From assembly GCA_000091205.1 (NCBI GenBank), contig AP006501.2: DNA of 64,000 bases. The stretch is one strand, 5' to 3'. The notes beneath the pieces were generated by a model. It had not been told where the DNA came from. It searched no databases and saw only the letters and a list, made by a program, of their open reading frames with translations. Shown piece by piece: positions 1 to 64,000 of this stretch (the stretch's first letter is position 1; each line of letters begins with the position of its first letter). The translations under genes were made by a program, and so were the position numbers. The stretch comes from Cyanidioschyzon merolae. Taxonomy: Eukaryota.

Positions 1-528
1 CAGCAAGATCTGAATTCGCTCATGACATGTACATTTTTTACGCAAAACACCACGAAGAAATCGAATCACGAGGCACAGCAATCGAAAATGAAGCAGGCAA
101 TGACGTTAACCTGATTCAAGTGCATCCGCTGCGCTACATATGTACCAACATCCATACACTGGGCGTACCAACTCGGTGACCAGGCATACGCGACTACGCA
201 GCACTCTGTGCGTCTTATTCCTTCGTTCAGCTACGCGCGCTCATCTGATCGAAAATGATAGGCAGTGTTTGAGGCATTTCGCATGATGCACAGCGTCGGC
301 TTGATGCAGCCGTGGACAGCGCCACCTTTTGAACTTGGCTGTCCGATCCTCGTCGATACTTACTCAGTATCGTCTGCAAAAGACCGCATATGAACGACGT
401 GATCGCAGCGGCTCAAGTAAGACACAAGGGAAACCAGGCCCAGCGCATGGCCCGCGATATGCAGCGATGCTCGTATACGACCGGGTCGAGCACATGCGCC
501 CTGCTCCAAAGTCACATCCCAGCGATTG

Positions 529-1683
529 TCAGGAGGATTTAGGAGGTGGGTCTCGCTTCCCCACTTCCGCTTTCCTCATCTGATCGCGGCTGGCGCGCCG
601 CTGGCCCCCAGCCAAAAGTCGTTGGTACTCCACAGAGTGCGCCCAGCGATCGAGCTCGCGAGCGCGCACCACCGGCAACGGATGCGTCGCGCTGCGCTGC
701 ATCCGTTGTCGAACTTGGCGACCGAGACGAGTTCGACTCACCGAATCCAAGCGAGTAGCCTGTTGCAGAAATGCATCCGGATTCATTTCCGAAGCCCACG
801 TCGCCGAACCACCTGACAGCTTCATGAGCACACTGATAACGAGGCGAGGGTCCTGCATTACAAGCAGCGCGGCACGGTCACAGCTGAGCTCGGCAGCCTG
901 CAGCCAGCTGAAAATACGACGACCCAACATGGTTGCAAGTGATCGACCGAGTTCCCCCAGTTGTCCCAGAGCGAGTAGAAGCAGGTTCGCCGTCGTGATC
1001 CAGATTCCGTGCTCACACTTGAGATGGCCCAGCTCGTGCGCGATGACGGTCTGCAGTTCGGATGCCGTCAGTCCCATATCCAGCAACGCCGAGTGCAGCA
1101 CGATGAACGGACGCTGTCCATTAATAGCGAGGGTGTACGCGTTCGGTATCGGGTTTTGACGAATGTACAGGTCAGGAACGTCGATATGCAGAATCTCACA
1201 AGCCTCGGTGAGCAGAGCATACAACGAGGGTAGCTGCTCGGGGCCAACTAAAACACCTGACGAGATATTTTCTATTTCAAGCACCTGCTCCGCCACGGGG
1301 CCAATAACCCTCCGAATGAGTGCACCTAAACCGGTGATTCGTGTCAAAAAGTCCATTTGGCGCGTTGCAAGCGCATCCAGTGGGTGGCGAAAGTCGGCGG
1401 CCTCGAGACCGACCAACACAGCACGTTGCGAAGCCGCTTCCTGTCGCACTACCGCACAGCATCGTGTTCCGAGACGACTTGCACAGCCCGAATGCGTCAC
1501 GGAGTAGCGTCGGCAGGCTAGTTTCGAAAGCCGCCAAGCTGGTCGACTGCTCGGGATCGGCTGGTACTGAGGTCGAGTGCCCGCGGCAACTGTTCGCAAG
1601 GAGCTGTGGCTGCGGACACCCAGCGACGCGAACGCCAAGTACAGCCTCTGTTCACTACAACCGCACAGTCTGGAGTGAACCAT
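529..1683 (-). CDS. M48-family zinc metallopeptidase (HtpX/Ste24-like) with N-terminal extension, possibly organelle-targeted
   Basis: HEXXH motif 'VIAHELGHLKCEHG' followed by 'AELSCDRAALLV' (conserved downstream Glu/Asp region of M48). ATG confirmed at 1681-1683 (cat on + strand). 384 aa. Confidence 0.72.
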   Translation of the reverse strand: MVHSRLCGCSEQRLYLAFASLGVRSHSSLRTVAAGTRPQYQPIPSSRPAWRLSKLACRRYSVTHSGCASRLGTRCCAVVRQEAASQRAVLVGLEAADFRHPLDALATRQMDFLTRITGLGALIRRVIGPVAEQVLEIENISSGVLVGPEQLPSLYALLTEACEILHIDVPDLYIRQNPIPNAYTLAINGQRPFIVLHSALLDMGLTASELQTVIAHELGHLKCEHGIWITTANLLLLALGQLGELGRSLATMLGRRIFSWLQAAELSCDRAALLVMQDPRLVISVLMKLSGGSATWASEMNPDAFLQQATRLDSVSRTRLGRQVRQRMQRSATHPLPVVRARELDRWAHSVEYQRLLAGGQRRASRDQMRKAEVGKRDPPPKSS

Positions 1684-2704
1684 TATCCACGTGTAGCTTT
1701 ACGTGCTATTTCGATACGCTTGACACGAGTTTCAGATAAGATATACGCACAACAGAGCGCGTGTGTTGGAGAATCCACGCGCAGTGGCGAGCGCACGTTT
1801 CACGTTCCCGGGAGCGTTCATGAATCGCTACGCACACAGGCGCCTCCCAGTGTTTTCGAACCTGTCGCTTGTTCGCGCTTTCTGTTCATCCAGGCACAGT
1901 TTGAGCCTGAGAGACTGCCCCACAAAGTTGGATTGCATCAGCTTATTAGGTCCCGTGTCTTCAACATCACATATCGTCTGATATTGATACAGTCTCGGTT
2001 GGTGAACTCCTCGCGTTTGCAGCCTCTGGTTGAACCTAACTTTGCAGGGACTCCTCGAAGTTGTGGCCTCGATGCCGTCCAAGTCTCGTTTGCATCCCGT
2101 TGGGCAAACGCTTTTCATCGTCTGTCTCCCCTCTTCTCCGTCTTGTTCTTCCTATTCGTTAATCGCTCTTCTTTATTCGATGGTCGGTGAGAGAGGATTT
2201 TTTCGGTTTTTTTCCAGCAGCCGGCGATGGCATCCCTGCGGGATCTCCGACTACCACGTCCATGCTTCTCCCCTGGATTCTTTTTCTTCAAATGAGCGCA
2301 CTTCAAATGCATCAGCTACAAACCGCGAACATGCATTCGATGACAAGCACCTGGGTGTGAAACACAACTGAGATGAAAGACCACAAGGAGTATGCTCCTC
2401 ATTTGGCAATAGAGAGCTTGCCTTGGAACGCGAGTTGTCCCCGCAACGCCGTTCGTATTACCTGCCGTGTTGGGCTTACTGTTGAACGAGGCTTTTGTGC
2501 ATTCGTTGCGCAACTCGCGAGTGAGCAAACGCTGTCTAGCTGCCCGCTGCTATGACGCTGGTTTGGAGCTCGCTCACTCGTGCGATCAAGCAAGACCTAT
2601 CTCGGGGGAGAGTCTTGTGCACCAGGTGCGTCTCTGTAGCGGCGGACGAACGCAGCTGTGGAGAGAGCCTCGCGTGCTCTCCGAGGCGGGGTACACTCTG
2701 GACT

Positions 2705-4243
2705 ATGGACAGGTGCCTCCGACGTTGCCGGGAGCGCAATCTTTTGGCCTCTTTTCGTGGGACGAGTGCCGCTGCATTGAAACATTCGCTCTCTCAGCTG
2801 TGGAAAGCGTGCGCACACCAGCGTTACAGCGGTACGCGTGTCGTCAAACGGAGCTGCAGCTGCGGTGTGGACTACCCGGACGAGCGGCCTACCACTGACG
2901 TGCAGCACGCGAGCACCACAGAAACTTTGCAGTTGGCGGAGACAACAAGGCATGGGACTGGCGCATGTGCGGCTCTGGTGCACCAGCGAATACCGCCATA
3001 CGAAGCTAGTTATTCGGCATTGGCGGCCAGGTATGCCGAGCGGGCTCCTACTCTAGGCAGCGACTTGACGCCGGCAACTCGAGTGCTCCAGTTTCGATCA
3101 GCGCGTAAGCATGACCGGCGGTTAGAAACGCGACGTTACCTGGAGCACTTTACCAGGGGCTTTGCAGATGCACGCGTTTCTCCTTCGGTTCTCGTTTTAG
3201 CAGAGCATGCCCGCGGGAATGTCGCGCCTGCAACCTGGGCTGCATTACGAGCAGCCCAGCAGGTATGCGGGGGCACGTTGTCGAGCAACGGCAACGACGC
3301 CAAACAAACTGGACATATTGAGGTTCTCGTCTTCGATCGCGTGGATTCAGATATGGGGGCGGTTCTAAAACAGCTCGCTCAGGTTGACGGTGTATCGCGA
3401 CTCGTTCTCGTTTGTGATGGGCACTGCAGGTATCCCGTTGCCGAGATGCTGGCCCCTGTCATTGCCCGCTGGAGTGCAGAGCAAGGCTATTCGCACGTGT
3501 TCACTGGCGGGAGTACTTTTGGCAAAAATATTCTACCACGCGCAGCAGGTATCCTGGGCATCCAGCCGCTCTCAGATATCATGCAGGTGTGTTCGCCATG
3601 GGAATTCGTGCGTCCGTTGTATGCGGGGAGCATTCTGGCCCGCGTACGCTTGGTACCTCCCTCTGAACCGTCATCTAAGACTGGATGGCGTTGCTGGGCG
3701 ACTATTCGGGGTACCGCTTTCGAGGCCGCGCAACTTCGCCACGATGACGCCTGTCCAACTGAACTCGACATCACAGACAAGGCAAGGCAGTATCTCCAAG
3801 ACGCCGCACCGCCAGCCGTGGAGTGGTTGCAGCAGACGGGCGCTAACGCCGAAAGGCCGCGCTTGGAAAGCGCCCACATCGTTGTTACCGGTGGCCGTGG
3901 CCTCCGCGACGCCGAGCACTTTCAAGCCTTTGTGATGGAGCTTGCAGACCGTCTGGGGGCAGCCGTTGGCGCCACGCGGGCGGCTGTTGATGCCGGCATG
4001 TGTGCCAATGAACTTCAGGTCGGGCAGACAGGCAAGGTTGTTGCACCAGAGCTCTACATCGCCGTGGGCGTGAGTGGTGCCGTCCAGCACCTTGCGGGCA
4101 TGAAAGACAGCAAGGTCATCATCGCCATCAATAATGACCCAGAGGCCCCGATTTTCCAAGCAGCCGACTACGGCCTCGTCGGTGACCTGTTTGAGATCAT
4201 GCCCGCTCTTTTAGAGAAATTATCTAACTCGCATAAAAAATAG
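2705..4243 (+). CDS. ETFA: Electron transfer flavoprotein alpha subunit (ETF-alpha); 5' end uncertain
   Basis: C-terminal half matches the ETF-alpha FAD-binding domain almost motif for motif ('[81 protein letters not shown]'). The N-terminal domain '[17 protein letters not shown]...[30 protein letters not shown]' is also recognisable. Homology only begins near nt ~3165. The only in-frame ATGs are at 2552 and 2705, which leaves an unusually long N-terminal extension. Confidence 0.8.
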
Positions 4244-5149
4244 GCAGAGCGCCTCTTGTAAATGTCGTGTTTACCTGCTGCGGTGCCGCGCTGCACACCG
4301 AGCATCCAGGGCGTTTGTTCCGCGAGGCTGCTGCATGGCCCGCGTGTTCCAGGGGCCTGCGTGGGCCGTTTCGACGCCCCGGAGGCACCAGTCCATGCGG
4401 ACTGCTCGCCAAGGCCGTCATGAACGACCTACCAGCGACAAAGGTTTCGTGCGCTCGGCACCGATGTCAAAAACGGTGCCGCAAAAACTCGCTCCTCAGA
4501 TACTAGTTTAACGTCTCGCTTCTCGCCTATTTCAGAGAAGCGAGCCTCGGCGCTGTTGCACGCTGCACAACGAACGAGTATGAAAAGTGCAGCAGATCGT
4601 ACCTGTGATCTATCGAATATCATATTCAGCGCAAAACGACGCTGCTCAATCACGCCAAACTTTTGCGTTAGCGGTGCTGCACGACATATGCACGTTTGCA
4701 GCACGACGTGACGCGGAGTCGAAATACGCAACGAATTTACGGCTGCTGTCCCTGATTCATAGCAATAAATGCATACTGACAGTACAGTTCGTGTCGCAGT
4801 CACCAAGCGAAAGTCGCATTCGTCAGCGTTCGATCAGATCACGCAGGGAGCGCCTCTCTACCAAGCGCAAGTGACCCAACCTGCCCGCTCACTTGCAAAG
4901 AACAAAGGCTATGAACCTTGAACTCTGTCTCCAAGTTGTCTCTTATCAGGCTTTTTGTGCTTGTAAGGAACGCAACGCTACGCCCAGCCTTGCCTGTGCA
5001 GTCTTTGGTGCAGGCGCACCTGCGGAAACCTCCCCAGTAGCGTAAACTGGTCGTAGCGTTCAATACACGTCGACGTATCGGGATGCCCGACAAAGAGACA
5101 CACGCTACTGCGCAAACGTTTTGTGAAACTTGTTTTCAAGCGTACACAA

Positions 5150-5420
5150 ACGTTTCTTTCTAGAGCACGTGTTCAGGTGAACAGATTCGCTTTGGTATTA
5201 AAACCGTTCTTTATAGAGCACGTGTTCAGGTGCTCACACAGGTGTCGGCAGGAACAATTCTCAAAGTGCGCAAGCAGGTTTCTCTGTGAAGCACGTGTCC
5301 AGGTGCACAGACGAGTTTCGGTACAAAGTGCGCACTTGCGTTTCTCTTCATATAAGACGTCTTCAGGTGAATAGACACGTTCTGGTATACACACACGTTT
5401 CGGTGTGCGCAAGTTTGTGT
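5150..5420. promoter_or_regulatory. ~65-bp degenerate tandem array (4 units), each unit containing a CACGTG-like (G-box/E-box) core, immediately upstream of the 5474 CDS
   Basis: Units begin 'tttct(t/c)t..agagcacgtgttcaggtg..', 'gaagcacgtgtccaggtgcacagac', 'agacgtcttcaggtgaatagacacg' and end '..gtgcgcaag'. Read directly from the sequence. Confidence 0.45.
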
Positions 5421-5473
5421 TGGAACTTTGTGCATCAAGTGGACGCTCTATTGCCGCAAAAAACATCAAACTT

Positions 5474-6241
5474 ATGACGCAGCCACCTTCTGCCAGTGCG
5501 GGTGAGGCTGATGCCTTTCAGTCGCTTGTTCAGGAAGAGCTCGGAGAGAATGCGTTCTCCACAAGCACGCCGGTGAACGATGGCACCGGGGGCGGCGACG
5601 TTTTTCTGCCAAACGAAGGCGTCGAAAGTGACGCAATCACCACGCTTCCGGTTTCTACGGCAGGCACGGTGCGTACACCTTTTGATCAAGACGAAAAAGA
5701 GTTCCCTGTTGGAAGATCATCTGTCGATGGGAAGCTATGGAAGGGCGCTGGAGGTTCGACGTTTGCGATCGAGGGCGACTCAACCAGTGGACGCGACGCT
5801 GTACAGGAGGCATCTCGGGCGCGGGCACAGCGCATCCGCGAACGCGATGAAACTGAACGAGAAGTCCGTCAAAAGTCTCGCGAAGCAGCCGTGCAAGTGT
5901 GGGAAAAGATGCACCAGGCCTGGGAGAAAACATGCCAGGAGAAACGTGTCGAGACGAAGAAACGGCAAGACAAGCTTAGTGAAGAGCGTGATGCGCTTTA
6001 TCAGGCCATGCTTGAGAATGGTGACAACAATAAGCCAGCATGGCACCTCGTTCGGGCACTGATAGAGTCTAACAGTTCGGGATTGGGAGCGGGCCGATCA
6101 CTCGGGACACCTGGCGGCATGTCTGGACCCGGTGCTGCCAGTGCTGTTTCCGAGGAAGATGGCAGTTACCGTAGCCTCCGTACTCGCATGAAGGATGTAA
6201 TCTATAGCTCCGCCAGCGAAGCGAGCCCGAAGAGTCGTTGA
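5474..6241 (+). CDS. Clathrin light chain-like protein (tentative)
   Basis: Acidic N-terminus 'GEADAFQSLVQEELGENAF' resembles the conserved CLC N-terminal motif. The central charged coiled coil 'RARAQRIRERDETEREVRQKSREAAVQVWEKMHQAWEKTCQEKRVETKKRQ' and the C-terminus 'KPAWHLVRALIES...SLRTRMKDVIY' parallel CLC 'EWERVARLCDF...DVSRMRSVLISLKQ'. The ORF-track start at 5405 is GTG; the first ATG is at 5474. Confidence 0.4.
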   Translation: MTQPPSASAGEADAFQSLVQEELGENAFSTSTPVNDGTGGGDVFLPNEGVESDAITTLPVSTAGTVRTPFDQDEKEFPVGRSSVDGKLWKGAGGSTFAIEGDSTSGRDAVQEASRARAQRIRERDETEREVRQKSREAAVQVWEKMHQAWEKTCQEKRVETKKRQDKLSEERDALYQAMLENGDNNKPAWHLVRALIESNSSGLGAGRSLGTPGGMSGPGAASAVSEEDGSYRSLRTRMKDVIYSSASEASPKSR

Positions 6242-6981
6242 TCTTACCATCGTATGTACGGTTACCGGCTGCCGCGGAAAGGTTCTCGCATAATACATGA
6301 TGGAGAGCGAGGAGAAACTCTGCGTCTGGTGTCGGTGTCGGTGTCGGTGTCGTCTGCGGCTGGAAGAGCACAACGTGCGTGGTCTTGTGTCGGGAGCAAA
6401 CGTCGGCGGACTAGCGTGTTCAAGGAACCTTTGGAATAAGGAGGCACGAGAGACGAAGCAGGTGCATTCCAAGGAATACTTCATTCTTTAGCACAGGCAA
6501 CGTATACGAGCTTGTTCTCAGATGGCACCTAGGCGGTGTCGTAAGCGTCAAACACGATCCTCCTGACAGCGACGATGCCAGTACTGTCTCTTGCAGAGCA
6601 CCTCTGACTTTGCAAGCACGTGGATTCTCTCGATAGCTCGTCCACGATCGCGACGCCTGTATATCTCTTCTCTGGGAACAGCCAGGTCAGGTCTGCTTGA
6701 GGCCGCTCTAGGACACCCCATTCTCGCAATGGCGGAGATTTCGTCACGAGTCCTGTACAACATTGCGCCATCGCTATACCGTCGACTAGTGCTATCGTAT
6801 GGGCCTCGTATCGTTAGCGAGCACTCCATCCGAACAGCCGCATGACAAGTGAAGCGACCGATCGAAAGCAGCCTTGCATGGAGCTACGAATCAGAGAAAC
6901 CCCGAGGAACACGTATACTTCCCGAAGATAACAGCACACGCCAGTTTGCCTGGTATCCTCCTTGCATGCGAAACACACGAC

Positions 6982-8463
6982 TCAGCACACACGAGATGAT
7001 GGTGCACTGCTTTTGGAAGGGCAAAGAACACAAGCAATGCGCTCGAATGCAACTTGTAGCGTTTGCGTATCCTCAACTGCCGAGAAGCAACATCTATACC
7101 ACCCGGGTTCAGGAGCATGGCAAACACGACCCGGATAGATCAACACTCGCGCTTCTCGAAAGAGTCGCTCAGCAAGTTCCAACTCCGCTTCCCAGGTCGC
7201 CTCGCGAAGAAATCTCTGCAAGCCAATCCATACGAAGAATCCAGCCTGGCTGGGATAGATGCGCACCTGCTCTGCCCCAAGACTGGTTTGAATCGCTTGA
7301 ACAGCCACCTGATACGCTTCCTCTAGTCGTCGTTGGTTTGCGACGAAAAACTTGTGCAACCATTGCTCGTCACTCAGCATTCGGCAAAGCACTGCCTGCG
7401 TATCCCGACTGGGCGACGAAAACAAACACGGTGCTCGAATCGCCTGCAACAGAGCCTGGTTCTCCGTAAAGAGAACCCCACATCGCATGCCACTCATACA
7501 GAGGTCCTTACTAAACGTCCATACGACATGCACATCGTTGCCGAGACCCTGGACGGCCAAAACGTCCGCTACGGAACGAAAACGCCCCGCATGGCTCTGG
7601 AAGACCGAGAGCGCGTACGCCTCGTCGCTCACCAGGTGCATGCCATGGGATCGACACCATTGAATGGAAAGCTCTAGTTCTTCTGTCGATAGAATATTGC
7701 CCGTTGGATTCCCGGGACTGTGCAGGAGCAACACTCGCGGTCGTTGCCCGCTCGCTCTACAGGTCCGGTCCGCAGTTTCAAGCGCATCCCTTGTCAGACG
7801 GTGGTGGTTATGGAGCGCTGTTTGTACAGGTACGGGTATGCACTTTGCACGGCAGCTCAGGTCAAAGTCAAATCCCGGATAATACGGTGCCGGAATCAAC
7901 ACGGCATCACCATCGTCACACAGGGCACTGAATACCAGGTCAAGTACAGCGCTTGCACCAACGGCACACAGGTAGTTATCGGGGTTGGCTGCACTTGCTG
8001 GGCCGCCTTTCGAAGCTGCAAATATATGCTCTCGAAAGAGTTGGCTAAGTGCCTTGCGAAAGCGTAACTCGCCGAACATGTAGTCGTACTGAAGGCACTC
8101 GTTGCGCGGCAATACGTCGCTGCGTTCCCGCTGAAACTGGGCTAAGACGGGTCCCGCACTGAGCGCGTTCTCGGCCACCAGCAGTGAGATATAACCATTA
8201 GGTTTTAATTGTGGATCGTATGCGTCCTGTTTCGCTGTAAAGGACCACTCAATCTGGCGTGGCGGTGCACGACTCGCAAGCGCCCTCCCCCGGTCTGAAA
8301 GCGTCTCTGCTGCGCTTTTCAGCACGCTACTCGTCTCTGGTTGTTGCATGCAGACACGTATACTTCGCTGTTGCTGCTGGGACGTAGCTGAACAGAGCAG
8401 CCGATCCCGACACTGAGCGCGAACGAACAAAGCTTCTCGGTAAACACCAGACTGGAGGAACAT
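6982..8463 (-). CDS. ACC-synthase-like class I/II PLP-dependent aminotransferase
   Basis: Motifs 'NGYISLLVAENALS', 'NPTGNILSTEELELSIQWCRSHGMHLVSDEAYALSVFQ' and 'SFSKDLCMSGMRCGVLFT' (Lys-containing PLP site) match aminotransferase class I/ACS-like proteins. ATG at 8461-8463. 493 aa. Confidence 0.8.
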   Translation of the reverse strand: MFLQSGVYREALFVRAQCRDRLLCSATSQQQQRSIRVCMQQPETSSVLKSAAETLSDRGRALASRAPPRQIEWSFTAKQDAYDPQLKPNGYISLLVAENALSAGPVLAQFQRERSDVLPRNECLQYDYMFGELRFRKALSQLFREHIFAASKGGPASAANPDNYLCAVGASAVLDLVFSALCDDGDAVLIPAPYYPGFDFDLSCRAKCIPVPVQTALHNHHRLTRDALETADRTCRASGQRPRVLLLHSPGNPTGNILSTEELELSIQWCRSHGMHLVSDEAYALSVFQSHAGRFRSVADVLAVQGLGNDVHVVWTFSKDLCMSGMRCGVLFTENQALLQAIRAPCLFSSPSRDTQAVLCRMLSDEQWLHKFFVANQRRLEEAYQVAVQAIQTSLGAEQVRIYPSQAGFFVWIGLQRFLREATWEAELELAERLFREARVLIYPGRVCHAPEPGWYRCCFSAVEDTQTLQVAFERIACVLCPSKSSAPSSRVC

Positions 8464-8561
8464 CCAGACTCGGCATCTCGAAGCGGTGGATCACTGCGGC
8501 CGACACTACGGCATTCTCCCGAGACGCTTCCATTGCGGTATCGAGTACGCTGATGAAGCGG

Positions 8562-9256
8562 GGAACTTGGCGACTGAGACAAAGTCTTCAACGTAGAAGC
8601 CTCATGGTGCAAGGATCGGGTGTATAAAGGTACGAGATACTGCGAACTTGGCGACTGAGGCACAGTCTTCAACGTAGAAGCCTCATGGTGCAAGGATCGG
8701 GTGTATAGAGGTACGAGATACTGCGAACTTGGCGACTGAGGCACAGTCTTCAACGTAGAAGCCTCATGGTGCAAGGGTCGGGTGTATAGAGGTACGAGAT
8801 ACTGCGAACTTGGCGACTGAGGCACAGTCTTCAACGAAGAAGCCTCATGGTGCAAGGATCGGGTGTATAAAGGTACGAGATACTGCGAACTTGGCGACTG
8901 AGGCACAGTCTTCAACGAAGAAGCCTCATGGTGCAAGGATCGGGTGTATAAAGGTACGAGATACTGCGAACTTGGTGACTGAGACACAGTCTTCAACGAA
9001 GAAGCCTCATGGTGCAAGGATCGGGTGTATAAAGGTACGAGATACTGCGAACTTGGCGACTGAGACAAAGTCTTCAACGTAGAAGCCTCATGGTGCAAGG
9101 ATCGGGTGTATAGAGGTACGAGATACTGCGAACTTGGCGACTGAGGCACAGTCTTCAACGAAGAAGCCTCATGGTGCAAGGATCGGGTGTATAAAGGTAC
9201 GAGATACTGCGAACTTGGCGACTGAGACAAAGTCTTCAACGTAGAAGCCTCATGGT
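8562..9256. repeat. 81-bp minisatellite, ~8.6 near-identical tandem units
   Basis: Unit 'gtcttcaacgtagaagcctcatggtgcaaggatcgggtgtataaaggtacgagatactgcgaacttggcgactgaggcaca'. Copies differ at only a few positions (ataaagg/atagagg; gagacaaag/gaggcacag; acgtag/acgaag). It lies in the 5' flank of the ACS-like gene. It yields a 306-aa repetitive ORF (8319..9239, minus strand) in a frame that overlaps the ACS-like CDS. Confidence 0.9.
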
Positions 9257-9602
9257 ATATGCATGATATCTAAATCCAACGATACATAAACTAGACCCGC
9301 GCACGCAAACTGCTTGTACGTGACTGTTGCCCCCGGAGAGCAACTGCATACCCTGCCGAGTCCTCGTTGACTTGAAGCAGCGAAAGCGACTGCTTTCGCT
9401 ACTTCCATACCACATCGCTACAGCGCTATCCGCTCGTGAACGCTTTCCGTATGCACCACCGCTCTTGCTCGGGTTGTTCCCGGTACTGCTTCACCTAGAG
9501 CAGGTCCAGTGCACGCACGTGTTTGTTGCCGCAAACTTGTTTACGTTCTTGTTGGTTCTCATGTTCCACATCATGGGTTTTCTTCTGGGCTACCACTTTC
9601 GT

Positions 9603-10430
9603 TCAACTAGCACCAGATGTGTACGTTTCGCGCACAAGCCTCCAGGAGTTATGATCGAAAAACTTGCCGTACGTCAACAAAGCCAGTAAGGATGCAGAAA
9701 GCGTACTACCTGCTGTGATCATATAATACACAACGATTTGATAACGCGCTGCTGTGTCCGTGGAACCGTTACCGACAATCTGCCCCGTCATCATGCCTGG
9801 TAAAGAGACAAGGCCTACCGTCAGCATCGAGTTCACGACCGGAATCAGTGCCGAGCGCAAGGAGGCTCGAAGTGCCGGTGCGATCGCTTGTTTTGGACTG
9901 GCACCTATGCTGAGGAGTTCCTCGATCTCTTTCTCGTGCGAGGATACCTCGGACTGGAGTCGTTCGCCCAACAACGCTACTGTGTTCATGGCGTTCCCGA
10001 GAATCATACCGGAGAGCGGGATAAAGTAACGCGGCATCCAGAAAGGTTTCACTCCGATGACGGTCCAAGTTGTTTGCACGATCACGAAACCTGCACCACT
10101 GAGAAGCGAGACTAGCACGGCGACGAACATACCCGGTATTGGTCGGTGCATGCGCTGTGAAGCTGTCCAGGCAGCAACCAAAGTCATGATGCTTACTGCC
10201 AAGAACACAAGCAATGGTAGGTTTGCAGCGAAAATCCAGCGCAAGACGAGCCCTACGAGCAACAACTGGACTGCGGCACGAAGGGACGCCCAAACCATAT
10301 CCAGTTCGATGCCAATCTCAAACAGCCATATCGCCATAACTGACAGTAGCATGAAACCGTAAGCGACAGCAAGTTGACCAAGACTGACAGGCAGGGCGCC
10401 GGCCGTGTCGGCACTGCTCGTGGACTCCAT
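9603..10430 (-). CDS. UPF0014/FetB-type (YbbM; plant ALS3/STAR2-like) ABC transporter permease
   Basis: Multi-TM protein of ~275 aa with UPF0014 family character ('ALIPVVNSMLTVGLVSLPGMMTGQIVGNGS...ARYQIVVYYMITAGSTLS'). The ORF-track start at 10454 is GTG; the first ATG is at 10428-10430. Confidence 0.75.
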   Translation of the reverse strand: MESTSSADTAGALPVSLGQLAVAYGFMLLSVMAIWLFEIGIELDMVWASLRAAVQLLLVGLVLRWIFAANLPLLVFLAVSIMTLVAAWTASQRMHRPIPGMFVAVLVSLLSGAGFVIVQTTWTVIGVKPFWMPRYFIPLSGMILGNAMNTVALLGERLQSEVSSHEKEIEELLSIGASPKQAIAPALRASLRSALIPVVNSMLTVGLVSLPGMMTGQIVGNGSTDTAARYQIVVYYMITAGSTLSASLLALLTYGKFFDHNSWRLVRETYTSGAS

Positions 10431-10706
10431 GAATGGGCGACGGATGCAAAACACGAACGCTTCCGACCCCAGGTCTGAACAACGAAGTGAATGTCCAGGT
10501 CAGAGCGCGTTGACTGCCGCACGCCGTCGAACAAGGCAAGAATCCTCGACCAGGTACAAGTGCAGTCGTGCAGGCTCTCGTACGGCTTCTCAAGGCCCAG
10601 CAGCAGGAGCGCGCTGAGCTCTGGTGCTGTGCTCGTTCGTGCCGTGCGGCCTGCCTTCTCACCAAGACACCTTCGACTGTGAATGCTCGCTTCCCGATCT
10701 GCGGCT

Positions 10707-11996
10707 CTATTTTGTTGCTCCCAATGACTCCCCAGTCAAAAGCCGATGAATGCTGGCCGCTGTATCGGCGGTACCGAGCAGCGCACGCGCGTCACCGCGT
10801 AAGAACAGCTCCCCGTCCCGCACAAGAATGAGCTGGCCGTCGGTAACCTCCGAGAGTCTGTGCGTCACTATGAGTATTGTGGCCCGGATGCGTTCTTTCC
10901 AGTCCGATAAACGTTGCAATACTTGAGCCGCTGTTGCTGCGTCCAGACTTGAAGTGACCTCGTCCAGCAGTAGGATTCGTGGTTGCTGCAAAAGCACTCG
11001 CGTGAGGCCGAGGCGAGCTCGCTCACCCCCTGACAAGGCGGCTAGCGGTCGATCCAGAATCGTTCGCGATAAGCCAGCTATATGCAGTGCTTCCGGTAGT
11101 CGCTGTTCAAGCTCTGTCCGCGATACAACTCCCAAACGAACGAGCGTCTCGAGCGCCGACTTTGCTGGTTCCTCCGTGTTCGCGCTCGAGCGTTGTCGGC
11201 GTTTGCCGAGGACCAGCTCCCAAAGCGTTTCTCGCGTTACAAGTCGGCGGAGTGCCTCCAGCAAACCAGGCCTCCTATGTGCCAAACACGGCAATGCAGG
11301 TTGCTGGCTCAGAAAACCTACTAGTTTGCCCCGTAACTCGCCTGGAGGGTACGCTGGCACTGGTGTGCCCCACAGCCGGACTTGACCACCTGAAGGCTCC
11401 TCTAAGCGGTTCACCAGTCGAAGAAGTCGAGACTTGCCAGCTCCTGACGGGCCGATGATAAACACCGTCTCTCCGTCGCGTACTTCGAAACAGATATTCC
11501 GAAGTATGGGTCGAGTCGTCCCCGCCGCCTGGGTGCTCGCAGACAACGTCACTCCTTCGAAAGCGATTGCCACCTCCCGTGTTCCACTTGGATAGTTCTC
11601 GACGAATGCGCCAGAGTCTCGCGTCACTGGGCGAATAGGATCGATGTTCTCGTGGTGCCTCTCTGTCGCGGAGCCGTACTCGAGGTCCGTTGCCAGCGAA
11701 GCGGCTGCCGTCGAAAGCACAGCGTCCGCGTCTTCCCTGGTTGACTCCTGATTGCTCACCGAAAGAGTATCTGTGCCAGCTTTTGGACTTAAGCGGTTGC
11801 TGAATGACATGAAAGGGGGAAAATATCCCCCGGGAACAGATATACCTGAAACGGCTGCTGCAACTCCAGCGCAGAAGTCAAGCGCTGCAGAGACGGCCCT
11901 GGTGGCAGGCCTCGACGCCTGAAGCGTTTGCTCAGGTTTCGCTCTGAGCGTATTCGGAACGGAACCTGAGACGTTTCCCTGGGTGCTGATCACCAT
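10707..11996 (-). CDS. ABC transporter ATP-binding protein, FetA/YbbL (plant STAR1)-like, with N-terminal extension
   Basis: Walker A 'GPSGAGKS', Q-loop 'FLSQQP', ABC signature 'LSGGERARL', Walker B 'ILLLDE', H-loop 'ILIVTHRL'. The ORF-track start at 12050 is GTG; the first ATG is at 11994-11996. Confidence 0.85.
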   Translation of the reverse strand: MVISTQGNVSGSVPNTLRAKPEQTLQASRPATRAVSAALDFCAGVAAAVSGISVPGGYFPPFMSFSNRLSPKAGTDTLSVSNQESTREDADAVLSTAAASLATDLEYGSATERHHENIDPIRPVTRDSGAFVENYPSGTREVAIAFEGVTLSASTQAAGTTRPILRNICFEVRDGETVFIIGPSGAGKSRLLRLVNRLEEPSGGQVRLWGTPVPAYPPGELRGKLVGFLSQQPALPCLAHRRPGLLEALRRLVTRETLWELVLGKRRQRSSANTEEPAKSALETLVRLGVVSRTELEQRLPEALHIAGLSRTILDRPLAALSGGERARLGLTRVLLQQPRILLLDEVTSSLDAATAAQVLQRLSDWKERIRATILIVTHRLSEVTDGQLILVRDGELFLRGDARALLGTADTAASIHRLLTGESLGATK

Positions 11997-12503
11997 CACA
12001 CTTCTTGAAGCATCTGGTTGGAATCGTTGATTGCATAGGATCAGAAACACACTGGAAGGCGCCTGGCTCGCGTTCGACGACCCCTAGCGCAGGGTAGAAG
12101 CTGCGATTTCACGCCGCTTCGTGCTTGCTCGTTCAAGGGCGTTTCTCGTATACCGTGTTCAAGTCCATAACTAAACCATCTGGTGACTTTGGACAACGGA
12201 GAACGCTGAGAGCGCTGGGCACTACCCAAAACGCCTCAGAGTCTGGAGCTGGCGCTCTCCGAACCAACCGCAGCAGCGACCTGGTGGTAGCCTGGAACGT
12301 GTCGGTTCACTGGAGGCTCTCCTGACGAGGCGTCCAGCACTGCCCGTTCTCTGTCGTTCTGTTTCTTTCTGTAGGCCTGTAGGAGTACGCAGGAACATCT
12401 GCGTTGTCTCACTTTGGATTTCCGGTTTCCTCGAGAGGAGACGTTGGCAGCCGCTGGACGAAACTTGTAAGCCGACCCGCAGCAGTGGGTTACGCTTCCG
12501 AGC

Positions 12504-15500
12504 ATGCCCTCCAGGGGTGCGCGTTCGAAGAAGCCCGCAAAGAAGACCGCCTCAGCTGAGGAGGCAGCACAACGACTGCCAGAGCATCTCGCGGCAGGCA
12601 AGTTCACCTCACTGGCCGACATCACAAGTATCGTGCTGGGTGCTCGCTCGTGGCAGTCCGAGGCAGAGGCCGAGACGAGGCCCCTCACGACTACCGCGTC
12701 TACTGCAGAGCTTCAAAATTGGGATGAACACGCTGCGCTGGTTGCCCAACGACTCTTAAAACGCGATGAAAGTACAAAACTACGAGCGTTGCAGGAGCTC
12801 AGCACCCTCTTGCAGGCACTGGAACAAGCTTCCTCGGAAAGAATCGCAGACCAAGCAGCCTACGGGGCCCAGTACGGCGCTTTTCTCGGAAACTTTGCCA
12901 CTGCATTCGTGAAACTGACACTGGATCCGAGTGTACGCGTTCGAGCAGAAGCCGTCGCGCTGGCGGGGCTTGTCGTTCGTCTTTACGGAAAACGGTCAAT
13001 AGCGCTCCTGCCGGGGATGCTTCCGGCATGGGTTGGGTTGCTGGGCGATCCCTCGGCACAGGTCGCTGAAGCTGCAGCTCGTAGTTTCCAGGACGCGTTT
13101 CCCACTGAGGTGAAACGTCGACGAGCGCTGTTGTTGGTACCGCATGCACTGATCCACCACGCAACCGCGCAGGTTCAGAGCAGTCTAGCGGGAAACGTGC
13201 CAGAGACGTTGCGTCAATCCGCAGACAAGGCCGAAATGCCCCTTCTCCACGCGCTGGTGTGCGTGGCGTCCACCGCGGAGGCTTTGGCAACGACACTAGC
13301 GACAAAGACAACCTTGTCGCCAGCAGACGACTCGGAACTGGTTGCATTTCTGGTCCACTGGCTCCAGCACTGGGTATCGGAGGAAGGCGTGCAGACGCTT
13401 GCGGTACCGCTTTTCCGCCGCTACCGGCAATCGCTCCGCGTCCATGAGGCCTTCTGGCGACTAGCCATTATTTCAGTGGACCTTTTCGGAGAGCTTCGGC
13501 AGACCAGAGACGAGCACCAGGGGCATAGCTTGATCGCTGCATTGGCAAACGCTTGTCCAGACTGGGAAAGCAAGGCGTCGGACGGTTTTTCCTATCTCGT
13601 TTCACGACTCGCTTGGGATGAGCTGCACGCTTCCTGCCAAGAACAGGTCTGGATCCTCCTCCATCGCTATGTTGTGCGGATTGAGCCTTCCAGCAGCAGC
13701 CTTGCACGATCGATCTCTGCAAAGACGCTCACAAGCTGGCTTCTCGGCGAGTCGATAGCAGGGGGCCGGCGTCAGGCCTCTGCAGCCGAACGTATCCAGT
13801 CTGGTCGGGTTTTCCGGGGGCTGCTACCCTTCTTGCAAGCGCTACGAATCAAGTGGCTGACCAGCGACGCTGTGCGTTCCGATCCAGTCGAGAGCGCTTC
13901 CCGTCATCATTGGCTCGAGTCGTTCGAGGGTATGCTGCTCGATGAGCTCACCACTGCCTTGCTCTGGCGAGCGCCTAAAACAAAGTTTCCTCCAGCGCTT
14001 GTGGGGAGCGCTTACCTGGACTGGTGGCAAGCAGCGCTGGTCGCTTTCCTGGAGAGTGCGCTCTGGGTCCAGCAGCTATCCTCGAGACGAGAGCGCAGCG
14101 ATGATAGGACTGCTCTGCGCGCTCGATGCCGCGCTGCACTACAGCGGTACCTTCTTGCAGCGGAGGCGTTTCAGCGTGCACCTGAAGCGTCGCAATCCGT
14201 GGTGCAATTCGGTGGTAGACCAGCCGATGCATCATTGCTTCATGAACGCTTTTTCGATGTGCTTTTCTATGCGAGCGTGGACGCTTGTCGAAGCGACTTG
14301 GATGCAACGCGCTCCAACTGGCAAATCGTTGGTGAGGAGCTCGCCGCGGGGCTCGTCGTCATCGTCGTCATCGAACGAGCACCTGCCTGGTATGCGAAGG
14401 CGGTGGTCGCTGCTTGCGAACGTGCCGTGCAGGGAACCTCGTTCGCGACGCTCGAGTCAGACCAGCAGCCCCGGTGGTCACTTCTAGGCCTCGATCCTGG
14501 CGTCATTCGTACCTGGAGTGTAGAAATTATGGGAGGTGCGTTCTGCTGGGCACTGAATCGTTTCCGTCGACGAAAGATTGGCAACGGAAACGCACAACAT
14601 GACGATAATCACCAGCAGGTACATGGTACTCCAGCGGAAGCAGAGGTTGCAACCACGCTGCTCCTGTTGGCATGGAGTCAGCGCGCCCCGGCTTCGATGC
14701 TGGAACGTGCTTTGCAGTATCCAGATCCGATTCAGGGCCGCCATCGACTCAACGACTTTTTCCACGACGCTGTGTCGCTGCTGGAGCATCCATCAGCGGA
14801 AAACGAGCATGACGATGACGATGACGACAACGAGGAGGAGGCGGTGGCGGTGGCAGCGCTCCCTGCTGCTTACAGTCACCAGCTCGTAGCGGTGCTGGGT
14901 GCACTGGCTGCATGCAGTCACTCCTCTGAGGCGCTGAGCGGTCCATCGAGCGTCTTGAACGCGCGTTTAGAGGAGTGTCCTGGCGCGGGTCGCTGGCTCA
15001 TCGAACTTGCTCAAGCAGCACGTATCCGAGCAGCTTCAATAGAGCAAGGTGTTCCAGCTGGTCTCTGGACAGCGACGGTGTTTCCCCGTCACCTGGCTGA
15101 CCAAGTGGAGCACCTGCAGTGCTACTGCGACCAACTGGACCCCGCCCGCTACTCCTATTACCGCCGTTCGGAGACAGACGCTTGGCCTTCCGTTGGGCTC
15201 CTGCTGGAATACGCCGCCTGGCCCGAGGCCTGGCTCTGGTCAACGTCCACTGACTGGTCTACACTGAGGAGCAGCATGGATGCCAGCGTGTGTCGGGCGC
15301 TGCGTCTCGGACTCTGGGACTGGCCCCAACTGGCCTCCTTTCAGCAGGGTGTTCATTCAGCAGCTGCTCCATGGACCGCAGAAACACGAGCTTGGCTGTA
15401 CGTGAGAGCGCTCCTGGCATTAGAGCAGCACCAGAGCCAAGAAGCAAGCGACGGGCATGTGTTTGCGGACGTCCGACCGTCGGCAGCGCTGGAGCGTGAA

Positions 15501-18500
15501 ACCCTGGAAAGAGTCGTGCTCGACGCACTCGCGTGGCTCCTTGAGGATATGGAACGCGTTCTGCTCGCAGAGTCGTGTGAAACGCAAGCTCCGGACATGC
15601 TCGAGGCTGTTCAACGCTTCCAGCGCGTGCTGCTAGAGCTCGCCGCCACCTCGAAACGCCCCTGGCAAGCTCTCCTGTACGACATATTGTACAAGTGCTG
15701 GGTATCGGATGCAGAGGACTCGAAGGCAATAGCAGCACAGCCTGGAGAGCGCGTGATAGAACCAGCATGGCGACCATTGCAAAGACTAGAGGAGCAACAA
15801 CGACAACAACGCTGGCGTTGTTCGCTGCTCGAGTCGCTGACACCCTCGCTGGACGATGCAGCAAGTCCGCTTGATGCTACGTTGTGGCACCTCTACCTGC
15901 AGTTTCCATGGACGCGTTCCTGGGCAACAGCACGATTTATCGGCTGGCTGCAGCGAACGGATGCTGCGACTGCTGCGTCCGCACTCGACGTGGCGGCAGC
16001 GGTACTTGCGCGCCTCCTGGACCCCGAAGCGAGCACTGCAGCCTGCTGCGACACGATCGTAACCGAGTTGGCAAAAGCCCCGCTGTACGCACCAGCGACA
16101 CCGACAGCGTTTCAGGTGCCGCTCGAGCAAAGCGCTGAGCGTCAACCGACGATGCTCATGAGACTGCTGATATGGTCGTCACTGGTACGAGAGCGTTTCT
16201 GGATACGTCTCCAGACGGATGCTGCGTATTTTGGACGAAGCGTCACCGCGGCCTCTTTCACACGATGCACGATGGCTGCTCTGGAAACCGGTCCGGTTAC
16301 CGGCCTGCAGGCATCTGGAGCCGTGGGAGAGTTTGCGTTGGAGCTCCTTCGGTATGCGGCAGCGAGTCTGGCGCAAACGCTGCCCGTATGGGTCCAGAGC
16401 GTTCTGAATGACACCTCAGCTGAGCGAATGCGCAGCGCTACCGGGCTGCAGCACGAGCCGTCTGTCCAAGTGGCCCCACAGGATGTACCGAAAACACTGT
16501 GTGCTTCTATGGAAATTCTCGGGCATGCGGCTGCGATTCCCGCCTCCTACGAACATCGTGCGGATTTGTTGACGTACCTGCGTTCCGCACTGGAACTGCT
16601 CATTGAGGTGCCGTTCACGAACCTGATCACAAGCCTCGAGCGAGCGCCACAGCAAACGAGTGAGGAGTTTCATCGAGGCTCCTCATTCGTTGGCAAACAT
16701 GCAACGCCGGACGCCAACACGACAAGGCCAGCAGCATCGGCAACGAGCGTGCGTCGCGTTTCGGACGCTCCATCGACACCGTCGTCATCGTCGAGCGCAG
16801 CGGAGGACTCGAATCGCCAGGTACTCGCGGTCCTGTTTGAACGGCTCGTGCGTCCGAGTCTGGACGTTTTCGCTACCGACCTGGGCGAAGAACACTGGAC
16901 CTGGATCGGCGAGACTGCTACGCAGGCGCTGGTGACCTCGCTGGGCTGGCCAGTGTACGCGGCAGCGCTTCGGTGTCTGTACGCATGGCATGTGCGGCTC
17001 GTAGAGCGTGCCTCTTCGACCCTGTTATCGGAACAGATGGTCAGCAGTATTGGACAGGCCCTCTGGATGACTTGTTATCGATTGGCAGAGGCGTATCGTG
17101 ACTCGCTCGTCACCGAGGCGCCATGTTCACCGGTTGCGGAGCTGAACCTACCCGTTCAAGATGCGCTGGGCTATTTGATTTGCGTTTTCAGACCTGAACT
17201 TGAGCGACTGGCGCTTCGCAGCGAGGATTCCGCACCCCAGATGATGACCGCGTTACCGTGCTGGCGCGAAGCTCGTGACCGCTGGGTAACGACGCGTTTT
17301 GGTGTCAAGTGTGAGTCGTTGCTTTCATCGATGCTGGGCCGCTTCTGGTGTCTCACCTGGCTTCCGTATCTCGTTGCAAGCAAAAGCACCGCTGTCCGCA
17401 GTGCCGTCATGCAGTTGCTGGGCACCCTGTGGGATGCGCTGGAAGCCTGGCTCGCGACGTCGACACTGGAGGGTGCACAGGCGTCCCTGGGTACCGGGCA
17501 CGCAGGTACAGGTGCCTCTCCTGCGGATACACGTCCAGGCTCGATTCGTTTCGAGTCCGATCAGCGTGGAGCGGCCACAGCCCTGGGCAGACGACCTGCA
17601 GAGCCCGAGCCGATGCCCTGTAGCAGCACCAGCGCTACATACGCTACCGAGACAACGCCACTGGAATACTCTGCGGATCGACGGGGCACCCAGCTGGACG
17701 GCAGCGTCGAGCATCACGACCCGTTACGCACGGAGGCATCGGAGCTCTCCGTCGCCGTCAGCGACTTGGGCATTGCAGAGAATACCGTGCATTTGGAGGC
17801 ACTCAAGGGATTGGCAACGCTCCACGATGCCCTGATTCAGAGCTGCAGTGAGGCGCTGTTTGCCCTGACGGCGAGGTTTCCGTCGCTGGACCCGACACCA
17901 GAGGCCGCGTCATGGGAACCTCTGCAGACCTATTTTTGCGCTTGGCTGGTGCTGCTTCGGCTCCAGGTCACGGGCTCCTATCCAGAAGCGTCGCTGGTAA
18001 CACCGTTGGGGTCGCGGTTGCCGAACACGTTGCGAGAAGGTGCGCTTTGGACGCTTCTAGACGGACTCGGGCGTTGCTGGATCCGAGCGGCAGCTACGAT
18101 AACGACGCGAACACCCGAAAGCAGTCACTCCACGAGCGATGCAGAGGCTCAATGCTTCCGAGAGCAACTGGAAATGCTTCTGGCTGGTCTCACCGAGCAA
18201 CTGGTGCTCGCTACCTCGGATCCGCAGTGGCTGGCGAGGGAGATCTTCTGGGAGCCAACAGACTGGCGACCAGCGGCTCTCGGAGCCCGCCTCCTCTTCC
18301 TGACGCTACTCGTGCAACCGCTTCTTGCACAACGCTGGTTTACCGATCATGTTGCGGATCGCTCGCTTCTTCAGCCGCTGGAGCTGTTGAGCCGCACGCT
18401 GCTCACTGGACCGTTGATTGCCCGCGAACTCGAGGCTATTCGGCAGTATGCCGCGCATGTGCACCAGACCCAGCACCGGGAGAACGGCGAAACCGTTCCC

Positions 18501-19133
18501 AATGCATCCCCTTCCCATACGGGTGTGTTATCCGTTCAGGGTAGTCTTGCAGCACGAGAGATTCTGGTTCGGTACCACTTTGAAGAGGTCCAATTACCCG
18601 TGTGTCTCCGACTGGCCGATACGCATCCGTGGCGAGCGCCGGAGCTTGTGCTTGCGCCCGCTGAACGCTCCGTAGTCTCGTTGGCGGGCATCGAACGTGA
18701 AACACGCGCTCGATCAGAGCTCGAAGCTCGCTACCGAAGACTCTTTCTCCATATGACCAGAATTTTACAACACGGAGTGGATCGGCACTCTGCCGACGCC
18801 GGTACCCTACTGCTACAACTGGGCGCATCGGCAACGTCCTCGTCGACATCGACGACATCGACGCTTGGGACGGCGTCCTGTGTGCCTCGTCAGTACTTTG
18901 CACCGAGTGCCCTCGCCAGTGCGGTGGTGTACTGGCATCAGCGTTTGGTTTCCCTATTGCGTGACGCACCCGAGTGTCCGATCTGTTATCAGGTGCTGCA
19001 TTCACGAACAGGTCAGGTTTCGCGTGTGCGCTGTCCGACCTGTCGGTATCGATTCCATGCAGCTTGTCTGTATCGGTGGTTCAGTAGTGCTGCGCACGGT
19101 GCCACGTGTCCGTTGTGTCGGTCACCGTTCTAA
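12504..19133 (+). CDS. LTN1: E3 ubiquitin-protein ligase Listerin (Ltn1/RKR1), ribosome quality control
   Basis: 2209-aa single ORF. The N-terminal HEAT-like region and the length fit Listerin. The C-terminal RING 'CPICYQVLHSRTGQVSRVRCPTCRYRFHAACLYRWFSSAAHGATCPLCRSPF' closely matches the Listerin RING consensus. ATG at 12504. Confidence 0.9.
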   Translation: MPSRGARSKKPAKKTASAEEAAQRLPEHLAAGKFTSLADITSIVLGARSWQSEAEAETRPLTTTASTAELQNWDEHAALVAQRLLKRDESTKLRALQELSTLLQALEQASSERIADQAAYGAQYGAFLGNFATAFVKLTLDPSVRVRAEAVALAGLVVRLYGKRSIALLPGMLPAWVGLLGDPSAQVAEAAARSFQDAFPTEVKRRRALLLVPHALIHHATAQVQSSLAGNVPETLRQSADKAEMPLLHALVCVASTAEALATTLATKTTLSPADDSELVAFLVHWLQHWVSEEGVQTLAVPLFRRYRQSLRVHEAFWRLAIISVDLFGELRQTRDEHQGHSLIAALANACPDWESKASDGFSYLVSRLAWDELHASCQEQVWILLHRYVVRIEPSSSSLARSISAKTLTSWLLGESIAGGRRQASAAERIQSGRVFRGLLPFLQALRIKWLTSDAVRSDPVESASRHHWLESFEGMLLDELTTALLWRAPKTKFPPALVGSAYLDWWQAALVAFLESALWVQQLSSRRERSDDRTALRARCRAALQRYLLAAEAFQRAPEASQSVVQFGGRPADASLLHERFFDVLFYASVDACRSDLDATRSNWQIVGEELAAGLVVIVVIERAPAWYAKAVVAACERAVQGTSFATLESDQQPRWSLLGLDPGVIRTWSVEIMGGAFCWALNRFRRRKIGNGNAQHDDNHQQVHGTPAEAEVATTLLLLAWSQRAPASMLERALQYPDPIQGRHRLNDFFHDAVSLLEHPSAENEHDDDDDDNEEEAVAVAALPAAYSHQLVAVLGALAACSHSSEALSGPSSVLNARLEECPGAGRWLIELAQAARIRAASIEQGVPAGLWTATVFPRHLADQVEHLQCYCDQLDPARYSYYRRSETDAWPSVGLLLEYAAWPEAWLWSTSTDWSTLRSSMDASVCRALRLGLWDWPQLASFQQGVHSAAAPWTAETRAWLYVRALLALEQHQSQEASDGHVFADVRPSAALERETLERVVLDALAWLLEDMERVLLAESCETQAPDMLEAVQRFQRVLLELAATSKRPWQALLYDILYKCWVSDAEDSKAIAAQPGERVIEPAWRPLQRLEEQQRQQRWRCSLLESLTPSLDDAASPLDATLWHLYLQFPWTRSWATARFIGWLQRTDAATAASALDVAAAVLARLLDPEASTAACCDTIVTELAKAPLYAPATPTAFQVPLEQSAERQPTMLMRLLIWSSLVRERFWIRLQTDAAYFGRSVTAASFTRCTMAALETGPVTGLQASGAVGEFALELLRYAAASLAQTLPVWVQSVLNDTSAERMRSATGLQHEPSVQVAPQDVPKTLCASMEILGHAAAIPASYEHRADLLTYLRSALELLIEVPFTNLITSLERAPQQTSEEFHRGSSFVGKHATPDANTTRPAASATSVRRVSDAPSTPSSSSSAAEDSNRQVLAVLFERLVRPSLDVFATDLGEEHWTWIGETATQALVTSLGWPVYAAALRCLYAWHVRLVERASSTLLSEQMVSSIGQALWMTCYRLAEAYRDSLVTEAPCSPVAELNLPVQDALGYLICVFRPELERLALRSEDSAPQMMTALPCWREARDRWVTTRFGVKCESLLSSMLGRFWCLTWLPYLVASKSTAVRSAVMQLLGTLWDALEAWLATSTLEGAQASLGTGHAGTGASPADTRPGSIRFESDQRGAATALGRRPAEPEPMPCSSTSATYATETTPLEYSADRRGTQLDGSVEHHDPLRTEASELSVAVSDLGIAENTVHLEALKGLATLHDALIQSCSEALFALTARFPSLDPTPEAASWEPLQTYFCAWLVLLRLQVTGSYPEASLVTPLGSRLPNTLREGALWTLLDGLGRCWIRAAATITTRTPESSHSTSDAEAQCFREQLEMLLAGLTEQLVLATSDPQWLAREIFWEPTDWRPAALGARLLFLTLLVQPLLAQRWFTDHVADRSLLQPLELLSRTLLTGPLIARELEAIRQYAAHVHQTQHRENGETVPNASPSHTGVLSVQGSLAAREILVRYHFEEVQLPVCLRLADTHPWRAPELVLAPAERSVVSLAGIERETRARSELEARYRRLFLHMTRILQHGVDRHSADAGTLLLQLGASATSSSTSTTSTLGTASCVPRQYFAPSALASAVVYWHQRLVSLLRDAPECPICYQVLHSRTGQVSRVRCPTCRYRFHAACLYRWFSSAAHGATCPLCRSPF

Positions 19134-19238
19134 CCCAGAGCGCATCAACGCAACCTTGAAACACACGATCGATGCAGACGTGCTGCCTCTGAATCAACGC
19201 GTCCAGCATTGCATATTCTGGTCTGCGGAAGCGATGCC

Positions 19239-21491
19239 TCATCGCATTCGCGAGGCACTGGTGGAGAAAAGTTGACGCGCCAGGTCCGCCGAGAACGATG
19301 ACGACGATGGTGGTGGTGGTGGTGGTAGCGGCGATGGCGATGGCGACGATGATGATGATGATGATGATCGACGCAGTTCGTGTGCATCCAGCAACTCGGT
19401 GTCGGTGAGCAGCACCGAGGAGGCCGCATCCGCTACCGCCTCCATTGTGGCATGATCACTTGGACTGGTGCTCTCCGCGATGCCGGCAACGCGACCCGAT
19501 AATGATGGCGATAAAGACGACCGGATGTGATGATGGTTATTGGTGCTGTTGTTGCTATTGGTGCTGCTCATCTCGGATGCCATGTGCCGTCGATGGGTTG
19601 TCATAGCGTGTTCCGATGGTGCACGCCTTGCATCCCCGCTCACAGCGTCGGCAAGCTGGTCGTTGAACTGCATCGCTAGCGTCGACGCCTGCGAGCGATG
19701 ATTCATGGTTGACTGTTGTTGCAGTTGCTGTTGTTGCTGTAGTTGGTGCTGTCGTCGTCGCTTGCGCGCACAGAGACGGCAGTGATTGCCCCAATCACAG
19801 GTGCCTTGTCGTTGCATCATACGGCTGTGACGTTTGCGACAGTTGCCGCATACCTGTGTCGCGCAGCAAGCTTGACAGGTCCGATGTAGTTCTAAAGCAT
19901 CCGCGCTAGCGCGACTTCGCAGCGACTGGGAAGCTGAGCGTCGATCGAGTGCCCCCGACGAGGGCGAGTCAACGACAACCGCCTCGGGATCAGCCTCGCT
20001 CGTGGATCGATCCGCGTGCGGTTGGCTCCGACGCGTTCTCCTCGCAGTCGTTAGAAGCAAACCGTGATCGCTGAGGCCTTGCTCTGTGAGTACTCCGGCG
20101 GCCGCCTGGAATGCGGCATTTCTGGCACCGGCATCCAGGTTGGCTTGTCGACTAGCAGCGTCGCCTCCGAGCGCTGGTGTCTCCCACGGCGACGGCAGCG
20201 AGCTCCGCTGGCGAGCGCGTTGGCGCTGTCGACGAGTGCAGAGGCGACAGGCGTCGCCCCATTGGCATCGTCCATCAGGGGCATGTTTCATCATGCGATG
20301 ATGCCGTTGTCGACACGCCGGGCACACCGGTTTGTTCAGTCCGGGATCACTGCACTTGGGGCAGCGGATATGTCGCTCCAGGGGTGTCGTGCCTGTCGAC
20401 GGACCCAGCTGCCCTGCGCCGTCGTGCGCCACATACGGCGGAATATCATCCTGATCCCAGTTCAAGGCTTGGCTCTGTAGCGCCAGGGTGCTATGCTCGC
20501 CATCCTGGCCGGTTGGTCGTGCGCCCGACAAATAGCCTCGAAAGCTGGTACGGTCGCGTTCGCTGAGCAGGAGCATACCGCCACCAGTGGCGCCAGTACC
20601 CGTTCCAGTACCAGTTTCAGTACCCGTTCCAGTACCAGTTCCGATTCCGGTGCCGCGCTCGGACTCTGGATCCCTGAGCGGAGCAAAGAGCTTTGCTTGA
20701 GCGAGTTCATCATCTGTTTGCAGATGCACATTCTCGGGGATGTCTTCGGTGCCGGATTCTATCGGATTCGGCAGCCGCTCAGCCGGTATCAATACATCTC
20801 GGGCGGGGCGAAGCGCCGGTAGCACTCCTATTTTCACCGCCAAGTCCTGGGCGAAAGCCCGCGACGCGGATATCGGCGGCAGCGTCGGTGGCTCCATGGG
20901 CGACACCGAGGCCGCAGATACAACGCCGCACTCGGCACTGCCAGTGCCTTCGAGCCAGCCCTCAAAAATCTGCCGCTCTGGACTCTGCTTGTTTGGTAAA
21001 TCGGAGAGCATCGCATTCGCTGCCGTCACTGGGTTTCCATCGGCGCGAGTTGCGGACCCTGCACTGAAAGTGCGCCCAGCATCACGACGTACACCCAATG
21101 CAGTGCTTGCCGCTGTTGCAGTCGTTGAGGTCGGCGTATCCGGATCGTAGCGGGCGAAGTCGACGACGGCAAACAGGTAGTGGCTGGTGTCGGTGCTACG
21201 ACCCAGTGGACTAGGCGGTGGGCGCGGCTCGCTCTCCGCGAGTCGCTGGCGCGTCCGGCGGCCGATTCCTTCGCCCAGAGAGGAGTCTCCGGGTGACCCA
21301 TCCCTTGTTCCAAACGTCTCTGCAACGTGATCTGGAAAGTTATCGCTATTTACTGCGGAGTCGTCCCCGCCAAGACCCCAGTAGGCGTCCGACACCGCCA
21401 GATTACCTTCGTCGTCCACGTGCTCCGTCTGTGCACGCGAAGAAGCCGCAGCACTTCTCTTCGTCTGCCGCTCTCCTCGTCGCGGTGCCAT
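19239..21491 (-). CDS. Low-complexity protein with two copies of an unusual Cys-rich (C4HC3-like) motif and microsatellite-encoded tracts
   Basis: Contains 'CPKCSDPGLNKPVCPACRQRHHRMMKHAPDGRCQWGDACRLC' and 'CQACCATQVCGNCRKRHSRMMQRQGTCDWGNHCRLC'. Also (GT)n 'GTGIGTGTGTGTETGTGTGTG', polyQ, polyS and polyP tracts. The ORF-track start at 21572 is GTG; the first ATG is at 21489-21491. Confidence 0.45.
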   Translation of the reverse strand: MAPRRGERQTKRSAAASSRAQTEHVDDEGNLAVSDAYWGLGGDDSAVNSDNFPDHVAETFGTRDGSPGDSSLGEGIGRRTRQRLAESEPRPPPSPLGRSTDTSHYLFAVVDFARYDPDTPTSTTATAASTALGVRRDAGRTFSAGSATRADGNPVTAANAMLSDLPNKQSPERQIFEGWLEGTGSAECGVVSAASVSPMEPPTLPPISASRAFAQDLAVKIGVLPALRPARDVLIPAERLPNPIESGTEDIPENVHLQTDDELAQAKLFAPLRDPESERGTGIGTGTGTGTETGTGTGTGATGGGMLLLSERDRTSFRGYLSGARPTGQDGEHSTLALQSQALNWDQDDIPPYVAHDGAGQLGPSTGTTPLERHIRCPKCSDPGLNKPVCPACRQRHHRMMKHAPDGRCQWGDACRLCTRRQRQRARQRSSLPSPWETPALGGDAASRQANLDAGARNAAFQAAAGVLTEQGLSDHGLLLTTARRTRRSQPHADRSTSEADPEAVVVDSPSSGALDRRSASQSLRSRASADALELHRTCQACCATQVCGNCRKRHSRMMQRQGTCDWGNHCRLCARKRRRQHQLQQQQQLQQQSTMNHRSQASTLAMQFNDQLADAVSGDARRAPSEHAMTTHRRHMASEMSSTNSNNSTNNHHHIRSSLSPSLSGRVAGIAESTSPSDHATMEAVADAASSVLLTDTELLDAHELRRSSSSSSSSPSPSPLPPPPPPSSSSFSADLARQLFSTSASRMR
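19305..19371. repeat. (GGT)n(GGCGAT)n(GAT)n trinucleotide microsatellite inside the C-terminal coding region of the 19239..21491 gene
   Basis: 'gatggtggtggtggtggtggtagcggcgatggcgatggcgacgatgatgatgatgatgatgatc'. It encodes polySer/Pro in the minus-strand frame and generates the spurious His-rich ORF 19145..19429. Confidence 0.9.
20595..20655. repeat. Imperfect hexanucleotide repeat (GTACCA/GTTCCA-like) encoding a (Gly-Thr)n tract
   Basis: 'agtacccgttccagtaccagtttcagtacccgttccagtaccagttccgattccggtgcc'. Confidence 0.8.
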
Positions 21492-21801
21492 GCCACCCAA
21501 ACCAGTCCAGAAACGCTTACTTTCCGTTCCGACTGTGCTGACTGAGGCGTGCGCTGACGGGCTCGTGAGCACGAGCCCTCGCCCTGCGCGAGCGTGCTTC
21601 TACGGTGGCAGCAACGCGCCTCTTTCCGGGTGTTTCGTGACCTTCCAGTGAGCTAGTCTGCAGGTGCTGACTATTGACCACACTGGACGCCTTGTCCAGC
21701 TGCTCTGGCACCGGTGTTTCTCGTAAGCGGCCAGAAGATATCACCGGCAGCGGGAGCGGGCCTCCGCTGCTGGGCGCCTCCTCTGGCGACGTTGGCTGGC
21801 G

Positions 21802-21816
21802 CCCCCCCCCCCCCCC
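21802..21816. repeat. C15 homopolymer (G15 on the minus strand)
   Basis: 'ggcgccccccccccccccggtg' read directly from the sequence. Confidence 0.9.
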
Positions 21817-22740
21817 GGTGACGACTGGAGCGATCATTCGCTGCCGTCGCTGCTGCAGCTGATTTTTTACCTCTGACGAGGGGTTTCTATTGTATTTGGA
21901 ATCGCGTATTGCGGGATGGATATTACGATTTATGTAAGTGTTCATCAGGATGCTGAACTTCAAGTTCCATGACAGATACTTCCTTGCGGATGTACTGGTC
22001 GTTTCGGACGTTCTATCATGAGTCTAGTGCCTGCAGTACGCATACGCGTTAGCGCCGAGACCGCTGGAGCGGATATTTCATAGAGCCCGAACGGCTTTGC
22101 CATACGACTGGGGCGGGGGGTGTTGGCCCAAGGCATGATTCACTGGACATCGGGGTCGGAGCGTAGAATCATTCTGGGAGCGTGCAAGCTGTGCAGACGC
22201 ACTGCCTGTGGCAGCAGCGCGAAGCGATATACAAGGAGTACACTGCGACCAGGGCGATGCCCAGACGCTGGCTAACTGCTCGAAATCCCAGAATAAGCGG
22301 CGTTTCTGACGAGTTGCCCAGGTCTCAATAAAGCTCCTGCAACTGGGGGCCTGAAGCACAAGCCTGGCAGGCTCGTGCGACTCGCGGGACCTTACGTCCA
22401 GAAGGTAAACTCTCGACGATACGGAAACCTTTGCCCCCTTTTATCGTTTGTCGTAGAGGGGCAAAGAAAATGTTATCTCGCTACTAGTTTGTAACTAGTC
22501 TCTGTCCTTTTGGGTATATCATGCGCTCGATACGCGCACCTCCATATCTGGCAGTCACAAGACCTGACGTGTATCGCGCCGATGAAGGGAAACGCGATCC
22601 TGATCATGAGCGTGTAGCTCCAACGTACAGGACGCATTTGCGTTGAGGTCATGCGAAAGTATAGTATTTCATCCCAGATGAGTTTCGACCCTCAATGGAG
22701 TGTATTCAAGTGATTTTTCGCGGTTTATAGTAGTAGCGTT

Positions 22741-23140
22741 CAAAGAGCATTCTTTTCCAAAAACAAAAAATCCAAGGGACAGGTATCGACCTGGATGTTG
22801 GGAATCCTTAAGGGCCATCATCGTCGAATTCGACGAAGAATAACCGAAGAAGAAATCCTCTTTTCGTCGACTATCGAGCGAACATGAGCGAACGATGCGG
22901 ACGAAGAAGACCGAGAATGGATGTAGGCGAGAAAGTGTGTGCCCGACGAGACGATGACGAGACTGTAGTGGCACAGAGGGCGCGGGTTCTGGGAATCCTT
23001 GGAAAATTGCGTTCAGCCAGAGGCAATAAACGTATGGTGCTCGTGAACCGAGACTTTAACGCCGTCATCAATATCAGACGATGGGCGGTGCTGAAGACGA
23101 GACACGAGGAGCTTACGCGATCTAGCTTTGTGGAGTAGCC
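22741..23140 (+). pseudogene. Degenerate TnpB/Fanzor-like (IS200/IS605 OrfB-type RuvC) remnant, copy 1
   Basis: The in-frame translation ends '...KRMVLVNRDFNAVINIRRWAVL', matching the TnpB/Fanzor/Cas12 RuvC-III signature (D/N)RDxNAAxNI(x)RR. About 35 codons upstream in the same frame is 'KIQGTGIDLDVGNP' (RuvC-I 'GIDLG'-like), followed by a stop, which suggests an internally deleted relic. It is homologous to a second copy at ~42430-42970. Confidence 0.4.
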
Positions 23141-23204
23141 TCTCATGGGCGATGTGTACAGGGAGAAGCTGAAACCGATAGCAGGTCGCCTGTGTAGATA
23201 GGCT

Positions 23205-23257
23205 GGGAGGCGTCTGCACGTGGGTGTCAGTTTACGATCTCGAGGCGACGCCTCCAG
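23205..23257. other. 9-bp-stem inverted repeat (hairpin) ~70 bp downstream of the TnpB-like C-terminus
   Basis: 'ggaggcgtc' (23207-23215) pairs with 'gacgcctcc' (23247-23255); the 31-nt loop contains a cacgtg palindrome. Confidence 0.5.
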
Positions 23258-24119
23258 TGGTGCGGAAAGGCCGTTCTGTCTGCGCTAATGCGAGACGCGT
23301 GGTGGTTACCTGGGCCCTGCTTTTCCCTTATAGGCTATTACGTGAGCCCTTGGGCACCTTCAGCACAGAAACGTTTCCAGTCTGCAACGTGGCGGGATAA
23401 GCGAGTCGAGCTCGGAGCGCTCCGTGTACAATCACGCTGTCTCCTTTCGCAAGTTACGATGCGTACCTGTTTCGCGGCTGGATTTTTGGCACCAAAAGCG
23501 CTGTAGGTACCGGGTTCAGGTACAGTTCCATCTCGCCAGATGCTGTTGGTGTCGAAGGATCGGCTTCAGGAGGAGGTAAGCGTCCGGCATTGCGTACCAA
23601 GAGGTCTGCGACGAGGCGTTCATCGCGCAGTTCGTCGCATCAGCAGGCGGGCACTGCTTGTAATCGACTGCCTGAGCGCTTCATTGAGACGATTCATAAA
23701 AGCCATCGTCGCCTTCAGATATCACTCTGAGAACTGTTTGGACGCTGCAGAACGATTCTCGGGATGCGCGAAACATGCCCAGAGTCGGCACCTGGCATGG
23801 GGTAGGGTCCTGGTCTGTTGTGGTGTAGGATCCTTAAATCTAACCAGGTTTCTGGCGATGCGCATCCGCTTCTGATGACCACGAAAGAGGCCTCGTTCGC
23901 TTCACTAGCGCATGTGTGTGTTCGGCAAGTCCCAGTCAAAATGCCCAACAGGTATAGAGGCTTGCTCATTCCAAAGGAACAGCGGTTATCGAGTCTACAG
24001 TGGGCGCTCGCGCCACCGCGGGCTCATTCTCACACGCTCACCGCAGAGGTTCGTTTCCTAACGAGCAACTCGCGCGTCTGCAGGCGCATTCTCCAACGAG
24101 ATGCCGACCCTGAAAACGT

Positions 24120-24345
24120 ATATTTCGCTGTATTCCAAGTCTGGAATCATCCGAGGCACTAGATGCGAAGGCAGCCGGTTTCGGGAAGTGCTCGTCCCAG
24201 TCTGATACCGGAAATCCCGCTGTATTCCAGGTCTGGAATCATCCGAGGCACTAGATGCGAAGGCATCCGGTTTCGGGAAGTGGTAGTGCCTCCATCCGAT
24301 CGTATATCTCGTTGTACCCCAGGTCTGTAATCATCCAGATCACGA
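24120..24345. repeat. ~94-bp tandem repeat, 2 full units plus a partial third
   Basis: 'gctgtattccaagtctggaatcatccgaggcactagatgcgaaggcagccggtttcgggaagtg' recurs at 24221 with 2-3 mismatches. A degenerate third unit follows ('gttgtaccccaggtctgtaatcatccagatcac'). Confidence 0.85.
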
Positions 24346-24562
24346 CATACATAGGCATTATGTGTCGGGTACTCGACATTCCGCCTTGCTCGTGCTTCGC
24401 GCTGGCATACGATACAAATGAAGCACAGCCGCAGTTGCGCAGTCGCGGTTGCCAGGCCCGCGTTGCGTACGGCTGCGATGCCCGCCGGAGGACACAGCCT
24501 TGTGCTACGCTGGGCTCGTGCGGCGTTGCGCCCGTATACTGTTGGGCTCCGTTGGAGACGGT

Positions 24563-25372
24563 ATGTCGGTTAGGTGGAAGCGGCTTCAAGCACAGCTCGG
24601 TTTCCTGTCTAGTGGACTGCGCATGCAGCATACAATTTCGGAAAGCAAAGCACAAGGTGAACGAGCGCAAACTATAGCAGAACGACTGTGCAAGGTACGG
24701 GAGCGAATTCAAGTCGCTGCGCTTGCCGCAAAACGCGACCCTGCACGGGTTCGCCTAGTTGCTGTGAGCAAAACGCACGCTGCCGGTACCGTGCGGGAGG
24801 CGTATGACGCAGGTCAACGCCACTTTGGGGAGAACTACGTCCAGGAGCTGGTTGAGAAAGCGGAACAGCTACCGACAGACATAAACTGGCACTTTATCGG
24901 ACACCTGCAGAGCAATAAAGTGAGGACGCTGTTGAGTGTCCCGAACCTCTGGTGCGTTGAGACTGTCGATCGACCCAAGCTTGCGAATACACTGAACCGC
25001 CTCATGGACGAGTTGCGTCCCGACGGAGGTCCGATACCTGTGATGGTGCAGGTGAATGTCAGCGGGGAAGCGAGCAAGGCCGGGATAGAACCCGCTGCCG
25101 CTCCCGAACTCGTCGAGCACATCCTGCAGGCTTGCCCGCGGCTGAAGCTCCTCGGTTTAATGACGATAGGCTCGCCGGACCCGAGTCCAGAGCCTGTGGC
25201 GTTCCAAAGGCTCTCGCACTTACGAGACCAAATACAGGACCGGTTTAGGTTTCAAGAGCCGCTCGAGCTCAGCATGGGTATGAGTGATGACTTTGAGGCG
25301 GCGGTACGCATGGGTAGCACCAATGTACGCATCGGATCCACTATATTCGGGCCGCGTGTCTATCCGCAATGA
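24563..25372 (+). CDS. PLPBP: Pyridoxal phosphate homeostasis protein (YggS/PROSC/PLPBP family, alanine-racemase-N fold)
   Basis: 'RLVAVSKTHAAGTVREAYDAGQRHFGENYVQELVEKA...WHFIGHLQSNKVRTL...VETVDRPKLA...LLGLMTIG...LSMGMSDDFEAAVRMGSTNVRIGSTIFG' is the canonical YggS/PROSC motif series, including the PLP-binding Lys in 'VSKT'. In-frame ATGs are at 24563 and 24623; the ORF also extends upstream to 24449. Confidence 0.85.
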   Translation: MSVRWKRLQAQLGFLSSGLRMQHTISESKAQGERAQTIAERLCKVRERIQVAALAAKRDPARVRLVAVSKTHAAGTVREAYDAGQRHFGENYVQELVEKAEQLPTDINWHFIGHLQSNKVRTLLSVPNLWCVETVDRPKLANTLNRLMDELRPDGGPIPVMVQVNVSGEASKAGIEPAAAPELVEHILQACPRLKLLGLMTIGSPDPSPEPVAFQRLSHLRDQIQDRFRFQEPLELSMGMSDDFEAAVRMGSTNVRIGSTIFGPRVYPQ

Positions 25373-25993
25373 ACAGATCAATGCTGCAGACGTTTTCAGG
25401 CGTTCTCTCCGGAGCTGGTTTGCGGCACGAATACGCAGCGACACCAGGTGCTCAGCAGTCCGCTCATACTCGATACCGGAACGCACCTGCACCTGAACGA
25501 TACCGATCAGCTTGCCCGTAACCCTCTCGTCAAGAAAGCGTGCGACTGGCGTAGCCCGTGAGCGTTGCGCCTGTGCGTAGCTATGAAGAAACGCACCGGC
25601 GGGGGCTTTAGCTGGGCGGCGAACCATATAGAATACACTGTTTAGGGTCTCTCATATCAGCTATCGGACGAGACGGCCTCGTATTCCAACCCCTGCTGGT
25701 GCGCAACTCGTTTCCAACTTCGTTCATTTGCGTTGTTCATGGAAGAGAAACCAGCTTGCGCTCTAAACAACTCGCTGCCGAAATGTTCAGGTTCACAGTG
25801 TTATACAGGAAACCGGGACAGCATGGCAAGCGTCTACGCTGTTGTCGTGTCATCACCACGAGCCCGAACCGACGTTGCGTGACGCCCTGGCCGTTGCTGA
25901 AGCCGTCCGACTCGCCAGAACGCTCTCCTCACCACTATGGCAGCCGCTGCTCTCGTATCGGGGAAATCCAAAATTGCACCCTCTGGTTTCAAA

Positions 25994-26380
25994 TCAACGC
26001 CGCAGTGCCAGTGCGACCCAGCCCAGAATAAACGCAGTTCCGCCGAGCGGCGCTACTGCACCGAGCCTCCGTTTACCCGTCAGCGTCAGCGCATAGAGAG
26101 AGCCCGAGAATAAAGCGATCCCAGTGGCGAAACACAAGCTTGCAACTTTGGCGGGTCGGTTTTCAAACGCACCACCTCGTGCAGCCAGCGCTAGTGCCAA
26201 CGAGTGCACCAGGTGGTAGGTTGCGCCGGTCTCCCAGATGCGTAGCAGCTTCGGGTCACTCACCCGGCGTGGCAATGCGTGGGAGCCAAACGCTCCCAAC
26301 GCAACCGCGAGTGCTCCCGAAAAGCCGGCGACACGCTGAACCGCGCTGGAACTCTCCCAAAACCCGGGCGTCTTCATCAT
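25994..26380 (-). CDS. DUF423/TMEM256-like small membrane protein
   Basis: 'AGFSGALAVALGAFGSHAL...WETGATYHLVHSLALALAA...LCFATGIALFSGSLYALTLTG' has four TM helices and DUF423-like Gly-rich motifs. The ATG pair 'MMKT' is at 26375-26380 (minus strand). Confidence 0.55.
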   Translation of the reverse strand: MMKTPGFWESSSAVQRVAGFSGALAVALGAFGSHALPRRVSDPKLLRIWETGATYHLVHSLALALAARGGAFENRPAKVASLCFATGIALFSGSLYALTLTGKRRLGAVAPLGGTAFILGWVALALRR

Positions 26381-26593
26381 GGTATCCACCAGGCCTGACG
26401 AGCGCGCATGCGAGAAGTCATCGCGAAGAATCGCGGCGCGCACGCCGCCCGAAAGCGAAATCATTCATGTGGGAATTTTAGCGGGAAAACGCTGGCTTTG
26501 GCGCTGAAACATATGATCGCGCTCGCTGCACCCGTGCTGGAATCGGAGGCGCGCGGCTCACAGCGGAAGCGATCTGGTGGTGCCGTCCATCCA

Positions 26594-26664
26594 GTGCGTG
26601 CTTATGCGCGTTTATGCGTGTTTATGCGTGTTTATGCGTGTATGCGTGTATGCGTGTATGCGTG
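26594..26664. repeat. (TATGCGTGTT)n/(TATGCGTG)n microsatellite in the divergent promoter region between the DUF423 gene and the 26740 ORF
   Basis: 'tgcgtgcttatgcgcgtttatgcgtgtttatgcgtgtttatgcgtgtatgcgtgtatgcgtgtatgcgtg'. Confidence 0.9.
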
Positions 26665-26739
26665 AACCTCATAGACTCAGTTGCAGCTCTGTAGGCATTG
26701 GTGCTCAAACGACGGGTTTCGGGTCTATCAGCCATCGAA

Positions 26740-27783
26740 ATGAATGCCGAGGCGGCGCAGGAGAGTCAGGATCTTTACGCGAAAGATTTGCGGCATGTTG
26801 CGCAAGACTATTTCGTGGTGAGGACTCTCTGCAAAAGACTCGTTGTGGTGGAGTTAGAACTCTACCGAGCTCGGCGCCTGTGTAGAGCTTGGGCTCAGGC
26901 GCTAACTGCACAACGCCAACACACACCGCCGTGCATGCACGAGCAGCAGACGAGCAGCGAACTTATATCTGCTGCGGCTCATGGCACTTGTCCTTATCGC
27001 GAAGCAATGCTCTATCTATTCCGTCAGGTAGCGGAAACAGGTTCCGTGTCGGAGTATTTACGTGACGTTGAGCACAGGGGCGCTCGTGCGTCCTCTTTGA
27101 AGGCTCTGCTGGAAAGCCGATCGCCACCCACGCAGTGGACTCGTCACGAAAGCGCCTCGGCGGACTCTTCTGCAGCCTCTGGTCTGGCACATGGGAACCG
27201 AGTCCAGAGTCAGAGGGCACAAGCGCGGAGCGCAAACGTCAGCGACGGCGCCGAGCGGGCGTCCGCGCAACGGGTGCCGGCTCCGTCATCCTCGGAACCG
27301 GCGATCATGCAGGGCCAGCAGCTACCAGCTAACGTCGGTACCGATTTGAGCCAAGCCGGGCATTCGAAGCGACCATTGCAGTTCCAAACGCGTGGTACCA
27401 CGGGCCCCGAAATGGGCCCGTCTCGAACGACGACGCTCGCTGGATTCCGAGCAGCGCAAATGCCAACGAATGCTAGTGCATCTCAACAGAACCGGTGGCC
27501 GCCCTGGAACGAGCAGTTCATGGAAGCGCTCATGGAGAGCGAACGCGACACCGTTGCTGGGCTTATCGAACAAGAACGACTACAGACGCAGCTCAACCTT
27601 CTGCGCGGTGTCATGATGGATCTTGAGGTTCTGCTCGAACGATGTCCTTGCGAGGACGCAGACGGAGCGATTGATTGCATCGACAGTGCAGATGACGACG
27701 AGAATTCGTTACCACCTCTGGCTGAGAATGGCCATATCCGCAGCAACAAGGCCGAGATGTCGACCAATACCTTCGCATGCTAG
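26740..27783 (+). CDS. Hypothetical protein (no recognisable domain; Ser/Ala/Gln-rich middle, acidic Cys-containing C-terminus)
   Basis: 347-aa ORF from the first ATG (the ORF-track start at 26698 is TTG). Coding status is inferred only from length and its position in a divergent promoter arrangement. Confidence 0.3.
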   Translation: MNAEAAQESQDLYAKDLRHVAQDYFVVRTLCKRLVVVELELYRARRLCRAWAQALTAQRQHTPPCMHEQQTSSELISAAAHGTCPYREAMLYLFRQVAETGSVSEYLRDVEHRGARASSLKALLESRSPPTQWTRHESASADSSAASGLAHGNRVQSQRAQARSANVSDGAERASAQRVPAPSSSEPAIMQGQQLPANVGTDLSQAGHSKRPLQFQTRGTTGPEMGPSRTTTLAGFRAAQMPTNASASQQNRWPPWNEQFMEALMESERDTVAGLIEQERLQTQLNLLRGVMMDLEVLLERCPCEDADGAIDCIDSADDDENSLPPLAENGHIRSNKAEMSTNTFAC

Positions 27784-28924
27784 CAGGGCCAAACCCGATG
27801 GACACTGCGGTATCGTGATCAAGATGGTCACATCAGACTGCGTATTGTCATTCATTGAACAAGTGCTCCCAGTGCAGCCGTCCCAGGCCAGTCTTTTTTT
27901 CGTTTGGTCGCTGTATTGGGACGCGTTCAAACGAATTTGCCGAACAAATTTTATGGCCAGCTTTCAGACGCTTTGCAGACCGCGCTACAGCGTTCTAGGC
28001 CTTTCTGAGCTACGATGCATCTCCCGTGCGCATGAGCTGAGGCGCGTTTGAATCGATATTCAACGCAGAGGCGCTGGACGTTTGTGCATACGCGATCTGC
28101 AATGCCAGTCATTACCGGTCTAGAGTCCTGCTGCGTCGTCGTCGTTGCCATCGACATCGCCGTAGACTGGAAACTGCGTCCTCGGGTATGAGATCCATGA
28201 ATTCGCCCGCGACGCGTCGACAGACGACCTGTACGTCCGGACAGCCCCTGGCAATCATTGTTCGGGTCAGACAAGTATCGCAATGCACTGCATGGATAGA
28301 GCAGCTGCTGTGTGTGCGTTGTCGCAGCCAATCCAGCTGAGCGTCATGGCGTGCACTATAGAGCAGAACGGTATATGCGGGCGCCGGTCTGGCGAAACAT
28401 CGTAGCAGGCCATTCCACAGATGCTCACGCCCATGGACAGCGGGGCGGCGTACGCCACATGACCATGGAAGCGAAGAAAATGCGCCCCCAGAAAACTTTG
28501 CTCCAAAAAGAATCAAACGGATACATGATACCAAACAGAGCCGCATCGGTCGCAGTGGCTATCCTGCTGGCGAGCGCTGGCTGCGCGTCAAGCTGCAAGT
28601 TGAGGCGCTCACTGCTGACATCGTTCCGCCCCGTTCTTCGGCACAAATTCGAACGCTCCACAAAGATGACCACATGGTGCTGGAGGAGCGCGCGCATGCG
28701 CCCGTCCTCATACACTTGGCCGGTTACCGCGAGTTTTCAAACCATCTGGTTCAATGTTTGGAGTGGCTGTCTATGCGGGATGCCACCTCACGCATGCTGC
28801 GTTCTCAGACGGTGGCATCGCTCGCTGGCATGCAACCAACGCGCGCGTCGTTTCAAGCTCGCCAGCAGCAGCAGCAGCACCAGCAGCGATCGCAAAATGC
28901 CGCACACGACGACTGCTCATGCAT

Positions 28925-30079
28925 CTATCGCCCGCGCCCGAGTTCCTGCGGTGACACGCGAAGCGTGATCCAGGCGGGAAGCCCCCACTGCGGATCCGAG
29001 ACTGCCATCGCTTCCACAATTCGCTCATTTGCCTGAAGTGGATGACTCTCGGGCCAGGTCTGGAGCGTCGTCACGCTCGCGTAGCCCTCTCGGATGGCGA
29101 CCAGGTCGGAGTTCACGAAGCCGTACAGCGGCTCTGGGCGCCCTTCTGCGCCAATGATGACCATTTCGGCAGAGTCTGGTTTCTGTCCAGCACCACTTCG
29201 AAAGACATCACGATAAAAAATCGCTCCTAAATGCGTTGTACGCCATCGTCCCCAATGCCAACGGGCAGGGAAGTTCACATTCAGTACCAAGTCGCCATAA
29301 CAGAACGCACTCCACACCAGATCCAAAGCATCCTCTGATGCAGCATCTTCGTCTGCTGCGACGGATCTGTTTACCTCTGTGGCAGGAGCCAGTGCTTTGC
29401 CACAGACATCACAGTGCCGCCGAGGCGTGCACCGCACACTGCTTGCGGTACCGGATGCCGTAGAGGTCTGCAGGCCAGGTCTCGGTCCATGTTCCGAGCG
29501 CCCGTGCAGGTGCAAACTCCTACACGGATCGAGACGTCCAGCGTTGGGTGGCGTTAACGGTAATCGTTCCACGAGCAGGGATACCAGAAACGCAGCGCCT
29601 TGAACGCACGCCTCCTGCGAGTCGCGTTGCAACGGTTCGCCTGCGAGACTGAAGGCTACCGCTGGGAGACCATAGAATCCGGCTTGTCGTGCACCGGAGA
29701 ATGTGCCGCTATGCAAGATATCTTGAGCGAGATTCGCGCCCAAGTTCGGCCCAGAGACGACTACGCGTGCGCATTTACCGAGGCGGGCGAGCAGTCCGTT
29801 CGGCTCGATAGCCGTGATCACACAGTCAGCCGGCGAGCCTGCCAGCGAGTACACACCTGTCTTGAGATCCGCTCGGTGCACCAGCTCCATAGGCGTCGCA
29901 AGTGTCAGTCGGTGGCTGCACGCTGATTGGTTTGTTTTGGGTGCGATCACTACCACGTCGAGTGCGTACTGTTCCTCCAGCGCCGCGGCCAAGCGCAGCA
30001 GCAGCACGGACTCAACACCGTCATCGTTCGTTAAGAGAACACAGGGTTTCAATTCAGTTGTTGTCGTGGGGTGCTGCAT
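28925..30079 (-). CDS. surE: SurE-family 5'/3'-nucleotidase (survival protein SurE homologue) with C-terminal extension
   Basis: 'VLLTNDDGVESVLLLRLAAALEEQYALDVVVIAPKTNQSACSHRLTLATPMEL...YSLAGSPADCVITAIEPNGLL...VVSGPNLGANLAQDILHSGTFSGARQAGFYGLPAVAFSL' matches the SurE N-terminal catalytic motifs (NDDG, GTPxDCV, SGxNxGxN..SGT). The start is set at ATG 30077-30079 ('MQHPTTTTELKPCVLL'). The upstream part of the 520-aa ORF looks non-coding. Confidence 0.8.
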   Translation of the reverse strand: MQHPTTTTELKPCVLLTNDDGVESVLLLRLAAALEEQYALDVVVIAPKTNQSACSHRLTLATPMELVHRADLKTGVYSLAGSPADCVITAIEPNGLLARLGKCARVVVSGPNLGANLAQDILHSGTFSGARQAGFYGLPAVAFSLAGEPLQRDSQEACVQGAAFLVSLLVERLPLTPPNAGRLDPCRSLHLHGRSEHGPRPGLQTSTASGTASSVRCTPRRHCDVCGKALAPATEVNRSVAADEDAASEDALDLVWSAFCYGDLVLNVNFPARWHWGRWRTTHLGAIFYRDVFRSGAGQKPDSAEMVIIGAEGRPEPLYGFVNSDLVAIREGYASVTTLQTWPESHPLQANERIVEAMAVSDPQWGLPAWITLRVSPQELGRGR

Positions 30080-30489
30080 TTTCCAAAGCGCACCCCGCTT
30101 TGTACACGGGCCGCCAGGCAGACACTTGAGAAGCACTCGGCTGGTACCTTGGTCGCGTTGCGTGCACCAGTGCCTAAGACGCTGGGCTCGAGTGCGGAAA
30201 CGCCAGGGAGTGGACCTATTTTTCCAAGTTGCTTGCAGCGCAACGTACATCAAGTCATCCAGCACTACAAGTCGTTTGAATACCACCTGGATAACCTGTT
30301 CTATGCACTCGAATAGACAGCAGCATACAGTCGCGACACCTCGACGAATTTGCGTGCTGGGGCGCTCTCTGTGGAGCTGGCGATAATGTTCCTTGAAATG
30401 AATGCCTCCGCATGGCGGTGCTTCAACGAGCGTTTTCCCGGAAAGGCGGCGGCGGCGGCACGGTTGCGGACTTCTGGGAATACTCATGT

Positions 30490-31640
30490 GCGGTTGACAT
30501 GGACTATCGAACGTCTCGCTCTGTTCCTGCTTTTCGGGGGCTTCCGAAGTTGTTTTAGATGCACATCATCGATTGAGGACCTGCAGCAAAGAGTGCTGAC
30601 AGGTTCATACGTAGTTCAAAGACGCTCAGCGGGTCTTTTCGGAGTGGCTGTTTCGATGCGGTGCAGCTGGGCGGATTCGCTCCGTCTCGGGGATCGAGAT
30701 GATTCGCGACGCTCGCGAACCAGGAATCGTGAAATCACGGATAGCATGATCCAGTTCGTACGGCCAAGGCTCTACGTTTCACTTTTCCTCAGGTCTAGCA
30801 CGCTTCGAGATTAAGATCTTGATGTTTCATGGCAAAGATTTGGCGCAGGTTTTCGCGCTGCTGGATGCATAAGGAGAAATGCTCGACATCTTCCATGGAT
30901 GACTTGTTCGCGAGTGCGTACCAAAAGTTGGCTGTATTTGTCGCATTCAATCATGGATTATTTTCGAAATATGAACCCTCAGTTTGTGGCCGTTGGCGAA
31001 ACGGATTCCACGGTAGCACGATATCTCTCACAGGATCTGCCACCAGACGCTCCCATCTATCGTGCTTTTCATAGCTAGGTATCTTGGACTGGGGTTTGAG
31101 GTATCGCATCGACCTCATTCAATGGAGAATGCGTCGTCGCTTTGCACGAAGGAGGCCTGAACGGATCGAAACTTTTCGACTTGTTCTCCAGGCGGGATTT
31201 TCATTCCGATGCTTGTTTCATGACGGACGACATCGCTTGCCGCAGATTCTCCTATCGAATGGAAGAGCGTGCGCCTGCTTGTGCATCTGCCAGAGCAGTC
31301 GTCAATGGGATCGCCCAGGTAATGCCAGTGCTCGTCTGGTGCGGTACTGGGCGCGGAAACGAATTAGGGTATCGGCAGGAGCGCTCTGTAACCGTCCAGG
31401 GCATCTGGTGAGCTATGGAGTGCGCCTCGACGCAATACGGGGCGGTCCACAGGGTAGCAGGTGTGATGTACGGATCGAAACGCCTGACAACCGCCATGCA
31501 TGACCGTTGGGAAAGGAGCACTCGGGCCATAAACAGAGAGAATGACAATGACGAGCGAGGCGTAGACTGCAACCACCGCCTGTGCATGACGTGCGTAGAC
31601 GACAACCCGAAGCAGTGCCATCGAGACCCAAACGCTGACA
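30490..31640. repeat. Dispersed repeat family R1, copy A (~1.1 kb, degenerate)
   Basis: It shares ordered homology islands with 48395-49450: 'ctcgctctgttcctgcYtttc', 'ttagatgYRca', 'gatgattcgcRacgc', the ~95-bp block 'cttgttctcYag.c.gga.att.ca..c.g.tgcttgtttcat....aca.catc.cttgc..aatc.c.t.atc.aatgga.gag', 'ggcatctggYgagc.atg.g', and 'ccgcctRtgcatgacRtgcgtWgacRacaRcccgRaagc'. Spacing between islands is conserved (~1.0-1.06 kb). Confidence 0.7.
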
Positions 31641-33062
31641 TTCACATTACAAGGGTGCTGACAACGGAGCTGCCGGGAAACGAGACACCGGGCATAAATG
31701 GAACCGCAAGTCAGAGAGAGGAATACGAAGCAATCGCTTAAAGAAGCCCGTGAACACTGACGATAATCACCCTGAGAACAGACACAAACTTTACTGCCAA
31801 CGACCGCGTTGGACGACTTGCTTCCTTCTTGACTGATATTCATGCACCATCCAAATGATCCTACACCCGAAGGAGGAAATCGTGTTGGCAATATCTGAAA
31901 TCCCTGTTTTGCTGGAACGATTCGAAACCTGTAGGAAATCGGGCCGCGAACACTGCCTGTCCGCACTTGTTTTTCTTTTTTCGTATGACGCAGCGTCGCG
32001 CATCTTGTCGCGGGTCACCGAATACGCGATCGCGATCAGCATCAAAACGAGCATCTATGATACTGCACCGGATTTTCAAATAACACGGCTCACATTGCAG
32101 TCTTCGCTTGGGCATAATGGTTCCCTGGAACGACCATCCGCGTGCCGAGCGTACCATGGGTGCCCAGAGCGGCGCTTAGAATGCTGGTTCGTATGCTGCA
32201 CCAAGACGAAACGACTTTGGCGTACTCTTGAGGTCCTCGGCTCGAGGGCGAACCCCCGGGTACCTCGTCGTCAGGCAACGGAGCCATGACCACTCGATTT
32301 GCGACGCGGTCGTAGCTGCTCTGACACGCTGACGCATCGAACGGAGCGTATGGTAGCGATCCCAGTGCCAATGGAACCGAAGCTGCTCGAGTGCCGCGCG
32401 ACTACGCGAGCTTTCATGGTGGACCACGGGCTGCTGGTGCGCGCTGTTGTTTTCGGGCCCGAAGAGAATTCATTGATTGGTGCATTGCGTTCCTTTTTAA
32501 CAACGAGTCCGTTCCTCTATATTTCCAGCGAGAATTGGCGCTGCGAGATGGTTTCTTTTGAACAGCTCTCTTGAATCAGGCCGAGCTCGGTTGGCCCAAT
32601 CGCTCCCCGGAAAATGAAGGACGCTTCGATGCGGCCCCCGGTTCTGGTGCTGCGGTGAAATCGTCTGCGGCTGCAGAACCGGCCGTAGACACCATTGTGA
32701 AGCCCAGTAACCAGCGCTGGCGTCGTTCAAAACTCAATGGACATAAAGATACAGGGTCGTGTCACCGGTCTGATGGTAGTGCTTTCCAAAATGCGTCGCG
32801 AGGTCGAGACTCACCTGTAGCAACTCCTTGGCATCACGAGAAGCATGGATCTCGCGGAGCGTCTGGCCTCGGGTGACGGCTGTAACGGACGCACATCCAT
32901 CGCAACTGGTGCAGATGGATCCAGCGGACGCGTATCCTTGGCCTGAGGCCATCGGCGCGCGCCTCGCACTGTTGCCGAGTCATCCTCGGCATCGGTATGC
33001 ATGTCCACTGACGTCCGGGTCTTGAGGGCGAACCTGTGCGGCAGTACGCGCAGCACAACCGC

Positions 33063-33584
33063 TCAAGTAGCCGGCTGAAGCCGGATACAGTGATCCAGAC
33101 TCCCGTCGCAACCGCTGTAGTAGTAGCGTATCGCTTGTCTGCCCGTTGCATACGCACACGATACGCGTCCGTCAAAACAGAAGAAATACTCGCTTCCCGA
33201 GCGCAGCACCGACACCGTCAAGTTGTACTGCCGCGTATCGGGTAAATCAATAGCTTCTTCCAGCCCCAGTACGAGCAAGTTGCATCCCCCGGAGGCTGTG
33301 TATGAACAGTTCCGAAACTCCGCCGAGCTAGAGCTTTCCGCTGCACACGCGAGCTCCGTCTTCGTGCAGTGCAGGTCCCAGGTGTCAAAGTTCAGGTGCG
33401 AGTCGGGTAAGGCAAACGTCGTGACGTTCGCGTCCGACAGACGCAAAAGCGTCAAGTCCTGTTCCGTCAGGGAATCAAAAAAAGGCAACACTGGGCGCGC
33501 TCCTTCAATATGAGTACATAAAAAGCTCAGAAAAAACACCAAGTAAACCGTAATTATCGCAAAGCGTCCAATATGCCTATGCAT
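33063..33584 (-). CDS. Putative secreted Cys-rich protein (hypothetical)
   Basis: The N-terminal signal peptide is hydrophobic ('MHRHIGRFAIITVYLVFFLSFLCTHIEGA'). There are 10 Cys and NxS/T sites. ATG at 33582-33584. No homology recognised. Confidence 0.35.
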   Translation of the reverse strand: MHRHIGRFAIITVYLVFFLSFLCTHIEGARPVLPFFDSLTEQDLTLLRLSDANVTTFALPDSHLNFDTWDLHCTKTELACAAESSSSAEFRNCSYTASGGCNLLVLGLEEAIDLPDTRQYNLTVSVLRSGSEYFFCFDGRVSCAYATGRQAIRYYYSGCDGSLDHCIRLQPAT

Positions 33585-34409
33585 GATACGCTATACGTGC
33601 ACAAGTCAAATGAATTCGATCGTCAAGACCAATATCGTGTACGCAATGGATCCGAAACAATGCACCACGAAAGGCGCTCTCGATACATGGCACGCTCAGG
33701 CGCCCAATTTGGTACCACGCGATCCGAGCACGCGCGGAGGCGTCCCCCACGGATCGGCGTCCTGCATTTGTCGAGACGCCACGAAACGAATGGGCGCACT
33801 CGTTGCAGGACAATTTTGTGATCGTGGACACGGGCGAGGCGTGCGTCGCGGATCGCCTGGGACCCTCAGTCGAATGCGTGCGTGTGGTGTGTGGGTTCAG
33901 GTTGTGATCGTCGACACGGGCGATTTTTGGAGCGAGAATTTATACGCACCAGGGATCCCTGATTGCGCGATAGAACGTCAGCGATCGGGAACGCGTCCGT
34001 CGATCCGCCAGCCCCCGAGTTCCAGTGTCCCTAGTAGACCGCGCGGGGTTTCTGATCATTTCGTTGATTCCTCTGTGCGCCGAGTCTGCGATGAGTGCCC
34101 GTGATGGCAGGTGTAGCGTCGGTGCGGACGCTGCACGGAGATGCAGTCGTTTTTTGCCATGCCCGTTAGGGCATCGTCTTGAGGTGTCGTGCACTCGAAA
34201 AGGGAGTCGGGTCTCTCTCCTTCGAACTGTTATCGAAGCGTGTGCGTGTGCAGACCTGATTTCGCGGGACAAGACGTGGGAGACAACTCGTTCGTTCACG
34301 TAAATGCATGGCGGAAACGAGTTACGCCTCTGCAGTCGTGTGTGGAATGAGTTGACGGCACGTGATGCGGGCCCATACGGCGCATTCGACCTGTGTGAAG
34401 CTACACGGT

Positions 34410-34875
34410 TCGCTGGACTTGCGTTCTGATGCGTTTCGCTGGACTCCGCACCTAAAAGGCAGAATATGAGTTTGGTGGCCACCAGCGAGCGTTGCGACTC
34501 GGTTGGAGACCCGCGAGCGGCCAGGGCTACACCAGGCGTGAGCGGTCACCCGTCATCCTCGAAAGGAACATCCAGAAGCTGCAGTCCCTCGAAGAAGCAG
34601 CTGCCTTCCCTATGTTAACACAGGCACTGTAAGCGTGCCAGCGTTTCAGTGTTCCTGTCCCTACAGTAGGACCAGTGTGATTTCCCGTGTGCATGCAGCG
34701 TTCCGATACGGCATGAAGGCGGTGCTAGCCAGAACGCACCGACGCGCATGCTGGCGAGCCAGTGGCTAGCTCGAGCATGCTCCGGGGATTCCAGCACCTC
34801 CCACAAGCACTTGCGGGTCCATGCTAGGCCCTAGTCCCGGTACAGAGTCCAACTAGCGCTGAAGACTCGAATTTT
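34410..34875. repeat. Dispersed repeat family R2, copy a (~465 bp), upstream of the actin-like gene
   Basis: ~70-75% identical over its length to 39470-39940. Example: 'ggcactgtaagcgtgccagcgtttcagtgttcctgtccctacagtaggaccagtgtgatttcccgtgtgcatgc' versus 'gggcactgtaagcctaactatgtcagcgtgtcggggatctcgtttccacagcagggacagtgtgattcccagagtg'. Another shared block runs from '..ctcgagca(tg/ag)(c/t)cc(gg)gga(a)ttccagc(a/g)cctccca(c/cc)a(g)(c/t)acttgc'. Confidence 0.8.
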
Positions 34876-36023
34876 TTTCTTCTTTGGTGTTCCCACTGTT
34901 TTTCTTGGACCATACATTGGAGTCGTCGTGAGCCTTCCCTGTTCATGAGAGAACGATTGGAGGCTATCCTCGGCGAGGAGCCGCTTCGTTCAAACCTGCA
35001 TCGATCTTGCCCAGGTACTCTTGTAATGCTTTGGAGCAGATATAGTGATTCGGTCGAAGCAGATGCGCGTGCTGGGGTGGTATAGTCCAAATGCACACTC
35101 GGCACTTGGTCGCCATCGCATCTATCTAAGGTCCATTTAGTTCACGTCCAAGCGCTAGGGAACCGGGCGTTGGGCTCTGTACCGAGCATCCTGCCATGAT
35201 TCGTATCGTCCTGCTGGCAGCGGTCTGTATACACGAAGCGATTGCGGGGTTCAGGGCGGACCACGAGGCGCCCCAGGTCGCTGCCTGTACGTTACACGTC
35301 CCGAATGCCGTGGTACAGCTGCATGCGGACACCGCGAGGTCCGGCAGGATGTACGATACACGTCCTGAATACCCTGGTACAGCTGAATACGGACATCGCG
35401 GGGTCAGACAGCAGCATGCGCGCGAGCGCTATGCACCTCTTCATCTTGATGATCATCTCGCCCAGATGCTCGATAGCAACCGGCGTCGATACTAGGCAAA
35501 CTCTCCGGTTACAGGCGGCTTTCGGAATTTCCTTCCCATAGGCAAGCGCCACGAGCGGTCGCGGAAACGCTGTGAATGGCCGTGAGTGACCATGACCCGG
35601 AACTTGGATGCATCGATATCCATCTCTCGACGATCTGCCTAGGCACTGACTTGTTGCATTCTTTCAGCGAATGCTTCCGGGCACGGCGCCAGCAATACGA
35701 CAGCATCAATGAGTACGAGCCTCGCGATGCAGTCTTCATAACGATGCCCCTCTTGATCCCTGTATTATGGATCTCCGAGGTCCATCCACTGAAGCTCCGT
35801 TCCGCATTGCCAGCACCGATCTCGATGACTGGCCTTGAAGGTATTTTGAAAAAGCGCGGGGGTGCCGGACCGCCCTCAAACATTCCTCGACAAGCGCGCG
35901 CTCCCGATGCGCACGATCGCTCCAAAGCCGAAACGACGATGTGCGTACTCGCGTTTCTCCTTCGAAACCGGCTGGGACTTGCATGTGCGCTCCCAATCGC
36001 TTGAGCGGCATCATCCCCAGCAT

Positions 36024-37181
36024 ATGATAAGCGACAAACCCGCAGCAGTGGTAGACTTTGGTACAGGCTATGTGAAAGCTGGCTTCGCAGGCGACACGAA
36101 GCCTCGGGTTGTCCTCCCGAACTGTGTCGGACGTCCGTTCGCAAAGGCCGCAGCCGAGCCTTTTGTTGCCCGGAGCGGCGGCAGTGCGCTCGTCGTTGGA
36201 GACCAGGCGCTCAATAAGCGAGCGACAGGCCTCGCCCTCACATACCCGCTGCAGAATGGAATCGTCCAGGACTGGGAAGCCGCAGAAGCCGTATGGTCGC
36301 ATCTCTTCAGCGTGGAACTTGGGATAGACCCGCAACAGCACCCGGTGCTCTGTACCGAGGCTCCACTCAACCCGCGACGCAATCGAGAACAACTCGCAAC
36401 ACTTGTCTTTGAAGCGTTTGGTGTACCTGCTTTCTTCATGGTCGTTCAGGCGGTGCTCGCGCTTTACGCAACCGGTCGAACCACGGGTGCTGTGTTGGAC
36501 CTCGGCGACGGGGTCACCCATGTCGTTCCGGTTTACGACGGATACTGTCTACCACACGCGGTGCGGCGTTTGAACCTCGCCGGACGCGACCTAACAGACT
36601 TGGCAGCAAAGCTTCTCAATAGCGAGTGCGGTTTATCGACGCATAGTCGACCTTCTGTGGTGCGAGAGATCGCACGACAAGTCAAAGAGCAGCATTGTTA
36701 TGTTGCTCCCGATTGGGAAGCCGAGAACCACCGCTTTCAGCAGGATCCAGACGCATTTCTCCGTCGCTATCTCCTTCCTGATGGGCAAGAGTTAGCGTTC
36801 AAAGAGTTGAGGTTTACGGTTCCGGAGTGTTTGTTTCAGCCGGCGCTCATGGGTATGGATGCGCCTGGCATTCACGAGCTGCTCTTGGACGCCATCCAGA
36901 AATGCGACGTCGATCTGCGACGCAGCCTCTACGGCGGTATTGTGCTGAGTGGTGGTTCCAGCCTGTTTCCCGGCTTACCGGAGCGCCTCCACGCTGAGCT
37001 TGCAAAGCAGATTCCCGGCGCTGGGGTCCAAACCAAGATCGTAGCAGGGCCTGATCGCCGGTTTGCGGTGTTTCAGGGTGGTGCAGTGCTTGCCGGACTC
37101 GATACTTTCGAGCAGATGTGGATTACACGTGCCGAATACGATGAATTCGGGCCGCAGATTGTTCATCGAAAATGCCTGTAG
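36024..37181 (+). CDS. Actin-family protein (divergent actin / actin-related protein)
   Basis: '[32 protein letters not shown]', '[24 protein letters not shown]', '[87 protein letters not shown]' and a C-terminus '...[36 protein letters not shown]' (actin ends IVHRKCF). 385 aa from ATG 36024. It is too divergent for a conventional actin. Confidence 0.88.
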   Translation: [385 protein letters not shown]

Positions 37182-37799
37182 AAGAGCCTGTCTTGAAGTT
37201 TCCGCTATTGCTTCATACCGGGAGCGGGCATCTTTGAACAAGCGTTTCGATACCAGTCAACATGCGGAGACCTCGATGAAGCGCACCGCACGCTGAACGG
37301 TGCTTCTGACGACGAATCCTCGCTTCGACGTGGAGCGCTGCTGCAGGCTGCTGCATGTCGACAAGTGGTGCAATCTATCGGACGTTGTGTGCAGAGGCGC
37401 GTCACGAGCCCAGTGCGCAACTGCACGCGCCTAGCAAGATGCGCATTCGCGTGCTCGAAAGCTTTCCTCCCAGAAGCGTTTCATCCAGGATCTTGTCAGG
37501 CAACTGGAACATCAGAAGCGCAGCGTCGGATTCGTCATCGAGAGTTCGGCACAGAAATCAGGCTCCAGCAGCCGGGTACTTTGGGTGATTCGCCTACGTG
37601 AGTGCCTGTCAGCGTTCGTGCCTACCAGCTCATCTGCGTGTCTATCTAGCCTACGTGTCTAGCCTACGTGTCTGTCTTCATGCGTGCACGCATGCACGCT
37701 TATTATGGAATGCAACATCCATACCTGTGGTCCAAATTCTAGTCAGACTTGCGCAAACAATTGCCATGGACATGAATGTCAGATTCAAGCAGGTTCTCT

Positions 37800-39104
37800 C
37801 TAGATGAAGATATACAGCAAAAACTCAAGGTAGAATACGTTCCATATTCCCTTGTAGTACGTTCGCAACGCTTCGAGGTTCTCTGGTCCCAGGCGCATCA
37901 AGCGCCCATGAACCTGCGTTAAAAAGTACCAGCTCAATGCTAAATGTCCGAAACCGAAAACCCAGACGCGAAAGTGAAACCGAGCCTCCGGCATTAAGGA
38001 TATAGCTGCAACGCCTACGAGCATGGAAGAGAGCGTTGCTGACGCCATACGCGCCACCTTGGCGACGCCCAGCCTACTCGCAAACGTCGGCACCTGATGC
38101 AGTCGGTCACCGTGCACGTCCGGTAGGTCTTTGGTGACCGCGATGACCCCCGCAAACACCGACATGATCATAATGAACAGACGCAGCGCTGGTGTCCAGG
38201 AAAGATTCAGACGGAGCGCCTCTTTGGTGGCGACGTAGACTCCGATGTTCAACAAAAGACCACGGACACAGGCAATGGTGAGCGCAGCCAACAACGGCAC
38301 GTTACGCCATCGAAAGGGAGGTACGCTGTACAGCGCGCCTATCGTCGTACCGACTAGATAAAGACCTAGAATCGTGCGAGAGAAATGGCGGTAAACGATC
38401 CACACGCCCAGCGCGATGGATGCGATACAGAGCATCCATGCTTGCTTGGTCGTCATCATCCCAGCCGCCAGCGGTAAAAAAGGTTTATTGACGCGGTCCA
38501 CGTCACGGTCATAGATTTGATTGATGCCAACAATAAACGCGTTGCCGAGCACGAGAGCAAAGATTCCCCAGAGAGCCTTGGGCACCAGCGTCCAGTCCAG
38601 ACTCACTAGGATACCCGTAAGCGTTCCGAGAAACTCGGACCCCAGCCTCCCTGCCGGAACGAGACTTCCAGCTGATGATTTCGACCGTGCCAACAGCTGT
38701 TCCCTAGAGTCTATAATAGCGCGAATGCAGCCGGTTAACGCAGCGAGAAAGGTCCCTCGCACGGTGTGCGGTCGAGTGAACGCGTACAACGCTGCGAACC
38801 GTCGTTCAAACGAAAGCCACAGCTGCGCAGATCCGTTTTTATCCCCTACTTGGTCAATGTGTCCCTCTCGTGCTACACTAAGACCGGCACTGGCACCGGT
38901 TCCGGCACTCGCGTTGCCAGACTCGGACGCGGGCGCACTTGCGTAGAGCCGACGCAGTACGTCTCCGCTCCGTTTTGGTGTAGTGCGACACGCGAACCTC
39001 ACTTGGTCGCCACAGAAACCTGCCCGTCGATGCAACTTAAGACCAACATGCTTCAGACCCGCTCGCTCGACCTGGAGGCAACGTCCGCTCACGGCAAGGA
39101 ACAT
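37800..39104 (-). CDS. Homogentisate prenyltransferase (UbiA superfamily; phytyl/solanesyl-transferase-type, tocopherol/plastoquinone pathway) with N-terminal transit-peptide-like extension
   Basis: First Asp-rich motif 'GNAFIVGINQIYDRDVDRVNKPFLPLAAG' (NQxxDxxxDxxNKP) and second motif 'KDLPDVHGD' are typical of homogentisate prenyltransferases; ~8 predicted TM helices; ATG at 39102-39104. Confidence 0.78.
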   Translation of the reverse strand: MFLAVSGRCLQVERAGLKHVGLKLHRRAGFCGDQVRFACRTTPKRSGDVLRRLYASAPASESGNASAGTGASAGLSVAREGHIDQVGDKNGSAQLWLSFERRFAALYAFTRPHTVRGTFLAALTGCIRAIIDSREQLLARSKSSAGSLVPAGRLGSEFLGTLTGILVSLDWTLVPKALWGIFALVLGNAFIVGINQIYDRDVDRVNKPFLPLAAGMMTTKQAWMLCIASIALGVWIVYRHFSRTILGLYLVGTTIGALYSVPPFRWRNVPLLAALTIACVRGLLLNIGVYVATKEALRLNLSWTPALRLFIMIMSVFAGVIAVTKDLPDVHGDRLHQVPTFASRLGVAKVARMASATLSSMLVGVAAISLMPEARFHFRVWVFGFGHLALSWYFLTQVHGRLMRLGPENLEALRTYYKGIWNVFYLEFLLYIFI

Positions 39105-39469
39105 GAGCTTGACAAGCTCGTGTTCCCAGCGTCCCAGGGTATGCTGGCTGCGGGATCACGGTGAGCGCAGCGCGCCGCGCAGCGTCGGTGCGGGCGCTGC
39201 ATGTAGACAGAACGGCTTTTCTAGACTGCAGAGGGCGTTGGCTCGAGGGGTGCTTCACCCGACGTAGAGTCGGAATTCATCATCATGATACGATCAGAAA
39301 GTCTGCGGATGCAGGCTTGTCTTCGCTGCACGGCACGCTGGAGAAACTTGGTTGTTAGGATGAATTCTGGGAGCCGCCTCTCTCCTTCGTGCTCCTGCAA
39401 GGAATGCGTTGTTGTTGGTTGGCAATGCGGGTTTGTGGTTGACACCCACCCACAGTGGGTAGGCGCAGA

Positions 39470-39940
39470 AAGCGCACTGTGCCCGTGTACGCATCCGCTT
39501 CGCTGGACCTGCTGCCTAGAAGGTAGCATGTGAGTTTGTTCGCCACTCATGAGCGCTGAGACTCGGTTAGCGGACCATCAGTTGCCAGTGCTACACTCAA
39601 AGTGATTGTCCGGCCTTCGCCTATCACGGTGATGCCCAGCTGCTGGTGTCCTTCAAGCAGCTCGCTGCGCTCCTGCTTCCAGCGCGGGCACTGTAAGCCT
39701 AACTATGTCAGCGTGTCGGGGATCTCGTTTCCACAGCAGGGACAGTGTGATTCCCAGAGTGATTCCAGTGTTCCTATGCGGCTTAGAGCCGGTGCTGCTA
39801 GTCAGAAGCCACCAACGCGGATTTTCGCGAGCCACTGAGTACCTCGAGCAAGTCCCGGGAATTCCAGCGCCTCCCACCAGTACTTGCATGTGTATGCGAG
39901 GTTGTAGTTCCGGTATAGAGTCAAGCCAGCGTCTCGACGC
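39470..39940. repeat. Dispersed repeat family R2, copy b (~470 bp), direct orientation relative to copy a
   Basis: See copy a. Also 'cgcttcgctggacctgctgcctagaaggtagcatgtgagtttgttcgccactcatgagcgctgagactcggttagcggacc' versus 34431 'cgtttcgctggactccgcacctaaaaggcagaatatgagtttggtggccaccagcgagcgttgcgactcggttggagaccc'. Confidence 0.8.
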
Positions 39941-40552
39941 TTGCGCTTATCCGCGTCTGCTGTAGACCACGGATGCGATTTCTGGACACAAAATTATGGC
40001 TTGGAGGCAAGTGCTCTAGCTTTGGACATGGCTATGTACGCACAGACGCCGCCCCTTGTCATGAATTGCAGGATTCTTTGTGTTCCGGGTAAGCGCGATC
40101 CTCACCATAACGTACCGGTCACTCCACTCCCGGGTTCAGCGGTATCTGCAATGACGCGGATACCGGGACAGCACGCTGCACAACAATGCGACGCATCGCT
40201 GTTGGTATCTGTCGACAGCCAGTGCTGCGCATGCACTACTTGTATGAGCGCTCGCAAAATGAAAGCCACCCCCTGCGTCAGCCGGATACGGCCACGGGAT
40301 GTACTGTTTAGGAAAAGAGGTCGTTCGTATCCGGTTATGGTTCTCCATCCGATCTGGGTCGCGATCGCAGCTTCCAGAATTCCGCGCCCTACAAAGCTAT
40401 GATGTCCTGGAATCGCTGGAATGAATTTCGTCAATTGGCTCCACAGCACAAAACCAATCGTTTTTTTCAGCATCCCGCAGCACGATCGAACCATTCGAAG
40501 ATACCGTACAGATACACCTGTCTGGTGCCGAACGTGTCCGAGACGTTACGCC

Positions 40553-41284
40553 TCAGACCAGTGCGTAGAGTACTGTGAGGTTTTCGAGTGCGGCCCTCAT
40601 GCCTGGCGGGATCGACTCATGATGCGAGACGTCAGAATACGTCCATACCGAACTCAGCACTGACAGCGTGATCAGCAGCGCGACCCAGAAGCGCCAATCA
40701 CGAGAAACCTCTCTCCAGGTAGGTGTTCTCGCTCTAAACTGCGACCATAGTTGGCGCACTCGGGCAGAGCTGCGTGTCCAGACGGTTGGCGCCGGCCGTT
40801 CCCGGGGCAGCTGGCTCCAGTCGATTTTTCCCTCACTCACGAACGCCTTCCATTCTTCGTTCCAGTCGATCAAGCTTTTTGGTACTTGATGTTGTGGATT
40901 GCGCTGTGGTATGCTTCCGCCGGTATTGCCGGTTTTATCGGCAGGCGCACCGCCTGCGTTCGAGTTGTCCTCGGACTCGTGCCGCGCTCTATCCGGCTGT
41001 CCAGCCAGGCACGTGAGCAGTCGTCTTCGTTCTTGCACACCGTGACAGGCGACTCTGCGGGGCAACGCAAAGCGTGCTCCAGACGTTGAGCGAGTAGCGC
41101 TGCGGTTGCGGGCCCGCTGCGCCAGCGCAGGCGCTGGTGGTGAAGGGCGCGCGACCAGGAACCGCACGCTCGAGCTCGCTCCCGTCGTAAACGCAACCGA
41201 GCGCTCCGGGTTCCGCGAACACTCCTGCCCAAACGTTACCTCTTGACCCTGAGTACTCATCCGCCGAAACGTGTGCAACTTCAT
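40553..41284 (-). CDS. Hypothetical protein with C-terminal transmembrane segment
   Basis: 243-aa ORF with ATG at 41282-41284. A hydrophobic stretch 'FWVALLITLSVLSSVW' lies near the C-terminus. No family recognised. Confidence 0.3.
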   Translation of the reverse strand: MKLHTFRRMSTQGQEVTFGQECSRNPERSVAFTTGASSSVRFLVARPSPPAPALAQRARNRSATRSTSGARFALPRRVACHGVQERRRLLTCLAGQPDRARHESEDNSNAGGAPADKTGNTGGSIPQRNPQHQVPKSLIDWNEEWKAFVSEGKIDWSQLPRERPAPTVWTRSSARVRQLWSQFRARTPTWREVSRDWRFWVALLITLSVLSSVWTYSDVSHHESIPPGMRAALENLTVLYALV

Positions 41285-42429
41285 CGATAAGCAGTTGCTG
41301 CGTGCGATCGCTGCAACGCTACACCAACGTACAGAGGTGAACGTCTATCATAGAATCTGACGCTACACACCAGTGCAGAGACTGATGCGTCCCAGGCGTT
41401 CGCGCGTTCGATCTCGAAAACGATGACTGTTATGTGCTGTTATATCCGTAGATGTCCAGCCAAAATTTTTTCAACTCGAGACTGCTCCACCCATTCTGTG
41501 GTGGATGGCAGGCGATCGACTCCACAATGCAATGTATCGTACAGATCATAGACGAAATCTCTCTAGGATGTATTCTGTGCGAAACTGTGCAAGGAGGACT
41601 GTATTTCTTGTTCAGGTGAGTCATATCATAGTGCTTAGATGGTTGAGGATTACTGAAAGGCACATGTAGATGCGCTTTGCGCAAAAAATATTATGAAAGA
41701 CTGCTCATCGTCAATGATAGAAAACGAACCGTTGATCAGCATATGGAAAGTAAAACCAACGATCGTAGACACAGCAAGTGTCTCTGTTTCTCAACAGCTT
41801 GTTCACGTGGTACTCAAAACACTGGGGTACAGTCACAACAAAGTCCGCGTTCACGCACGACTCTCTTCCACAGAAATCGCAGCGACAGCGTTCCTGAAAC
41901 GTCGCGATCGCTATGATACAGAGAAACGTCGGTTATTTTTTTCAGTGTATGAGACTTGCTTCAGAGGATACGGTCGGAACGTCCATGGGTATTTGCAGAG
42001 AGGGAGCCCGTTGTGTCTATGACCGAACTCGAAGAGATACAGGTTATCATCTTCTATTCTAGCAGCAGTGGATCCATTTGGTGGCCTCAGTTTCGCTTGT
42101 AAAGAAGTCTCGTAGAACAGCAGCAATGCTGTCGACTCGTTAAAGACTTTTCCCCGGACCTCTGGCGACGTTCTTCTACTGTACAACGTAGAATTTCAGC
42201 ATTCACTTTGCGTTTGGGCTTTTCCGGATTCTATCGGGGTGCAGCTGCTTTTCACTCTTCCGTCCTCTCCGAGATTCAACGCTATAAAGAGGAGTGGTTT
42301 CTATGGTGAAACGCGTTGATCGGTCCATTGTACGAATCGCCGAGGCGTTCAGGACACGGTGACGCCAGGGCACATTTTGTCTGTCTGCCGCGAGTGCCTC
42401 TCCCGCTGCGAAATTCCTCACCCGAGTGC

Positions 42430-42970
42430 TTAAAGAGGTGCATTCATTTTCAAAAATAAAAATCCAAGAGAAGGCTATACACATGCAAACTGGGTATTCA
42501 GGAGTGCCATCATCACTGGATTTGACGAAGAAAACAGTAAACAAGGCCAATCCCAGAGGAACAGGAGAAGACCAAGAAGCACAAGCCGGAGGCCTGACGT
42601 CAATGGCCGCAAGAAGGACCACAGTACAACGAGATCGTAGTGAAAACCTGTCTTTTCGGGTATTTCGAGGATCCGTGCAAACAAAAGTTGCGAAATGGCC
42701 ATCAGAAACCGTGTCGAGTCGTGCGCCATGAGTTTTATGGACGCCTCTTCAGGCCGAATGCATTTGGTTAAGGTCATGCAACGCGACGTGACGGGCATCA
42801 AAATGGGCGAGGTTCCAGTGGAGTCTCTCGACCAGATCTTCATTCGCCACTTGATGTTTCGCACAGGGCAAACGTCGAGGAGAAATGAACGAGTGCATGC
42901 CATTCACGAAAATGACGCCGAATATCGCTTCGACGGTGCTCGACACAAGCTTGACTCGTGTATTTAAGAA
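42430..42970 (+). pseudogene. Degenerate TnpB/Fanzor-like remnant, copy 2 (frameshifted), inside an AT-richer island
   Basis: Nucleotide homology to copy 1: 'cattcattttcaaaaataaaaatccaag' versus 'cattcttttccaaaaacaaaaaatccaag', and 'gccatcatcactggatttgacgaagaaaacagtaaacaagg' versus 'gccatcatcgtcgaattcgacgaagaataaccgaagaag'. At the peptide level 'GRMHLVKVMQRDVTGIKMG' parallels copy 1 'NKRMVLVNRDFNAVINIRR'. The reading frame is split across ORFs 42426..42731 and 42695..42967. Confidence 0.35.
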
Positions 42971-44728
42971 TACGGGGCGATCAAGTACCTCATGAACCCG
43001 AAGAACCATTTGACTATGACCCTTGAACGCATCATCATACGCTTCATGTTTGCACTCTACCCGGGCCACTCTCGCATCGGGACATGGGCCATCATCATCG
43101 GCATTACGAACGATCGCCAGCATGAACGGGAGATCGAATTCATCGACAAGAAGACACCGCGCAGGAGAAAGAATGAGGACTCTGTGATCTGTGCCGCTAT
43201 TCAAGAGCACCGTGCGGTCTTGGGGCTGGTCAATCCAGCAGAATAGGTATCCGATATGAAAAAGAAAGATGTTATCCTCTCATCCTGCGTTATTTCGTGT
43301 TTCTGAGTCGAGAACTCGAATGCAAAGCCGAAATATAGCAGAGTGTGGGAAAAATAGTGACGGGGAAACGGAAGGCTGCGCTTCTGGGGAAACGCTTCAA
43401 CGTGGTTCCAATGTGCAACATCAAGTCACATATCGTGACTATCTACTCCAGAGTCCTGCACGGCATCATGAGGCAGCTCTACCCGGAGTTCAATCGACGG
43501 AAGATAGAGCTCACCGGTGAAAACCGGGAGACTCATTGGAAGAGTATCTTCGATTGCAAACGTCTGAAAACGAGCAAGAAAAAGGTATTCGCGGGCAGGA
43601 TCGAGACCGATGGGGTCTCCATACGTGTACACTACCAGCGGTTGAAGGCGGGTCGTCCTATTGTGTCCACGGCTTCGCCGTGGCGAACCATGAAGATGAG
43701 AAGGAGGTGGATCCTGCGACGCAGTGACCTATCCCTGGATAGGTCACTGCGTCACTATCAACCCGAAGCACAAACCGAACACGAATATCCATGCACACAG
43801 ACGTCGCCAACGTTGCATTCTAACAGCAAGCATCCGAAGCGCAACCTCTTCATCATCATCGTAACACCCCGCGGTGTCTCGATTCGACACAGACCAGGCG
43901 TCGTTTTCATACTGGCGGTTGAGCGCAGCGACAGAGGCTTTTATGTTGCGTGCGAGACGCACCGAGGCCCGCAGCACCCATCCCCAGGGCGTGTACTGCA
44001 AAGCGAACTGTAAACCGCGCTGCGAGGCATCCGATGCGAAGCACCCGAACACAGGCCCCCGGCACCTGAGCACCCTGGAATCCGCTCAAATATGTCCAGT
44101 TCGAATCGGTACCTCTGGGTGCGCTCGCACCGACACCATGTACCCGTTGGGCAGCAGGATCCCCGCAGACACTCGTTTACGACCAGTATCTACGATAAAC
44201 GCGCCATCGACGAAAAAAAGCAGTTTCAGAGATACAGTGTGTTCCGCTGTTGAACGTTGCAGCGACAAGCAGGATGCACAGTGCGGAGATAGCGCGGATG
44301 CCTCGTCGTCATCGTCGTCGTCGCCGTCGCCGTTACCTGCCCTATGCAGACAACAACAAGCACCGTACAACATCGAGACTCGCACACACCAGCGAGCGGT
44401 GTGTCTTCTGGTTTCACACACCCATACGCGCGCTGTGCTGCACGGTCATCGCCTTCGCGCCGTTCGCCAGGGACCCCAGACAAGCCGCGGTTGCTGCGGG
44501 AGCGCTCCCGTGTCCGCTGCAGTGGGTCAGCGTCCGCCAATCGTCCCGCAAGCATCCGCTTTTGGCGGTTTTTTCGATGCTCCCCTGCTGTCCGTTTAAG
44601 CAGGGGCCTCCAATGCATCATCCATTCCACCCAGTTACACTCTTTTCGTGAAAACGAGGTGTTCTTCATTATACCTGCATCCAGGGCACGTGCAACGGCC
44701 GCTCGACACCTTGTAGCTACGCAGATAC

Positions 44729-46876
44729 CTATGACACAAACTGACGGCGATCTTGTTCGTCACGCTTCCCATGCGGGTTGCTCGCCCGAAATCGTTGCCC
44801 TGAAGCAAGCCGTTTCCGAATGAGGTCTTTCAGGCGATCGCGATTCTTCCACTCATCTCCAAATCCGCCACCGCCTCCGCGTCGTCGAATTTTCTTCGCT
44901 CTCTCGAGGACGTCGAGACAGATGCGCGGCGGTGCACTGAAGCCGAAGCTTTTCGCCACCGCCGCAATGTCGAGCTCGTGCACATTGAATACATCTTTCA
45001 TGGAGTGACTCGCATACGCTTGGAGGTAGGAACGGAATCCGTCCCGCGCAGATTTCTGAAGATAGTAATTGCCTTCAACTAATTTTTCCAGCTGGGTCTG
45101 AATATCAGCAAGTTTCTCTTTGGGAAACTCGTACTCGTTCAGAGGCACTTTGGCATCGCGCAGATGCTGCAGAAACCCGACTTCCGATGGCAACAGAAAG
45201 AGAATCGCCCGTCCGCGACCATGAACGCCTCGAGCGGTGCGCCCCACCCGGTGGATGTACTCTTTCGGCTCGTCCGGTGGGTCGTACTGCACAATCCAGT
45301 CGACGGCGGGAATATCGAGACCACGCGCAGCTACGTCCGTGCATAAGAGTGTGGCGTGCTCACGCCGAGCGAACTCGAAGAACGTCGATGTTCGCTTGCT
45401 CTGTTTCTGTTTCCCGTGCAGATCCAGAACAGGGACGTCTATATAGTTCAAAAGCTCGGCATAGAATTTCACTCCGTTGCAGGAAGACATGAAGACGATG
45501 ATCTTCTTGCGCTGATTGCGCTTCAAGAACGTGAACAGCAAGCGGAAACGCTGCTCGCTGGGCACAATCGTGAAGCCCTGCTGCAGGCCCTCAACGGTGG
45601 CAACAGGCTGTTCTGCGTCGATACCCAGATGAAGCGGTTTCTGCTGAAAACTTACTTTGGCCAGATCCTCCACTTTGGTTGTTTGAGTTGCGGAAAAGAG
45701 CATTGTCTGCCGGGTCTTTGGCAGTATTCGCAGAATTTCATGCATCTCCTCTTCAAATCCGATTTCCAAGCAGCGATCCGCTTCATCAATCACGAGAAAG
45801 CGAAGGTGCTCAAAAACAAAGCCCCGTGTGGACTGTAGATGGTCCAGCAAACGCCCAGGCGTCGCAACGAGAATATTTGTACCGTTGATGAGCTTTTCAG
45901 CTTCGGTTCGGCGGTTTGCACCACCCATGACGATCGCTCGGGTCTGGTGATGATGTGAAGCAAGATCGTGAAGCACCCCAAAGATCTGCATCGCCAGCTC
46001 GCGGGTAGGCGCGATGATGATCGCACCAGTGCCATTACGCGGCATCCACTTGGCCTTGTACAGCAATTCAACAATGGGGATCAGAAATGCGAGCGTCTTA
46101 CCGGAACCTGTTCGCGCAGAAGCGAGAATATCTCGACCAGACAGCGCTAGCGGGATCGCTCGCGCCTGAATCTCTGTCATCCTTGCGAAACCCATTTCCT
46201 CAATGCCTCGTAGCGTCGGCTCGGATAGCGGCAGTGAATCGAAACGATGAGGTGTCAGAAGGCCTGAACTCGGTTTCGGTTGCTCCTGTTCCGAGGCGTG
46301 CTCCGACGATAAGCTCTGTAACGCAGGAGACGACTTCTGTGTCACCTCTGGGCAGGGTCTGGCCAGAGGCTCCATCTCGTGCACTGTTGCTCGCGAGGAT
46401 GCAACCTCTTCATCTGCGGGCGTTCTTGCTGCAGCGTTCTGAAGCTCGGTTTCCATCACCGGAGCTGGCGTCCGCAACTCTGCACGTTGTAACTCACATA
46501 TCGAAACCCCCGCGTCTTCATTCGGGTTCCCAGCAGCTGCGTTGGTTGACGCGGAGGCCGACTTCACCGACTCGGAGCAGCGTTCGCGCTTGGCGTGCAA
46601 CTGATCGGTGAAAGTCGCAGCCTGCGTGCGCGTTCTGGATGAACCGTAAGCGCCAGCGTTCCTCGCGACGACTTGTGCCGCACCAGAAGCAGGCCTGCTC
46701 GCGGTGCTCGTCAAGCGCTCCGTCGCGCTAACAGAAGATACGTCAGCGTCGCGAGCGAGCAAGTCGCTGTGACAAGCACGAGGGCGCTCTCGCGCCGATC
46801 GCTTCCGGCTCGCGACTACGTCCGCCTGCTGCTTCCGTTTGCTGTTCTCGCTTGCGTGCCGGATCCGACTTTTCAT
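44729..46876 (-). CDS. DDX18: DEAD-box ATP-dependent RNA helicase, DDX18/Has1 subfamily (ribosome biogenesis)
   Basis: Q-motif/motif I '[35 protein letters not shown]', Ia 'APTRELAMQ', 'TPGRLLDHL', DEAD box '[17 protein letters not shown]', SAT 'LFSATQT', 'ARGLDIP', '[11 protein letters not shown]'. It is collinear with Has1. The ORF-track start at 46960 is GTG; the first ATG is at 46874-46876. Confidence 0.9.
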
Positions 46877-47171
46877 ACCTATAGAGGAGCGATCCTCCGG
46901 TTCGCTGCTGAGTTCTGTCGATAGATCCACAAAAGAGGTTGACTCCGAAGGCGCACACACTCCACACTACACCGCAAGCTCGCTACGAAACGTGCAGTAC
47001 CGTTGCCTTGGACAACAATGCTCGTATGCAACGAACAAAAGAACACCTGGATACCCACGACGCTGCTCGATCTCGTGAAATGAAACACGCCTTGTTGGCA
47101 CTTCGTGAACGTGTACCCCAGGAACTAGGCCTATCGCTCGACTTGTTGTACCAGGTGTGTAGACGCACTGC

Positions 47172-47240
47172 GCCAGCAGCAGCGGCAGCAGCAGTCGGCG
47201 CTCCTGGCAGATGATGCAGCGCGTCCGATCGTGGCATAAC

Positions 47241-47273
<33 letters not shown>

Positions 47274-47275
47274 GT
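47172..47275. repeat. (CAG/GCA)n trinucleotide repeat tracts in the bidirectional promoter region between the DDX18 and uL22 genes
   Basis: 'cagcagcagcggcagcagcagtcggcg' and 'gcagcagcagcagcagcagcagcagcagcagcagcgg'. Confidence 0.9.
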
Positions 47276-47395
47276 ACAGGTCGTACTCGTGTTTGTACTA
47301 GTCGTGTGTTACCAGGGTAGGCCACACCCAAGACGCTGTGGGGTAGGTACACTTGCACTGCAGTTCGAGGTATGGTAAACAGGAGCTAGGTCACA

Positions 47396-48142
47396 ATGCT
47401 GGCGTGCTTTCGCTGTCTGGTATGGTTTCGAGTTTGTTCTGCGTCTGGCGTACTGCGGCGAACGCTGCGTCAGCGCTTTTGCGCAACAACGTCCGGTACG
47501 ATCGGCAGTAGTAGTAGTGCTGGTCAAGTGACAACGGAGCCAGCTGCGTCCACCAATGTCCAACGCTCTGGGTCTAGTCAAATCGAGGGAACGCAGCAGA
47601 CAGCTCCGCGAACTGCATCTGCAGTTGCGCGTCAAGTGAAGATATCCCATCGCAAACTGAACGTCGTCTGCAGCTTGGTCCGTCGACTCTCGGTATCCGA
47701 GGCGGAGCGACAGTTGGCGGTTTGTAGGAAGAAGGGTGCGCGAATCCTCCTCAAGCTGCTGCACCAGGCAATGGCGAACGCGCGGAACAACCACCAGATG
47801 GACCTGGCTCGCACGTTTGTCCGTGAGAGCTTCGTCGGCAAAGGGCAGTGTTTTAAGATTCTGCGGCCGTGGCACGGGAAAGGCCGATTTGCGTTTCACG
47901 AGAAAAAATACAGCCACGCGACCATCATTCTGGAGGAAGCTAATGCAGCGCAGGACTCTAGTCGATCAAGAGATACCCGGGATACAGGACGGGGATTCAG
48001 TTGGAGCGCTCACCGGAAGGCCGTCAAAGGAGAGCGTCCTCTGCCGCCGCTGCCTGCCGTATGGAATCTGACTGTAGATCCGTCAGGAATCTACCGAAAC
48101 ACGCATCGCGAGCCCGATGATACGAATCAATCCCGTGGATAG
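47396..48142 (+). CDS. Organellar (mitochondrial/plastid-type) ribosomal protein uL22 with N-terminal extension
   Basis: 'ASAVARQVKISHRKLNVVCSLVRRLSVSEAERQLAVCRKKGARILLKLLHQAMANARNNHQMDLARTFVRESFVGKGQCFKILRPWHGKGRFAFHEKKYSHATIILEE' matches the uL22 fold consensus (..SPRK.R....IRG....EA...L........NA..N..........GP...R...RA.GRA..I.K...HIT). ATG at 47396. Confidence 0.78.
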   Translation: MLACFRCLVWFRVCSASGVLRRTLRQRFCATTSGTIGSSSSAGQVTTEPAASTNVQRSGSSQIEGTQQTAPRTASAVARQVKISHRKLNVVCSLVRRLSVSEAERQLAVCRKKGARILLKLLHQAMANARNNHQMDLARTFVRESFVGKGQCFKILRPWHGKGRFAFHEKKYSHATIILEEANAAQDSSRSRDTRDTGRGFSWSAHRKAVKGERPLPPLPAVWNLTVDPSGIYRNTHREPDDTNQSRG

Positions 48143-48394
48143 CGTCCGAGCTAGGCACAACTTGACGCGCACGGTACGGAACAGTGATTGCGTTCCAGGC
48201 TGCAATCAGATGAGGCTGCTCGTTTAGCCACACCTGGCGAAGAATTGGGTTGAGGTTGCTCTGCGGGATCTTTTAACGCTACTTTCAATCCGTGGGCTTC
48301 CTGTATCACGAAACATTACCGACCATCCGCGAAGCGCTGGTCGGCATCGTGTGTGCGAACGATGCGCGACACGCGTATGAGACGAAAATGGAAC

Positions 48395-49450
48395 ACTGAA
48401 TAGCTCGCTCTGTTCCTGCCTTTCAATTTTTTGGCTTTCTTAGATGTGCAGCAATAGGTGCTTATGGATGCATATCTAGTTTAAGGATGCTCGCTGCTCT
48501 ATTCGTAGTGGCGCCGTCCACTCGGTGGCGCTGGAATTCGTTACGTCACCGGAATCAAGATGATTCGCAACGCCTTTGAATGAGGGTTCGTAAAAGTACC
48601 GATATCTTTATACAATGCATACATATGAGACTCCGATACTCAACTTAACTCTCGAGTAGTGTGCTCAGATCGCGCATTCTGCGAGTTTTCGATCTATCTG
48701 TTTCAAGCAACTCGCGGGCGGGGGATTTCGTGCTGCTAGACGGAAGGGGAAATGTGCTCGAGGTTGTCCCTAGACAACATGTTGAAAAACTCCTTCTTAA
48801 GGTTCACTGAACTTGTCACATCAGAAAATCGATTTCATTCGAAAGAGAAAATGTCCTCCGGTCATAGGCCATGAGCGAGACGGCGTTCCATAGCAGCACT
48901 ACGTATATAACAGAATACGCTCGGAGAAGCCCACGGGTCTTCTGTTCTGTACGATAGGGGATGGTGGACTCGGACTTTAGCCACCACAACGATCGCTTGG
49001 AATGGAATGTGCGAAACTGCTATGCACGAGGGCGGCCTAGACGCATCCAAATTAGTCGTCTTGTTCTCTAGCCTGGATATTCCACCGGGTGCTTGTTTCA
49101 TCGAGAACAGCATCACTTGCTACAAATCCCTTATCAAATGGAACAGATTGCGCTTCATCATAGGGTACTAGACTGAATGCGGAAACCAAGCAGAGCATTC
49201 GCGGGTGCCTGCGGTGGTCTTCAAAGGCATCTGGCGAGCAATGAGGGACACGTTTCCGCGGCACGTTCGAGTTCTCGGAGGAGGACGAGGAGGAGGAGGA
49301 CGATGAGGAGGGCATGCGACGAAAACGCGGGAATATATGACAACACCCAGGTGTCATAGCTCTGAAGCGCGTCCCCGAGTTGTCCACAAAGGAGTTTGTA
49401 GATCGCAGCTTCCGCCTATGCATGACATGCGTTGACAACAGCCGGAAGCG
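48395..49450. repeat. Dispersed repeat family R1, copy B
   Basis: See copy A. The minus-strand ORF 49052..49438 starts 'MSTHVMHRRKLRST', paralleling 'SSTHVMHRRWLQST' in the copy-A minus-strand ORF 31252..31641. Confidence 0.7.
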
Positions 49451-50252
49451 ACTTTATCGAGAATTTCACACTGTCATCAGCATCTTGCGACGGATGACTA
49501 CAGAGCTGGGGGTAAACGAGCGAGGGTCGTACTGAAAACCGGAAATGAGCGTGAGGAGATGAAGCCAGTGCGGGGAAAAAATCGCAAATGCTGATGCTGG
49601 TATCAGTGAGAAGAGACCCAGACTTTTACATACGCGCCCGTTTCAACAAAGCGGACCTTTTCATCTCTATACTGACACAGGTTTAGATCCGCGCATATGA
49701 GGCCGCGGAGCAGGTTGCTGACTTTGTTGCTGACTCGTCCACGCTACGGCTTGTGGAGGCAGCATAAACGATCCGCTCTGCGAAACGATCCGCGACGCCA
49801 CCTGTGCGTCTCAGGCACCAAGTAGCAGGTTCACAACACGGTGCCGAGCCCGTGGGGCATCTGCGGCTTGCCACTCGGCCAATGTATGACGCCAACTGTA
49901 CGTTCAACGAGTGATGCCAAACGTATCCGACATCGGATGTCTGCGCACCGGTAGTTCTCTTTGATAGGGCAGCGCAACACGGGTCGCACCAGCGAGCGGA
50001 CGTTCATCCGGTGTACATATGCAAGTGCGCGAATGTGGAGGTTGCAGTTAGAGGCACGTTCATTTCACAAGCCACGGAGCTATGCGCACAGATGGTGTAA
50101 TTCTCCTGGTACAAAAGATACGGACCGGAACTGTCCGTAACATATCCTTCAGATGCATGCAATTACACGACAAACGAAGCGCCGTCATCCGTCGTGATTC
50201 ATCTTCATTCATGCACAAGGTCTTCGCGCTCTTTTCGCGCTTTCGTAGGCGC

Positions 50253-51362
50253 TCACGCGGTAGGTTCACCATTTGGCCCCGGGCCCTGAGTTCCCCCGTC
50301 TGACCAAGGACGAATTGCTTCCTGAGTGTTGTCTTCGTTGGTTCCTGGCTCATTCGCTTCTTCCTCTTGCCACAAGTATACGGATCCTTCCAGCGCAGGC
50401 ACCGTTTGCAGAGCCATCTGTGCACGAAGGTACGCCATGAACCATTCAACACCGCTGCGGAGACGCTCCAGATGAAGAGCCGGCTGGCGCCCGCGTAGAG
50501 GCTGGAGCGTCCCTAGTCCCAGGATCGACTCGACGAGCGGGCGCAAGCGCAGGCGCGTGTGTTGGATGTTATCCAACGCGTGCTGCTCAACCCACCCGTC
50601 CAAGTTTAAATAGTACATCGAATATCCCTCAAGCTGGCGGATTCTCGTTTCCTCCTCCCAGGAGGTGCTCTCCTGCCACCCGGGGGCGTCCTGCTCGGGT
50701 CGGAGCCGGAAAGCGCCCAAACCCAGAAGAGGGACCCAGCGCCGTAAACGCCCACGCATGATCCATCGAATGTAAACGGTTCCCTCGCGCTCGTCATGGA
50801 AGAGTGATGTAATTTCAATGGAGCGCTCCGAAAATAGAAGCTTCCCGTGTAAACGAAGCACCCAGAAAACGGCTTTGTATGCACCGAGTCCTTGCAGGAC
50901 GTTTCCTGAAGTGCGGTCCACCAGCGTGATTGTCGGCGAGTATACTTCAAAGTTTGGATCTCGTTCAAAAAGGTGGGGATAGTCCGAACGTAAGGTCTCT
51001 ATTACAGTGCCAGCGTTCGCTGCGTAGTCTGGGGAGCGCTTGTTCCGCTGGTCCCTCTGGGTGTCACGATCCTCTGACAGCCCCGGAAACGGGAACCACT
51101 TGCTGCACACAAGACTCCGTGTCCCCTTCGGTTGCCGCTTTCCATTTACCGAAAAACGGGGTCTGTTTGTCGGTCGCTGACGGCTGCCTTGGTCGTTCAC
51201 CGAGTGTCCCAGCCAGTCGGAGACGCCCGCGCAGGTGACGTCGCGACGCACCCATCGAACGCTCGGCGACAGAGAAGTTTTTCCTGTGGCTGCTCCTCGT
51301 TCCAGGCCCCACCACGCAGGATATGCGCAAAAATTCAGACCTCTGTAGTCCAAAGGATTCAT
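50253..51362 (-). CDS. DUF2358-domain protein (family typical of cyanobacteria/plastid-bearing eukaryotes), with N-terminal extension
   Basis: 'IETLRSDYPHLFERDPNFEVYSPTITLVDRTSGNVLQGLGAYKAVFWVLRLHGKLLFSERSIEITSLFHDEREGTVYIRWIMRGRLR...GYSMYYLNLDGWVEQHALDNI' fits the DUF2358 pattern (DYP.LF...P...iY...i.F.DP......G...Y.......R......f....f.i..i.......i..RW...G..R.....G.S...ln..G.i..H.D.WD). The ORF-track start at 51383 is GTG; the first ATG is at 51360-51362. Confidence 0.55.
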   Translation of the reverse strand: MNPLDYRGLNFCAYPAWWGLERGAATGKTSLSPSVRWVRRDVTCAGVSDWLGHSVNDQGSRQRPTNRPRFSVNGKRQPKGTRSLVCSKWFPFPGLSEDRDTQRDQRNKRSPDYAANAGTVIETLRSDYPHLFERDPNFEVYSPTITLVDRTSGNVLQGLGAYKAVFWVLRLHGKLLFSERSIEITSLFHDEREGTVYIRWIMRGRLRRWVPLLGLGAFRLRPEQDAPGWQESTSWEEETRIRQLEGYSMYYLNLDGWVEQHALDNIQHTRLRLRPLVESILGLGTLQPLRGRQPALHLERLRSGVEWFMAYLRAQMALQTVPALEGSVYLWQEEEANEPGTNEDNTQEAIRPWSDGGTQGPGPNGEPTA

Positions 51363-54300
51363 ATTGGTGTTCGAAACGAGCACACAGCGCAGTCACTCTT
51401 TTCCGGGTGGCACTCGTGCGCAATCCCAACAGTAGTCTAATTGCGCGAGTGCTCTCCTGCTGCGAAACACGTAGAGGTTCACAAAGAGCGTGCAGGAATC
51501 AGGTGAATCTGGCAGCAAAGTGTCAAATTATTCCATGGTTATACATTAAAGTCCAGAACGTTTTGCGGCATGGTGTAGAGGCGGCGCAGTGGCATCTATC
51601 TGCGTAACGGCACCTAATTGAATATCTAGGGCTCAAACTATATTAAATGGACAGTATGGGTACACATGTGGCGAGACGCTCGTAGACGGCATCCGAGCAA
51701 TGGAACGAGCTCAGGACGCTGACTCCTCGCTAGACACGAAAAATTTAGGTCGCTTTCCCCTGTGATCAATACCAGCCTATGCTGGTCTTTTCTGCGGCTG
51801 CATCCTTTGCTACGCTCTTACATCCGGTTTTCAATACCCTGGGTGGTACGTTCCCTTCAGACAGTTGTGAGCAGATGAAGGATGATCACGGCAGTGTCGT
51901 AGTCCCGAAATCGCTGCTCTTCGCTGTTGTCGTCGAATGTCATGTACACGTGCAAGTTGCGATCTGCACTGTGCTTGCCATATTCGTCTCCTTTGGACAC
52001 AGCCTCGGTGCGCTGTTCGATGCGGTGACACGCGATTTTGGCCAAATGGTCTAATACGTTCGCAACGCAAACGTCCTCCTTTGAATGCCACTCTGTTTCA
52101 CGTGCACGCTTGCTGCATCGCTTGGTACATGCCTCTGGTGGATACAGGAGGCCGCTCTCGAAACCGTTCTCGGTTTCCACGCCCGGCGCCGCACGCTACC
52201 GTCACGAGCTTCTTCTGCGCAATCCAATCGAAGGGTACGCTGGCTGCCGCACACCCAAGCGCACGCTGTCCCGTTCGATAACGCACGATCCGCTTGCCTC
52301 AACGGCCCTGATGACGCTCTAGATAGCGCTAAACCATTGAGAACAGACTGGATTTTGTAGGATTATCTGTATTCTTTTGTCTGCGGTTTTCCTAATAGAT
52401 GAAAATCAATGGAACGTCCACTGTCCGTGATGAAACATGCACCAGTGCGATCATCCAGGATGGAGAGCAAGTCGACACACTTCGATTCGTCTACGCTCCA
52501 TTCTTGGAAAGCAGTGACGTACTCTCCACTGGAAGCGATTGATGCGAAGGCTGATATCCGAGTCCAAGACGCTTTCCGCTGCAAACAGGCAGCACGAGCG
52601 CCTTAGAGACCGAATCCCACGAAAGGCGGCATCCTGTTTTGGATTGCTATTTTGGCGATGGACACAGCGAAAGGTTTTTTTATGTTTCAGTCGGAATCGA
52701 TGATTTGACGTGACCGATTCAGTGAACTTTCCGCGTGCGCTGTTGCACAAGTCTTCGAGAGACAAAGCAGCGTTTCTTGTTTTGTCGTCAGTCCAGCGAT
52801 GCGAAATGCTGCGCCCGCGAATTTCCATGAAACAGAAAGATCGATAACTTGAAGAATGCGTGCAGTGAGCATGCTACTCGTAAAAAGAGGAGAAGCGTGG
52901 AGGCTTCTACGAACACATTTGATAATGCTATCGATTATTTTATGAATAGTCTCTCGGGGCCGCGCAGTTCCGCTGGAGGTGAGAGAAGACAACTCATATT
53001 TCTCTACCTGTTCTACAGTGCAAATCTCCAAACGATGCCAATTTCATCACAGACAATATAGCGTTCCACAACTCCTATATGGAAAGGGATTGCGTGTGCA
53101 TGCGCGGGCACCGGACGGAAGAACTGCCGCAGGAATCGCCTAGAAGAAGCCTGTGAACGTCGGGTCCGGCCCCGGGTGCGGCAATGGTGCAGGGCATCAA
53201 GAGTAGGATCCTATATCTGTCTAGGGCATATGTAGACGAACGAAGAGAGTGTACACATGCAACAGGCCAGTCTAAGTCGGAGGATAAGGTGTCATGGAAG
53301 CATGGGAATACCCGATTAGAGCCAATTGTCACCGCTATGAAGGGCGCACCCAGGCTGTATACAAAGAAGATGAAAATGGTAAGCAAAGCGTAGCTCGTAA
53401 CTTTTCTATCTTCATGAAATGCTTGCTAAGCAGCCGGACGCAGCGATCCCGGACTTGAACACAAGGCAATCAACGTGCTTCAACTGCTGGCATGGGCACT
53501 GGAGGGACTGAAGAAATCACCACGTTTGAAGCAGGATACAACGGCCAGGGAAAAGCAGTCGCATAGGCAGGCGTTGATGCCAGTGTGAGGGGATACAAGC
53601 TTTGGCGTACGGGCATCAGCCTGGAGACCCGCCCCATTCTATGCCACCACTGGTGCCGACAGCACATGCGTCACTGCGAAGCGCCCGATCATTTCCCTGT
53701 GAAGCAAATCGAAAGCATCTAACCAAGTAGACATGTTCCCGAAAGCATCAGAAGATCATATGTTGGATTCGCGAGTTCCATCGTCTGTGCATAGACGAAT
53801 GCAGCGACAGCGACATCGCCCAAAAGCCTCCTATCCAACGCTACCGGATATGAGGACTCGTACCATGCGCGGCAACAGCAGCACTGTCCTACAAACGGTT
53901 TCCCATGGTATGAACCAAATCCAACGAGACCCCTCCTGCACGTGTCCGTGAGAACAAGCTTGTCTCGCCAGGGAACCGTGGTCCGTACGAGGCATTCCTT
54001 GACAGAGGTCTGGGACGATTGCGTGCGTGCTGGTCCAAGTGCTGCCGACACCGCCGCTTTTCTGTGTCCATATTTGACATGGTTCGGGCGAGTGGGTCAC
54101 GGGTTGGAGTCGGCTGCGCTCCTCACAAAACGGCCTCAGACCACGTACTGGTTACACCGTGTGCAGACGTTCAGCTCCCGATGAACGCTGCAGGCAGGCC
54201 ACCAGCAGCGCTTTCTGGGGTGTGTAGCCCTGCTCGAGCGAAAACACGTCACCTCCCGGGAAGGCCGCTAATCTTTCGCGCAAGCACTCCGTACCTCAGC

Positions 54301-54476
54301 GCACTACCAGGGGTCTTTTTTTGACGTCAAGTATACCGCCCAGTCCAGCGCCTTCAACCCGACGGCGAGCGTACCCTGGCGATATTGCGAAAGCCTCGTC
54401 CTACCGTTGCACTCGAGACCTGGAGCGGTTGAGTTGCGTCCCAGCCAAAGTTCTCTCCGTACGACGTCTCAGCACG

Positions 54477-57400
54477 ATGCTGCCACTGAAAGCAGCAGTC
54501 AATCAAACAGCAAGTCCAGGTCCGATGCGACACCTGTGCTATCCGCAACAGCAACGTACTCGGCACATCCCAACAATGTCGACACGTACTCTGAGCACTA
54601 GCACGCTCAACTTTACCATATACAATAGATCTCGCTCGTACACAAGTCCTAGTGATGCGTCCCAGAGTGAAACGCCCTTCACACGAGCGTCAGCAGCAAC
54701 GCGGACTCGCCTTCTGCGGTGCCTGCGCTCGGCGGCGAAGGGGTACCCTCAACTCAACGCCTGGTGGCATCTTCCGTTTCCATACGCATTCAAAGCGAGT
54801 GTTCTTGTCTACAAGCGTACTCGCTTGGACGTTGTTCTTTTGCTTTGGAAGCTGCGTCTCTACAAAGCACTTTGTGAGCACCAGGGGCGCAAGATCTGCA
54901 CTCGGTACCGACTCATGGACGACCAAGACAACGTCCCGCGGAAGGCACGGCGAACTGCGGCAGCGAGTGCTGACGACCGAGCCCAACCCAGCGGGAGCGT
55001 TGCAATCACAGATACGGACAACACCGGAAACACTACACCCAGCGCTCAAAGCGTAGATCTCTCAGAGAATCTCATGGACTCGATTCCTCGGCGAGAGAAA
55101 CAGCATATGGAAAAGCAGTCTGCTCCGGGTACCGCGGGTGCAGAAACGCTCGACTACGAGGTGCCGTTGGATAGCCCGTCGCTGCGCTGGCCAGAGAAGA
55201 CGCTCTCCAGCACACGAGCTCAAGAGCTAGAACGAACACTGGCGGCGGAGCCCTGGAACGCAGACGCCTGGATAGCGCTGGTAGAGGAGGCCCAGCGTCA
55301 CCCGCTGACGGAGGCCAAGGCGGTCTACGAACGCGCACTTCACCGGTTCCCGACAGGTGCACGCCTCTGGAAACTCTACCTTGAGCACCTCATTCGGGAA
55401 CAAGCCTTTCCTGAAGCCGAGAAGCGATTCGCTTACGCGCTTCCTCGCTGTTACAGTGTTGAGTTGTGCCAGCTCTATCTGCACTATCTGCGCACCGTAA
55501 AAAAGGCGCCTATCAGCGTTCTCATCGACGCGTTCGAGTATGTGACTGCGCTTTTGCCATACGAACCAGCAAGCGCAAGTCTCTGGAACGACTACATCGC
55601 GCTGCTAATGGCGGTGCCCATACGCAACGCTCATGATGGTGCACAGAGAAACCGCTTGTTGCGAAGCGTGTTGCAGCGAGCTGTGACCCTTCCGTTGCAC
55701 AACCTGGATGCGTTCTGGCGACAATTCGAGCAGTTTGAATCAAGTCAGGGAAAAAGCGGCTCCAGTCATGCATCCGTGGCGACACAACCTTTCCATGGGG
55801 CCTTTCTTCGGGCCCGAGCTGAGGCCCGTGGCCGACGAGCTCGCCGCGAGCACCTCCAGCTCCAGGCGCTGGCGGTTCCTCCGCGACGCGGAGCCGGCAT
55901 CATGGAACAAGCAAAGCGCTGGGCAAAGTACATCCGGGGCGAAGAGGCGAATCCGCACGAGCTCTCCGCTGCTGAACTAGAAGCGCGACTTCGATTCGCC
56001 CATGAGCAGCGGCTTGTCTACATGTATCGCATGCCGGACGCCTGGTTGGAGTATGCGCTCTATCTCGCACATCGCGATGACGGCAACCTGGTGCGCAGCT
56101 ACCCAGAGGCTATTGCGGTGCTGGAGCGAGCAGAACGTGCGCTTCCCGATTGCCTCCTAGTCTATTTCACCCTTGCCCGCCTTTACGAGGAGCTGGATGT
56201 TGAAATTGCTCGTATCGCCGGACAGCAGAAACGCAAGCGCGAGTATTTGCAGGAGGAAATAGAGAGACTCGGGGGATCTCGTCTCTCGAATGATGACGAA
56301 GCTGTGGGCGCTCCCGACGAGCGACCCAGTGACGCTGACCCCGACCAGAGCAACGGTGACGACACCGGCAGCGGCAGCCGCGAGTCGCACATAGCTTCCG
56401 CTCGGCAGTCTGGGTCGCCAAAGCATGGAAGCGGCGCCTCATTGGCGCCCAGCACCGATACAAAAACAGCAGCGACAGAGGCTCAGTCGGAAAGAGACGC
56501 ACCAGCAGCGTCCAAGTCTAGCGGTGCACCAGCGAGCACTGAAGCTGCCGCTACCGGCACCAAGGCGGATACGCACAGTGAAGGCATCGGCAGTCGAGCA
56601 ACCGCCGTCTACGAACGATTGCTTGCACGTGAAAATCTGGATGCAGTCCAACGCACTCATGCCTACATAGAGTACATGTGGTTTAGTCGACGTGTTCTCG
56701 GGGTGTCGGCTGCTCGGTCTATCTTCCGACGGGCGCGCCACGACCCTCGCTGTGCAGATATCGACGCGCTGCCCAACCTCTACCTCGCAGCAGCGACTCT
56801 AGAGACGTATTGCAATCACGAGTCGGGTGTTGCCAAACGTATTTTTGAGCTTGGACTGCGTCACTTGCCGGATTCGACGGAGATGGCGCTGTGCTATTTC
56901 GATTACCTGTGGCAGCGAAACGATGGCAATGAACTGCGCATGTTGATTGGGCGGCTCCTGCAGACAACGCTCCCAGACGATGCCAAGCTGCTGCTCTGTG
57001 ATCGCTGGTTGTCCTTTGAGGCACGCTACGGGAGCGGTGGACTGCAAGGTCTGCGCCTCGCTGAAGCCGAGCGAAAACGCCTGTTCAGCGAGCGGCAACC
57101 GTCGCGCCTCAATGACCTCCTGTTCTATACCTCGTTCCTGCAAAATGTTCCATTGAATGACGACGAACGGGCCCTCATCGAGCAAAACACCAGTGATTCC
57201 AAGTCGGGTTCGCTGGCGGAAGCGCCTCAACGGGACGCAGGTTTCGTCCCCGGCGGCATCATTCCATCCAGTGCGCTGCTCTACGCGCTCGGTTCGAATA
57301 GGCCACAGGCATCGTCCGCGCGTCGACCAGATGACGCAGTTATCGAAGCAGGGCAACCTGTACGCAAGGGAGCCGCTCGTGCCGAGCGAAAAGCACCATC

Positions 57401-57851
57401 GCCGGCTGTGGAGAACATCCCGGAGAAGCTGACGCTCGAGGAGGGTCTCGCACGCCTCGTGGGAGCACTGCCACCAGCGCTATTGCAGAGCGCCCCACCG
57501 AACCCCGACTTTGTAATCAGACATTTATTGCGGTTACCAGCGAGCTTTCAAGATCTTGCAGTCTTCAACGGCGGTCGCGAGCTCGACTCGAATGCCGCTG
57601 GACGTCGTCCAGGGCGGGACAAGGAGCGTCCAAGTCGCTCCAGTGGCGACACCTATCCGAGTCGCACTGCTGATGCGAGTCCTGTGCCATTCGCTGAAAG
57701 TCGCCTGTTTCAGCGGTTGCAGCGTGCTCGACAACAAACAAGTCGTGCTCCTCGACCGGACGCTTACGGCTCCGGGACAGACGCAGCGCCTGCTTCGATG
57801 CAAGCACCACCACCGACCCGCGATATCTATCGCAGTCGTCACCGGGGCTGA
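54477..57851 (+). CDS. CSTF3: Cleavage stimulation factor 77 kDa subunit (CstF-77/Rna14) homologue, HAT-repeat mRNA 3'-end processing factor, with long N/C extensions
   Basis: HAT repeats: 'EPWNADAWIALVEEAQRHPLTEAKAVYERALHRFPTGARLWKLYLEHLIREQAFPEAEKRFAYALPRCYSVELCQLYLHYLRTVKK', then 'LWNDYIALL', 'DAFWRQFEQFE', 'RWAKYIRGEE', 'YMYRMPDAWLEYALYL'. This tracks the CstF-77 N-terminal HAT array. The ORF-track start at 54321 is TTG; the first ATG is at 54477, so the true start is uncertain. Confidence 0.78.
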   Translation: MLPLKAAVNQTASPGPMRHLCYPQQQRTRHIPTMSTRTLSTSTLNFTIYNRSRSYTSPSDASQSETPFTRASAATRTRLLRCLRSAAKGYPQLNAWWHLPFPYAFKASVLVYKRTRLDVVLLLWKLRLYKALCEHQGRKICTRYRLMDDQDNVPRKARRTAAASADDRAQPSGSVAITDTDNTGNTTPSAQSVDLSENLMDSIPRREKQHMEKQSAPGTAGAETLDYEVPLDSPSLRWPEKTLSSTRAQELERTLAAEPWNADAWIALVEEAQRHPLTEAKAVYERALHRFPTGARLWKLYLEHLIREQAFPEAEKRFAYALPRCYSVELCQLYLHYLRTVKKAPISVLIDAFEYVTALLPYEPASASLWNDYIALLMAVPIRNAHDGAQRNRLLRSVLQRAVTLPLHNLDAFWRQFEQFESSQGKSGSSHASVATQPFHGAFLRARAEARGRRARREHLQLQALAVPPRRGAGIMEQAKRWAKYIRGEEANPHELSAAELEARLRFAHEQRLVYMYRMPDAWLEYALYLAHRDDGNLVRSYPEAIAVLERAERALPDCLLVYFTLARLYEELDVEIARIAGQQKRKREYLQEEIERLGGSRLSNDDEAVGAPDERPSDADPDQSNGDDTGSGSRESHIASARQSGSPKHGSGASLAPSTDTKTAATEAQSERDAPAASKSSGAPASTEAAATGTKADTHSEGIGSRATAVYERLLARENLDAVQRTHAYIEYMWFSRRVLGVSAARSIFRRARHDPRCADIDALPNLYLAAATLETYCNHESGVAKRIFELGLRHLPDSTEMALCYFDYLWQRNDGNELRMLIGRLLQTTLPDDAKLLLCDRWLSFEARYGSGGLQGLRLAEAERKRLFSERQPSRLNDLLFYTSFLQNVPLNDDERALIEQNTSDSKSGSLAEAPQRDAGFVPGGIIPSSALLYALGSNRPQASSARRPDDAVIEAGQPVRKGAARAERKAPSPAVENIPEKLTLEEGLARLVGALPPALLQSAPPNPDFVIRHLLRLPASFQDLAVFNGGRELDSNAAGRRPGRDKERPSRSSGDTYPSRTADASPVPFAESRLFQRLQRARQQTSRAPRPDAYGSGTDAAPASMQAPPPTRDIYRSRHRG

Positions 57852-59007
57852 TGTCGTGCTTCGACCAGGGACCCGCTATGCTTGCTATCTTGTTGCTGGG
57901 GACATTTTACTGGGGCGCACACACACGCCCACACACAAACATATAGGTTCACCAAAGGACCCTGGGTGCCGGAAGCTGTGCGCCAACAAGCTGGTCACAG
58001 CACCAACAACATCAATATCAAAAATAGCTGCTGCTTTTGCTCGTTCCATTGACACGTTCGACAAAAGCGCGAGCAAGGTCCGCAGCATGTCGCCCGTAGC
58101 AACGAGAACACCCGAGAAAAGCCGTACGACGCACGGTGTTGCAGAGCGGCACGAAAACTGGTAAACGAGCCAACCGAAAGGCAGCGCTCTCTGACTCGAG
58201 CGTTGAACACGTAGACCTCTGCTCGGTTTCAGATGGCAGTAGTCGAACTCGTCAGAGACTCTGATCTCTTCTGAGTTTCCAGCTGCGACCTCAGTCGACG
58301 CGCCAGCCTCACATAGGGCTCGGTGGGGCTCGCACGCTGCTCCAAGCACTGCGCTTGGCACTGGAGCGCACCGGTCACTTCTGGTGTGCAGACGGCGTTA
58401 CCAGCCGGTGTCCGCCAAAGTTACAGACTGACCCTCTGAACCAGTCTCGTTTGATGGATGAGCACTCTAGATGTCAACAAACCTACGAGTTGCATACGAT
58501 CGTGCAGCACGGGAACGCCAACACTCACTGAACGCACCTCCGTCACTTGTTGCGAGCAGCAGTGCCGAGTGTACTCCAGATTCTTAACCTCATCAAAGTG
58601 CACAAGACCTTTCACCCAATCTAAACCAGTGTCTCTGTTATGGGACTCAAACACCGTTCAGGTCGCTAGCAGCGTGTCCTTGGACAGCGTCCCGCAGCAC
58701 CTCCTTCTTCCAACCCTGGACGGGCGTTATGGCTTGCTGCCCAACGCTAGCCGATACACGACTGACCAGAAGCAGCGCACCTGTTGTTGCACCGCTGGCT
58801 TTGGCTAGTGAGCGCAGATCCCAGGTCAGGAGGTTTGTGCGAGCTTCATCTAGATAGCTGGTGACGTGTACGTGACCTGTCCTAGTCGCAAGTTCCCGCC
58901 GTTTTGGAGCAGAGGTTCCAGTCGCTGTGTGCAGGCGTCCAGGACGTCGACCTGCAGTGCAGGCGCCAGGAGCAGCGAGCGCTCCAAAAGAACTACGGGA
59001 AGCGTTG

Positions 59008-59880
59008 ATGGAGCTTGCATCACCAACGTACTTGCCGGAAGAAGACACCAGGAATGAGGATGATGACCTTGATGGTGACGAAGGAACAACCCTTGAACGG
59101 GGCGTCGATTTACCGGCACCGCCACTTCCTCGTGCGACGTACTGGCTTCGTGGCTCTTGGCGATCGGTGCTGGGAGATGCGCCCTTCGGGGACGCGTGGC
59201 TTGCTGAGTGGAGTGCCTGGGCCGCAGCTCCCACAGCAGCGACACCGGCTCCACCGGGAACTTCAGCAGCACTGCCAGCGCAACCGCCCTCGACAGAGGA
59301 AAAGCCGCCTGCCGCTGGAGCATCGGCGTCGGCATTGGCAGCAGCAGCAGCAGCAGCAGTGGACGCTACCAGCCCGGAACGACTGGTCCAAGAGGCACGT
59401 TCGCTGTTGCGAGCGTGGTTTCAAGAGTATCGACACGGCCTTGAGCTTTTAGAAGAGACGCGTACTCCATCACCGGACGCTCGCCAGGCGCTGCACCAGA
59501 CATGGACTTTATGCGACGGCATGCTTCGGGCTCTCGTGCAGCGCTTGAACGCGCTTCGTGCCTGGCAGGCAGCGCTCCAGCTCGTATACCTGTCCATGGA
59601 TCAAGTCGAGGCTATGCGTCACCAAGTGGAAAAGATTCGATACGAGCGTGCGCAAAGAGCTGCATCCACATGCGCCGGGGACCAGCAAGTCTCCATAGCA
59701 GCCGCCGCTGACGAAGCACAGACAACGTGCGCAAACGTCTGCCAGCAGCAAGCCGTGCTCCATGAGCAAGCACCAGTGGCGAAAAACGCGGCAACAGAGG
59801 CGTTGCTCGCAACCGCCGAGTTGCGAATGATCGAGAAGCTGCAAGAGATTGCTCGTCAGTTTCCAGATGTAACCGAATGA
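59008..59880 (+). CDS. Hypothetical Ala/Pro-rich protein (questionable)
   Basis: 290-aa ORF from the first ATG (the ORF-track start is GTG). Its 3' end overlaps the condensin CDS by 25 bp on the opposite strand. No homology recognised. Confidence 0.2.
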   Translation: MELASPTYLPEEDTRNEDDDLDGDEGTTLERGVDLPAPPLPRATYWLRGSWRSVLGDAPFGDAWLAEWSAWAAAPTAATPAPPGTSAALPAQPPSTEEKPPAAGASASALAAAAAAAVDATSPERLVQEARSLLRAWFQEYRHGLELLEETRTPSPDARQALHQTWTLCDGMLRALVQRLNALRAWQAALQLVYLSMDQVEAMRHQVEKIRYERAQRAASTCAGDQQVSIAAAADEAQTTCANVCQQQAVLHEQAPVAKNAATEALLATAELRMIEKLQEIARQFPDVTE

Positions 59881-62849
59881 CCAGAATAGGGCGAGCAAGA
59901 GCCAGCACGCGGTATGGATGCAGTTTCGTTTGAGGCGACATTCCCCGCACAGACACTAGATGCGGAACAGTCGTGAGGGGTATCGTCCAGCGATTCACTG
60001 CATCCAGCGGTTGCCAAGAGCTCCCGAATTCGGTTCTCAAAGCGGTCCAAGAGTCGCCTGAGCAGAGCGCTCACCGGCTCTGTCATGGCACTCTGCACGA
60101 GACGTTCCACGGTCGCCACGGTCTGTAACGAATCAGTGTCGGATAGGACCTGTGGTAGCACCAGATGCTGCAGCAGCCGAGCACAAGCGATGGCAAACTC
60201 GGAACGAGGCTCCACGAGGATCTCGTTCAGCATTGCGATTGCTAGTCGGAGGTGGACGTTTCCGTCACCAGCAACGGTGGCTGTTTGACCCTGCGCTCCA
60301 GCGTGGATGCGTTGTTCGGATTCAGTGCTCAGCGCCCGATACGGATCGAGCAGAAACAGCAGGTACTGGCCAGCCTGCACTGGCGAAACAGTGGCCAGCG
60401 GATTGTCTTTGGGACTTTTCACGAGCACGCGCAAAGTCGGTAGGAACGCGTGCTCGAAGGCGTAGCGATGCTCTGGGTCACCTGTGAGGCAGATAGCTGG
60501 GAAGAAGACTGCTAGACACTGTCTTAGAGCGACGTTATCCGCTGTGGATGGTGTGAAGAACAAAAGGAGGAGCCGCTTGATGAGCTCCGCATCGGGCGCG
60601 AGACGCCGCAAAAAGATAAGCTTTGCAAAGCCCTCGACCACCGTTCCCTGGAGGGCGTCTGTATCCGCTGCAGTGAGCAGGCTGCACAGCCTATCCAGGA
60701 GCACTTGGCGGGGACTCGTCGTCGTCGTCGTCTCGAGGACGGCAGTGCTGGATTCTCCTGAGATTTCGGAGCAGTCTGGTGCTGTGCCCTCTTCGGAAGC
60801 GTGGGTGCACAGCCAATCGAAGAGCGCTCGCAAGGCAGCCAGACGCACCGCCTCGACGTCATGTTCAGCGACGTGGAGCAGGAGCAGCGAATGCTGCATC
60901 GACAGCTGACCGCTTCGGTCTATGAGCCCCGCCAGACCGAGGACGCGCATAGCGGTTAAGCGTTGGGAACTGTCCTCACTCGTGACATGGTGCAAGGTGC
61001 AAACCGACAGAAGCGTTACCAGCAGGGGCATGAACGTCTGCACAATGGCATTCAAGTCCCTGGACAAGACGCTGCGGGCGTTTGCGGCCTGGGAATGGCG
61101 AAGCAGGTGTCGTTGCTCGAGGCCGCTCTGATACCGGAGCAGTGCCTGTAGAAGCGCTTCAGAGAGCGCCAAGCAGGAGTGTTTTCCGGTGACATCGGGG
61201 TCCTCGTCGGCCTCGGCGGTGCTATGCAGCCCCGCTACAAGTTCTGTCACCAGACGAGTCGTTTCCTGAACGTTTGCTTGCGCACGAAACAGAACTTCGA
61301 GCGCCAACTGGAGCTCCTCTGGACCGAGTCTTGGCGAGCGAATCAGGGCTTCCATCGTTCGTAAGAGCAAGCGGCGCCCTGCTTCATCGCTCATGTCCAG
61401 GGTCCGAAGCACCTTCAACAGCATTCGCACGACGAAGGCGTACGACCGAGGCTCCGCAGCATCGCGCGCTGTTTCAGAAGCACGGCAGACACTCGTTGAG
61501 CAGGGCGAATGCGCAGCGTGCATCCCCAAAGGACTAGTGTCGACAACCTCCGTACGGGCATGTTGGTGGTAGTAGTCCAGTGCTGCGCAGAGATCGGTGA
61601 TGCACGGCAACAAGCTGGCTGCCAACTGGGGCCAGAGGGAGCGCTCCAGGTTGCGTGCTTTCCAGGCAGTGATCTGTGCACAGACGTAGGCGACTGCTGC
61701 TCGTTCTGCGTTCAACTCATTCAGATCTATCTGCGACACGGATTGCTCGATCTGTTCTTCAGTACTTTGGCAACTAGACTGCACTTCGGCTGCGAAACGA
61801 CGAACCAGTCGGAAACAGTCGGCATCCGGACAACTGACAAGCATCTGAACAAGCGCTGGTAAAACCGGCGTCTCGTGTACCTCGACATCGAGGAGCTGCA
61901 GCAGGTCGGTTAAGCGGCCTTTGCAGACGCATTCCAGCCATGATTTCCGCAGCATCTCTTCGAGACACGCTTTCTTCACTTCCATGCTGCGATCGGAGAG
62001 GCCACAGCGGAGCAGTTCCACCCGCTGCGCAATGCTCAACATCTTTGGGTTGACACGCTGCGCGAAAATCTTCTGGTATACCAAGAGCCGGATACTAGCG
62101 TCTACATCCCTGGCCCGCGATACGACTGCGTCTACCAGCGATGGATGCAATGCGGTCGCGAGCTGGAGAAGCGCTGCTTTGCGTACCGAAGCGCTCGGGT
62201 CACGACTGACGAGCCGTTCGAACACACCAAGCAACTCTTCATCCAATGTTTGTACCTGACGGAGGTGCAGGGTGTGCAACGCAATCAAAGCCTGGGCTCG
62301 CACGACGGGGACACGGTCACGTGTACGCTCGAGCAGCGCCCGCGAGACCTTGGTCATGCTGGCGCGGTCGTGGGAAAGCCACTCGCCCACGTGCTGTACG
62401 ATAGAGATAATGGCTTGGCAGCTTCTATATCGCACTGCCTTATCTTGAGCTGCAAGTAAACGAGTGAAGAACGTGAGCATTTCTTTAACAAAGTCCACGC
62501 CGCCCGGGATATTCTCCTTGTCTCGGGGTTCATCCGTTGGACGTTCCTTCGACGTTTGAAGAGCTAGCGTTCCGATCAAGTCGAAAATCCGCTCAACCCT
62601 GGTATCCTTGTTGTAGACGACCAGGCACCGCTTCAAGAGCTCAAACAATACACATAAACTGCCTGTTGCGTCCACGTCCCAGACCGCCTTCAAAGCCTGG
62701 GAGCTGTCTCGTGTACTGCTATCACTGAGGGTCACCGTCTCCAGAACCTGGATGATGCGCTCCCTCAAGGCCTCATTAGCAGCACGCTCCGTAGGCGCCG
62801 ATGTCGAGCGCGCAGCGGTTGCCGCAACCCGCGAGCTTAGGCGAGCCAT
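59856..62849 (-). CDS. NCAPG: Condensin complex subunit 3 (CAP-G/Ycg1/Cnd3), HEAT-repeat
   Basis: 'DKAVRYRSCQAIISIVQHVGEWL', 'RTRDRVPVVRAQALIALHTL', 'DPSASVRKAALLQLATA' and especially 'MLSIAQRVELLRCGLSDRSMEVKKACLEEMLRKSWLEC...TDLLQLLDVE' follow the conserved CAP-G block (MSIAQRV.LLQQGLNDRSD.VK.A....LL.GWL...G.I.ELL..LDVE). ATG at 62847-62849. 997 aa, single exon. Confidence 0.8.
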   Translation of the reverse strand: MARLSSRVAATAARSTSAPTERAANEALRERIIQVLETVTLSDSSTRDSSQALKAVWDVDATGSLCVLFELLKRCLVVYNKDTRVERIFDLIGTLALQTSKERPTDEPRDKENIPGGVDFVKEMLTFFTRLLAAQDKAVRYRSCQAIISIVQHVGEWLSHDRASMTKVSRALLERTRDRVPVVRAQALIALHTLHLRQVQTLDEELLGVFERLVSRDPSASVRKAALLQLATALHPSLVDAVVSRARDVDASIRLLVYQKIFAQRVNPKMLSIAQRVELLRCGLSDRSMEVKKACLEEMLRKSWLECVCKGRLTDLLQLLDVEVHETPVLPALVQMLVSCPDADCFRLVRRFAAEVQSSCQSTEEQIEQSVSQIDLNELNAERAAVAYVCAQITAWKARNLERSLWPQLAASLLPCITDLCAALDYYHQHARTEVVDTSPLGMHAAHSPCSTSVCRASETARDAAEPRSYAFVVRMLLKVLRTLDMSDEAGRRLLLRTMEALIRSPRLGPEELQLALEVLFRAQANVQETTRLVTELVAGLHSTAEADEDPDVTGKHSCLALSEALLQALLRYQSGLEQRHLLRHSQAANARSVLSRDLNAIVQTFMPLLVTLLSVCTLHHVTSEDSSQRLTAMRVLGLAGLIDRSGQLSMQHSLLLLHVAEHDVEAVRLAALRALFDWLCTHASEEGTAPDCSEISGESSTAVLETTTTTSPRQVLLDRLCSLLTAADTDALQGTVVEGFAKLIFLRRLAPDAELIKRLLLLFFTPSTADNVALRQCLAVFFPAICLTGDPEHRYAFEHAFLPTLRVLVKSPKDNPLATVSPVQAGQYLLFLLDPYRALSTESEQRIHAGAQGQTATVAGDGNVHLRLAIAMLNEILVEPRSEFAIACARLLQHLVLPQVLSDTDSLQTVATVERLVQSAMTEPVSALLRRLLDRFENRIRELLATAGCSESLDDTPHDCSASSVCAGNVASNETASIPRAGSCSPYSGHSVTSGN

Positions 62850-64000
62850 CGGTACGCAATGTGTCGCTCACTGGCACTTCTGGGTGTCCGGAACTAGTGT
62901 GCAACTTTGACAGCAAGCCGCGCCCCGAGACTCTCGGTACCCTGCTCTCGAACAGTGACAAGTCCGAGAAGCGCTGTAGCTGTTCTAGGTCACGCGATGC
63001 GAAGTGTACGGTGGCTCGGTGCTGCTGCACCCTAACGCGCGTCAGCGTCATCCGGCGGCAGGCACCGCGTAGCGCTTCCGTCGATCTCGAGCGGGAATTC
63101 AAATCGACGTGGTCGACATGGGAGCATCCGATCACTTGTAGAAATATATGGAAATCTTTGAACTAATCGTAACGCTCGATGCGCCCGTCGATCTTCCTGT
63201 CGTGCGTGCGTCTGGGGCGCATCGCTGGGGCGAGCGCCGCGCGTGCTGTCTGAAAAACCGTGGAATGCGCCACGTAACACTTTGGACGATTTTAGGTTTC
63301 GGCTGTACGGCCAGTCTGGAACGCTCCTCCTAAGAAGGAGAGGCTCGCTGTATTCAGCGACTTGTGTATTCGTGCGTCGAACGTGCCGCAGGCGCCTCAA
63401 GGGGGCAAGGAGTTGCGTATAATACACCCAGCGGGTGTCTATGTGAGGTGTGATGCAGCGCTAATGAGCCTTGGTAGCGCGTCGGCATGACGTACGGGCC
63501 TTGGTGCCTTCGGAAGTTGCCCGCTTGGTCGCTCCGTGCGCCGTTTCGGTACCGTGTGTCGGGCATGCCGCGCTCGCTTCCAAACCGACACAGGCGCGTC
63601 GCTATCGGGATTCACGCACCGTGTGGTCGATTGGGCATCGGGTCGATCTATGATGATGCTAGGTGCGTTTCCAGGGAGCCTAGCGATTTGATCGCGACCT
63701 AATCTAGCCAGACGTTCGATTGTCCGCTGATTCTACGCAAGCTTGTATACGCAGCATGGATTGGCACATCATCGTAGGTGCGGTCGCAGCCGCGTTGCTG
63801 TCCCTGTGCAGGGTCCGTGTCCTCTCAGGTTGTGTATTCGGCATTGATTCGCACGTAATCGTAGCTGAGGTCGCATCCCCATGCTAGCCCCATGCCGGGT
63901 CCTTGTCCGACCCGGATTTCGAACGTCACCGTATCAGCAGCGGTGTTGTAGGTTTCGGCGTTCTTGCCAGCGGCCGCGGCATCAGCAAGGTATCTACGCG

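What the first reader, a model, noticed from the sequence alone, without database searches (positions are those of the whole stretch)
9603..11996. Bacterial-operon-like tandem of FetA/FetB-type ABC ATPase and UPF0014 permease in a eukaryote
The ABC NBD gene (10707..11996) and the UPF0014/FetB permease gene (9603..10430) are on the same strand, ATPase first, separated by only ~280 bp. This is the order and spacing of bacterial fetAB/ybbLM operons. In land plants the homologous pair STAR1 (NBD) and ALS3/STAR2 (TMD), which confer aluminium tolerance, are unlinked. Both proteins here carry eukaryote-style N-terminal extensions, and the ATPase has an insert between the Q-loop and the signature motif. 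The cluster may reflect an ancient horizontally acquired operon retained as a unit, or co-regulated linkage.
Basis: partly seen in the sequence, partly recalled or inferred. Interest (0 to 1): 0.6.

Follow-up and report, generated by a model that had tools for sequence, protein, structure and literature searches.

The report
Bacterial transporter operon kept as bicistron
A red alga (Cyanidioschyzon merolae) carries a two-gene bacterial ABC-transporter operon acquired by horizontal transfer, and the first gene has lost every ATG, which suggests that both proteins are translated from one mRNA by leaky scanning.

Summary
The window is Cyanidioschyzon merolae 10D. The ATPase (BAM82967) and the UPF0014/FetB permease (BAM82966) lie in tandem on the minus strand, 276 bp apart.

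Origin:
- The same flanked pair occurs in four Cyanidiales lineages.
- Both proteins are closest to the adjacent ATPase-permease pair of one uncultured high-GC bacterial clade (permease 45-54% identity, neighbour-joining bootstrap 91; ATPase bootstrap 68).
- Plant ALS3 groups instead with a Gloeobacter-type sequence (2000 of 2000 quartets).
- So this is a co-transferred bacterial operon, not an orthologue of plant STAR1/ALS3.

New finding:
- From the ATPase start codon (11810) to the permease start codon (10430) the sense strand has no ATG in any frame.
- At 1377 nt this is the longest ATG-free run in the window (mean run 67 nt).
- Two other lineages show the same (1296 and 1300 nt). A Cyanidium-like lineage has only two ATGs, each opening a short ORF.
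- The ATPase ATG has T at -3 and +4 in all four lineages.

This is the signature of a bicistronic mRNA translated by leaky scanning. No transcript data were available, so that step is inferred. Substrate and cellular location are unknown.

The parts
10707..11810 (-). ABC ATPase (NBD) coding sequence, cistron 1, 367-aa form starting MSFSNR. The database annotation (BAM82967.1, 429 aa) starts at the upstream in-frame ATG at 11996.
   Evidence: ORF and Pfam ABC_tran. The start at 11810 matches MSFTDS in Cyanidiococcus and MSIDNN in L003, whose ORF is closed upstream. There is no internal Met and no out-of-frame ATG. Walker A 11430..11453, Q-loop 11298..11312, signature 11022..11036, Walker B 10959..10976 and H-switch 10857..10868 are all intact.
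11808..11810 (-). Start codon of cistron 1 in a weak context (tttcATGt: T at -3, T at +4).
   Evidence: T at -3 and T at +4 occur in all four lineages. T is the rarest base at -3 among 36 long ORFs (6 of 36).
11574..11810 (-). N-terminal extension of the ATPase, about 79 aa, acidic, poorly conserved and predicted to be disordered.
   Evidence: Alignment A2. 13 D/E against 7 K/R. AlphaFold2 pLDDT below 50 for residues 1-76.
11166..11288 (-). Cyanidiales-specific 41-aa basic insert after the Q-loop (CLAHRRPGLLEALRRLVTRETLWELVLGKRRQRSSANTEEP).
   Evidence: Present in all four Cyanidiales ATPases and absent from the six bacterial partner ATPases aligned with them (A2). Coordinates. Modelled as two short helices at pLDDT 52-66.
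10431..11807 (-). ATG-free run of 1377 nt on the sense strand. It covers the whole of cistron 1 after its start codon plus the spacer.
   Evidence: Longest of 1833 ATG-free runs on both strands of the window (mean 67, second longest 692). None of 2000 dinucleotide-preserving shuffles reached zero (mean 11.2). The antisense control CAT occurs 18 times. Synonymous-codon randomisation gives P about 0.002-0.003. The run is replicated in L003 (1296 nt) and L001 (1300 nt).
10431..10706 (-). Spacer between the two cistrons, 276 nt. It is not conserved in sequence and has no ATG, no unusual RNA structure and no Rfam match.
   Evidence: Fold z-score -0.14. Rfam search. Spacers in relatives are 180, 214 and 55 nt.
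9603..10430 (-). UPF0014/FetB-type permease coding sequence, cistron 2, 275 aa (BAM82966.1). Its ATG at 10428..10430 has G at +4.
   Evidence: Pfam PF03649, E 1.5e-76. Identical to the 10D protein. Contains 14 ATGs in 825 nt, so it is not depleted. AlphaFold2 model with pLDDT 94.

Best explanation
An ancestor of the Cyanidiales (Cyanidioschyzon, Cyanidiococcus and a Cyanidium-like lineage) acquired a two-gene ABC-transporter operon from a bacterium. The operon encodes an ATPase followed by a UPF0014/FetB-type permease. The donor belonged to an uncultured high-GC clade whose only named members are Haliangiales and 'Deltaproteobacteria' genomes assembled from metagenomes.

The pair integrated between a listerin-like gene and an aminotransferase gene. 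It took on host base composition and has kept the bacterial gene order ever since.

The alga appears to express the pair as one capped bicistronic mRNA rather than giving each gene its own promoter. Some scanning 40S subunits would start at the weak-context ATPase AUG. The rest would pass it, meet no AUG for about 1.3 kb, and start at the permease AUG. The start-codon contexts would then set the ATPase-to-permease ratio, in place of bacterial translational coupling.

The product would be a (permease)2(ATPase)2 exporter. By analogy with E. coli FetAB and plant STAR1/ALS3 it probably acts in metal tolerance.

Shown here: the adjacency, the synteny, the bacterial affinity of both proteins, and the ATG purge. 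Inferred: the single transcript, leaky scanning, the subunit composition, the substrate and the location.
For: Co-transfer from bacteria:
- The block listerin | ATPase | permease | aminotransferase is conserved in four lineages.
- The most divergent lineage, L002, has GC 0.66. This matches the published 65.7% of Cyanidium caldarium (PMC9812998).
- Permease: the Cyanidiales (bootstrap 100) group with 26 bacterial sequences from metagenomes (bootstrap 91) at 45-54% identity. Identity is 34% to plant ALS3 and 38% to E. coli FetB.
- Those bacteria carry the ATPase directly upstream of the permease, overlapping it.
- Their ATPases score higher against the algal ATPase than anything in the 5.8-billion-protein search: 134 and 124 bits against 115 bits. 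They group with it in the tree (bootstrap 68).
- The best stand-alone ATPase from that search, P0125, is itself encoded next to a UPF0014 permease.
- Plant ALS3 pairs with a Gloeobacter-type sequence and the Cyanidiales with the bacterial clade in 2000 of 2000 quartets.

Bicistron with leaky scanning:
- ATG-free runs of 1377, 1296 and 1300 nt span exactly from the ATPase ATG to the permease ATG in three lineages. Each is the longest run in its sequence.
- The shuffle and synonymous-codon tests are significant. Control genes match expectation.
- The 20 other long ORFs carry 8-21 ATG per kb.
- The 77 bacterial ATPase domains encoded next to a UPF0014 permease average 3.6 Met each.
- In L002 the two remaining ATGs open ORFs of only 37 and 42 codons.
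- The ATPase ATG has T at -3 and +4 in all four lineages.
- The spacers are 5-7 times shorter than each genome's mean intergenic length.

Precedent from the literature:
- Start-codon depletion upstream of ORF 2 and a weak ORF 1 context define leaky-scanning bicistrons in green algae and in Drosophila stoned and Snapin (PMC11291117).
- Iso-Seq shows bicistronic mRNAs in Cyanidium and Cyanidiococcus. Their translation mechanism is unresolved (PMC9812998, Supplementary Note 8).
Against: - No transcript, ribosome-profiling or protein data were examined. The single mRNA is inferred from sequence only.
- The C. merolae start-codon consensus is poorly defined by my 36 ORFs, so 'weak context' is suggestive rather than shown.
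- The Cyanidium-like lineage keeps two ATGs, so the constraint is not absolute.
- The trees are neighbour-joining with unsupported backbones. Long-branch effects on the plant clade cannot be fully excluded. The ATPase clade has only bootstrap 68. No plant STAR1 sequence could be obtained.
- NCBIfam equivalog cut-offs for FetA and FetB are not reached, so the iron or metal function is analogy only.
Confidence: 0.65

Rival explanations
1. The operon was transferred from bacteria, but the two genes are now ordinary monocistronic genes. A compact terminator and promoter sit in the 55-276 nt spacer. The tight linkage persists only because the genome is compact.
For: This is the usual fate of transferred operons. 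The yeast enterobactin operon is mostly monocistronic (bioRxiv 10.1101/399394). The spacer differs in sequence and length between lineages. Each ORF has its own conserved ATG.
Against: It does not explain the complete loss of ATG in all three frames over 1.3 kb. The loss starts exactly at the ATPase ATG, is specific to the sense strand, and recurs in three lineages. A 55-nt spacer in L002 leaves little room for a polyadenylation site, a promoter and a 5' UTR. The spacers are 5-7 times below the genome averages.
Confidence: 0.15
2. The pair is transcribed as one bicistronic mRNA, but the permease is translated by termination-reinitiation or by an internal ribosome entry element in the spacer rather than by leaky scanning.
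For: Reinitiation on bicistronic mRNA can be induced in yeast (PMC11952965). The short 55-nt spacer and the two short internal ORFs in L002 would suit reinitiation.
Against: Neither mechanism needs cistron 1 to be free of ATGs in all frames. Reinitiation after a 367-codon ORF is generally inefficient (established knowledge). The spacer folds no better than shuffled sequence (z -0.14), has no Rfam match and is not conserved. No IRES was predicted in Cyanidiales polycistronic transcripts (PMC9812998, Supplementary Note 8).
Confidence: 0.1
3. The pair is ancestral: inherited vertically from the first plants and algae, or from the cyanobacterial ancestor of the plastid. It is orthologous to plant STAR1/ALS3. 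The Cyanidiales kept the linkage and other lineages lost it or lost the genes.
For: The plant ALS3 clade is slightly closer to the bacterial sister clade than to other bacteria (34% against 30% identity). The backbone of the tree is unresolved. Differential loss is an acknowledged alternative to horizontal transfer in Cyanidiales (PMC6629376).
Against: The Cyanidiales group with the bacterial clade to the exclusion of plants (bootstrap 91; 71-86% of quartets). Plants pair with a Gloeobacter-type sequence against the Cyanidiales and that clade in 2000 of 2000 quartets. Cyanobacteria pair with the Cyanidiales in under 1% of quartets. No other eukaryote appears among the closest 120 permease hits.
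Confidence: 0.05
4. The two genes are adjacent by chance, or the region is bacterial contamination or a misassembly.
For: None found.
Against: The same eukaryotic flanks occur in four lineages and in several independent assemblies. GC3 matches the host. The two gene trees agree.
Confidence: 0.01

Closest known systems
Bacterial fetAB (ybbLM) operons: an ABC ATPase plus a UPF0014 permease
   Same: Same two protein families, same order (ATPase first) and tight spacing. The closest relatives of both algal proteins are such operon pairs.
   Different: The algal ATPase has an N-terminal extension of about 80 aa and a 41-aa insert. The overlap or few-nucleotide gap of most bacterial loci is replaced by a 55-276 nt spacer. 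The ATPase gene has no internal ATG. NCBIfam FetA and FetB equivalog cut-offs are not reached. The host is a eukaryote.
Plant STAR1 / STAR2 (ALS3) bacterial-type ABC transporter for aluminium tolerance
   Same: Same architecture, with separate ATPase and UPF0014 permease polypeptides in a eukaryote (PMC11897453). A role in tolerance of metals and acid is plausible.
   Different: The plant genes are unlinked. The permease is only 34% identical. Plant ALS3 groups with a Gloeobacter-type sequence and not with the Cyanidiales, so the origins are independent. STAR1 could not be compared.
Horizontal operon transfer of the enterobactin (ent) operon into Wickerhamiella/Starmerella yeasts (Kominek et al.)
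   Same: A bacterial operon was acquired by a eukaryote and its genes stayed clustered and functional. Leaky scanning was suggested there as a transient early stage.
   Different: The yeast genes became mostly monocistronic with longer intergenic regions. Here the sequence signature suggests a stable bicistron optimised for leaky scanning and conserved across deep divergences.
Leaky-scanning bicistronic loci of green algae (Gallaher 2021; Dallo 2024) and Drosophila stoned and Snapin
   Same: ATG depletion upstream of ORF 2, a weak ORF 1 start context and a short inter-ORF region (PMC11291117).
   Different: Those loci are not reported to derive from bacteria. This is a red alga, and the two ORFs are partner subunits of a transferred operon. 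The transcript is not yet demonstrated here.
Polycistronic transcripts in Cyanidiophyceae found by Iso-Seq (Cho et al. 2023)
   Same: Same group of organisms. Mostly bicistronic transcripts with no predicted IRES.
   Different: That study could not show a translation mechanism and does not mention this locus in the text I could read. This locus gives a sequence-level argument for leaky scanning.

Membership tests
UPF0014 / FetB permease family (Pfam PF03649) | Full-length match to the family profile above Pfam's gathering score | tested here: met
   257.4 bits against a cut-off of 22.6, covering profile positions 3-242 of 242.
FetB equivalog (NCBIfam TIGR00245, iron efflux permease) | Score at or above the curated equivalog cut-off | tested here: not met
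   162.5 bits against a cut-off of 410. Membership holds at family level only, and the iron-export function is not transferable.
FetA-type ATPase (ABC ATPase partner of a UPF0014 permease) | Intact ABC motifs (Walker A, Q-loop, LSGGE, Walker B, D-loop, H-switch) | tested here: met
   Alignment A2 and motif coordinates.
FetA-type ATPase (ABC ATPase partner of a UPF0014 permease) | Closest relatives are ATPases encoded next to UPF0014 permeases | tested here: met
   The ATPases of L090 and L092 are the best matches (134 and 124 bits). The clade has bootstrap 68. P0125 is also encoded next to a UPF0014 permease.
FetA equivalog (NCBIfam NF007601) | Score at or above the curated equivalog cut-off | tested here: not met
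   106.7 bits against a cut-off of 292. The model ranks third, behind CydD and LssB.
Plant STAR1/STAR2(ALS3) system (ABCI16/17) | Orthology of the permease with ALS3/STAR2 | tested here: not met
   34% identity. Separate clades. Quartets 2000 of 2000 for (plants, Gloeobacter-type | Cyanidiales, bacterial clade).
Plant STAR1/STAR2(ALS3) system (ABCI16/17) | Orthology of the ATPase with STAR1 | not tested
Plant STAR1/STAR2(ALS3) system (ABCI16/17) | Confers aluminium tolerance; transports UDP-glucose or aluminium | not testable with these tools
   Needs genetics and transport assays.
Horizontally transferred bacterial operon in a eukaryote | Each gene's nearest relatives are bacterial and come from the same donor clade | tested here: met
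Horizontally transferred bacterial operon in a eukaryote | Donor gene order and adjacency are retained, and the pair is integrated among eukaryotic genes in several species | tested here: met
Leaky-scanning bicistronic locus | One mature mRNA carries both ORFs | not testable with these tools
   No transcript data were available. Iso-Seq data exist for Cyanidiococcus and Cyanidium.
Leaky-scanning bicistronic locus | Depletion of ATG in all frames between the ORF 1 start and the ORF 2 start | tested here: met
   0 ATG in 1377, 1296 and 1300 nt, and 2 in 1090 nt.
Leaky-scanning bicistronic locus | Weak start context at ORF 1 and a stronger one at ORF 2 | tested here: inconclusive
   ORF 1 has T at -3 and T at +4 in 4 of 4 lineages. 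ORF 2 has G at +4 in 3 of 4. The host consensus from 36 ORFs is weak.
Leaky-scanning bicistronic locus | Short 5' UTR free of ATG before ORF 1 | tested here: inconclusive
   The nearest upstream ATG lies 65-183 nt before the ORF 1 start. The transcription start site is unknown.

The most novel reading that the evidence does not exclude
A bacterial fetAB-like operon transferred into the Cyanidiales ancestor has survived as a true eukaryotic operon. It is one capped mRNA whose first cistron was purged of every AUG, so leaky scanning delivers ribosomes to the second cistron and fixes the subunit ratio. This would be the first natural case showing how a eukaryote keeps an acquired bacterial operon polycistronic over deep time. 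It would also be the first mechanistic evidence for how Cyanidiales bicistronic mRNAs are translated.
Probability: 0.6. Interest if true: 0.85.

Novelty: new variant of a known kind. Interest (0 to 1): 0.8.

Why it matters
[quoted passage not shown] In the best-studied natural case, the yeast enterobactin operon, the genes became mostly monocistronic.

This locus would show a different and stable solution. The operon is kept, bacterial translational coupling is replaced by leaky scanning, and selection removes every ATG from a 367-codon gene.

It would also give a mechanism for the bicistronic transcripts reported in Cyanidiales, which the authors could not explain.

C. merolae can be modified by homologous recombination (my own knowledge), so the predictions can be tested directly.

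Separately, the locus shows that an extremophilic red alga and land plants acquired the ATPase plus UPF0014-permease transporter independently. It also contradicts a published statement that C. merolae has no ABCI-type ABC proteins (PMC10513242).

Tried and rejected
- NCBIfam could not classify the ATPase. FetA ranked third among generic ABC models, so I used genomic context and trees instead.
- One scan of species-representative bacterial and archaeal genomes (GTDB) gave relatives of at most 43% identity. The true sister clade exists only in metagenomes, so the donor could not be named beyond the Haliangiales and 'Deltaproteobacteria' labels.
- Shared neighbouring genes did not link the sister clade to any named genome.
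- Text searches found no mention of this pair, or of ABC, FetB or ALS3 in C. merolae. I searched Rossoni 2019 (main text only, because no supplements are held), Cho 2023 and the general literature.
- A plastid or mitochondrial targeting role for the ATPase extension was rejected. The extension is acidic, disordered and unconserved, and the permease has no presequence.
- An IRES or a structured element in the spacer was rejected.
- No promoter or terminator scan was run, because the available consensus scans are bacterial.
- No maximum-likelihood tree program was available. I used neighbour-joining with bootstraps and distance quartets.
- STAR1 could not be retrieved.
- Naming of 50%-identity cluster representatives was mostly unsuccessful.
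Full report
**1. What is there**

The window has long intron-free ORFs and GC of about 0.56. Exact look-ups identify it as Cyanidioschyzon merolae 10D.
- The permease ORF, 9603..10430 (minus strand, 275 aa), is identical to BAM82966.1, annotated 'unknown ABC transporter permease subunit'.
- The ATPase ORF, 10707..11996 (minus strand, 429 aa), is identical to BAM82967.1, annotated 'unknown ABC transporter ATP-binding subunit'.

Pfam gives a full-length UPF0014 match for the permease (E 1.5e-76) and ABC_tran for the ATPase. NCBIfam FetB and FetA models match but fall far below their equivalog cut-offs: 162 against 410 bits, and 107 against 292 bits.

The flanking genes are eukaryotic. A listerin-like RING E3 ligase lies at 12504..19133 (plus strand, divergent from the pair). 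A class I/II aminotransferase lies at 6982..8463 (minus strand).

The 276-bp gap is the shortest of the eight same-strand gaps between long ORFs in the window. The other seven are 876-1802 bp. The published mean intergenic length in C. merolae is 1890 bp (PMC9812998).

**2. Anatomy of the ATPase**

I aligned it with three other Cyanidiales orthologues and with bacterial partner ATPases (A2; coordinates).
- All catalytic motifs are intact.
- A 41-aa basic insert follows the Q-loop (11166..11288). It is shared by the four algal lineages and absent from the bacteria.
- The N-terminal extension is unconserved.

The conserved start is probably the ATG at 11810.
- It gives MSFSNR, which matches MSFTDS in Cyanidiococcus and MSIDNN in lineage L003.
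- The L003 ORF is closed just upstream of its start.
- The 62 residues added by the database annotation are therefore doubtful.

The remaining extension of about 79 residues is acidic and predicted to be disordered. The core of the model is confident, and the insert is modelled at low confidence as two short helices.

The permease has essentially no extension: about 9 residues more than E. coli FetB.

**3. Linkage in relatives**

The block listerin | ATPase | permease | aminotransferase recurs in three further lineages, and in other C. merolae-type strains (L006-L009).
- Cyanidiococcus yangmingshanensis (L001).
- An unnamed lineage with 79% permease identity (L003-L005, assembly GCA_041825655.1).
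- A lineage with 63% permease identity from a metagenome (L002).

L002 has GC 0.66. This matches the 65.7% reported for Cyanidium caldarium. The identification as Cyanidium is an inference.

The spacers are 276, 180, 214 and 55 nt. Each is 5-7 times below the published mean intergenic length of the corresponding genome: 1890, 930 and 320 bp.

**4. Origin**

Permease:
- Outside the Cyanidiales, the closest permeases are 26 clusters from metagenomes at 45-54% identity.
- Their contigs are bacterial. They carry sigma factors and a sigma-54 activator, have overlapping genes, and have GC of 0.62-0.68. The ATPase is directly upstream of the permease and overlaps it.
- The only names attached to this clade are Haliangiales and 'Deltaproteobacteria'.
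- In a neighbour-joining tree (303 sequences, 258 columns, 100 bootstraps) the Cyanidiales have bootstrap 100. Joined with this clade they have bootstrap 91. The clade itself has bootstrap 78. The deeper backbone is unresolved.

ATPase:
- The ATPases of that clade score higher against the algal ATPase than anything in the 5.8-billion-protein search: 134 and 124 bits against 115 bits.
- They share its unusual C-terminal RLLTG tail.
- They group with it at bootstrap 68.
- The best stand-alone ATPase found by the big search, P0125, is also encoded next to a UPF0014 permease.
- Of the 93 loci examined, 86 have the ATPase directly upstream of the permease.

The two gene trees therefore agree, and the gene order is that of the donor.

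**5. Relation to plants**

I used a remembered ALS3 sequence only as bait to retrieve real plant ALS3 proteins. One of these was then searched against representatives of 1.84 billion proteins.
- The streptophyte clade (angiosperms, Diphasiastrum, Calypogeia, Closterium, Mesotaenium) has bootstrap 82 and is separate from the Cyanidiales.
- Its closest bacterial representative belongs to a Gloeobacter kilaueensis cluster.
- Distance quartets give (plants, Gloeobacter-type | Cyanidiales, bacterial clade) in 2000 of 2000 cases.
- They give (Cyanidiales, bacterial clade | plants, other bacteria) in 71-86% of cases.
- Cyanobacteria pair with the Cyanidiales in under 1%.
- C. merolae permease is 34% identical to ALS3 and 38% to E. 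coli FetB.
- ALS3 has no ABC ATPase within 10 kb in A. lyrata or Closterium.

The algal pair and plant STAR1/ALS3 are therefore independent acquisitions of the same kind of transporter.

The GC3 of both algal genes matches the host, which is consistent with an old transfer.

No Galdieria or other red-algal protein appeared among the 120 best permease hits. This suggests gain after the Galdieriales split, or loss there. It is weak negative evidence.

**6. The ATG-free cistron**

I was checking whether the spacer could serve as a 5' leader and found that it has no ATG in any of the four lineages. About 9.4 would be expected in total.

Extending the test upstream gave the main result.
- In C. merolae, the nearest ATG upstream of the permease start, in any frame, is the ATPase start codon at 11810. 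It lies 1377 nt away.
- This is the longest of 1833 ATG-free runs on both strands of the 64-kb window. The mean run is 67 nt, the median 42 and the second longest 692.
- The same holds in L003 (1296 nt) and in Cyanidiococcus (1300 nt). In each, the run is more than twice the next longest in the locus.
- The Cyanidium-like L002 has two ATGs in 1090 nt. Both have T at -3 and open ORFs of only 37 and 42 codons.

Controls:
- Dinucleotide-preserving shuffles give means of 11.2, 12.1, 6.4 and 13.4 ATGs. Shuffles reaching the observed count numbered 0, 0, 2 and 0 of 2000.
- The reverse-strand equivalent, CAT, occurs 18, 10, 5 and 7 times. ATC, ATA and ATT occur at ordinary frequencies.
- With the protein sequence fixed and synonymous codons randomised, out-of-frame ATGs are still avoided (P about 0.001-0.006 per lineage). 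Eight control genes match expectation.
- The 20 other long ORFs of the window have 8-21 ATG per kb and 0.5-4.7% Met. The ATPase has none.
- The 77 bacterial ATPase domains encoded next to a UPF0014 permease average 3.6 Met per domain.
- All strain variants of the C. merolae-type protein keep Met only at positions 1 and 63 of the 429-aa form, or only at position 1 of the 367-aa form.

Start-codon contexts:
- The ATPase ATG has T at -3 and T at +4 in all four lineages.
- The permease ATG has G at +4 in three lineages and G at -3 in two.
- T is the rarest base at -3 among 36 long ORFs, but that consensus is weak.

The spacer folds no better than shuffled sequence (z -0.14) and has no Rfam match.

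**7. Interpretation**

Three features together are the published hallmarks of bicistronic mRNAs translated by leaky scanning in green algae and in Drosophila stoned and Snapin (PMC11291117; PMC7896298):
- removal of all ATGs between the ORF 1 start and the ORF 2 start;
- a weak ORF 1 start context;
- a short inter-ORF region.

Reinitiation or an IRES would not require an ATG-free first cistron.

Bicistronic transcripts have been found by Iso-Seq in Cyanidium (470 transcripts) and Cyanidiococcus (334 transcripts). No IRES was predicted in them. The authors state that they could not demonstrate reinitiation or leaky scanning (PMC9812998, Supplementary Note 8). I could not check whether this locus is in their list.

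I therefore propose that the transferred operon is still expressed as one mRNA, with leaky scanning replacing bacterial translational coupling. The transcript itself is inferred.

**8. What the transporter does**

By family it should be a (permease)2(ATPase)2 ABC transporter. The known relatives are:
- E. coli FetAB, annotated as a putative iron exporter;
- plant STAR1/ALS3, needed for aluminium tolerance, with a disputed substrate (UDP-glucose or aluminium complexes) and a vesicle or tonoplast location (PMC11897453).

A metal-tolerance role in an acid hot-spring alga is plausible but only an analogy.

**9. Novelty**

The genes are annotated, and horizontal transfer into Cyanidiales is well known (PMC6629376).

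None of the papers I could search mentions this pair, its bacterial-operon origin or the ATG purge. One study even reports no ABCI proteins in C. merolae (PMC10513242).

The closest precedent is the yeast enterobactin operon, which became mostly monocistronic. How eukaryotes activate acquired operons is described as unknown (PMC11952965).

**10. Verdict**

- A further feature, the ATG-free first cistron, raises the interest.
- I put confidence in the co-transfer at about 0.9, and in the full model including leaky scanning at about 0.65.

Noticed in passing
window 8563..9256: A tandem repeat of 81 bp x 8.6 copies (96% matches) lies between the permease and the aminotransferase. It creates spurious ORFs such as 8319..9239. 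Copy number varies between strains: 4.6 copies in L007 and 9.6 in L006.
   Followed up: partly
window 11812..12503 (+ strand); L001 8097..8548 (-); L003 9438..9896 (-): The second-longest ATG-free run in the window (692 nt) lies directly upstream of the listerin-like gene's ATG at 12504. Runs of 452-459 nt occupy the same position in two other lineages. This may mean a long 5' leader, with the two divergent transcription starts very close together.
   Followed up: partly
window 11811..11996 (- strand): The database start of the ATPase (429 aa, BAM82967.1) adds 62 residues that are not conserved. In L003 that region is not even open. The 367-aa form starting at 11810 is more likely.
   Followed up: yes
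[not shown]
   Followed up: partly
L090 3179..4232; L091 2916..3846; L092 3070..4254: In the bacterial sister clade the ATPase-permease pair is preceded by two further conserved genes that share a paralogous domain of about 95 aa. They have no Pfam match. They are absent from the algae and from the 80 species-representative (GTDB) genome loci.
   Followed up: partly
proteins P0499 and P0503: Fused forms of the family exist: ABC ATPase joined to UPF0014 in one chain (P0499), and a heavy-metal-associated HMA_2-like domain joined to UPF0014 (P0503; 26.2 bits, below the cut-off of 30). The second is a weak hint of a metal substrate.
   Followed up: no
proteins P0406/P0539 (Gloeobacter kilaueensis cluster): The closest bacterial representative to plant ALS3 is a Gloeobacter-type cyanobacterial FetB (about 45% identity). 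This suggests that plant ALS3 came from the plastid ancestor.
   Followed up: partly
literature: PMC10513242: A 2023 survey states that no ABCI-type ABC proteins are encoded in C. merolae. This ATPase-permease pair contradicts that statement.
   Followed up: partly

Follow-up and report, generated by a model that had tools for sequence, protein, structure and literature searches.

A duplicated Cys/His module in the Cyanidioschyzon merolae protein CMS403C as a putative two-zinc, nucleic-acid-binding domain

CMS403C, identified by exact-sequence look-up as a nuclear gene of the hot-spring red alga Cyanidioschyzon merolae 10D, occupies the minus strand of the 64-kb stretch of DNA analyzed in this study (the window), and the coordinates of its features are collected in Table 1. 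The open reading frame spans 777 codons if an upstream GTG is used and encodes 750 residues from the ATG at 21491; this ATG is the true start because the N termini of the orthologues read MAPRRGER or MPRGSR. The product is rich in Ser, Ala, Arg, Gly, Thr, and Pro (60% disorder-promoting residues; mean Kyte-Doolittle hydropathy, -0.72), and disorder is predicted for most of its length. Fifteen of its 16 Cys residues are inside two modules that make up 84 of the 750 residues (binomial P = 8e-14). Neither tRNAs nor Rfam families were detected in the window or in the intergenic region upstream of the gene, and scanning the 3' junction for bacterial promoters and terminators, which is not relevant to a eukaryote, returned nothing. 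Neither "CMS403C" nor "CMS403" appears in the main texts of the searched literature, which hold no functional data on the gene, and the searched supplements of C. merolae omics papers contain no expression or proteome record of it.

Table 1. Features of CMS403C, with positions in the window
Feature	Position	Strand	Residues, sequence, or description	Basis
CDS CMS403C	19239..21491	-	750 aa, "hypothetical protein", XP_005539005.1 / BAM82969.1	ORF list, exact-sequence look-up
Gly-Thr repeat	20577..20654	-	GTGIGTGTGTGTETGTGTGTGATGGG, 6/12/24-nt tandem repeat	TRF
Conserved lead-in to module 1	20361..20468	-	aa 342-377, ALNWDQDDIPPYVAH...TPLERHIRC	Full-length alignment
Module 1 core	20238..20372	-	aa 374-418, HIRCPKCSDPGLNKPVCPACRQRHHRMMKHAPDGRCQWGDACRLC	Translation; invariant residues across 8 copies
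Arg-rich tail of module 1	20205..20237	-	aa 419-429, TRRQRQRARQR	Translation, AF2 helix
Module 2 core	19770..19886	-	aa 536-574, HRTCQACCATQVCGNCRKRHSRMMQRQGTCDWGNHCRLC	Translation
Basic tail of module 2	19743..19769	-	aa 575-583, ARKRRRQHQ	Translation, AF2
PolyQ tract	19713..19751	-	Immediately after the basic tail of module 2	TRF
Ser/Pro C-terminal tract	19296..19367	-	Microsatellite-encoded	TRF

The repeat spans reported by TRF are 20593-20642 for the GT-type repeat, 19708-19752 for polyQ, and 19308-19368 for the Ser/Pro tract. The original prediction described everything outside the modules as low complexity; these repeats are real, but the description is overstated, as short nonrepetitive blocks (MAPRRGER, SHYL..VVD, TDDELA.AK.F, ALNWD..IP.Y.AH, and LSDHGLL.T) are conserved in the three closer species in the full-length alignment. 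In the same alignment, the "PY..H" and "PLE.H" motifs of the lead-in to module 1 are invariant in 4/4 species.

On the minus strand, positions 20235-20363 and 19767-19877 translate as previously described, into CPKCSDPGLNKPVCPACRQRHHRMMKHAPDGRCQWGDACRLCT and CQACCATQVCGNCRKRHSRMMQRQGTCDWGNHCRLCA, respectively; the peptide strings quoted in that earlier description extend two codons (RR and RK) beyond these intervals. The two copies in CMS403C are 44% identical (BLASTP E = 1e-11) and are separated by a linker of approximately 117 residues, and there is no third copy in any frame of the window. Orthologues are found in Cyanidiococcus yangmingshanensis (KAK4531027.1), one further relative (P0003), and Cyanidium caldarium (KAK4535794.1), and both copies are present in each of the four species, which bears out the claim that the motif is duplicated. 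The pattern H-x2-C-x2-C-x(5-9)-C-x2-C-R-x-R-H-x-R-M-x(7-9)-C-x-W-G-x2-C-R-x-C is invariant in all eight copies, with 16 invariant residues that include 7 Cys, 2 His, 4 Arg, Met, Trp, and Gly, and the ligand spacing is C-x2-C-x(5-9)-C-x2-C-x3-H-x(9-11)-C-x5-C-x2-C. Seven Cys and one His had been recognized before; the invariant His three residues ahead of the first Cys (H-x2-C-x2-C), which is the ninth candidate ligand of each module, had been missed, as had a local CCCH-like core. The Cys and His residues are invariant and regularly spaced, as expected of a generic zinc module, yet such ligands come in multiples of four and there are nine rather than eight; the ninth may be either a spare or a sign of a different stoichiometry. 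The net charge of the module constructs is +4 to +12, the highest value being that of the 61-aa module 1 construct.

Two independent AF2 runs, one per copy, gave the same layout, with pLDDT values of 71.8 for module 1 and 79.6 for module 2; the models were built on only 6-8 sequences and are of moderate confidence. The N-terminal half consists of a short helix that carries the first His, a knuckle, and a helix that has the second CxxC at its start and bears RxRHxRM, whereas the C-terminal half makes a turn at WG and then forms a helix from the last CxxC through the basic tail. The predicted helix of module 1 covers PACRQRHHRMMKH, and in the 61-aa construct a helix at residues 47-60 runs from the last CxxC into the Arg-rich tail. 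In module 2, the helices cover GNCRKRHSRMMQRQ and RLCARKRRRQHQLQ. In each predicted metal site, ligands from a knuckle or loop are combined with a CxxC at a helix N terminus, an arrangement common to treble-clef and zinc-knuckle-plus-helix fingers in general (RING, PHD, nuclear-receptor, and GATA-type). No fold neighbor of the module was found among solved structures.

An exhaustive HMMER profile search of 1.84 billion representative proteins returned no relatives of the module beyond Cyanidioschyzon, Cyanidiococcus, and Cyanidium, i.e., none outside one algal lineage. The only nonrepeat outsider in this search is a multi-CCCH protein, and the matches P0023-P0025 were rejected as repeat-protein artefacts. 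A pattern scan of JGI metagenomes found only contigs that are 99.3-99.6% identical to the window over approximately 12.2 kb (L002 and L003), and these have 5-8 differences within CMS403C, which is too close for dN/dS. The first copies of the different species are closer to one another than to the second copies and share indels that the second copies lack; the duplication is therefore older than the Cyanidium split.

In the three closer species, the module codons have a pN of 0.05-0.08 at a saturated pS of 0.78-0.79, as the strict conservation claimed for the motif would lead one to expect, whereas pN is 0.28-0.45 outside the modules. Amino-acid identity in these species is 86-89% in the modules and 34-54% elsewhere in the protein, and in the comparison with Cd. 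caldarium the corresponding values are 55-60% and 19-22%. The modules are under strong protein-level constraint and purifying selection, and they are the only deeply conserved parts of a largely disordered protein. The Cd. caldarium NIES-551 gene g1947, whose top hit is CMS403C, is transcribed in diploid and haploid cells at a TPM of 116-127 (PMC13353863, Supplementary Data Set 9), and this Plant Cell 2026 dataset is the only place in the searched supplements where CMS403C is listed, as the top hit of g1947. CMS403C is a real, expressed gene that is restricted to Cyanidioschyzon, Cyanidiococcus, and Cyanidium. The original prediction was to be given up if the motif clearly matched an existing family or if the ORF was not expressed or translated; we found no clear family match, and purifying selection acts on the conserved ORF, which has a transcribed orthologue in Cd. 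caldarium.

We consider it an even chance that CMS403C, a lineage-specific protein that is for the most part disordered, contains two previously undescribed two-zinc modules, each followed by an Arg-rich helix and with a putative role in nucleic-acid binding. The module itself is probably a new small metal-stabilized nucleic-acid-binding domain, although we infer its binding of metal and nucleic acid, the pairing of its ligands, and the localization of the protein only from sequence patterns and models. The Cd. caldarium orthologue is classed by iTAK as neither a transcription factor nor a regulator, which means only that it is without known domains (PMC13353863). Each module would have two zinc sites arranged sequentially, with one ion at each. 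For site 1 (C4), the ligands would come from the N-terminal CxxC knuckle and from the CxxC capping the first long helix. Site 2 (HC3) would combine the His one turn further along this helix with the Cys of G-x-C-x-W-G and the CxxC capping the second helix, which would run on as the Arg-rich tail. A nucleic-acid-binding surface would be provided by the basic helix together with the invariant Trp and the four invariant Arg residues, and the two modules may act as independent binding units tethered by the long linker. The basic tails probably double as nuclear-localization signals; that of module 2 matches a K-R-R-R monopartite pattern and may be read as NLS-like.

No Pfam family matches the module above its gathering score, which agrees with the earlier description of the motif as unclassified. 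The best subthreshold match is zf-CCCH_4 (PF18044), which scores 15.0-15.5 bits (cut-off, 24.6; E of about 0.015-0.02) over profile positions 4-18 of 22, and an hhalign comparison of the 8 module copies with 6 real CCCH fingers aligned 13 columns (36-48) with a probability of 81% and a pairwise E of 1.3e-5. The G-x-C-x-aromatic-G-x2-C-x-hydrophobic core of CCCH fingers is present in the module, which has G-x-C-x-[aromatic]-G-x2-C-[RK]-[LF] in common with the TIS11d/TTP fingers, and the invariant Trp aligns with the aromatic residue of C-x-[YF]-G. In the TIS11d-RNA complexes, this aromatic residue stacks on RNA bases. RNA is slightly favored over DNA as the candidate ligand because the G-x-C-x-W-G-x2-C-R-L segment mimics this base-stacking core and the tails are similar to Arg-rich motifs that bind RNA. 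Similar to CMS403C, the TIS11d/TTP proteins carry two fingers amid disordered, basic sequence; however, their linker is 18 aa in TTP-type proteins. Membership in the CCCH family was rejected on the Pfam score and on the spacing, which is H-x(9-11)-C-x5-C-x2-C in the module and C-x(7-8)-C-x5-C-x3-H in CCCH fingers, so that the two have just the central C-x5-C in common; the last ligand of the module is a Cys at +3 instead of a His at +4, a His 9-11 residues upstream is found where CCCH has a Cys 7-8 residues upstream, and the module bears an extra front half, H-x2-C-x2-C-x(5-9)-C-x2-C. The resemblance may be convergence, because it extends over 13 columns only and leaves out both the first Cys and the final His of a CCCH finger.

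The further step of regarding the module as a truly new two-metal fold (C4 + HC3 + a ninth His) that defines a Cyanidiales-specific family of sequence-specific RNA or DNA regulators is a tentative one, to which we assign somewhat less than even chances. If true, it would be an invention within a lineage of otherwise extreme genome reduction, and it is open to direct testing now that C. merolae, Cyanidiococcus, and Cyanidium have all become genetically tractable. In a model eukaryote with a gene count below 5,000, such as C. merolae, any conserved gene without a known function stands out as a gap. A nucleic-acid-binding zinc module would give an organism with very few regulators a lineage-specific family of them and would extend the zinc-finger catalogue by one fold. 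Such a result would be useful yet unsurprising, since small orphan zinc modules turn up regularly, and it has no bearing on any long-standing open question.

The modules might instead be zinc-stabilized protein-protein or ubiquitin/histone-related domains, that is, divergent C4HC3 cross-braces of the PHD/RING type that do not bind nucleic acids, as the earlier label "C4HC3-like" implied. This is unlikely. The ligand count of the core as first described is indeed C4-H-C3, and there are weak subthreshold matches to zf-C3HC4_3 (E = 0.23-0.5) and Prok-RING_4 (E = 0.055). The PHD, RING, and RING-CH families were nevertheless rejected, as the ligand spacing is not canonical and no Pfam match was obtained: RING-type models reach E values of only 0.05-0.5, and no PHD model appears even with the threshold relaxed to E <= 10. 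The AlphaFold models are consistent with each other and lend no support to the cross-brace that the label suggests, as their secondary structure looks like a knuckle and two CxxC-capped helices, and there was no fold match. Other subthreshold matches, namely, NMD3 (E = 0.03), Zn_ribbon, and Myb_DNA-bind_8, were set aside together with Prok-RING_4 as ordinary CxxC or basic-residue cross-talk. CMS403C always adjoins the gene for the RING E3 Listerin, in the order SurE..DUF423..Ala_racemase_N..[gene]-><-Listerin..ABC_tran that is common to all orthologues, but this adjacency may carry no meaning in such compact syntenic genomes.

It is quite unlikely that the Cys/His clusters hold something other than structural zinc, such as an Fe-S cluster, a cluster of three metals in which all nine ligands take part, or thiols that sense redox state or heavy metals. 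The nine invariant ligand-type residues exceed by one the number required for two tetrahedral Zn sites, Fe-S clusters have precedent in some CCCH and CDGSH proteins, and the habitat would fit, as these algae inhabit metal-rich acid springs (PMC12112623). On the other hand, CxxC pairs at helix N termini beside a knuckle, as seen in the AF2 models, are the classic arrangement of structural zinc, and pure metal sensing leaves the invariant basic and aromatic residues among the ligands unexplained. Moreover, each protein has only two modules and has no metallothionein-like Cys density elsewhere.

A still more specific assignment, according to which the module is a highly diverged DM domain or plant SBP domain with a C-terminal recognition helix and CMS403C is a transcription factor, is very improbable. 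The DM domain is a two-metal module of approximately 45 residues (CCHC + HCCC, intertwined, with a C-terminal recognition helix), and the CMS403C module, for which two metals are also predicted, has in common with it the C-x2-C-R-x-(x)-H start, the ...C-x-W-...-C-x2-C segment, and the basic α-helical tail that follows. In hhalign, C21, C24, C40, W42, C46, and C49 are colinear with Cys and Trp positions of an authentic DM domain across 33 columns (pairwise E = 0.005). However, the hhalign probability is 6.9%, PF00751 gives no Pfam match (DMRT1 control, 4.8e-24), and the module lacks the second His and one Cys of the DM ligand set. For SBP (PF03110), inspection of the sequence shows that the C-x2-C-x3-H-x(9-11)-C subpattern equals the second site, whereas there is no Pfam match (SPL4 control, 1e-33) and the hhalign probability is 0.4%. 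The Cd. caldarium orthologue is classed by iTAK as neither a transcription factor nor a regulator, which means only that it is without known domains (PMC13353863).

That the modules have no function and are merely a random run of Cys residues within an ORF that is spurious or untranslated, or an artefact generated by repeats, has practically no credibility: the annotation is only "hypothetical" and the ORF is largely microsatellite-like, but this explanation is refuted by syntenic conservation in four species, by modules that are nearly unchanged at saturated synonymous sites, by the transcribed orthologue, by the clustering of Cys residues, and by population length variants that are all in frame. 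Among environmental C. merolae-like populations (variants P0001 and P0004-P0017), the length of the Gly-Thr repeat varies, always in frame. The Ser/Pro tract, which is missing from the orthologues, also varies in length in frame among environmental variants.

The CMS403C protein of Cyanidioschyzon merolae 10D, which was identified by an exact-sequence look-up, is already in the databases, where it is labeled "hypothetical protein"; what is new is the module that it carries twice, which is absent from Pfam. The modules are best described as a family of small, probably metal-stabilized Cys/His modules that has not been described before and is confined to Cyanidioschyzon, Cyanidiococcus, and Cyanidium. 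Fifteen of the 16 cysteines of CMS403C are concentrated in 84 residues (aa 374-418 and 536-574; binomial probability, 8e-14), and the two copies share 44% identity (BLASTP E=1e-11). Translations of the window agree with the two motif stretches quoted in the original prediction, and the tandem repeats that it named as encoding the GT-type, polyQ, and Ser/Pro tracts were found at the DNA level; the Cys/His motif copies stand, but an invariant upstream histidine had been overlooked in the ligand set. Across the aligned modules of four orthologues, the pattern H-x2-C-x2-C-x(5-9)-C-x2-C-R-x-R-H-x-R-M-x(7-9)-C-x-W-G-x2-C-R-x-C, which holds seven Cys and two His, is invariant in all eight copies. Scanning all frames of the window gave no further copy of the motif. 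A basic tail (TRRQRQRARQR or ARKRRRQHQ) follows each CMS403C module, and the net charge of module constructs ranges from +4 to +12. In the full-length alignment, columns invariant in all four species are essentially confined to the modules and to "PY..H" and "PLE.H" just upstream. Disorder-promoting residues make up 60% of CMS403C.

The AF2 models of copies 1 and 2 (pLDDT, 71.8 and 79.6, respectively) agree in layout. The N-terminal half takes the form of a short helix with the first His, a knuckle, and a long helix that starts from the second CxxC and bears R-x-R-H-x-R-M; in the C-terminal half, a turn at W-G leads to a second long helix that runs from the last CxxC through the basic tail. 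The module has two CxxC pairs at helix N termini, a knuckle CxxC before them, and a His one turn into helix 1, an arrangement typical of structural zinc sites. Two sequential sites are proposed. Site 1 (C4) would use the knuckle CxxC together with the CxxC at the start of helix 1, and site 2 (HC3) would combine the helix 1 His with the Cys in G-x-C-x-W-G and the CxxC at the start of helix 2. This would leave the invariant upstream His spare; its role may be to cap the fold, to contact a ligand, or to alter the stoichiometry. On account of this ninth ligand and of the habitat, an Fe-S or three-metal cluster, or redox or metal sensing, is retained as a less probable rival. Stabilization of the module by metal is likely.

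The module was originally called unclassified, and database searches bear this out: no Pfam model passed its threshold, whether for the whole protein, for each module copy, or for the orthologues, and a profile search of PDB sequences gave no match below E=0.47. The best Pfam match was zf-CCCH_4 (~15 bits versus a cut-off of 24.6); the RING, zinc-ribbon, and NMD3 matches were scattered noise (E 0.03-3). The module resembles CCCH fingers in GxCxWGxxCRL (GxCx[YF]GxxCRF in the fingers), and when all eight copies were compared with six genuine CCCH fingers, hhalign aligned 13 columns with a probability of 81%, although the match ends short of the first and last CCCH ligands. The aromatic residue of CCCH fingers stacks on bases, and the invariant Trp of the module aligns with it; this alignment, together with four invariant Arg residues and the Arg-rich helix, suggests nucleic-acid binding, which we consider slightly more probable than its absence. 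RNA is slightly favored over DNA as the putative partner, and the basic tails probably double as nuclear-localization signals. A very diverged DM- or SBP-type DNA-binding domain is an improbable rival: when these candidates were tested with Pfam-verified control sequences, the Cys and Trp positions of the DM domain were co-linear with the module but without statistical support (hhalign probability, 6.9%) and the ligand sets differed, and the SBP domain gave a probability of 0.4%. A PHD/RING-like interaction module is disfavored by the spacing and the charge and by the lack of any fold match. Because a poorly conserved linker of ~117 residues lies between them, the two modules would function independently of each other while tethered within a largely disordered protein, whose remaining short conserved blocks are candidates for partner binding; we give this overall explanation even chances.

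Beyond C. merolae, the clusters returned by a full-length search were two in number: that of Cyanidiococcus yangmingshanensis (KAK4531027.1, 47% identity) and that of the metagenomic orthologue P0003 (42%). A HMMER profile of six module copies from these three proteins, run against all 1.84 billion representative proteins, regained the known clusters and added a single true homologue, P0022 (E=1.4e-26), which is Cyanidium caldarium KAK4535794.1; no match from Galdieria, other red algae, or other organisms was found at E<=1e-3. Of the four other profile matches, one was a multi-CCCH protein and the rest were repeat artefacts. In JGI metagenomes, a pattern scan picked up C. merolae-like contigs only. 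P0003 is of cyanidialean origin and lies on a 676-kb metagenome contig (L004/L005; JGI 3300051397, SRR18192416); outside the modules, it is 54% identical to the Cyanidiococcus protein and 34% to that of C. merolae. The gene order is the same in all four cases (SurE, DUF423, Ala_racemase_N, and the module gene, convergent with Listerin, followed by an ABC transporter), and these genes are therefore positional orthologues. The copy 1s of all species share two insertions, of 4 and 2 residues, that the copy 2s lack, and they are closer to one another than to the copy 2s; the duplication therefore took place before Cyanidium diverged from the other two genera.

We hold with near certainty, on three lines of evidence, that CMS403C is a real gene under constraint, and a non-functional ORF is refuted. 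Nei-Gojobori counts on codon alignments of C. merolae, Cyanidiococcus, and P0003 gave a pN of 0.05-0.08 and a saturated pS of ~0.78-0.79 in the modules and a pN of 0.28-0.45 outside them; conservation thus acts at the protein level. Environmental C. merolae-like variants (765-774 aa, counted from the GTG start) differ in how long the GT and Ser/Pro repeats are, always in frame, and carry a few substitutions, of which a single one is inside a module (P to S at a variable loop position). Both tracts are entirely absent from the orthologues of the other genera. In Cd. caldarium NIES-551, gene g1947 has CMS403C as its top match and the orthologues of CMS402C and CMS406C on either side. Its expression is 116-127 TPM in diploid and haploid cells alike (logFC 0.28), and it lies outside the TF, TR, and kinase classes of iTAK (PMC13353863, Plant Cell 2026, Supplementary Data Set 9). 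A CMS403C record for C. merolae itself was not found in the searchable supplements, and the main text of the searched literature does not mention it. The original reading of an unclassified, functional, and possibly nucleic-acid-binding module holds for the constraint and the lack of classification; metal and nucleic-acid binding we infer. Orphan zinc modules are common, and nothing in the finding overturns expectations; it is solid and directly testable in a tractable model.

Features of the window around CMS403C
Feature	Position	Strand	Remarks
Dispersed element	1908-2381	-	
Aminotransferase gene	6982-8463	-	
81-bp tandem repeat	8563-9256		8.6 copies, 96% identity; between aminotransferase and UPF0014 genes
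UPF0014 gene	9603-10454	-	
Listerin (Ltn1) RING E3	12504-19133	+	2209 aa; Ltn1 N-terminal domain, UBC-like region, C-terminal RING-H2
CMS403C	19239-21491	-	750 aa; XP_005539005.1 / BAM82969.1 / UniProt M1VC22
Ser/Pro tract	19296-19367		Within CMS403C; microsatellite-encoded, length-polymorphic in environmental C. merolae-like populations
Gly-Thr tract	20577-20654		As for Ser/Pro tract
Dispersed element	22664-23145	+	
92-bp tandem repeat	24116-24336		2.4 copies, 82% identity; just upstream of Ala_racemase_N/YggS-type gene
Ala_racemase_N/YggS-type gene	24449-25372		Upstream of CMS403C

The 64-kb window has a GC content of 51-61%, with long intron-free ORFs on both strands. CMS403C starts at the ATG at 21491 (orthologue N termini, MAPRRGER or MPRGSR), and the upstream GTG start of the ORF is an extension by metagenome gene callers. 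The stop codons of the convergent CMS403C and Listerin genes are 105 bp apart in C. merolae; in Cyanidiococcus, P0003, and Cyanidium caldarium the two genes are likewise paired tail to tail, only 7-78 bp apart, which is probably plain conserved synteny of compact genomes. The intergenic region upstream of CMS403C is unusually long (2.9 kb) and contains one copy of a decayed dispersed element, of which the window has two (65.7% identical at the nucleotide level over 492 nt). Both copies bear stops and frameshifts and gave no Pfam match; their conceptual translations end in "...GNKRMVLVNRDFNAVINIRRWAVLKTR" and "...GCKREEFTNRDCINIRRYVMLKTR", which we take to resemble the RuvC-III "RDxNAAxNI" tail of TnpB/Fanzor-type nucleases. 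The 81-bp repeat, possibly a minisatellite, is spanned by a putative minus-strand ORF with a TTG start, which would encode 27-aa repeats (SQYLVPLYTRSLHHEAS...).

Follow-up and report, generated by a model that had tools for sequence, protein, structure and literature searches.

Does the stretch of Cyanidioschyzon merolae DNA around position 23,000 of our window hold the remains of a Fanzor nuclease gene, and does any part of it still act as RNA or protein? The window, by which we mean the whole 64,000-nucleotide stretch that was analysed, had been described in a first-pass annotation as carrying at 22741-23260 a miniature TnpB/Fanzor-like relic of 520 bp followed by a hairpin. The proteins encoded downstream at 24563-25369 (YggS-like) and 25997-26464 (DUF423) are residue-identical to XP_005539006.1/BAM82970.1 and XP_005539007.1/BAM82971.1 of C. 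merolae 10D. One Fanzor1 family has been described in this genome, CMe-1A (Bao & Jurka 2013, Mobile DNA 4:12; PMC3627910), with ~150 copies that are each ~80% identical to a 3169-bp consensus, some of them still intact, and with a single 734-aa Fanzor1 ORF, CMe-1 (PMC3627910). The 5′ 635 bp of CMe-1A share 95% identity with TE-N2_CMe, an element in its own right that has ~70 copies; no terminal inverted repeats (TIRs) were found, target site duplications (TSDs) were undetermined, no transposase was reported, and the class of the element was left unknown (Bao & Jurka, PMC3627910). We took the CMe-1A consensus DNA and the CMe-1 protein from Additional files 2 and 3 of Bao & Jurka 2013 and compared both with the window.

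Structure of the CMe-1A copy at 21874-23291

With the consensus as query, blastn aligned consensus 4-969 with 21874-22851 in a single HSP (77%, 985 columns) and consensus 2833-3088 with 22969-23221 (71% over 256 bp). In the resulting coordinate map, window 21874-23221 covers consensus 4-1070 (77%) and 2835-3088 (71%), with 77.6% identity to the consensus over 1060 aligned positions. CMe-1 aa 625-729 matched 22938-23225 in tblastn at E 7e-17, pairing CMe-1 …RAKVRGLLALVSTTSDGKKRMEFVNRDFNAAINIRRCAVLEKRPPELTRENFVGQPLKVELYEKKLEAVVGGRSKKTGRRLHV with …RARVLGILGKLRS-ARGNKRMVLVNRDFNAVINIRRWAVLKTRHEELTRSSFVE*PLMGDVYREKLKPIAGRLCR*AGRRLHV. As judged by similarity to the 3169-bp consensus, this locus, which we call copy A, is a member of the CMe-1A family, and the earlier description of it as a Fanzor (TnpB-like) relic is borne out. 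Its features are as follows.

21874 to ~23291, + strand: copy A as a whole, a CMe-1A deletion derivative whose start precedes the flagged interval by ~870 bp
21874-22509, + strand: 5′ module, consensus 4-635 (blastn and coordinate map)
22510-22784, + strand: 5′ leader from the TE-N2 module to the former start codon, consensus 636-905
22785-22970, + strand: remnant of Fanzor1 codons 1-55 (MEKEVEDPGGPVSPAAGKKRK...YDEMVV), from alignment to the CMe-1A consensus and the CMe-1 protein
22884-23138, + strand: 84-aa ORF, open by chance; annotated in metagenomes as a 73-aa 'hypothetical protein' (P0001)
22971-23221, + strand: remnant of Fanzor1 codons ~644-729, consensus 2835-3088, holding the RuvC-III block
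23046-23081, + strand: RuvC-III block NRDFNAVINIRR, in the frame closed by TAG 23136-23138
23206-23255, + strand: hairpin, ggaggcgtc at 23206-23214 and gacgcctcc at 23247-23255
23224-23291, − strand: inverted TE-N2/CMe-1A 5′-region fragment, consensus 204-273 (blastn 77% over 71 bp, E 2e-7)

The complete 734-aa ORF (consensus 906-3110) is missing from copy A, in which only codons 1-55 and ~644-729 remain, interrupted by stops. Copy A is a deletion derivative of CMe-1A rather than a full member, in agreement with its earlier description as an internally deleted, non-autonomous form. 'Miniature' was a misnomer, as the element runs from 21874 to ~23291 and has a 900-bp 5′ leader. A search for a long inverted repeat between the 5′ TE-N2 module and the 3′ inverted fragment of copy A gave a score inside the shuffle range.

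Comparison of the short copies with the consensus places the deletion at consensus ~1071-2834 (aa 56-643), in frame, with (E)RRAKVRGLL (from codon 644) following directly on …YDEMVV (codons 50-55); the copy A junction falls between 22970 and 22971 (+/- 6 bp). A BLAST pairing of 'CARRDDD…' with 'CQRSPEDIEKYGALTEEQ' was rejected upstream of RAKV, as 'DDETVV' there is the N-terminal 'YDEMVV'. The consensus ORF starts with ATGGAAAAGGAAGTGGAGGATCCTGGAGGCCCG (MEKEVEDPGGP…) and copy A reads ATCGACCTGGATGTTGGGAATCCTTAAGGGCCA (IDLDVGNP*GP) from 22785. The pentapeptide 'GIDLD' at 22782-22796 had been taken for RuvC-I; it aligns to CMe-1 residues 1-5 and is a mutated form of the N-terminus MEKEV. The start codon has changed from ATG to ATC at 22785-22787, the 'I' of GIDLD, and a premature TAA follows at 22809-22811, 8 codons past the former start. 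Copy B, described below, retains the ATG (MDVVVGDPAGMPSPAAGKKPKK). The RuvC-I block of CMe-1, VVGADPGNTN (aa ~427-436), and its RuvC-II and zinc-finger region, IPVDEFRTSYTHHELGC (aa ~600-616, including IPVDEFRTS at aa ~600), both lie inside the deletion and are absent from copy A. From 'GIDLD' to 'NRDFN' the distance is 83 codons, in place of the ~35 first given.

Translation confirmed the + strand frame closed by TAG 23136-23138 and the peptide cited for it, the longest open piece of which is the 84-aa ORF 22884-23138 (MSERCGRRRPRMDVGEKVCARRDDDETVVAQRARVLGILGKLRSARGNKRMVLVNRDFNAVINIRRWAVLKTRHEELTRSSFVE); the remnant of codons ~644-729 has a second in-frame stop further on. Within this frame, NRDFNAVINIRR fits the RuvC-III pattern (N/D)RDxNAAxNI, the family majority being NRDFNAAINIRRC. 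We built a Fanzor1 HMM on seven green-algal Fanzor1 proteins (C-terminal halves), leaving CMe-1 out, and the RuvC-III block of CMe-1 aligns to nRDvnaAsnirr of this model. On these alignments, NRDFNAVINIRR is a genuine RuvC-III block of a Fanzor1 C-terminus, in the frame in which it was first read and with the identity then proposed. An alternative frame, 'KNPRDRYRPGCWESLRAIIVEFDEE', which matched copy C too, was ruled out by alignment to the published CMe-1 protein; the frame first read is the coding one. What makes the motif significant is homology with the CMe-1A consensus, at E 7e-17 in tblastn and at 71-77% over 1.2 kb in blastn. The profile searches that the first-pass annotation had proposed as a check were divided: Pfam returned no match at E<=10 for the relic peptide or for the ORFs of 41300-44100, and the green-algal HMM ranked the relic fragment 22812-23135 first among 1813 window fragments, yet at E=0.26. 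A PDB sequence search with the relic peptide and with full CMe-1 found nothing relevant. Since the peptide alone has no Pfam or PDB match and only this HMM score, its assignment to Fanzor proceeds by transitive homology through CMe-1. A word-indexed protein search with the relic matched its own locus and one paralog only, the sole non-syntenic match being P0002 on metagenome contig L001, where both consensus blocks are present.

The parent protein is itself recognisably Fanzor1 by profile and by predicted fold. The green-algal HMM matched CMe-1 at E 7e-18, aligning vDEfrTS and nRDvnaAsnirr…RP with VDEFRTS and NRDFNAAINIRR of CMe-1; Pfam PF07282 reached only E 0.52 on the full-length CMe-1 consensus protein. 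A protein search with CMe-1 returned 43 relatives, the distant ones at 31-43% identity, and among them P0033 is a near-full-length relative (752 aa, 71% identity) with all three RuvC blocks present. For P0033, the AF2 model has mediocre quality (mean pLDDT 61, pTM 0.43); in Foldseek its best seven PDB matches are Fanzor1 throughout (SpuFz 9ceu/9cez/9cey/8gkh, GtFz 9cer, PpFz 9cf0/9cf1; E 1e-13 to 5e-9, TM 0.3-0.39), and the next are Cas12i/h/phi at E>0.09. Precomputed Pfam assignments for relatives give PF26935.

A short multi-copy family and its decay

Two further CMe-1A copies in the window bear on the origin of copy A.

1837-2381, − strand: copy B, consensus 790-969 and 2840-3083; the same deletion derivative, more decayed
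41470-43724, + strand: copy C, a longer CMe-1 copy (blastn/tblastn against CMe-1A/CMe-1)
41470-42437, + strand: alternative 5′ leader of copy C, ~0.95 kb
42438-43724, + strand: Fanzor1 codons ~18-404 of copy C, consensus 871-2162, 81%

The RuvC-III region of copy B reads NRD---CINIRRYVMLKTR, and stops are present. The interval 41300-44100 had been pointed out as a second copy, and copy C is indeed a related, longer one; its frame is broken by stops and frameshifts and ends short of RuvC-I. Metagenome contigs searched with the C-terminal peptide yielded 389 relatives, and 80 loci were retained; every one of these comes from a hot-spring metagenome in which the window's own locus is present too. 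Dereplication left 25 distinct loci with the same architecture and breakpoints, which together with copy A makes at least 26; the same deletion is present in copy B, in L001 and in these 25 loci. L001 first gave the impression of a different species; it is the same locus as L015/L017/L028, from the same metagenomes. This paralog locus has the same Fanzor/TE-N2 junction as copy A, with consensus 65-266 inverted (E 7e-30). The metagenomes also hold old full-length copies (L087/L088, consensus 5-3092, 79%) and younger copies (84-90%) that extend to consensus 3169. Most short paralogs start at consensus ~786, equivalent to window 22660, and the leader at 41470-42437 resembles the sequence that precedes ~ten of the short copies, with 68-71% identity across ~900 bp. 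The 3′ segment and a ~55-bp tail are retained in all 26 short copies.

Mean pairwise diversity among the 26 copies was 0.346/0.338/0.343 at codon positions 1/2/3 (permutation p=0.48), and this equal divergence at the three positions marks the copies as neutral relics. Stops or frameshifting indels occur in nearly every copy, at scattered positions, and the majority consensus reopens the C-terminal frame (…NKRMEFVNRDFNAAINIRRCAVLKTRPEELTRSNFVGQPL…). Conservation of the peptide, read in this frame, was one of the points on which the first reading had been made to depend, and it holds across copies, with NRDFNAAINIRRC as the majority state in 26 paralogs. Such a pattern is the mark of a single burst and neutral decay thereafter. 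Diversity in the former coding 3′ part was 0.28-0.35 versus 0.65 in the flanks, a lower value in the core that is expected from common descent alone when the flanks are unrelated.

We are highly confident that 21874-23291 is one old dead copy of CMe-1A, stemming from a variant with codons 56-643 deleted that was amplified and then decayed neutrally, and that its hairpin is accidental. A CMe-1A variant lost codons 56-643 by a single in-frame deletion, and with them most of the protein, RuvC-I, RuvC-II and the zinc-finger region included; its remainder was the leader on the 5′ side, ~55 codons from the start of the gene, ~90 from its end (RuvC-III among them) and the element's 3′ end. The deleted variant spread to at least 26 genome sites, probably mobilised in trans like other non-autonomous elements, as its copy number and shared breakpoints suggest; segmental duplication or gene conversion could also have contributed. 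Every copy then decayed neutrally, and the locus is probably inert today, with its start codon lost, its frame interrupted by stops and the 84-aa ORF a chance survivor.

At its ends the element has an imperfect inverted match of 21-23 bp, in which consensus 5-31 corresponds to the 3′ termini. In reverse complement, this consensus segment reads TCCATGGTCAATGTAAACGTTTT against TCCATGGTC-GTG-AAACGTTTT in the short/old-lineage tail, with 0/1000 shuffles as good, and GTCA-ATGTAAACGTTTTGTC against GTCAGTTGGAGACGTTTTGTC at consensus 3086-3107, with 4/1000 shuffles as good. The TIR motif was not found at the start of the class-2 leader, and neither direct repeats shared by the 5′ end and the tail of the short element nor a match of the reverse complement of consensus 196-280 to the family tail rose above shuffles. 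A bolder reading would make the ~0.6-1.4-kb deleted form a distinct, once-active non-autonomous 'mini-Fanzor' family, at 26 or more loci and with two 5′ leaders, that kept only what is needed in cis, namely the 21-23-bp imperfect TIRs and the 3′ ~250 bp for a guide RNA. We consider this improbable. If true, CMe-1 elements would be TIR transposons whose short derivatives depended on a guide-RNA end to spread, and the family would show, as an experiment of nature, which parts a Fanzor element requires for spreading.

The hairpin, a guide RNA and the 84-aa ORF

The hairpin at 23206-23255 exists as first described, 68 bp past the stop, with a perfect 9-bp stem and a 32-nt loop; its interpretation as a subterminal structure of the IS200/IS605 type did not hold up. 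The left arm corresponds to consensus 3073-3081, inside the ORF, where it codes 'GRRL' of the Fanzor C-terminus, and the right arm lies inside the inverted TE-N2 fragment, which abuts the 3′ end of the Fanzor remnant. As ssDNA, the hairpin folds at -12.5 kcal/mol where shuffles give -9.55+/-1.99, a difference that is not significant (z -1.48; 19/200 shuffles as good). At the L001 locus, the nearest paralog to share the Fanzor/TE-N2 junction, the arms are GGAGGCTTC and GACACCCTC and do not pair, and an extra ~15 bp is missing from most other copies. A recurrent GGAGG/CCTCC pairing noticed by eye was discarded, the CCTCC partner being present in only 4 of 26 copies. We treat the hairpin as an accident of an inverted TE-N2 fragment adjoining a Fanzor 3′ end.

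Could the 3′ segment (~22971-23291), hairpin included, instead have been retained as an omega RNA/fRNA scaffold or as a cis-acting subterminal structure for mobilisation? By analogy, the short form might then be the eukaryotic counterpart of mini-IS200/IS605 (PATE-like) elements and may still yield a functional RNA. The omega RNA of TnpB/Fanzor systems is transcribed from the transposon end and may overlap the ORF 3′ end (Saito et al. 2023, PMC10432273), and it is exactly this end, with its ~55-bp tail, that 26 of 26 short copies hold. The tail of copy A also folds somewhat better than shuffles as RNA (z -2.2), and the 3′ former coding part is less diverse than the flanks. Against this, the mean z of the tails over copies is -0.68, and RNAalifold detected neither a consensus structure (-0.11 kcal/mol) nor compensatory pairs in the 26 aligned 3′ ends. 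The 9-bp stem occurs only in copy A, a search of Rfam for an omega-RNA-like structure gave no match, the copies decay neutrally, and the diversity contrast is the one that common descent predicts. As guide RNA does come from this end in Fanzor/TnpB systems, the retained 3′ segment may once have acted as RNA, but such a role finds no support here; we regard this alternative as a whole as very unlikely.

If the Fanzor C-terminus had given rise to a mini-protein that was domesticated or still works, this would account for 84 open codons with an intact NRD Asp, and for the 99% conservation of ORF 22884-23138 among contigs of this locus from hot-spring metagenomes, in which it has been annotated as gene P0001. 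That identity reflects near-identical strains, not selection. With the RuvC-I Asp, the RuvC-II Glu and the zinc finger missing, the product cannot be a RuvC nuclease; moreover, the ancestral ATG is gone and a TAA follows it, the paralogs show no third-position excess and carry scattered stops, and the only homologs are paralogous relics. The 84-aa ORF is not under selection, and a surviving protein is an extremely remote prospect. The idea of a fortuitous RDxNAxxNI match in non-coding DNA, for which one could cite the shortness of the motif, the lack of a Pfam or PDB match to the peptide and the HMM E-value of 0.26, is refuted by blastn, tblastn and the paralog consensus, namely 71-77% nucleotide identity to CMe-1A over ~1.2 kb on both flanks of the motif and a majority state of NRDFNAAINIRRC in the same frame in 26 paralogs, and retains practically no credibility.

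Relation to known elements and nucleases

Copy A had been put forward as part of a novel decayed Fanzor family, and here the earlier account falls: the C. merolae Fanzor1 family, with its abundance, its age and some intact ORFs, is already known, having been published in 2013 (PMC3627910). Discovery value is small, Fanzor biochemistry having been in the literature since 2023. For annotation, masking as CMe-1A/TE-N2_CMe repeats is due at the locus and at three to six other stretches of the window, and the 73-84-aa 'hypothetical protein' calls at the locus should be read as pseudogene fragments. The shared in-frame deletion, the second 5′ leader and the weak TIRs may help in classifying how CMe-1 elements move.

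Copy A shares with CMe-1A the genome, the 5′ TE-N2_CMe-like module, the reading frame and the C-terminal peptide (…KRMEFVNRDFNAAINIRRCAVLEKRPPELTRENFVGQPL…), with nucleotide identities of 77% and 71% at the two consensus ends. Unlike CMe-1A, it is without consensus ~1071-2834 (aa 56-643), and its match to the consensus ends at ~3088, after which the inverted TE-N2 fragment replaces 3089-3169. The account of Bao & Jurka 2013 does not mention the deleted short family or the second 5′ leader type, and it presents CMe-1A as TIR-less, whereas we found an imperfect 21-23-bp inverted match; these are minor additions.

Like MITE-like elements and the PATEs derived from IS200/IS605, the short form retains its ends, has lost its interior and has identical breakpoints in many dispersed copies. 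At ~620 bp to 1.4 kb, with its long leader, it is larger than typical MITEs. It also differs from IS200/IS605 derivatives, as no conserved terminal hairpins were found in it and the hairpin at 23206-23255 is not a conserved subterminal one. Neither a Y1 (TnpA) transposase, as in IS200/IS605, nor an IS607 serine recombinase is encoded, the consensus ORF being Fanzor1 (906-3110) only; full-length CMe-1A, unlike other DNA transposons with deletion derivatives, has no known transposase.

The Fanzor1 nucleases SpuFz1, GtFz1 and PpFz1 (PMC10432273; PDB 8gkh, 9ceu, 9cer, 9cf0) have a fold that the CMe-1 family is predicted to share. Those nucleases are RNA-guided, whereas CMe-1 is a candidate for this, and its zinc-finger region, unlike theirs, is degenerate (HHELGC…C). 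CMe-1 has the motifs of the same D…E…D RuvC triad (ADPGNTN, VDEFRTS and NRDFNAAINI); the relic, unlike the Fanzor1 nucleases, is left with the third of these catalytic motifs, the other two having disappeared along with its start codon.

Repeat copies within the window

The 64-kb window holds at least six CMe-1A/TE-N2 repeat pieces, comprising three Fanzor-bearing copies (the flagged copy and copies B and C) and three fragments resembling TE-N2_CMe, a separate element similar to the 5' part of CMe-1A:

1837-2381, minus strand: copy B, a deletion derivative like the flagged copy and more decayed than it
32139-32247, plus strand: TE-N2_CMe-like fragment, CMe-1A consensus 148-256
33939-34211, plus strand: TE-N2_CMe-like fragment, CMe-1A consensus 14-282
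39176-39525, plus strand: TE-N2_CMe-like fragment, CMe-1A consensus 184-534
41470-43724, plus strand: copy C, a longer CMe-1 copy

The three fragments are 62-67% identical to the 5' part of the CMe-1A consensus. Copy B shares its breakpoints with the flagged copy, has kept the ATG (MDVVVGDPAGMPSPAAGKK), and reads NRD---CINIRRYVMLKTR in its RuvC-III region. Copy C carries Fanzor1 codons ~18-404 at 42438-43724, interrupted by stops and frameshifts and cut off before RuvC-I. Upstream of these codons lies a ~0.95-kb leader that is not in the published CMe-1A consensus and that matches, at 68-71%, about 10 'class 2' short copies on metagenome contigs; copy C and these short copies may represent a second subfamily.

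The window also contains tandem repeats. At 8482-9348 is an array of ~10 units of 81 bp (27 codons if coding), the central copies of which are 94-98% identical, and at 24110-24385, between the flagged transposon relic and a YggS-like gene, are three 92-bp units (identity 100/85/62%).

Element ends

The original description reports no terminal inverted repeats (TIRs) for CMe-1A (Bao & Jurka 2013, PMC3627910). We found that consensus positions 5-31 form an imperfect 21-23-bp TIR, GACAAAACGTTTACATTGACCATGGA and its complement, with positions 3086-3107 and with the 3' tails of short copies (e.g. L031:3800-3860 and L088:3770-3810), scoring above 996-1000 of 1000 shuffles. The flagged copy and a metagenomic paralog, L001 (the same locus as L015, L017 and L028), end differently:

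window 23224-23291 and L001:1042-1235: inverted TE-N2 fragment in place of the usual family tail

That both paralogs swap the family tail at an identical junction suggests a sub-lineage in which the composite end was already in place at the time of copying.

Relatives and distribution

CMe-1A elements seem to cluster. At four metagenome loci (L027, L049, L059 and L061), an old short copy is preceded, at a distance of 1.6-2 kb upstream, by the 3' end of a young (84-90% identical) full-length CMe-1A copy. Many CMe-1 relatives bear Pfam PF26935 in precomputed annotation. Four apparently intact relatives of 662-702 aa (P0072-P0075), with the motif FVNRDFNAAINIRRC or FVSRDLNGAMNIRRY, share only 31-43% identity with CMe-1; their source is a set of other samples (JGI, ENA and Logan), so the CMe-1 family extends beyond C. 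merolae 10D.

Follow-up and report, generated by a model that had tools for sequence, protein, structure and literature searches.

What is the degenerate dispersed repeat near the middle of this 64,000-nucleotide stretch of DNA (hereafter the window), and did it ever encode a protein? A first-pass annotation had placed one copy (A) at 30490-31640 and a second one (B) at 48395-49450, each of about 1.1 kb and linked by five collinear islands of homology, and had read traces of coding on the minus strand. The long ORFs of the window are intron-less eukaryotic housekeeping genes found on both strands (ca. 56% GC), among them those for listerin, an Spb4-type DEAD-box helicase, Rna14/Suf, condensin Cnd3, UbiA, and L22. 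The closest relatives are Cyanidiales red algae: the DUF2358 protein encoded at 50253-51383 is 71% identical to that of a further assembly, 64% to that of Cyanidiococcus yangmingshanensis, and 52% to that of Cyanidium caldarium. The host is therefore taken to be an uncultured alga resembling Cyanidioschyzon or Cyanidiococcus. Searches for tRNAs and against PHROGs gave no matches. Contigs from other samples (L012-L016) carry the same loci as the window at 99.3-99.6% identity, so that several strains are present in public metagenomes.

The five islands were found by direct reading at the expected positions of copies A and B, and alignment of the two copies put their significance far above chance, with 63.4% identity over 718 bp in blastn (E 2.6e-65), a second collinear block of 233 bp (63.5% identity, blastn), and an E value of 2e-62 when the window was searched against itself. 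The repeat is therefore real, but it is both longer and more numerous than first described, since the units extend over ca. 1.32-1.37 kb including their terminal inverted repeats (TIRs) and the window contains four of them (Table 1). Copies C and D were detected in the window with nhmmer, and five more full-length copies were located on other metagenome contigs of Cyanidiales-like character (one each on L009, L017, and L018 and two on L019, each with an nhmmer E value of ≤1e-146), which we reached via ORF fragments retrieved by protein searches. Their boundaries are identical to those of the window copies, and their gene contexts differ. A metagenome scan with one peptide pattern re-found only A, B, and C, in other samples. 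The copies are pairwise about 52-63% identical and show a star-like pattern, with every pair at 0.52-0.58 in the alignment that includes the copies from the other contigs. Copy C has an insertion of ~115 bp at the point where the two parts described below, transposase and Fanzor, join. RIP-like mutation was ruled out by a transition-to-transversion ratio of about 1:1 and a GC content only slightly lowered.

Table 1. Copies of the repeat in the window and their recognizable parts
Feature	Position	Strand	Evidence or remarks
Copy A, full length (~1.37 kb), best-preserved frame	30481..31850	+	nhmmer score 1313; termini from 8-copy alignment
Copy A, left TIR (decayed)	30481..30505	+	8-copy end alignment
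Copy A, IS630/Tc1-mariner-type transposase relic	30635..31249	+	tblastn with consensus part (residues 26-235), 46% identity, E 4e-46
Copy A, Fanzor1 C-terminal relic	31253..31741	+	tblastn with consensus Fanzor part, 53% identity, E 9e-41
Copy A, right TIR (decayed)	31820..31850	+	8-copy end alignment
Copy B, full length with frameshifts and ~50-bp deletion	48368..49685	+	blastn, nhmmer
Copy B, TIR	48368-48394	+	
Copy B, transposase relic	48439-49126	+	
Copy B, Fanzor relic	49157-49580	+	
Copy B, TIR	49657-49685	+	
Copy C, 5' end truncated where it adjoins D	51673..~53010	-	nhmmer
Copy C, transposase relic	52962-52399	-	
Copy C, Fanzor relic	52280-51786	-	
Copy C, right TIR	~51673-51706	-	
Copy D, 3' half only, head-to-head with C	~52996..53655	+	nhmmer E 2.4e-61, profile 734-1361
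Copy D, Fanzor relic	53093-53452	+	

The claim that the unit was encoded on the minus strand had to be abandoned, as the ancestral ORF lies on the plus strand (in copy A, the frame in which the window position mod 3 equals 2). The likeness between the minus-strand peptides of A and B is real, but it is a by-product of ca. 75% nucleotide identity and is similar in every frame; because any frame yields such likeness, it is no evidence of coding. The minus-strand peptide 'STHVMHRR' is the reverse-strand reading of a Fanzor zinc-ribbon segment, 'FRLCMTCV', and 'DAVLDETSTRWNIQ' arises when one reads in reverse the transposase block 'ACF(I/M)TD(N/D)IA', where the second catalytic Asp of DDE_3 is found. 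The plus-strand frame of copy A is interrupted by 6 stops over 436 codons, compared with ~19 expected by shuffling, and in clearly non-genic windows of 1.3 kb the best of the six frames has at least 10. The stops in copy A are private to that copy, and a consensus anchored on it has 2 stops in the same frame versus 7 to 20 in the others. This pattern is what one expects of a single ORF-bearing ancestor whose copies then decayed neutrally and independently. Matches to the Fanzor1 profile and proteins are confined to plus-strand frames of the copies, and the codon-usage score favors the true frame only weakly. In the consensus of eight copies, which includes copies from contigs outside the window and from which the threshold-passing Pfam matches of the repeat come, there are open stretches of 277 and 327 codons, and the canonical Fanzor motifs 'PVIVGYGTGRGNG', 'WEHLTTAMCHCC', 'FRLCMKC', and 'NRDLNAAINIL' are regained. 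The suspicion of an old, broken protein-coding element was thus well founded, as judged by the plus-strand ORF, the domains that it encodes, and its decay.

The 3' part of the ORF was the first to be identified. With only four copies, the top match of the consensus, a weak one, was PF07282 (the TnpB/Cas12f/Fanzor zinc ribbon), whereas with eight copies the match to PF07282 (Cas12f1-like_TNB) reached 33.9 bits (GA 26.3), and the NCBIfam TnpB family was matched over profile positions 329-388 of 389 (E 6e-4). The consensus also has, in 'HLTTAMCHCC...FRLCMKCVDNSRKQRNRDLNAAINIL', the arrangement [TS]-[TS]-x-x-C4 zinc finger-x(5,50)-RD that characterizes the C terminus of Fanzor1 and TnpB proteins (Bao & Jurka 2013, PMC3627910). 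Copy A itself retains 'GTGRGN', E-x-x-TT, the C4 zinc ribbon, and RuvC-III 'RDxNAxI', and its original stop codon is probably the one at 31739-31741. Direct Fanzor matches of the raw window copies were weak: a Fanzor1-family HMM matched copy A at 31283-31690 with E 3.5e-5, and the other E values were 4e-5 to 6e-4, among them 5e-5 for copy A against the intact protein P0017 (tblastn). A profile of frame-projected translations recovered an intact relative of 216 amino acids (P0005) at E 3e-21, and an exhaustive HMMER search with this protein retrieved 217 relatives, many of them 600-880 amino acids long and matching at their C terminus. When relatives were compared with Pfam, PF07282 was the sole match in 8 out of 10, above threshold in 3 of these 8. 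In hhalign, the window profile aligned with the last ~150 columns of 39 full-length relatives (600-880 amino acids; probability 99.4%, E 1.8e-21). The profile of these 39 matched in turn the solved Fanzor1 proteins PpFz1 (9cf0, 2e-22), SpuFz1 (8gkh, 5.5e-20), and GtFz1 (9cer, 5.6e-16) and, again in hhalign, the CMe-1 Fanzor1 of C. merolae (99.9%, E 1.8e-35). Nothing relevant was found when PDB sequences were searched with the window profile, with P0005, or with P0007 (a protein of 756 amino acids).

Judging from these alignments, the 3' part corresponds to the end of a Fanzor1 protein, namely its last ~170 residues. The C-terminal E-x-x-[TS][TS], the C4 zinc ribbon, and RuvC-III 'RDxNAAxNI' are common to SpuFz1, PpFz1, GtFz1, bacterial TnpB, and our repeat. 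In contrast to those proteins, however, the repeat has only this last portion; the RuvC-I Asp, due 125-275 residues upstream, and the N-terminal half with WED and REC are absent from the unit, which makes nuclease activity impossible. An upstream extension of the Fanzor alignment proposed by hhalign was spurious (zero confidence). Since a transposase fragment occupies what lies upstream of the Fanzor part, the unit contains a piece of a Fanzor1 gene and not a Fanzor1 gene.

In the four-copy consensus, two segments of that upstream region had been taken for RuvC-I ('FDLSVS') and RuvC-II ('HEGGL'), and with eight copies both proved to belong to the HTH and DDE_3 domains of the transposase. The consensus matched Pfam DDE_3 with 33.8 bits (GA 28.6), only over profile positions 3-92 of 146, and HTH_33 with 25.5 bits (GA 25), besides a weak match to HTH_32; the NCBIfam IS630 transposase was matched at positions 19-236 of 299 (E 1.7e-14). 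As nothing of the two transposase profiles beyond these stretches is present, the third catalytic residue has been deleted. In copy A, the relic consists of the HTH and the N-terminal ~60% of DDE_3 and ends just past the motif of the second Asp, 'FMTDDIA'. We found no intact transposase with the same inverted repeats, and a word-indexed protein search with the transposase part gave only short, decayed ORFs.

To compare the ends of the unit, the right end of every copy was reverse-complemented and aligned with the left ends. The left and right consensus, from 7-8 copies, have the same base at 18 of the 20 positions that could be determined (P ~4e-8), giving an inverted repeat of ~27 bp, TA(A)AC(C)C(G/A)TGTCAGAATAAAATGGAAC. 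These repeats are visible in the multi-copy consensus only, and a pattern search in the window found no end within three mismatches of the 20-nt core. At many ends, TA precedes the terminus, as Tc1/mariner elements lead one to expect; this may reflect a target-site duplication of TA, which in copies this decayed is inseparable from the repeat itself. Inside the left TIR of copy A lies the first ATG (30487-30485) of a SurE-domain ORF (520 amino acids, 28925-30487, minus strand), in which the Pfam SurE domain does not begin before residue 150. Either this gene really starts further downstream or the insertion of copy A reshaped its 5' end.

Two relatives keep the gene order Cnd3-Suf-DUF2358-L22-DEAD-UbiA-actin, which allowed the insertion sites to be compared. 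Their syntenic gaps measure 0.6-1.05 kb and 1.5-1.7 kb versus 2.1 and 2.9 kb here (the sites of B and of C plus D, respectively), that is, both are shorter by about the size of the element, and the repeat profile found no match in the syntenic intergenic regions of either relative. These data bear on a rival origin without transposition, in which local segmental duplication multiplied a host gene family and the copies are its decayed paralogues. Four copies within 23 kb of the window would suit such an origin, but their flanks are unrelated, the same sharp boundaries recur at different loci and contigs, the copies have inverted repeats as well as domains of transposase and Fanzor, and the syntenic sites of the relatives are empty. 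We therefore give it very little chance of being right. Of the two identities proposed in the first-pass annotation, the decayed gene-family member finds no support in view of the transposon domains, the TIRs, and the unrelated intergenic contexts, while the non-autonomous transposon is upheld by the transposase domains, the TIRs, and the unrelated insertion sites.

The way in which the copies have diverged indicates their present state. Mismatches between copies have no three-base periodicity, no excess of synonymous changes appeared in any of the six frames (either globally or in sliding windows), and lineage-specific changes are evenly spread over codon positions. Every copy has stops and frameshifts, and catalytic and zinc-binding residues have been lost at random. 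The copies are dead relics that have decayed neutrally. The null results of the coding tests had first suggested a non-coding origin, an idea we rejected because neutral decay after insertion predicts the same nulls. Another explanation is that of conserved non-coding modules under selection, such as promoter or UTR elements or a family of lncRNA genes. The copies do adjoin gene ends (copy A is located directly at the beginning of the SurE-domain ORF), and conservation along the unit is uneven (0.57-0.79 per 40 columns). However, the best-conserved blocks fall on protein motifs of the ancestral ORF, the fold of the 3' 286 nt of the consensus shows no structure signal relative to shuffles (z = 0.06), Rfam gave no match, and the unit is missing from the orthologous intergenic regions of the relatives. 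An origin of this kind is extremely improbable.

We conclude that the copies are very probably dead, non-autonomous Tc1/mariner-IS630 derivatives of a composite mariner plus Fanzor1 element, residing in a Cyanidiales nuclear genome. The ancestral unit, of ca. 1.37 kb, would have begun with a TIR of ~27 bp and a short 5' leader. Behind these, the first ~235 transposase codons (the HTH and DDE_3 as far as the second catalytic Asp) would have run without a gap into the final ~170 codons of Fanzor1, closed by a stop codon and followed by ~80 bp of 3' sequence and the second inverted repeat of ~27 bp. Its most likely origin is one internal deletion in a composite transposon of the form "mariner transposase + Fanzor1." In the transposase, this deletion would begin just past the second catalytic Asp, and in Fanzor1 it would end near residue 540-545, taking away the C terminus of the former and the N-terminal ~540 residues of the latter. 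Lacking the WED, REC, and RuvC-I of Fanzor1 as well as the last of the three catalytic residues of the transposase, the unit was unable to move by itself. It was probably mobilized in trans by a full-length transposase that recognized its inverted repeats, and its copies, once inserted in intergenic DNA, would have undergone neutral decay to ~55-60% pairwise identity.

One may ask if retention of the Fanzor tail was selected, either because the chimeric ORF was a functional fusion or because the Fanzor 3' end together with the right end served as a guide-RNA scaffold. In TnpB and Fanzor systems, the ORF and the guide RNA overlap at the 3' end of the former, which we counted in favor of the scaffold version. 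The transposase and Fanzor parts of copy A do share one frame, and two other derivatives (on contigs L010 and L019, see below) likewise keep the C-terminal 150-216 codons of Fanzor beside a transposase. On the other hand, the chance of an in-frame junction is 1 in 3, substitutions are uniform over codon positions, catalytic and zinc-binding residues were lost at random, and the folding and Rfam results given above are both negative, all of which makes selected retention distinctly improbable. Taking as a basis three independent deletion derivatives (the window repeat family, L010, and the CMe-1-type copy of L019), the scaffold version can be developed into units that are RNA-only hitch-hikers of full-length Fanzor1 and transposase, with tail and right end kept by selection; we consider this unlikely.

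Derivation from a composite of mariner and Fanzor1 places the repeat within a known class, since mariner elements that encode Fanzor1 and have TIRs of 24-33 bp and TA duplications have been described (Bao & Jurka 2013, PMC3627910). As in PUl-1, PUl-2, and PUl-4 of Pythium ultimum and in PGv-1, a Tc1/mariner transposase comes first and Fanzor1 second on the same strand. The TIRs, compared by description, are of similar length (24-33 bp in PUl/PGv and ~27 bp here). Those elements have reported TA duplications, and several termini of the window family have TA beside them. However, the PUl and PGv elements are 3.4-3.8 kb long and have complete genes, while the repeat is a deletion chimera of 1.37 kb, fully decayed, in a Cyanidiales host. 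Ends kept, a deleted middle, a transposase acting in trans, and amplification of one deletion variant are also features of the Ds derivatives of Ac and of MITE precursors. Nevertheless, the unit is no MITE, given its 1.32-1.37 kb and the remnants of two ORFs, compared with less than ~800 bp and no coding remnant in that class. What is new here is thus a decayed member of a known mariner plus Fanzor1 class, and no new mechanism is revealed.

The other obvious comparison is CMe-1A ("WSV486-like"), a Fanzor1-derived repeat of ~3.2 kb present in C. merolae in 150-253 copies, or ~5% of the genome (Nozaki 2007, PMC1955436; Bao & Jurka 2013, PMC3627910). Both families belong to the same algal order and are dispersed, intergenic, Fanzor1-derived repeats with truncated ORFs, apparently numerous in a genome that is otherwise poor in repeats. 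CMe-1A differs in having neither inverted repeats nor a transposase, with copies that match their consensus at ~80% identity, whereas the window family has TIRs and a transposase fragment. Furthermore, the Fanzor part of the window family is only 23% identical to CMe-1 (BLASTP E 0.002) and therefore represents a different Fanzor1 lineage. In addition to the CMe-1A family, the only one previously described, the Cyanidiales would thus harbor a second lineage of Fanzor1, this one accompanied by a mariner-type transposase.

Relics of Fanzor elements make up essentially all the dispersed repeats of the window. A CMe-1A-type Fanzor1 relic at 42529-43680 (plus strand) covers residues 18-404 of CMe-1 in three frames with 62-71% amino acid identity; it is truncated on its 3' side and is 73% identical in DNA to positions 9587-10636 of L009, a contig with a nearly full-length CMe-1-type relic (CMe-1 residues 69-734). 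Directly upstream of the window relic, and co-oriented with it, is a second relic of an IS630/mariner-type transposase (~41510-42400, plus strand), with three recognizable DDE regions, 'LFFSVYETCF', 'LLLYNVEFQH', and 'LPSSPRFNAI'. The same transposase relic (68% DNA identity) is found on L019 (9449-8136, minus strand), followed directly by CMe-1 residues 576-728. The class of transposon to which CMe-1A belongs was called unknown in 2013 (Bao & Jurka 2013, PMC3627910), and the position of a transposase relic directly upstream of a CMe-1-type Fanzor at two independent loci suggests that CMe-1A-type elements may also derive from mariner plus Fanzor1 composites.

Elsewhere in the window, 21874-22504 (plus strand) aligns with the initial 630 nt of the CMe-1A consensus, the TE-N2_CMe-like part (77% identity over 638 bp, E 3e-136), and downstream of this segment 22938-23225 matches CMe-1 residues 625-729, so that 21874-23290 (plus strand) reads as an internally deleted CMe-1A-like element. 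The DNA identity of the 21874-22504 segment to the C. merolae consensus is high, given how far the host proteins diverge from those of their nearest relatives. Two further repeat pairs have ~63-65% identity. One (34115-34858 and 39181-39931) lies where the CMe-1A 5' region matches at 63-66% (33939-34211 and 39176-39525), and the other (1837-2381 on the minus strand and 22664-23216) is the 3' end of a CMe-1-type Fanzor gene. The intergenic region between UbiA and DEAD (39104-44729) has 5.6 kb versus ~0.8 kb in two relatives, and the extra DNA consists of transposon relics and of ORFs without a Pfam match. Pfam searches with the other intergenic ORFs of the window gave nothing relevant.

A comparable deletion occurs in an AT-rich organism. 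Contig L010 (ENA ERZ27301260; 1114 bp, 33% GC) contains the C terminus of a mariner-like transposase, 'LFVPPYSPWFNPIE', and then an internally deleted Fanzor1 in which codons 1-23 run directly into the final 216 codons of P0007 (93% identity), with the breakpoint at residue ~540. It is an independent deletion derivative that kept the Fanzor tail.

These relics explain what fills the unusually long intergenic regions of an otherwise compact red-algal genome and show how much Fanzor-associated DNA is carried by the "simple" genomes of the Cyanidiales. The consensus can be used to mask a family now split by gene callers into many spurious small ORFs, and natural variants in which only the 3' end has been kept are useful for asking which part of the element is needed in cis. 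Apart from the dispersed repeats, the window has a tandem array of 81-bp units (8563-9256, ~96-97% identity) inside a long minus-strand ORF (8319-9239), which probably encodes a protein repeat of 27 residues.

Follow-up and report, generated by a model that had tools for sequence, protein, structure and literature searches.

Judging from its sequence, the stretch at about 42430-43724 (+) of the window, which is the whole 64,000-nucleotide piece of DNA analysed here, is almost certainly a fossil fragment of CMe-1A, a Fanzor1 transposable element of Cyanidioschyzon merolae. CMe-1A is a eukaryotic TnpB-like element described by Bao and Jurka (2013, Mob DNA 4:12; PMC3627910), who reported about 150 genome copies that share about 80% identity with a consensus of about 3 kb (3169 bp), and the family has been known since that year. 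A preliminary description of 42430-42970 had read it as a second, frameshifted copy of a TnpB-like element and had placed its motif in a repeat family. Both readings are borne out, the first by a match to the Fanzor1 element at 82% over 1209 nt that is broken by stops and indels, and the second by the three copies in the window and the 150 or so in the genome (PMC3627910). For annotation, the interval 42430-43724 is best masked as a fossil of the CMe-1A (Fanzor1) transposon and treated as neither a gene nor a nuclease-motif locus.

Seven long open reading frames (ORFs) of the window match proteins of C. merolae 10D exactly (BAM82963 to BAM82982), which identifies the window as nuclear DNA of C. 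merolae, a red alga with few introns and a high gene density. The three window copies, designated R0 (2386-1837, -), R1 (21908-23225, +) and R2 (~42430-43724, +), were mapped against the 3169-bp CMe-1A consensus DNA and the 734-aa CMe-1 protein, both from the supplements of PMC3627910, in which the CMe-1 ORF occupies consensus 906-3110. A CMe-1 profile run on the six-frame translation of the window recovered R0, R1 and R2 only. An Rfam scan of the entire window gave zero families at gathering score, and the ORFs of R1 and R2 had no meaningful match in Pfam or NCBIfam.

Extent and decay of the R2 fragment

R2 belongs to the CMe-1A family by descent, its similarity being extended and its divergence that usual among family members (~80% identity). 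Blastn aligns consensus 955-2162 with window 42527-43724 (82% over 1209 nt, E=0), and weaker but clear homology continues back to about 42430 (consensus ~860). Tblastn of CMe-1 recovers residues 18-404 at 62-71% amino-acid identity as three matches in two frames, the first two given in Table 1 and the third covering residues 245-404 at 43204-43680. The copy therefore runs on to 43724, well past the limit of 42970 given in the preliminary description. That description had also split the copy over two ORFs; 42695-42967 does lie in the Fanzor frame (residues 74-163), but 42426-42731 is in a frame other than that of the match to residues 18-72. Both 42695-42967 and a further ORF at 42992-43246, together with the peptide SSGRMHLVKVMQRDVTGIKMG, fall in the segment of residues 74-262.

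Table 1. Parts of the three CMe-1A copies located in the window
Feature	Position	Strand	Evidence and remarks
R2 leader end, ~45 nt (consensus ~860-905)	42430..42476	+	blastn, consensus 871-896 = 42438-42462; four-way MAFFT (consensus, R0, R1, R2)
R2 Fanzor1 codons 1-17	42477..42528	+	ATG changed to ATA at 42477-42479; 1-nt insertion relative to consensus
R2 CMe-1 residues 18-72, from the NLS-like K/R-rich stretch	42529..42693	+	tblastn 62%; stops at codons 21 (TAA) and 40 (TGA)
R2 CMe-1 residues 74-262, after the +1 insertion at 42696	42698..43264	+	tblastn 71%, 189 aa; stops at codons 163 and 256
HMM matches within the R2 residues 74-262 part	42689-42958, 42971-43243	+	profile search
R2 CMe-1 residues ~245-419, with the conserved 'IETDGV' block	43204..43724	+	HMM match 43363-43683, E 1.5e-43
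R1 leader (consensus 37-896) and first ~19 codons (to consensus ~962)	21908..22843	+	blastn, MAFFT
R1 linker, ~100 nt, marking the deletion of consensus ~962-2780; common to R0	22844..22937	+	R0/R1 alignment
R1 CMe-1 residues 625-729, with RuvC-III 'VNRDFNAVINIRR'	22938..23225	+	tblastn E 7e-17; HMM E 9e-12
R0, third copy, with R1-like internal deletion	1837..2386	-	self-blastn; 8-nt deletion within the RuvC-III motif

The consensus derives from the same host genome as R2, and the divergence of R2 agrees with the ~80% that Bao and Jurka give for the ~150 copies. R2 differs from the complete, two-ended element of about 3.2 kb in being a fragment with a destroyed ORF. It contains only consensus ~860-2162 and keeps about 419 of the 734 codons plus about 45 bp of leader, the first ~860 bp of the element having been lost. 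The flanks at 41300-42430 and 43725-44750 hold no consensus 1-860 or 2163-3169, only scattered fragments shorter than 20 nt. At its other end R2 reaches no further than consensus 2162 (about residue 419). The RuvC-I block (GADPG) comes after residue 420, so that the copy lacks RuvC-I, RuvC-II and RuvC-III. No window copy has all three blocks; none is present in R2, and R1 and R0 keep only the third. R2 is also without the 3' ~1 kb of the element, where a guide-RNA region would be predicted for CMe-1A by analogy with characterized Fanzors.

The AT-richer island noted around the copy is confirmed, with a GC content of 0.495 at 42001-43000 against 0.5635 (~56%) for the window. The CMe-1A consensus has a GC content of 0.52 and R2 one of 0.51, and the AT-richer setting is explained by the composition of the element itself.

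A palindrome, GACGCAGTGACCTATCC ct GGATAGGTCACTGCGTC, lies across the 3' breakpoint of R2 at 43718-43753, with 17-nt arms and a 2-nt spacer, and self-blastn returns it as an inverted match of 36 nt at 94%. The left arm opens with the last 7 element bases of R2 (GACGCAG), and the right arm repeats these inverted. The palindrome may be a scar left when the R2 break was repaired through a hairpin or fold-back.

Relative to the consensus ORF, R2 carries five in-frame stops (codons 21, 40, 163, 256 and 289) and indels of +1 (42696), -7 (43263), -1 (43348), -2 (43355) and -1 (43677), with one further indel inside the first 17 codons. With an ATA in place of the start, five stops and at least five indels, it holds no uninterrupted ORF with a start codon, and by its sequence it is a pseudogene. 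Substitutions against the consensus amount to 0.171, 0.133 and 0.200 per site at the three codon positions, and the changed codons comprise 117 nonsynonymous and 45 synonymous ones. Changes are slightly more frequent at third than at second codon positions, which could reflect a short spell of constraint on R2 or subfamily differences from the consensus.

Four metagenome contigs carry the orthologous locus in strains that are 99% identical, with the gene order of the window (HPT, a 243-aa ORF, R2, the HAS1 helicase and L22). Between the window and a 161-kb contig, R2 shows 8.5 differences per kb, HAS1 2.2, HPT 3.8 and intergenic DNA 7-24. The R2 value rests on 11 differences, a small count, and fits neutral drift; at 99% identity the orthologous loci are too close for dN/dS. 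The 161-kb contig lacks the 1-nt deletion at 43677, and this frameshift is therefore polymorphic between strains. Within the locus, 10D and the metagenome strain diverge fastest in the intergenic stretches at 39105-40552 and 41285-42429, which flank the 243-aa ORF and show 23-25 differences per kb, compared with 2-4 per kb in genes.

R2 is thus missing the opening ~860 bp of CMe-1A and all that follows from the RuvC-I block on, the 3' end included. With no start codon and with its stops and frameshifts, it would encode nothing and would drift as intergenic DNA, persisting as filler between the 243-aa ORF and HAS1. The fragment is probably without activity.

A different fate would be exaptation, with the ORFs at 42695-42967 and/or 42992-43246 retained by the host as small proteins. 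Both are open in the ancestral frame, both have been gene-called in several metagenome contigs, and the locus is kept in related strains. However, these gene calls are automatic, and retention among strains that are 99% identical is uninformative. The exact 90-aa ORF at 42695-42967 and its 79-aa versions occur only as automatic gene calls on JGI metagenome contigs, and the 90-aa ORF is not in the NCBI or UniRef C. merolae proteomes. Stops separate the ORFs from one another, neither ORF matches Pfam or NCBIfam, the divergence of R2 per kb is 2-4 times that of neighboring genes, and its changes relative to the consensus are mostly nonsynonymous. We consider exaptation very improbable beside the reading of R2 as a transposon fossil.

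Overlap with the other window copies

The preliminary description had aligned 42440-42560 with 22755-22880. A 94-nt match is real (22747-22840 against 42440-42532, 72% identity with one gap; blastn E 1e-8 pairwise and 4e-6 in a whole-window self-search), but the copies part at consensus ~962 and the similarity does not reach 22880 or 42560. The shared block corresponds to consensus ~866-962, comprising the end of the leader and the first ~19 codons, and the similarity arises because the locus at 22747-22840 is another copy of the family. Beyond this leader and start-codon segment of about 95 nt, R1 and R2 have nothing in common. Their remainders are complementary, R1 consisting of the 5' leader and the C-terminal ~105 codons and R2 of codons ~18-419. 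A three-way MAFFT alignment of R0, R1 and R2 continues past the 94-nt block, and we rejected this continuation as forced, with no blastn or tblastx support. Within the shared 95 nt, R1 and R2 are 77% identical to each other and either is 70% identical to the consensus, which suggests that the published consensus may not be their exact ancestor.

R1 and R0 are internally deleted copies that keep both ends of the element, with the leader and ~19 codons followed by the last ~105 codons and the 3' region. In R1, consensus 37-896 corresponds to window 21908-22770 at 79% identity. R1 thereby carries the 5' region represented by TE-N2_CMe, a second repeat of 635 bp and about 70 copies that shares 95% identity with the opening 635 bp of CMe-1A (PMC3627910); R2 has no part of this TE-N2_CMe region. 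In R0, consensus 790-969 corresponds to 2381-2199 and CMe-1 residues 682-726 to 1971-1837. Self-blastn matches the two copies at 1908-2381 against 23145-22664 (65.6% over 492 nt, E 7e-22), and their alignment is unbroken across the deletion junction, the biggest gap being 8 nt. The linker that R1 and R0 share has no significant match to the CMe-1A consensus, the best local score being reached by 183 of 300 shuffles.

A tentative reading, less likely than not, is that this architecture at two unlinked loci marks a non-autonomous CMe-1 derivative that spread after its deletion and kept the 3' region in which a Fanzor guide RNA would lie. R2 would in contrast be a dead end, left by a break at the palindrome that a hairpin mediated. 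If true, the derivative would be evidence for mobilization in trans of an element without TIR, TSD or transposase.

The mutual similarity of R1 and R2 in the 95-nt overlap, slightly closer than that of either to the consensus, could also be taken to mean that one is a local segmental duplicate of the other and not an independent insertion. Only those ~95 nt are held in common, though, the rest of each copy representing non-overlapping parts of the element, and their flanks have no similarity. The internal deletion of R1 is common to R0 and not to R2. Local duplication is accordingly most unlikely, and we retain the reading of R2 as a separate CMe-1A fragment.

The peptide parallel drawn in the preliminary description is not borne out. 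It had been claimed that a diverged RuvC-III peptide survives in R2 (42750-42812) as a homologue of RGNKRMVLVNRDFNAVINIRR in R1, and that its conservation at the amino-acid level pointed to former coding. Both peptides do contain 'RM.LV' and 'RD', and the copies in which they lie belong to a single element family. Their BLOSUM62 local score of 15, however, is reached by 1987 of 5000 shuffles (40%), and tblastx at E<=50 gives no HSP between the two positions. Each peptide has a place of its own in CMe-1, the R2 peptide at residues 90-108 and the R1 peptide at residues 662-681, and 0 of 1000 shuffles reach either score. The R2 peptide is thus N-terminal in a copy that ends near residue 419, before RuvC-I, and that has no C-terminal Fanzor sequence near it in the profile search. 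The placement in full-length CMe-1 refutes RuvC-III homology between these peptides. From the sequences, the family assignment is right and the peptide evidence offered for it is a chance resemblance of two different domains; a short motif match can mislead even where the family assignment holds.

The idea that R1 and R2 resemble each other only by a chance low-complexity match can be dismissed, for although the shared block opens with an A-rich run (CAAAAATAAAAATCC), the 94-nt match extends beyond it with a whole-window E of 4e-6, and the adjoining 1.2 kb is 82% identical to the published consensus, so that the likeness is not confined to short low-complexity sequence.

The CMe-1A family and characterized Fanzor1 proteins

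Bao and Jurka found no TIRs for CMe-1A and could not determine its TSDs; the element has no transposase (PMC3627910). They aligned three RuvC-like blocks (DPG; DE(F/Y)xTS; NRDxNAAxN) with the D-E-D motif of TnpB (PMC3627910). Against this background, three differently decayed copies in one window, of an element whose mobility mechanism is unclassified, have modest wider value.

Our database search with CMe-1 yielded 43 relatives, of which 41 come from JGI metagenomes and the other two from ENA and Logan, and they include near-full-length proteins at 31-43% identity. In an alignment of nine of these relatives, the DPG and DEFRT blocks and the RD of NRDFNAAINI recur in the full-length members, as do several N-terminal blocks that are still visible in R2.

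The family profile relates CMe-1 to an experimentally characterized Fanzor1. Searched against the PDB, it matches 8GKH (Spizellomyces punctatus Fanzor1, SpuFz1) with E 2.2e-5 over about 360 positions, from 'TDG' through the DPG and DE(F/Y)xTS blocks to the NRD block, and the Guillardia theta Fanzor1 (9CER, GtFz1) with E 0.056; no other chain was returned at E<=10. The likeness to these proteins of solved structure is remote and needs a profile to be seen, single-sequence PDB searches with the R1 ORF, the ORF at 43345-44013 and the CMe-1 consensus giving no Fanzor or TnpB match. In characterized Fanzors, a guide RNA (fRNA / omega-RNA) is encoded at the 3' end of the element (PMC10530073). From these reports and the relationship to 8GKH, we infer by analogy that the intact CMe-1A ancestor probably encoded an RNA-guided DNA endonuclease with a guide RNA at the 3' end of the element. 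Unlike SpuFz1 and GtFz1, the R2 fragment holds zero nuclease blocks and so could not work as these enzymes do.

The family also bears some likeness to the TnpB proteins of IS200/IS605 and IS607 (PF07282, Cas12f1-like TNB), in that the ancestral C-terminal 'NRDFNAAINI' resembles the RuvC-III end of the TNB/OrfB domain. In contrast to TnpB proper, this likeness is sub-threshold; it is found in the consensus and R1 and is absent from the region under study. At the RDFNAAINI block, PF07282 matches consensus CMe-1 and the environmental protein P0117 described below with E 0.2-0.5 and 11-12 bits against a cut-off of 26.3 bits. None reaches the PF07282 gathering score, and the window ORFs have no match to it. 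CMe-1A further differs from the bacterial IS200/IS605 and IS607 elements in encoding no TnpA.

Environmental relatives and other repeats

A near-complete CMe-1A copy, 85-89% identical to the consensus, lies on a 49-kb contig (L005) from JGI metagenome 3300050362. At 4001-6259 it has an uninterrupted 752-aa Fanzor1 ORF, P0117, with the DPG, DEFRTS and NRDFNAAINI blocks. This may be a Fanzor1 that is active in environmental relatives of C. merolae, and the apparently intact protein is a candidate nuclease from a thermoacidophilic eukaryote. The same copy contains a tandem triplication of consensus 2117-2195, the segment in which R2 breaks.

Pieces of consensus ~192-294 recur on their own in the window at 74-83% identity, at 23239-23284 (-), 32183-32247 (+) and 39187-39286 (+); the first of these is inverted and lies 14 nt past the 3' end of R1. 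The isolated pieces may be parts of TE-N2_CMe or of another repeat with the same module. A 719-nt stretch at 39209-39927 is 88.6% identical to positions 2648-3365 of contig L005, inside the 5' region of the environmental CMe-1A copy. The CMe-1A consensus has no counterpart to this stretch, which has the look of a distinct and younger repeat family joined to the consensus 195-294 module.

We also observed a dispersed, decayed repeat pair at 30582-31274 and 48447-49153 (63.5% over 718 nt, with stops in all frames), which extends to about 30500-31700 and 48390-49520. It was considered as a Fanzor relic and rejected, having no similarity to R2, the consensus or the Fanzor profile. Among tandem repeats, an array at 8563-9256 has an 81-nt period and about 8.5 copies that are 96-98% identical, and it overlaps the ORF at 8319-9239 (-). 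Smaller tandem duplications occur at 24110-24369 (92-nt period, 78%) and 35286-35411 (64-nt period, 84%).
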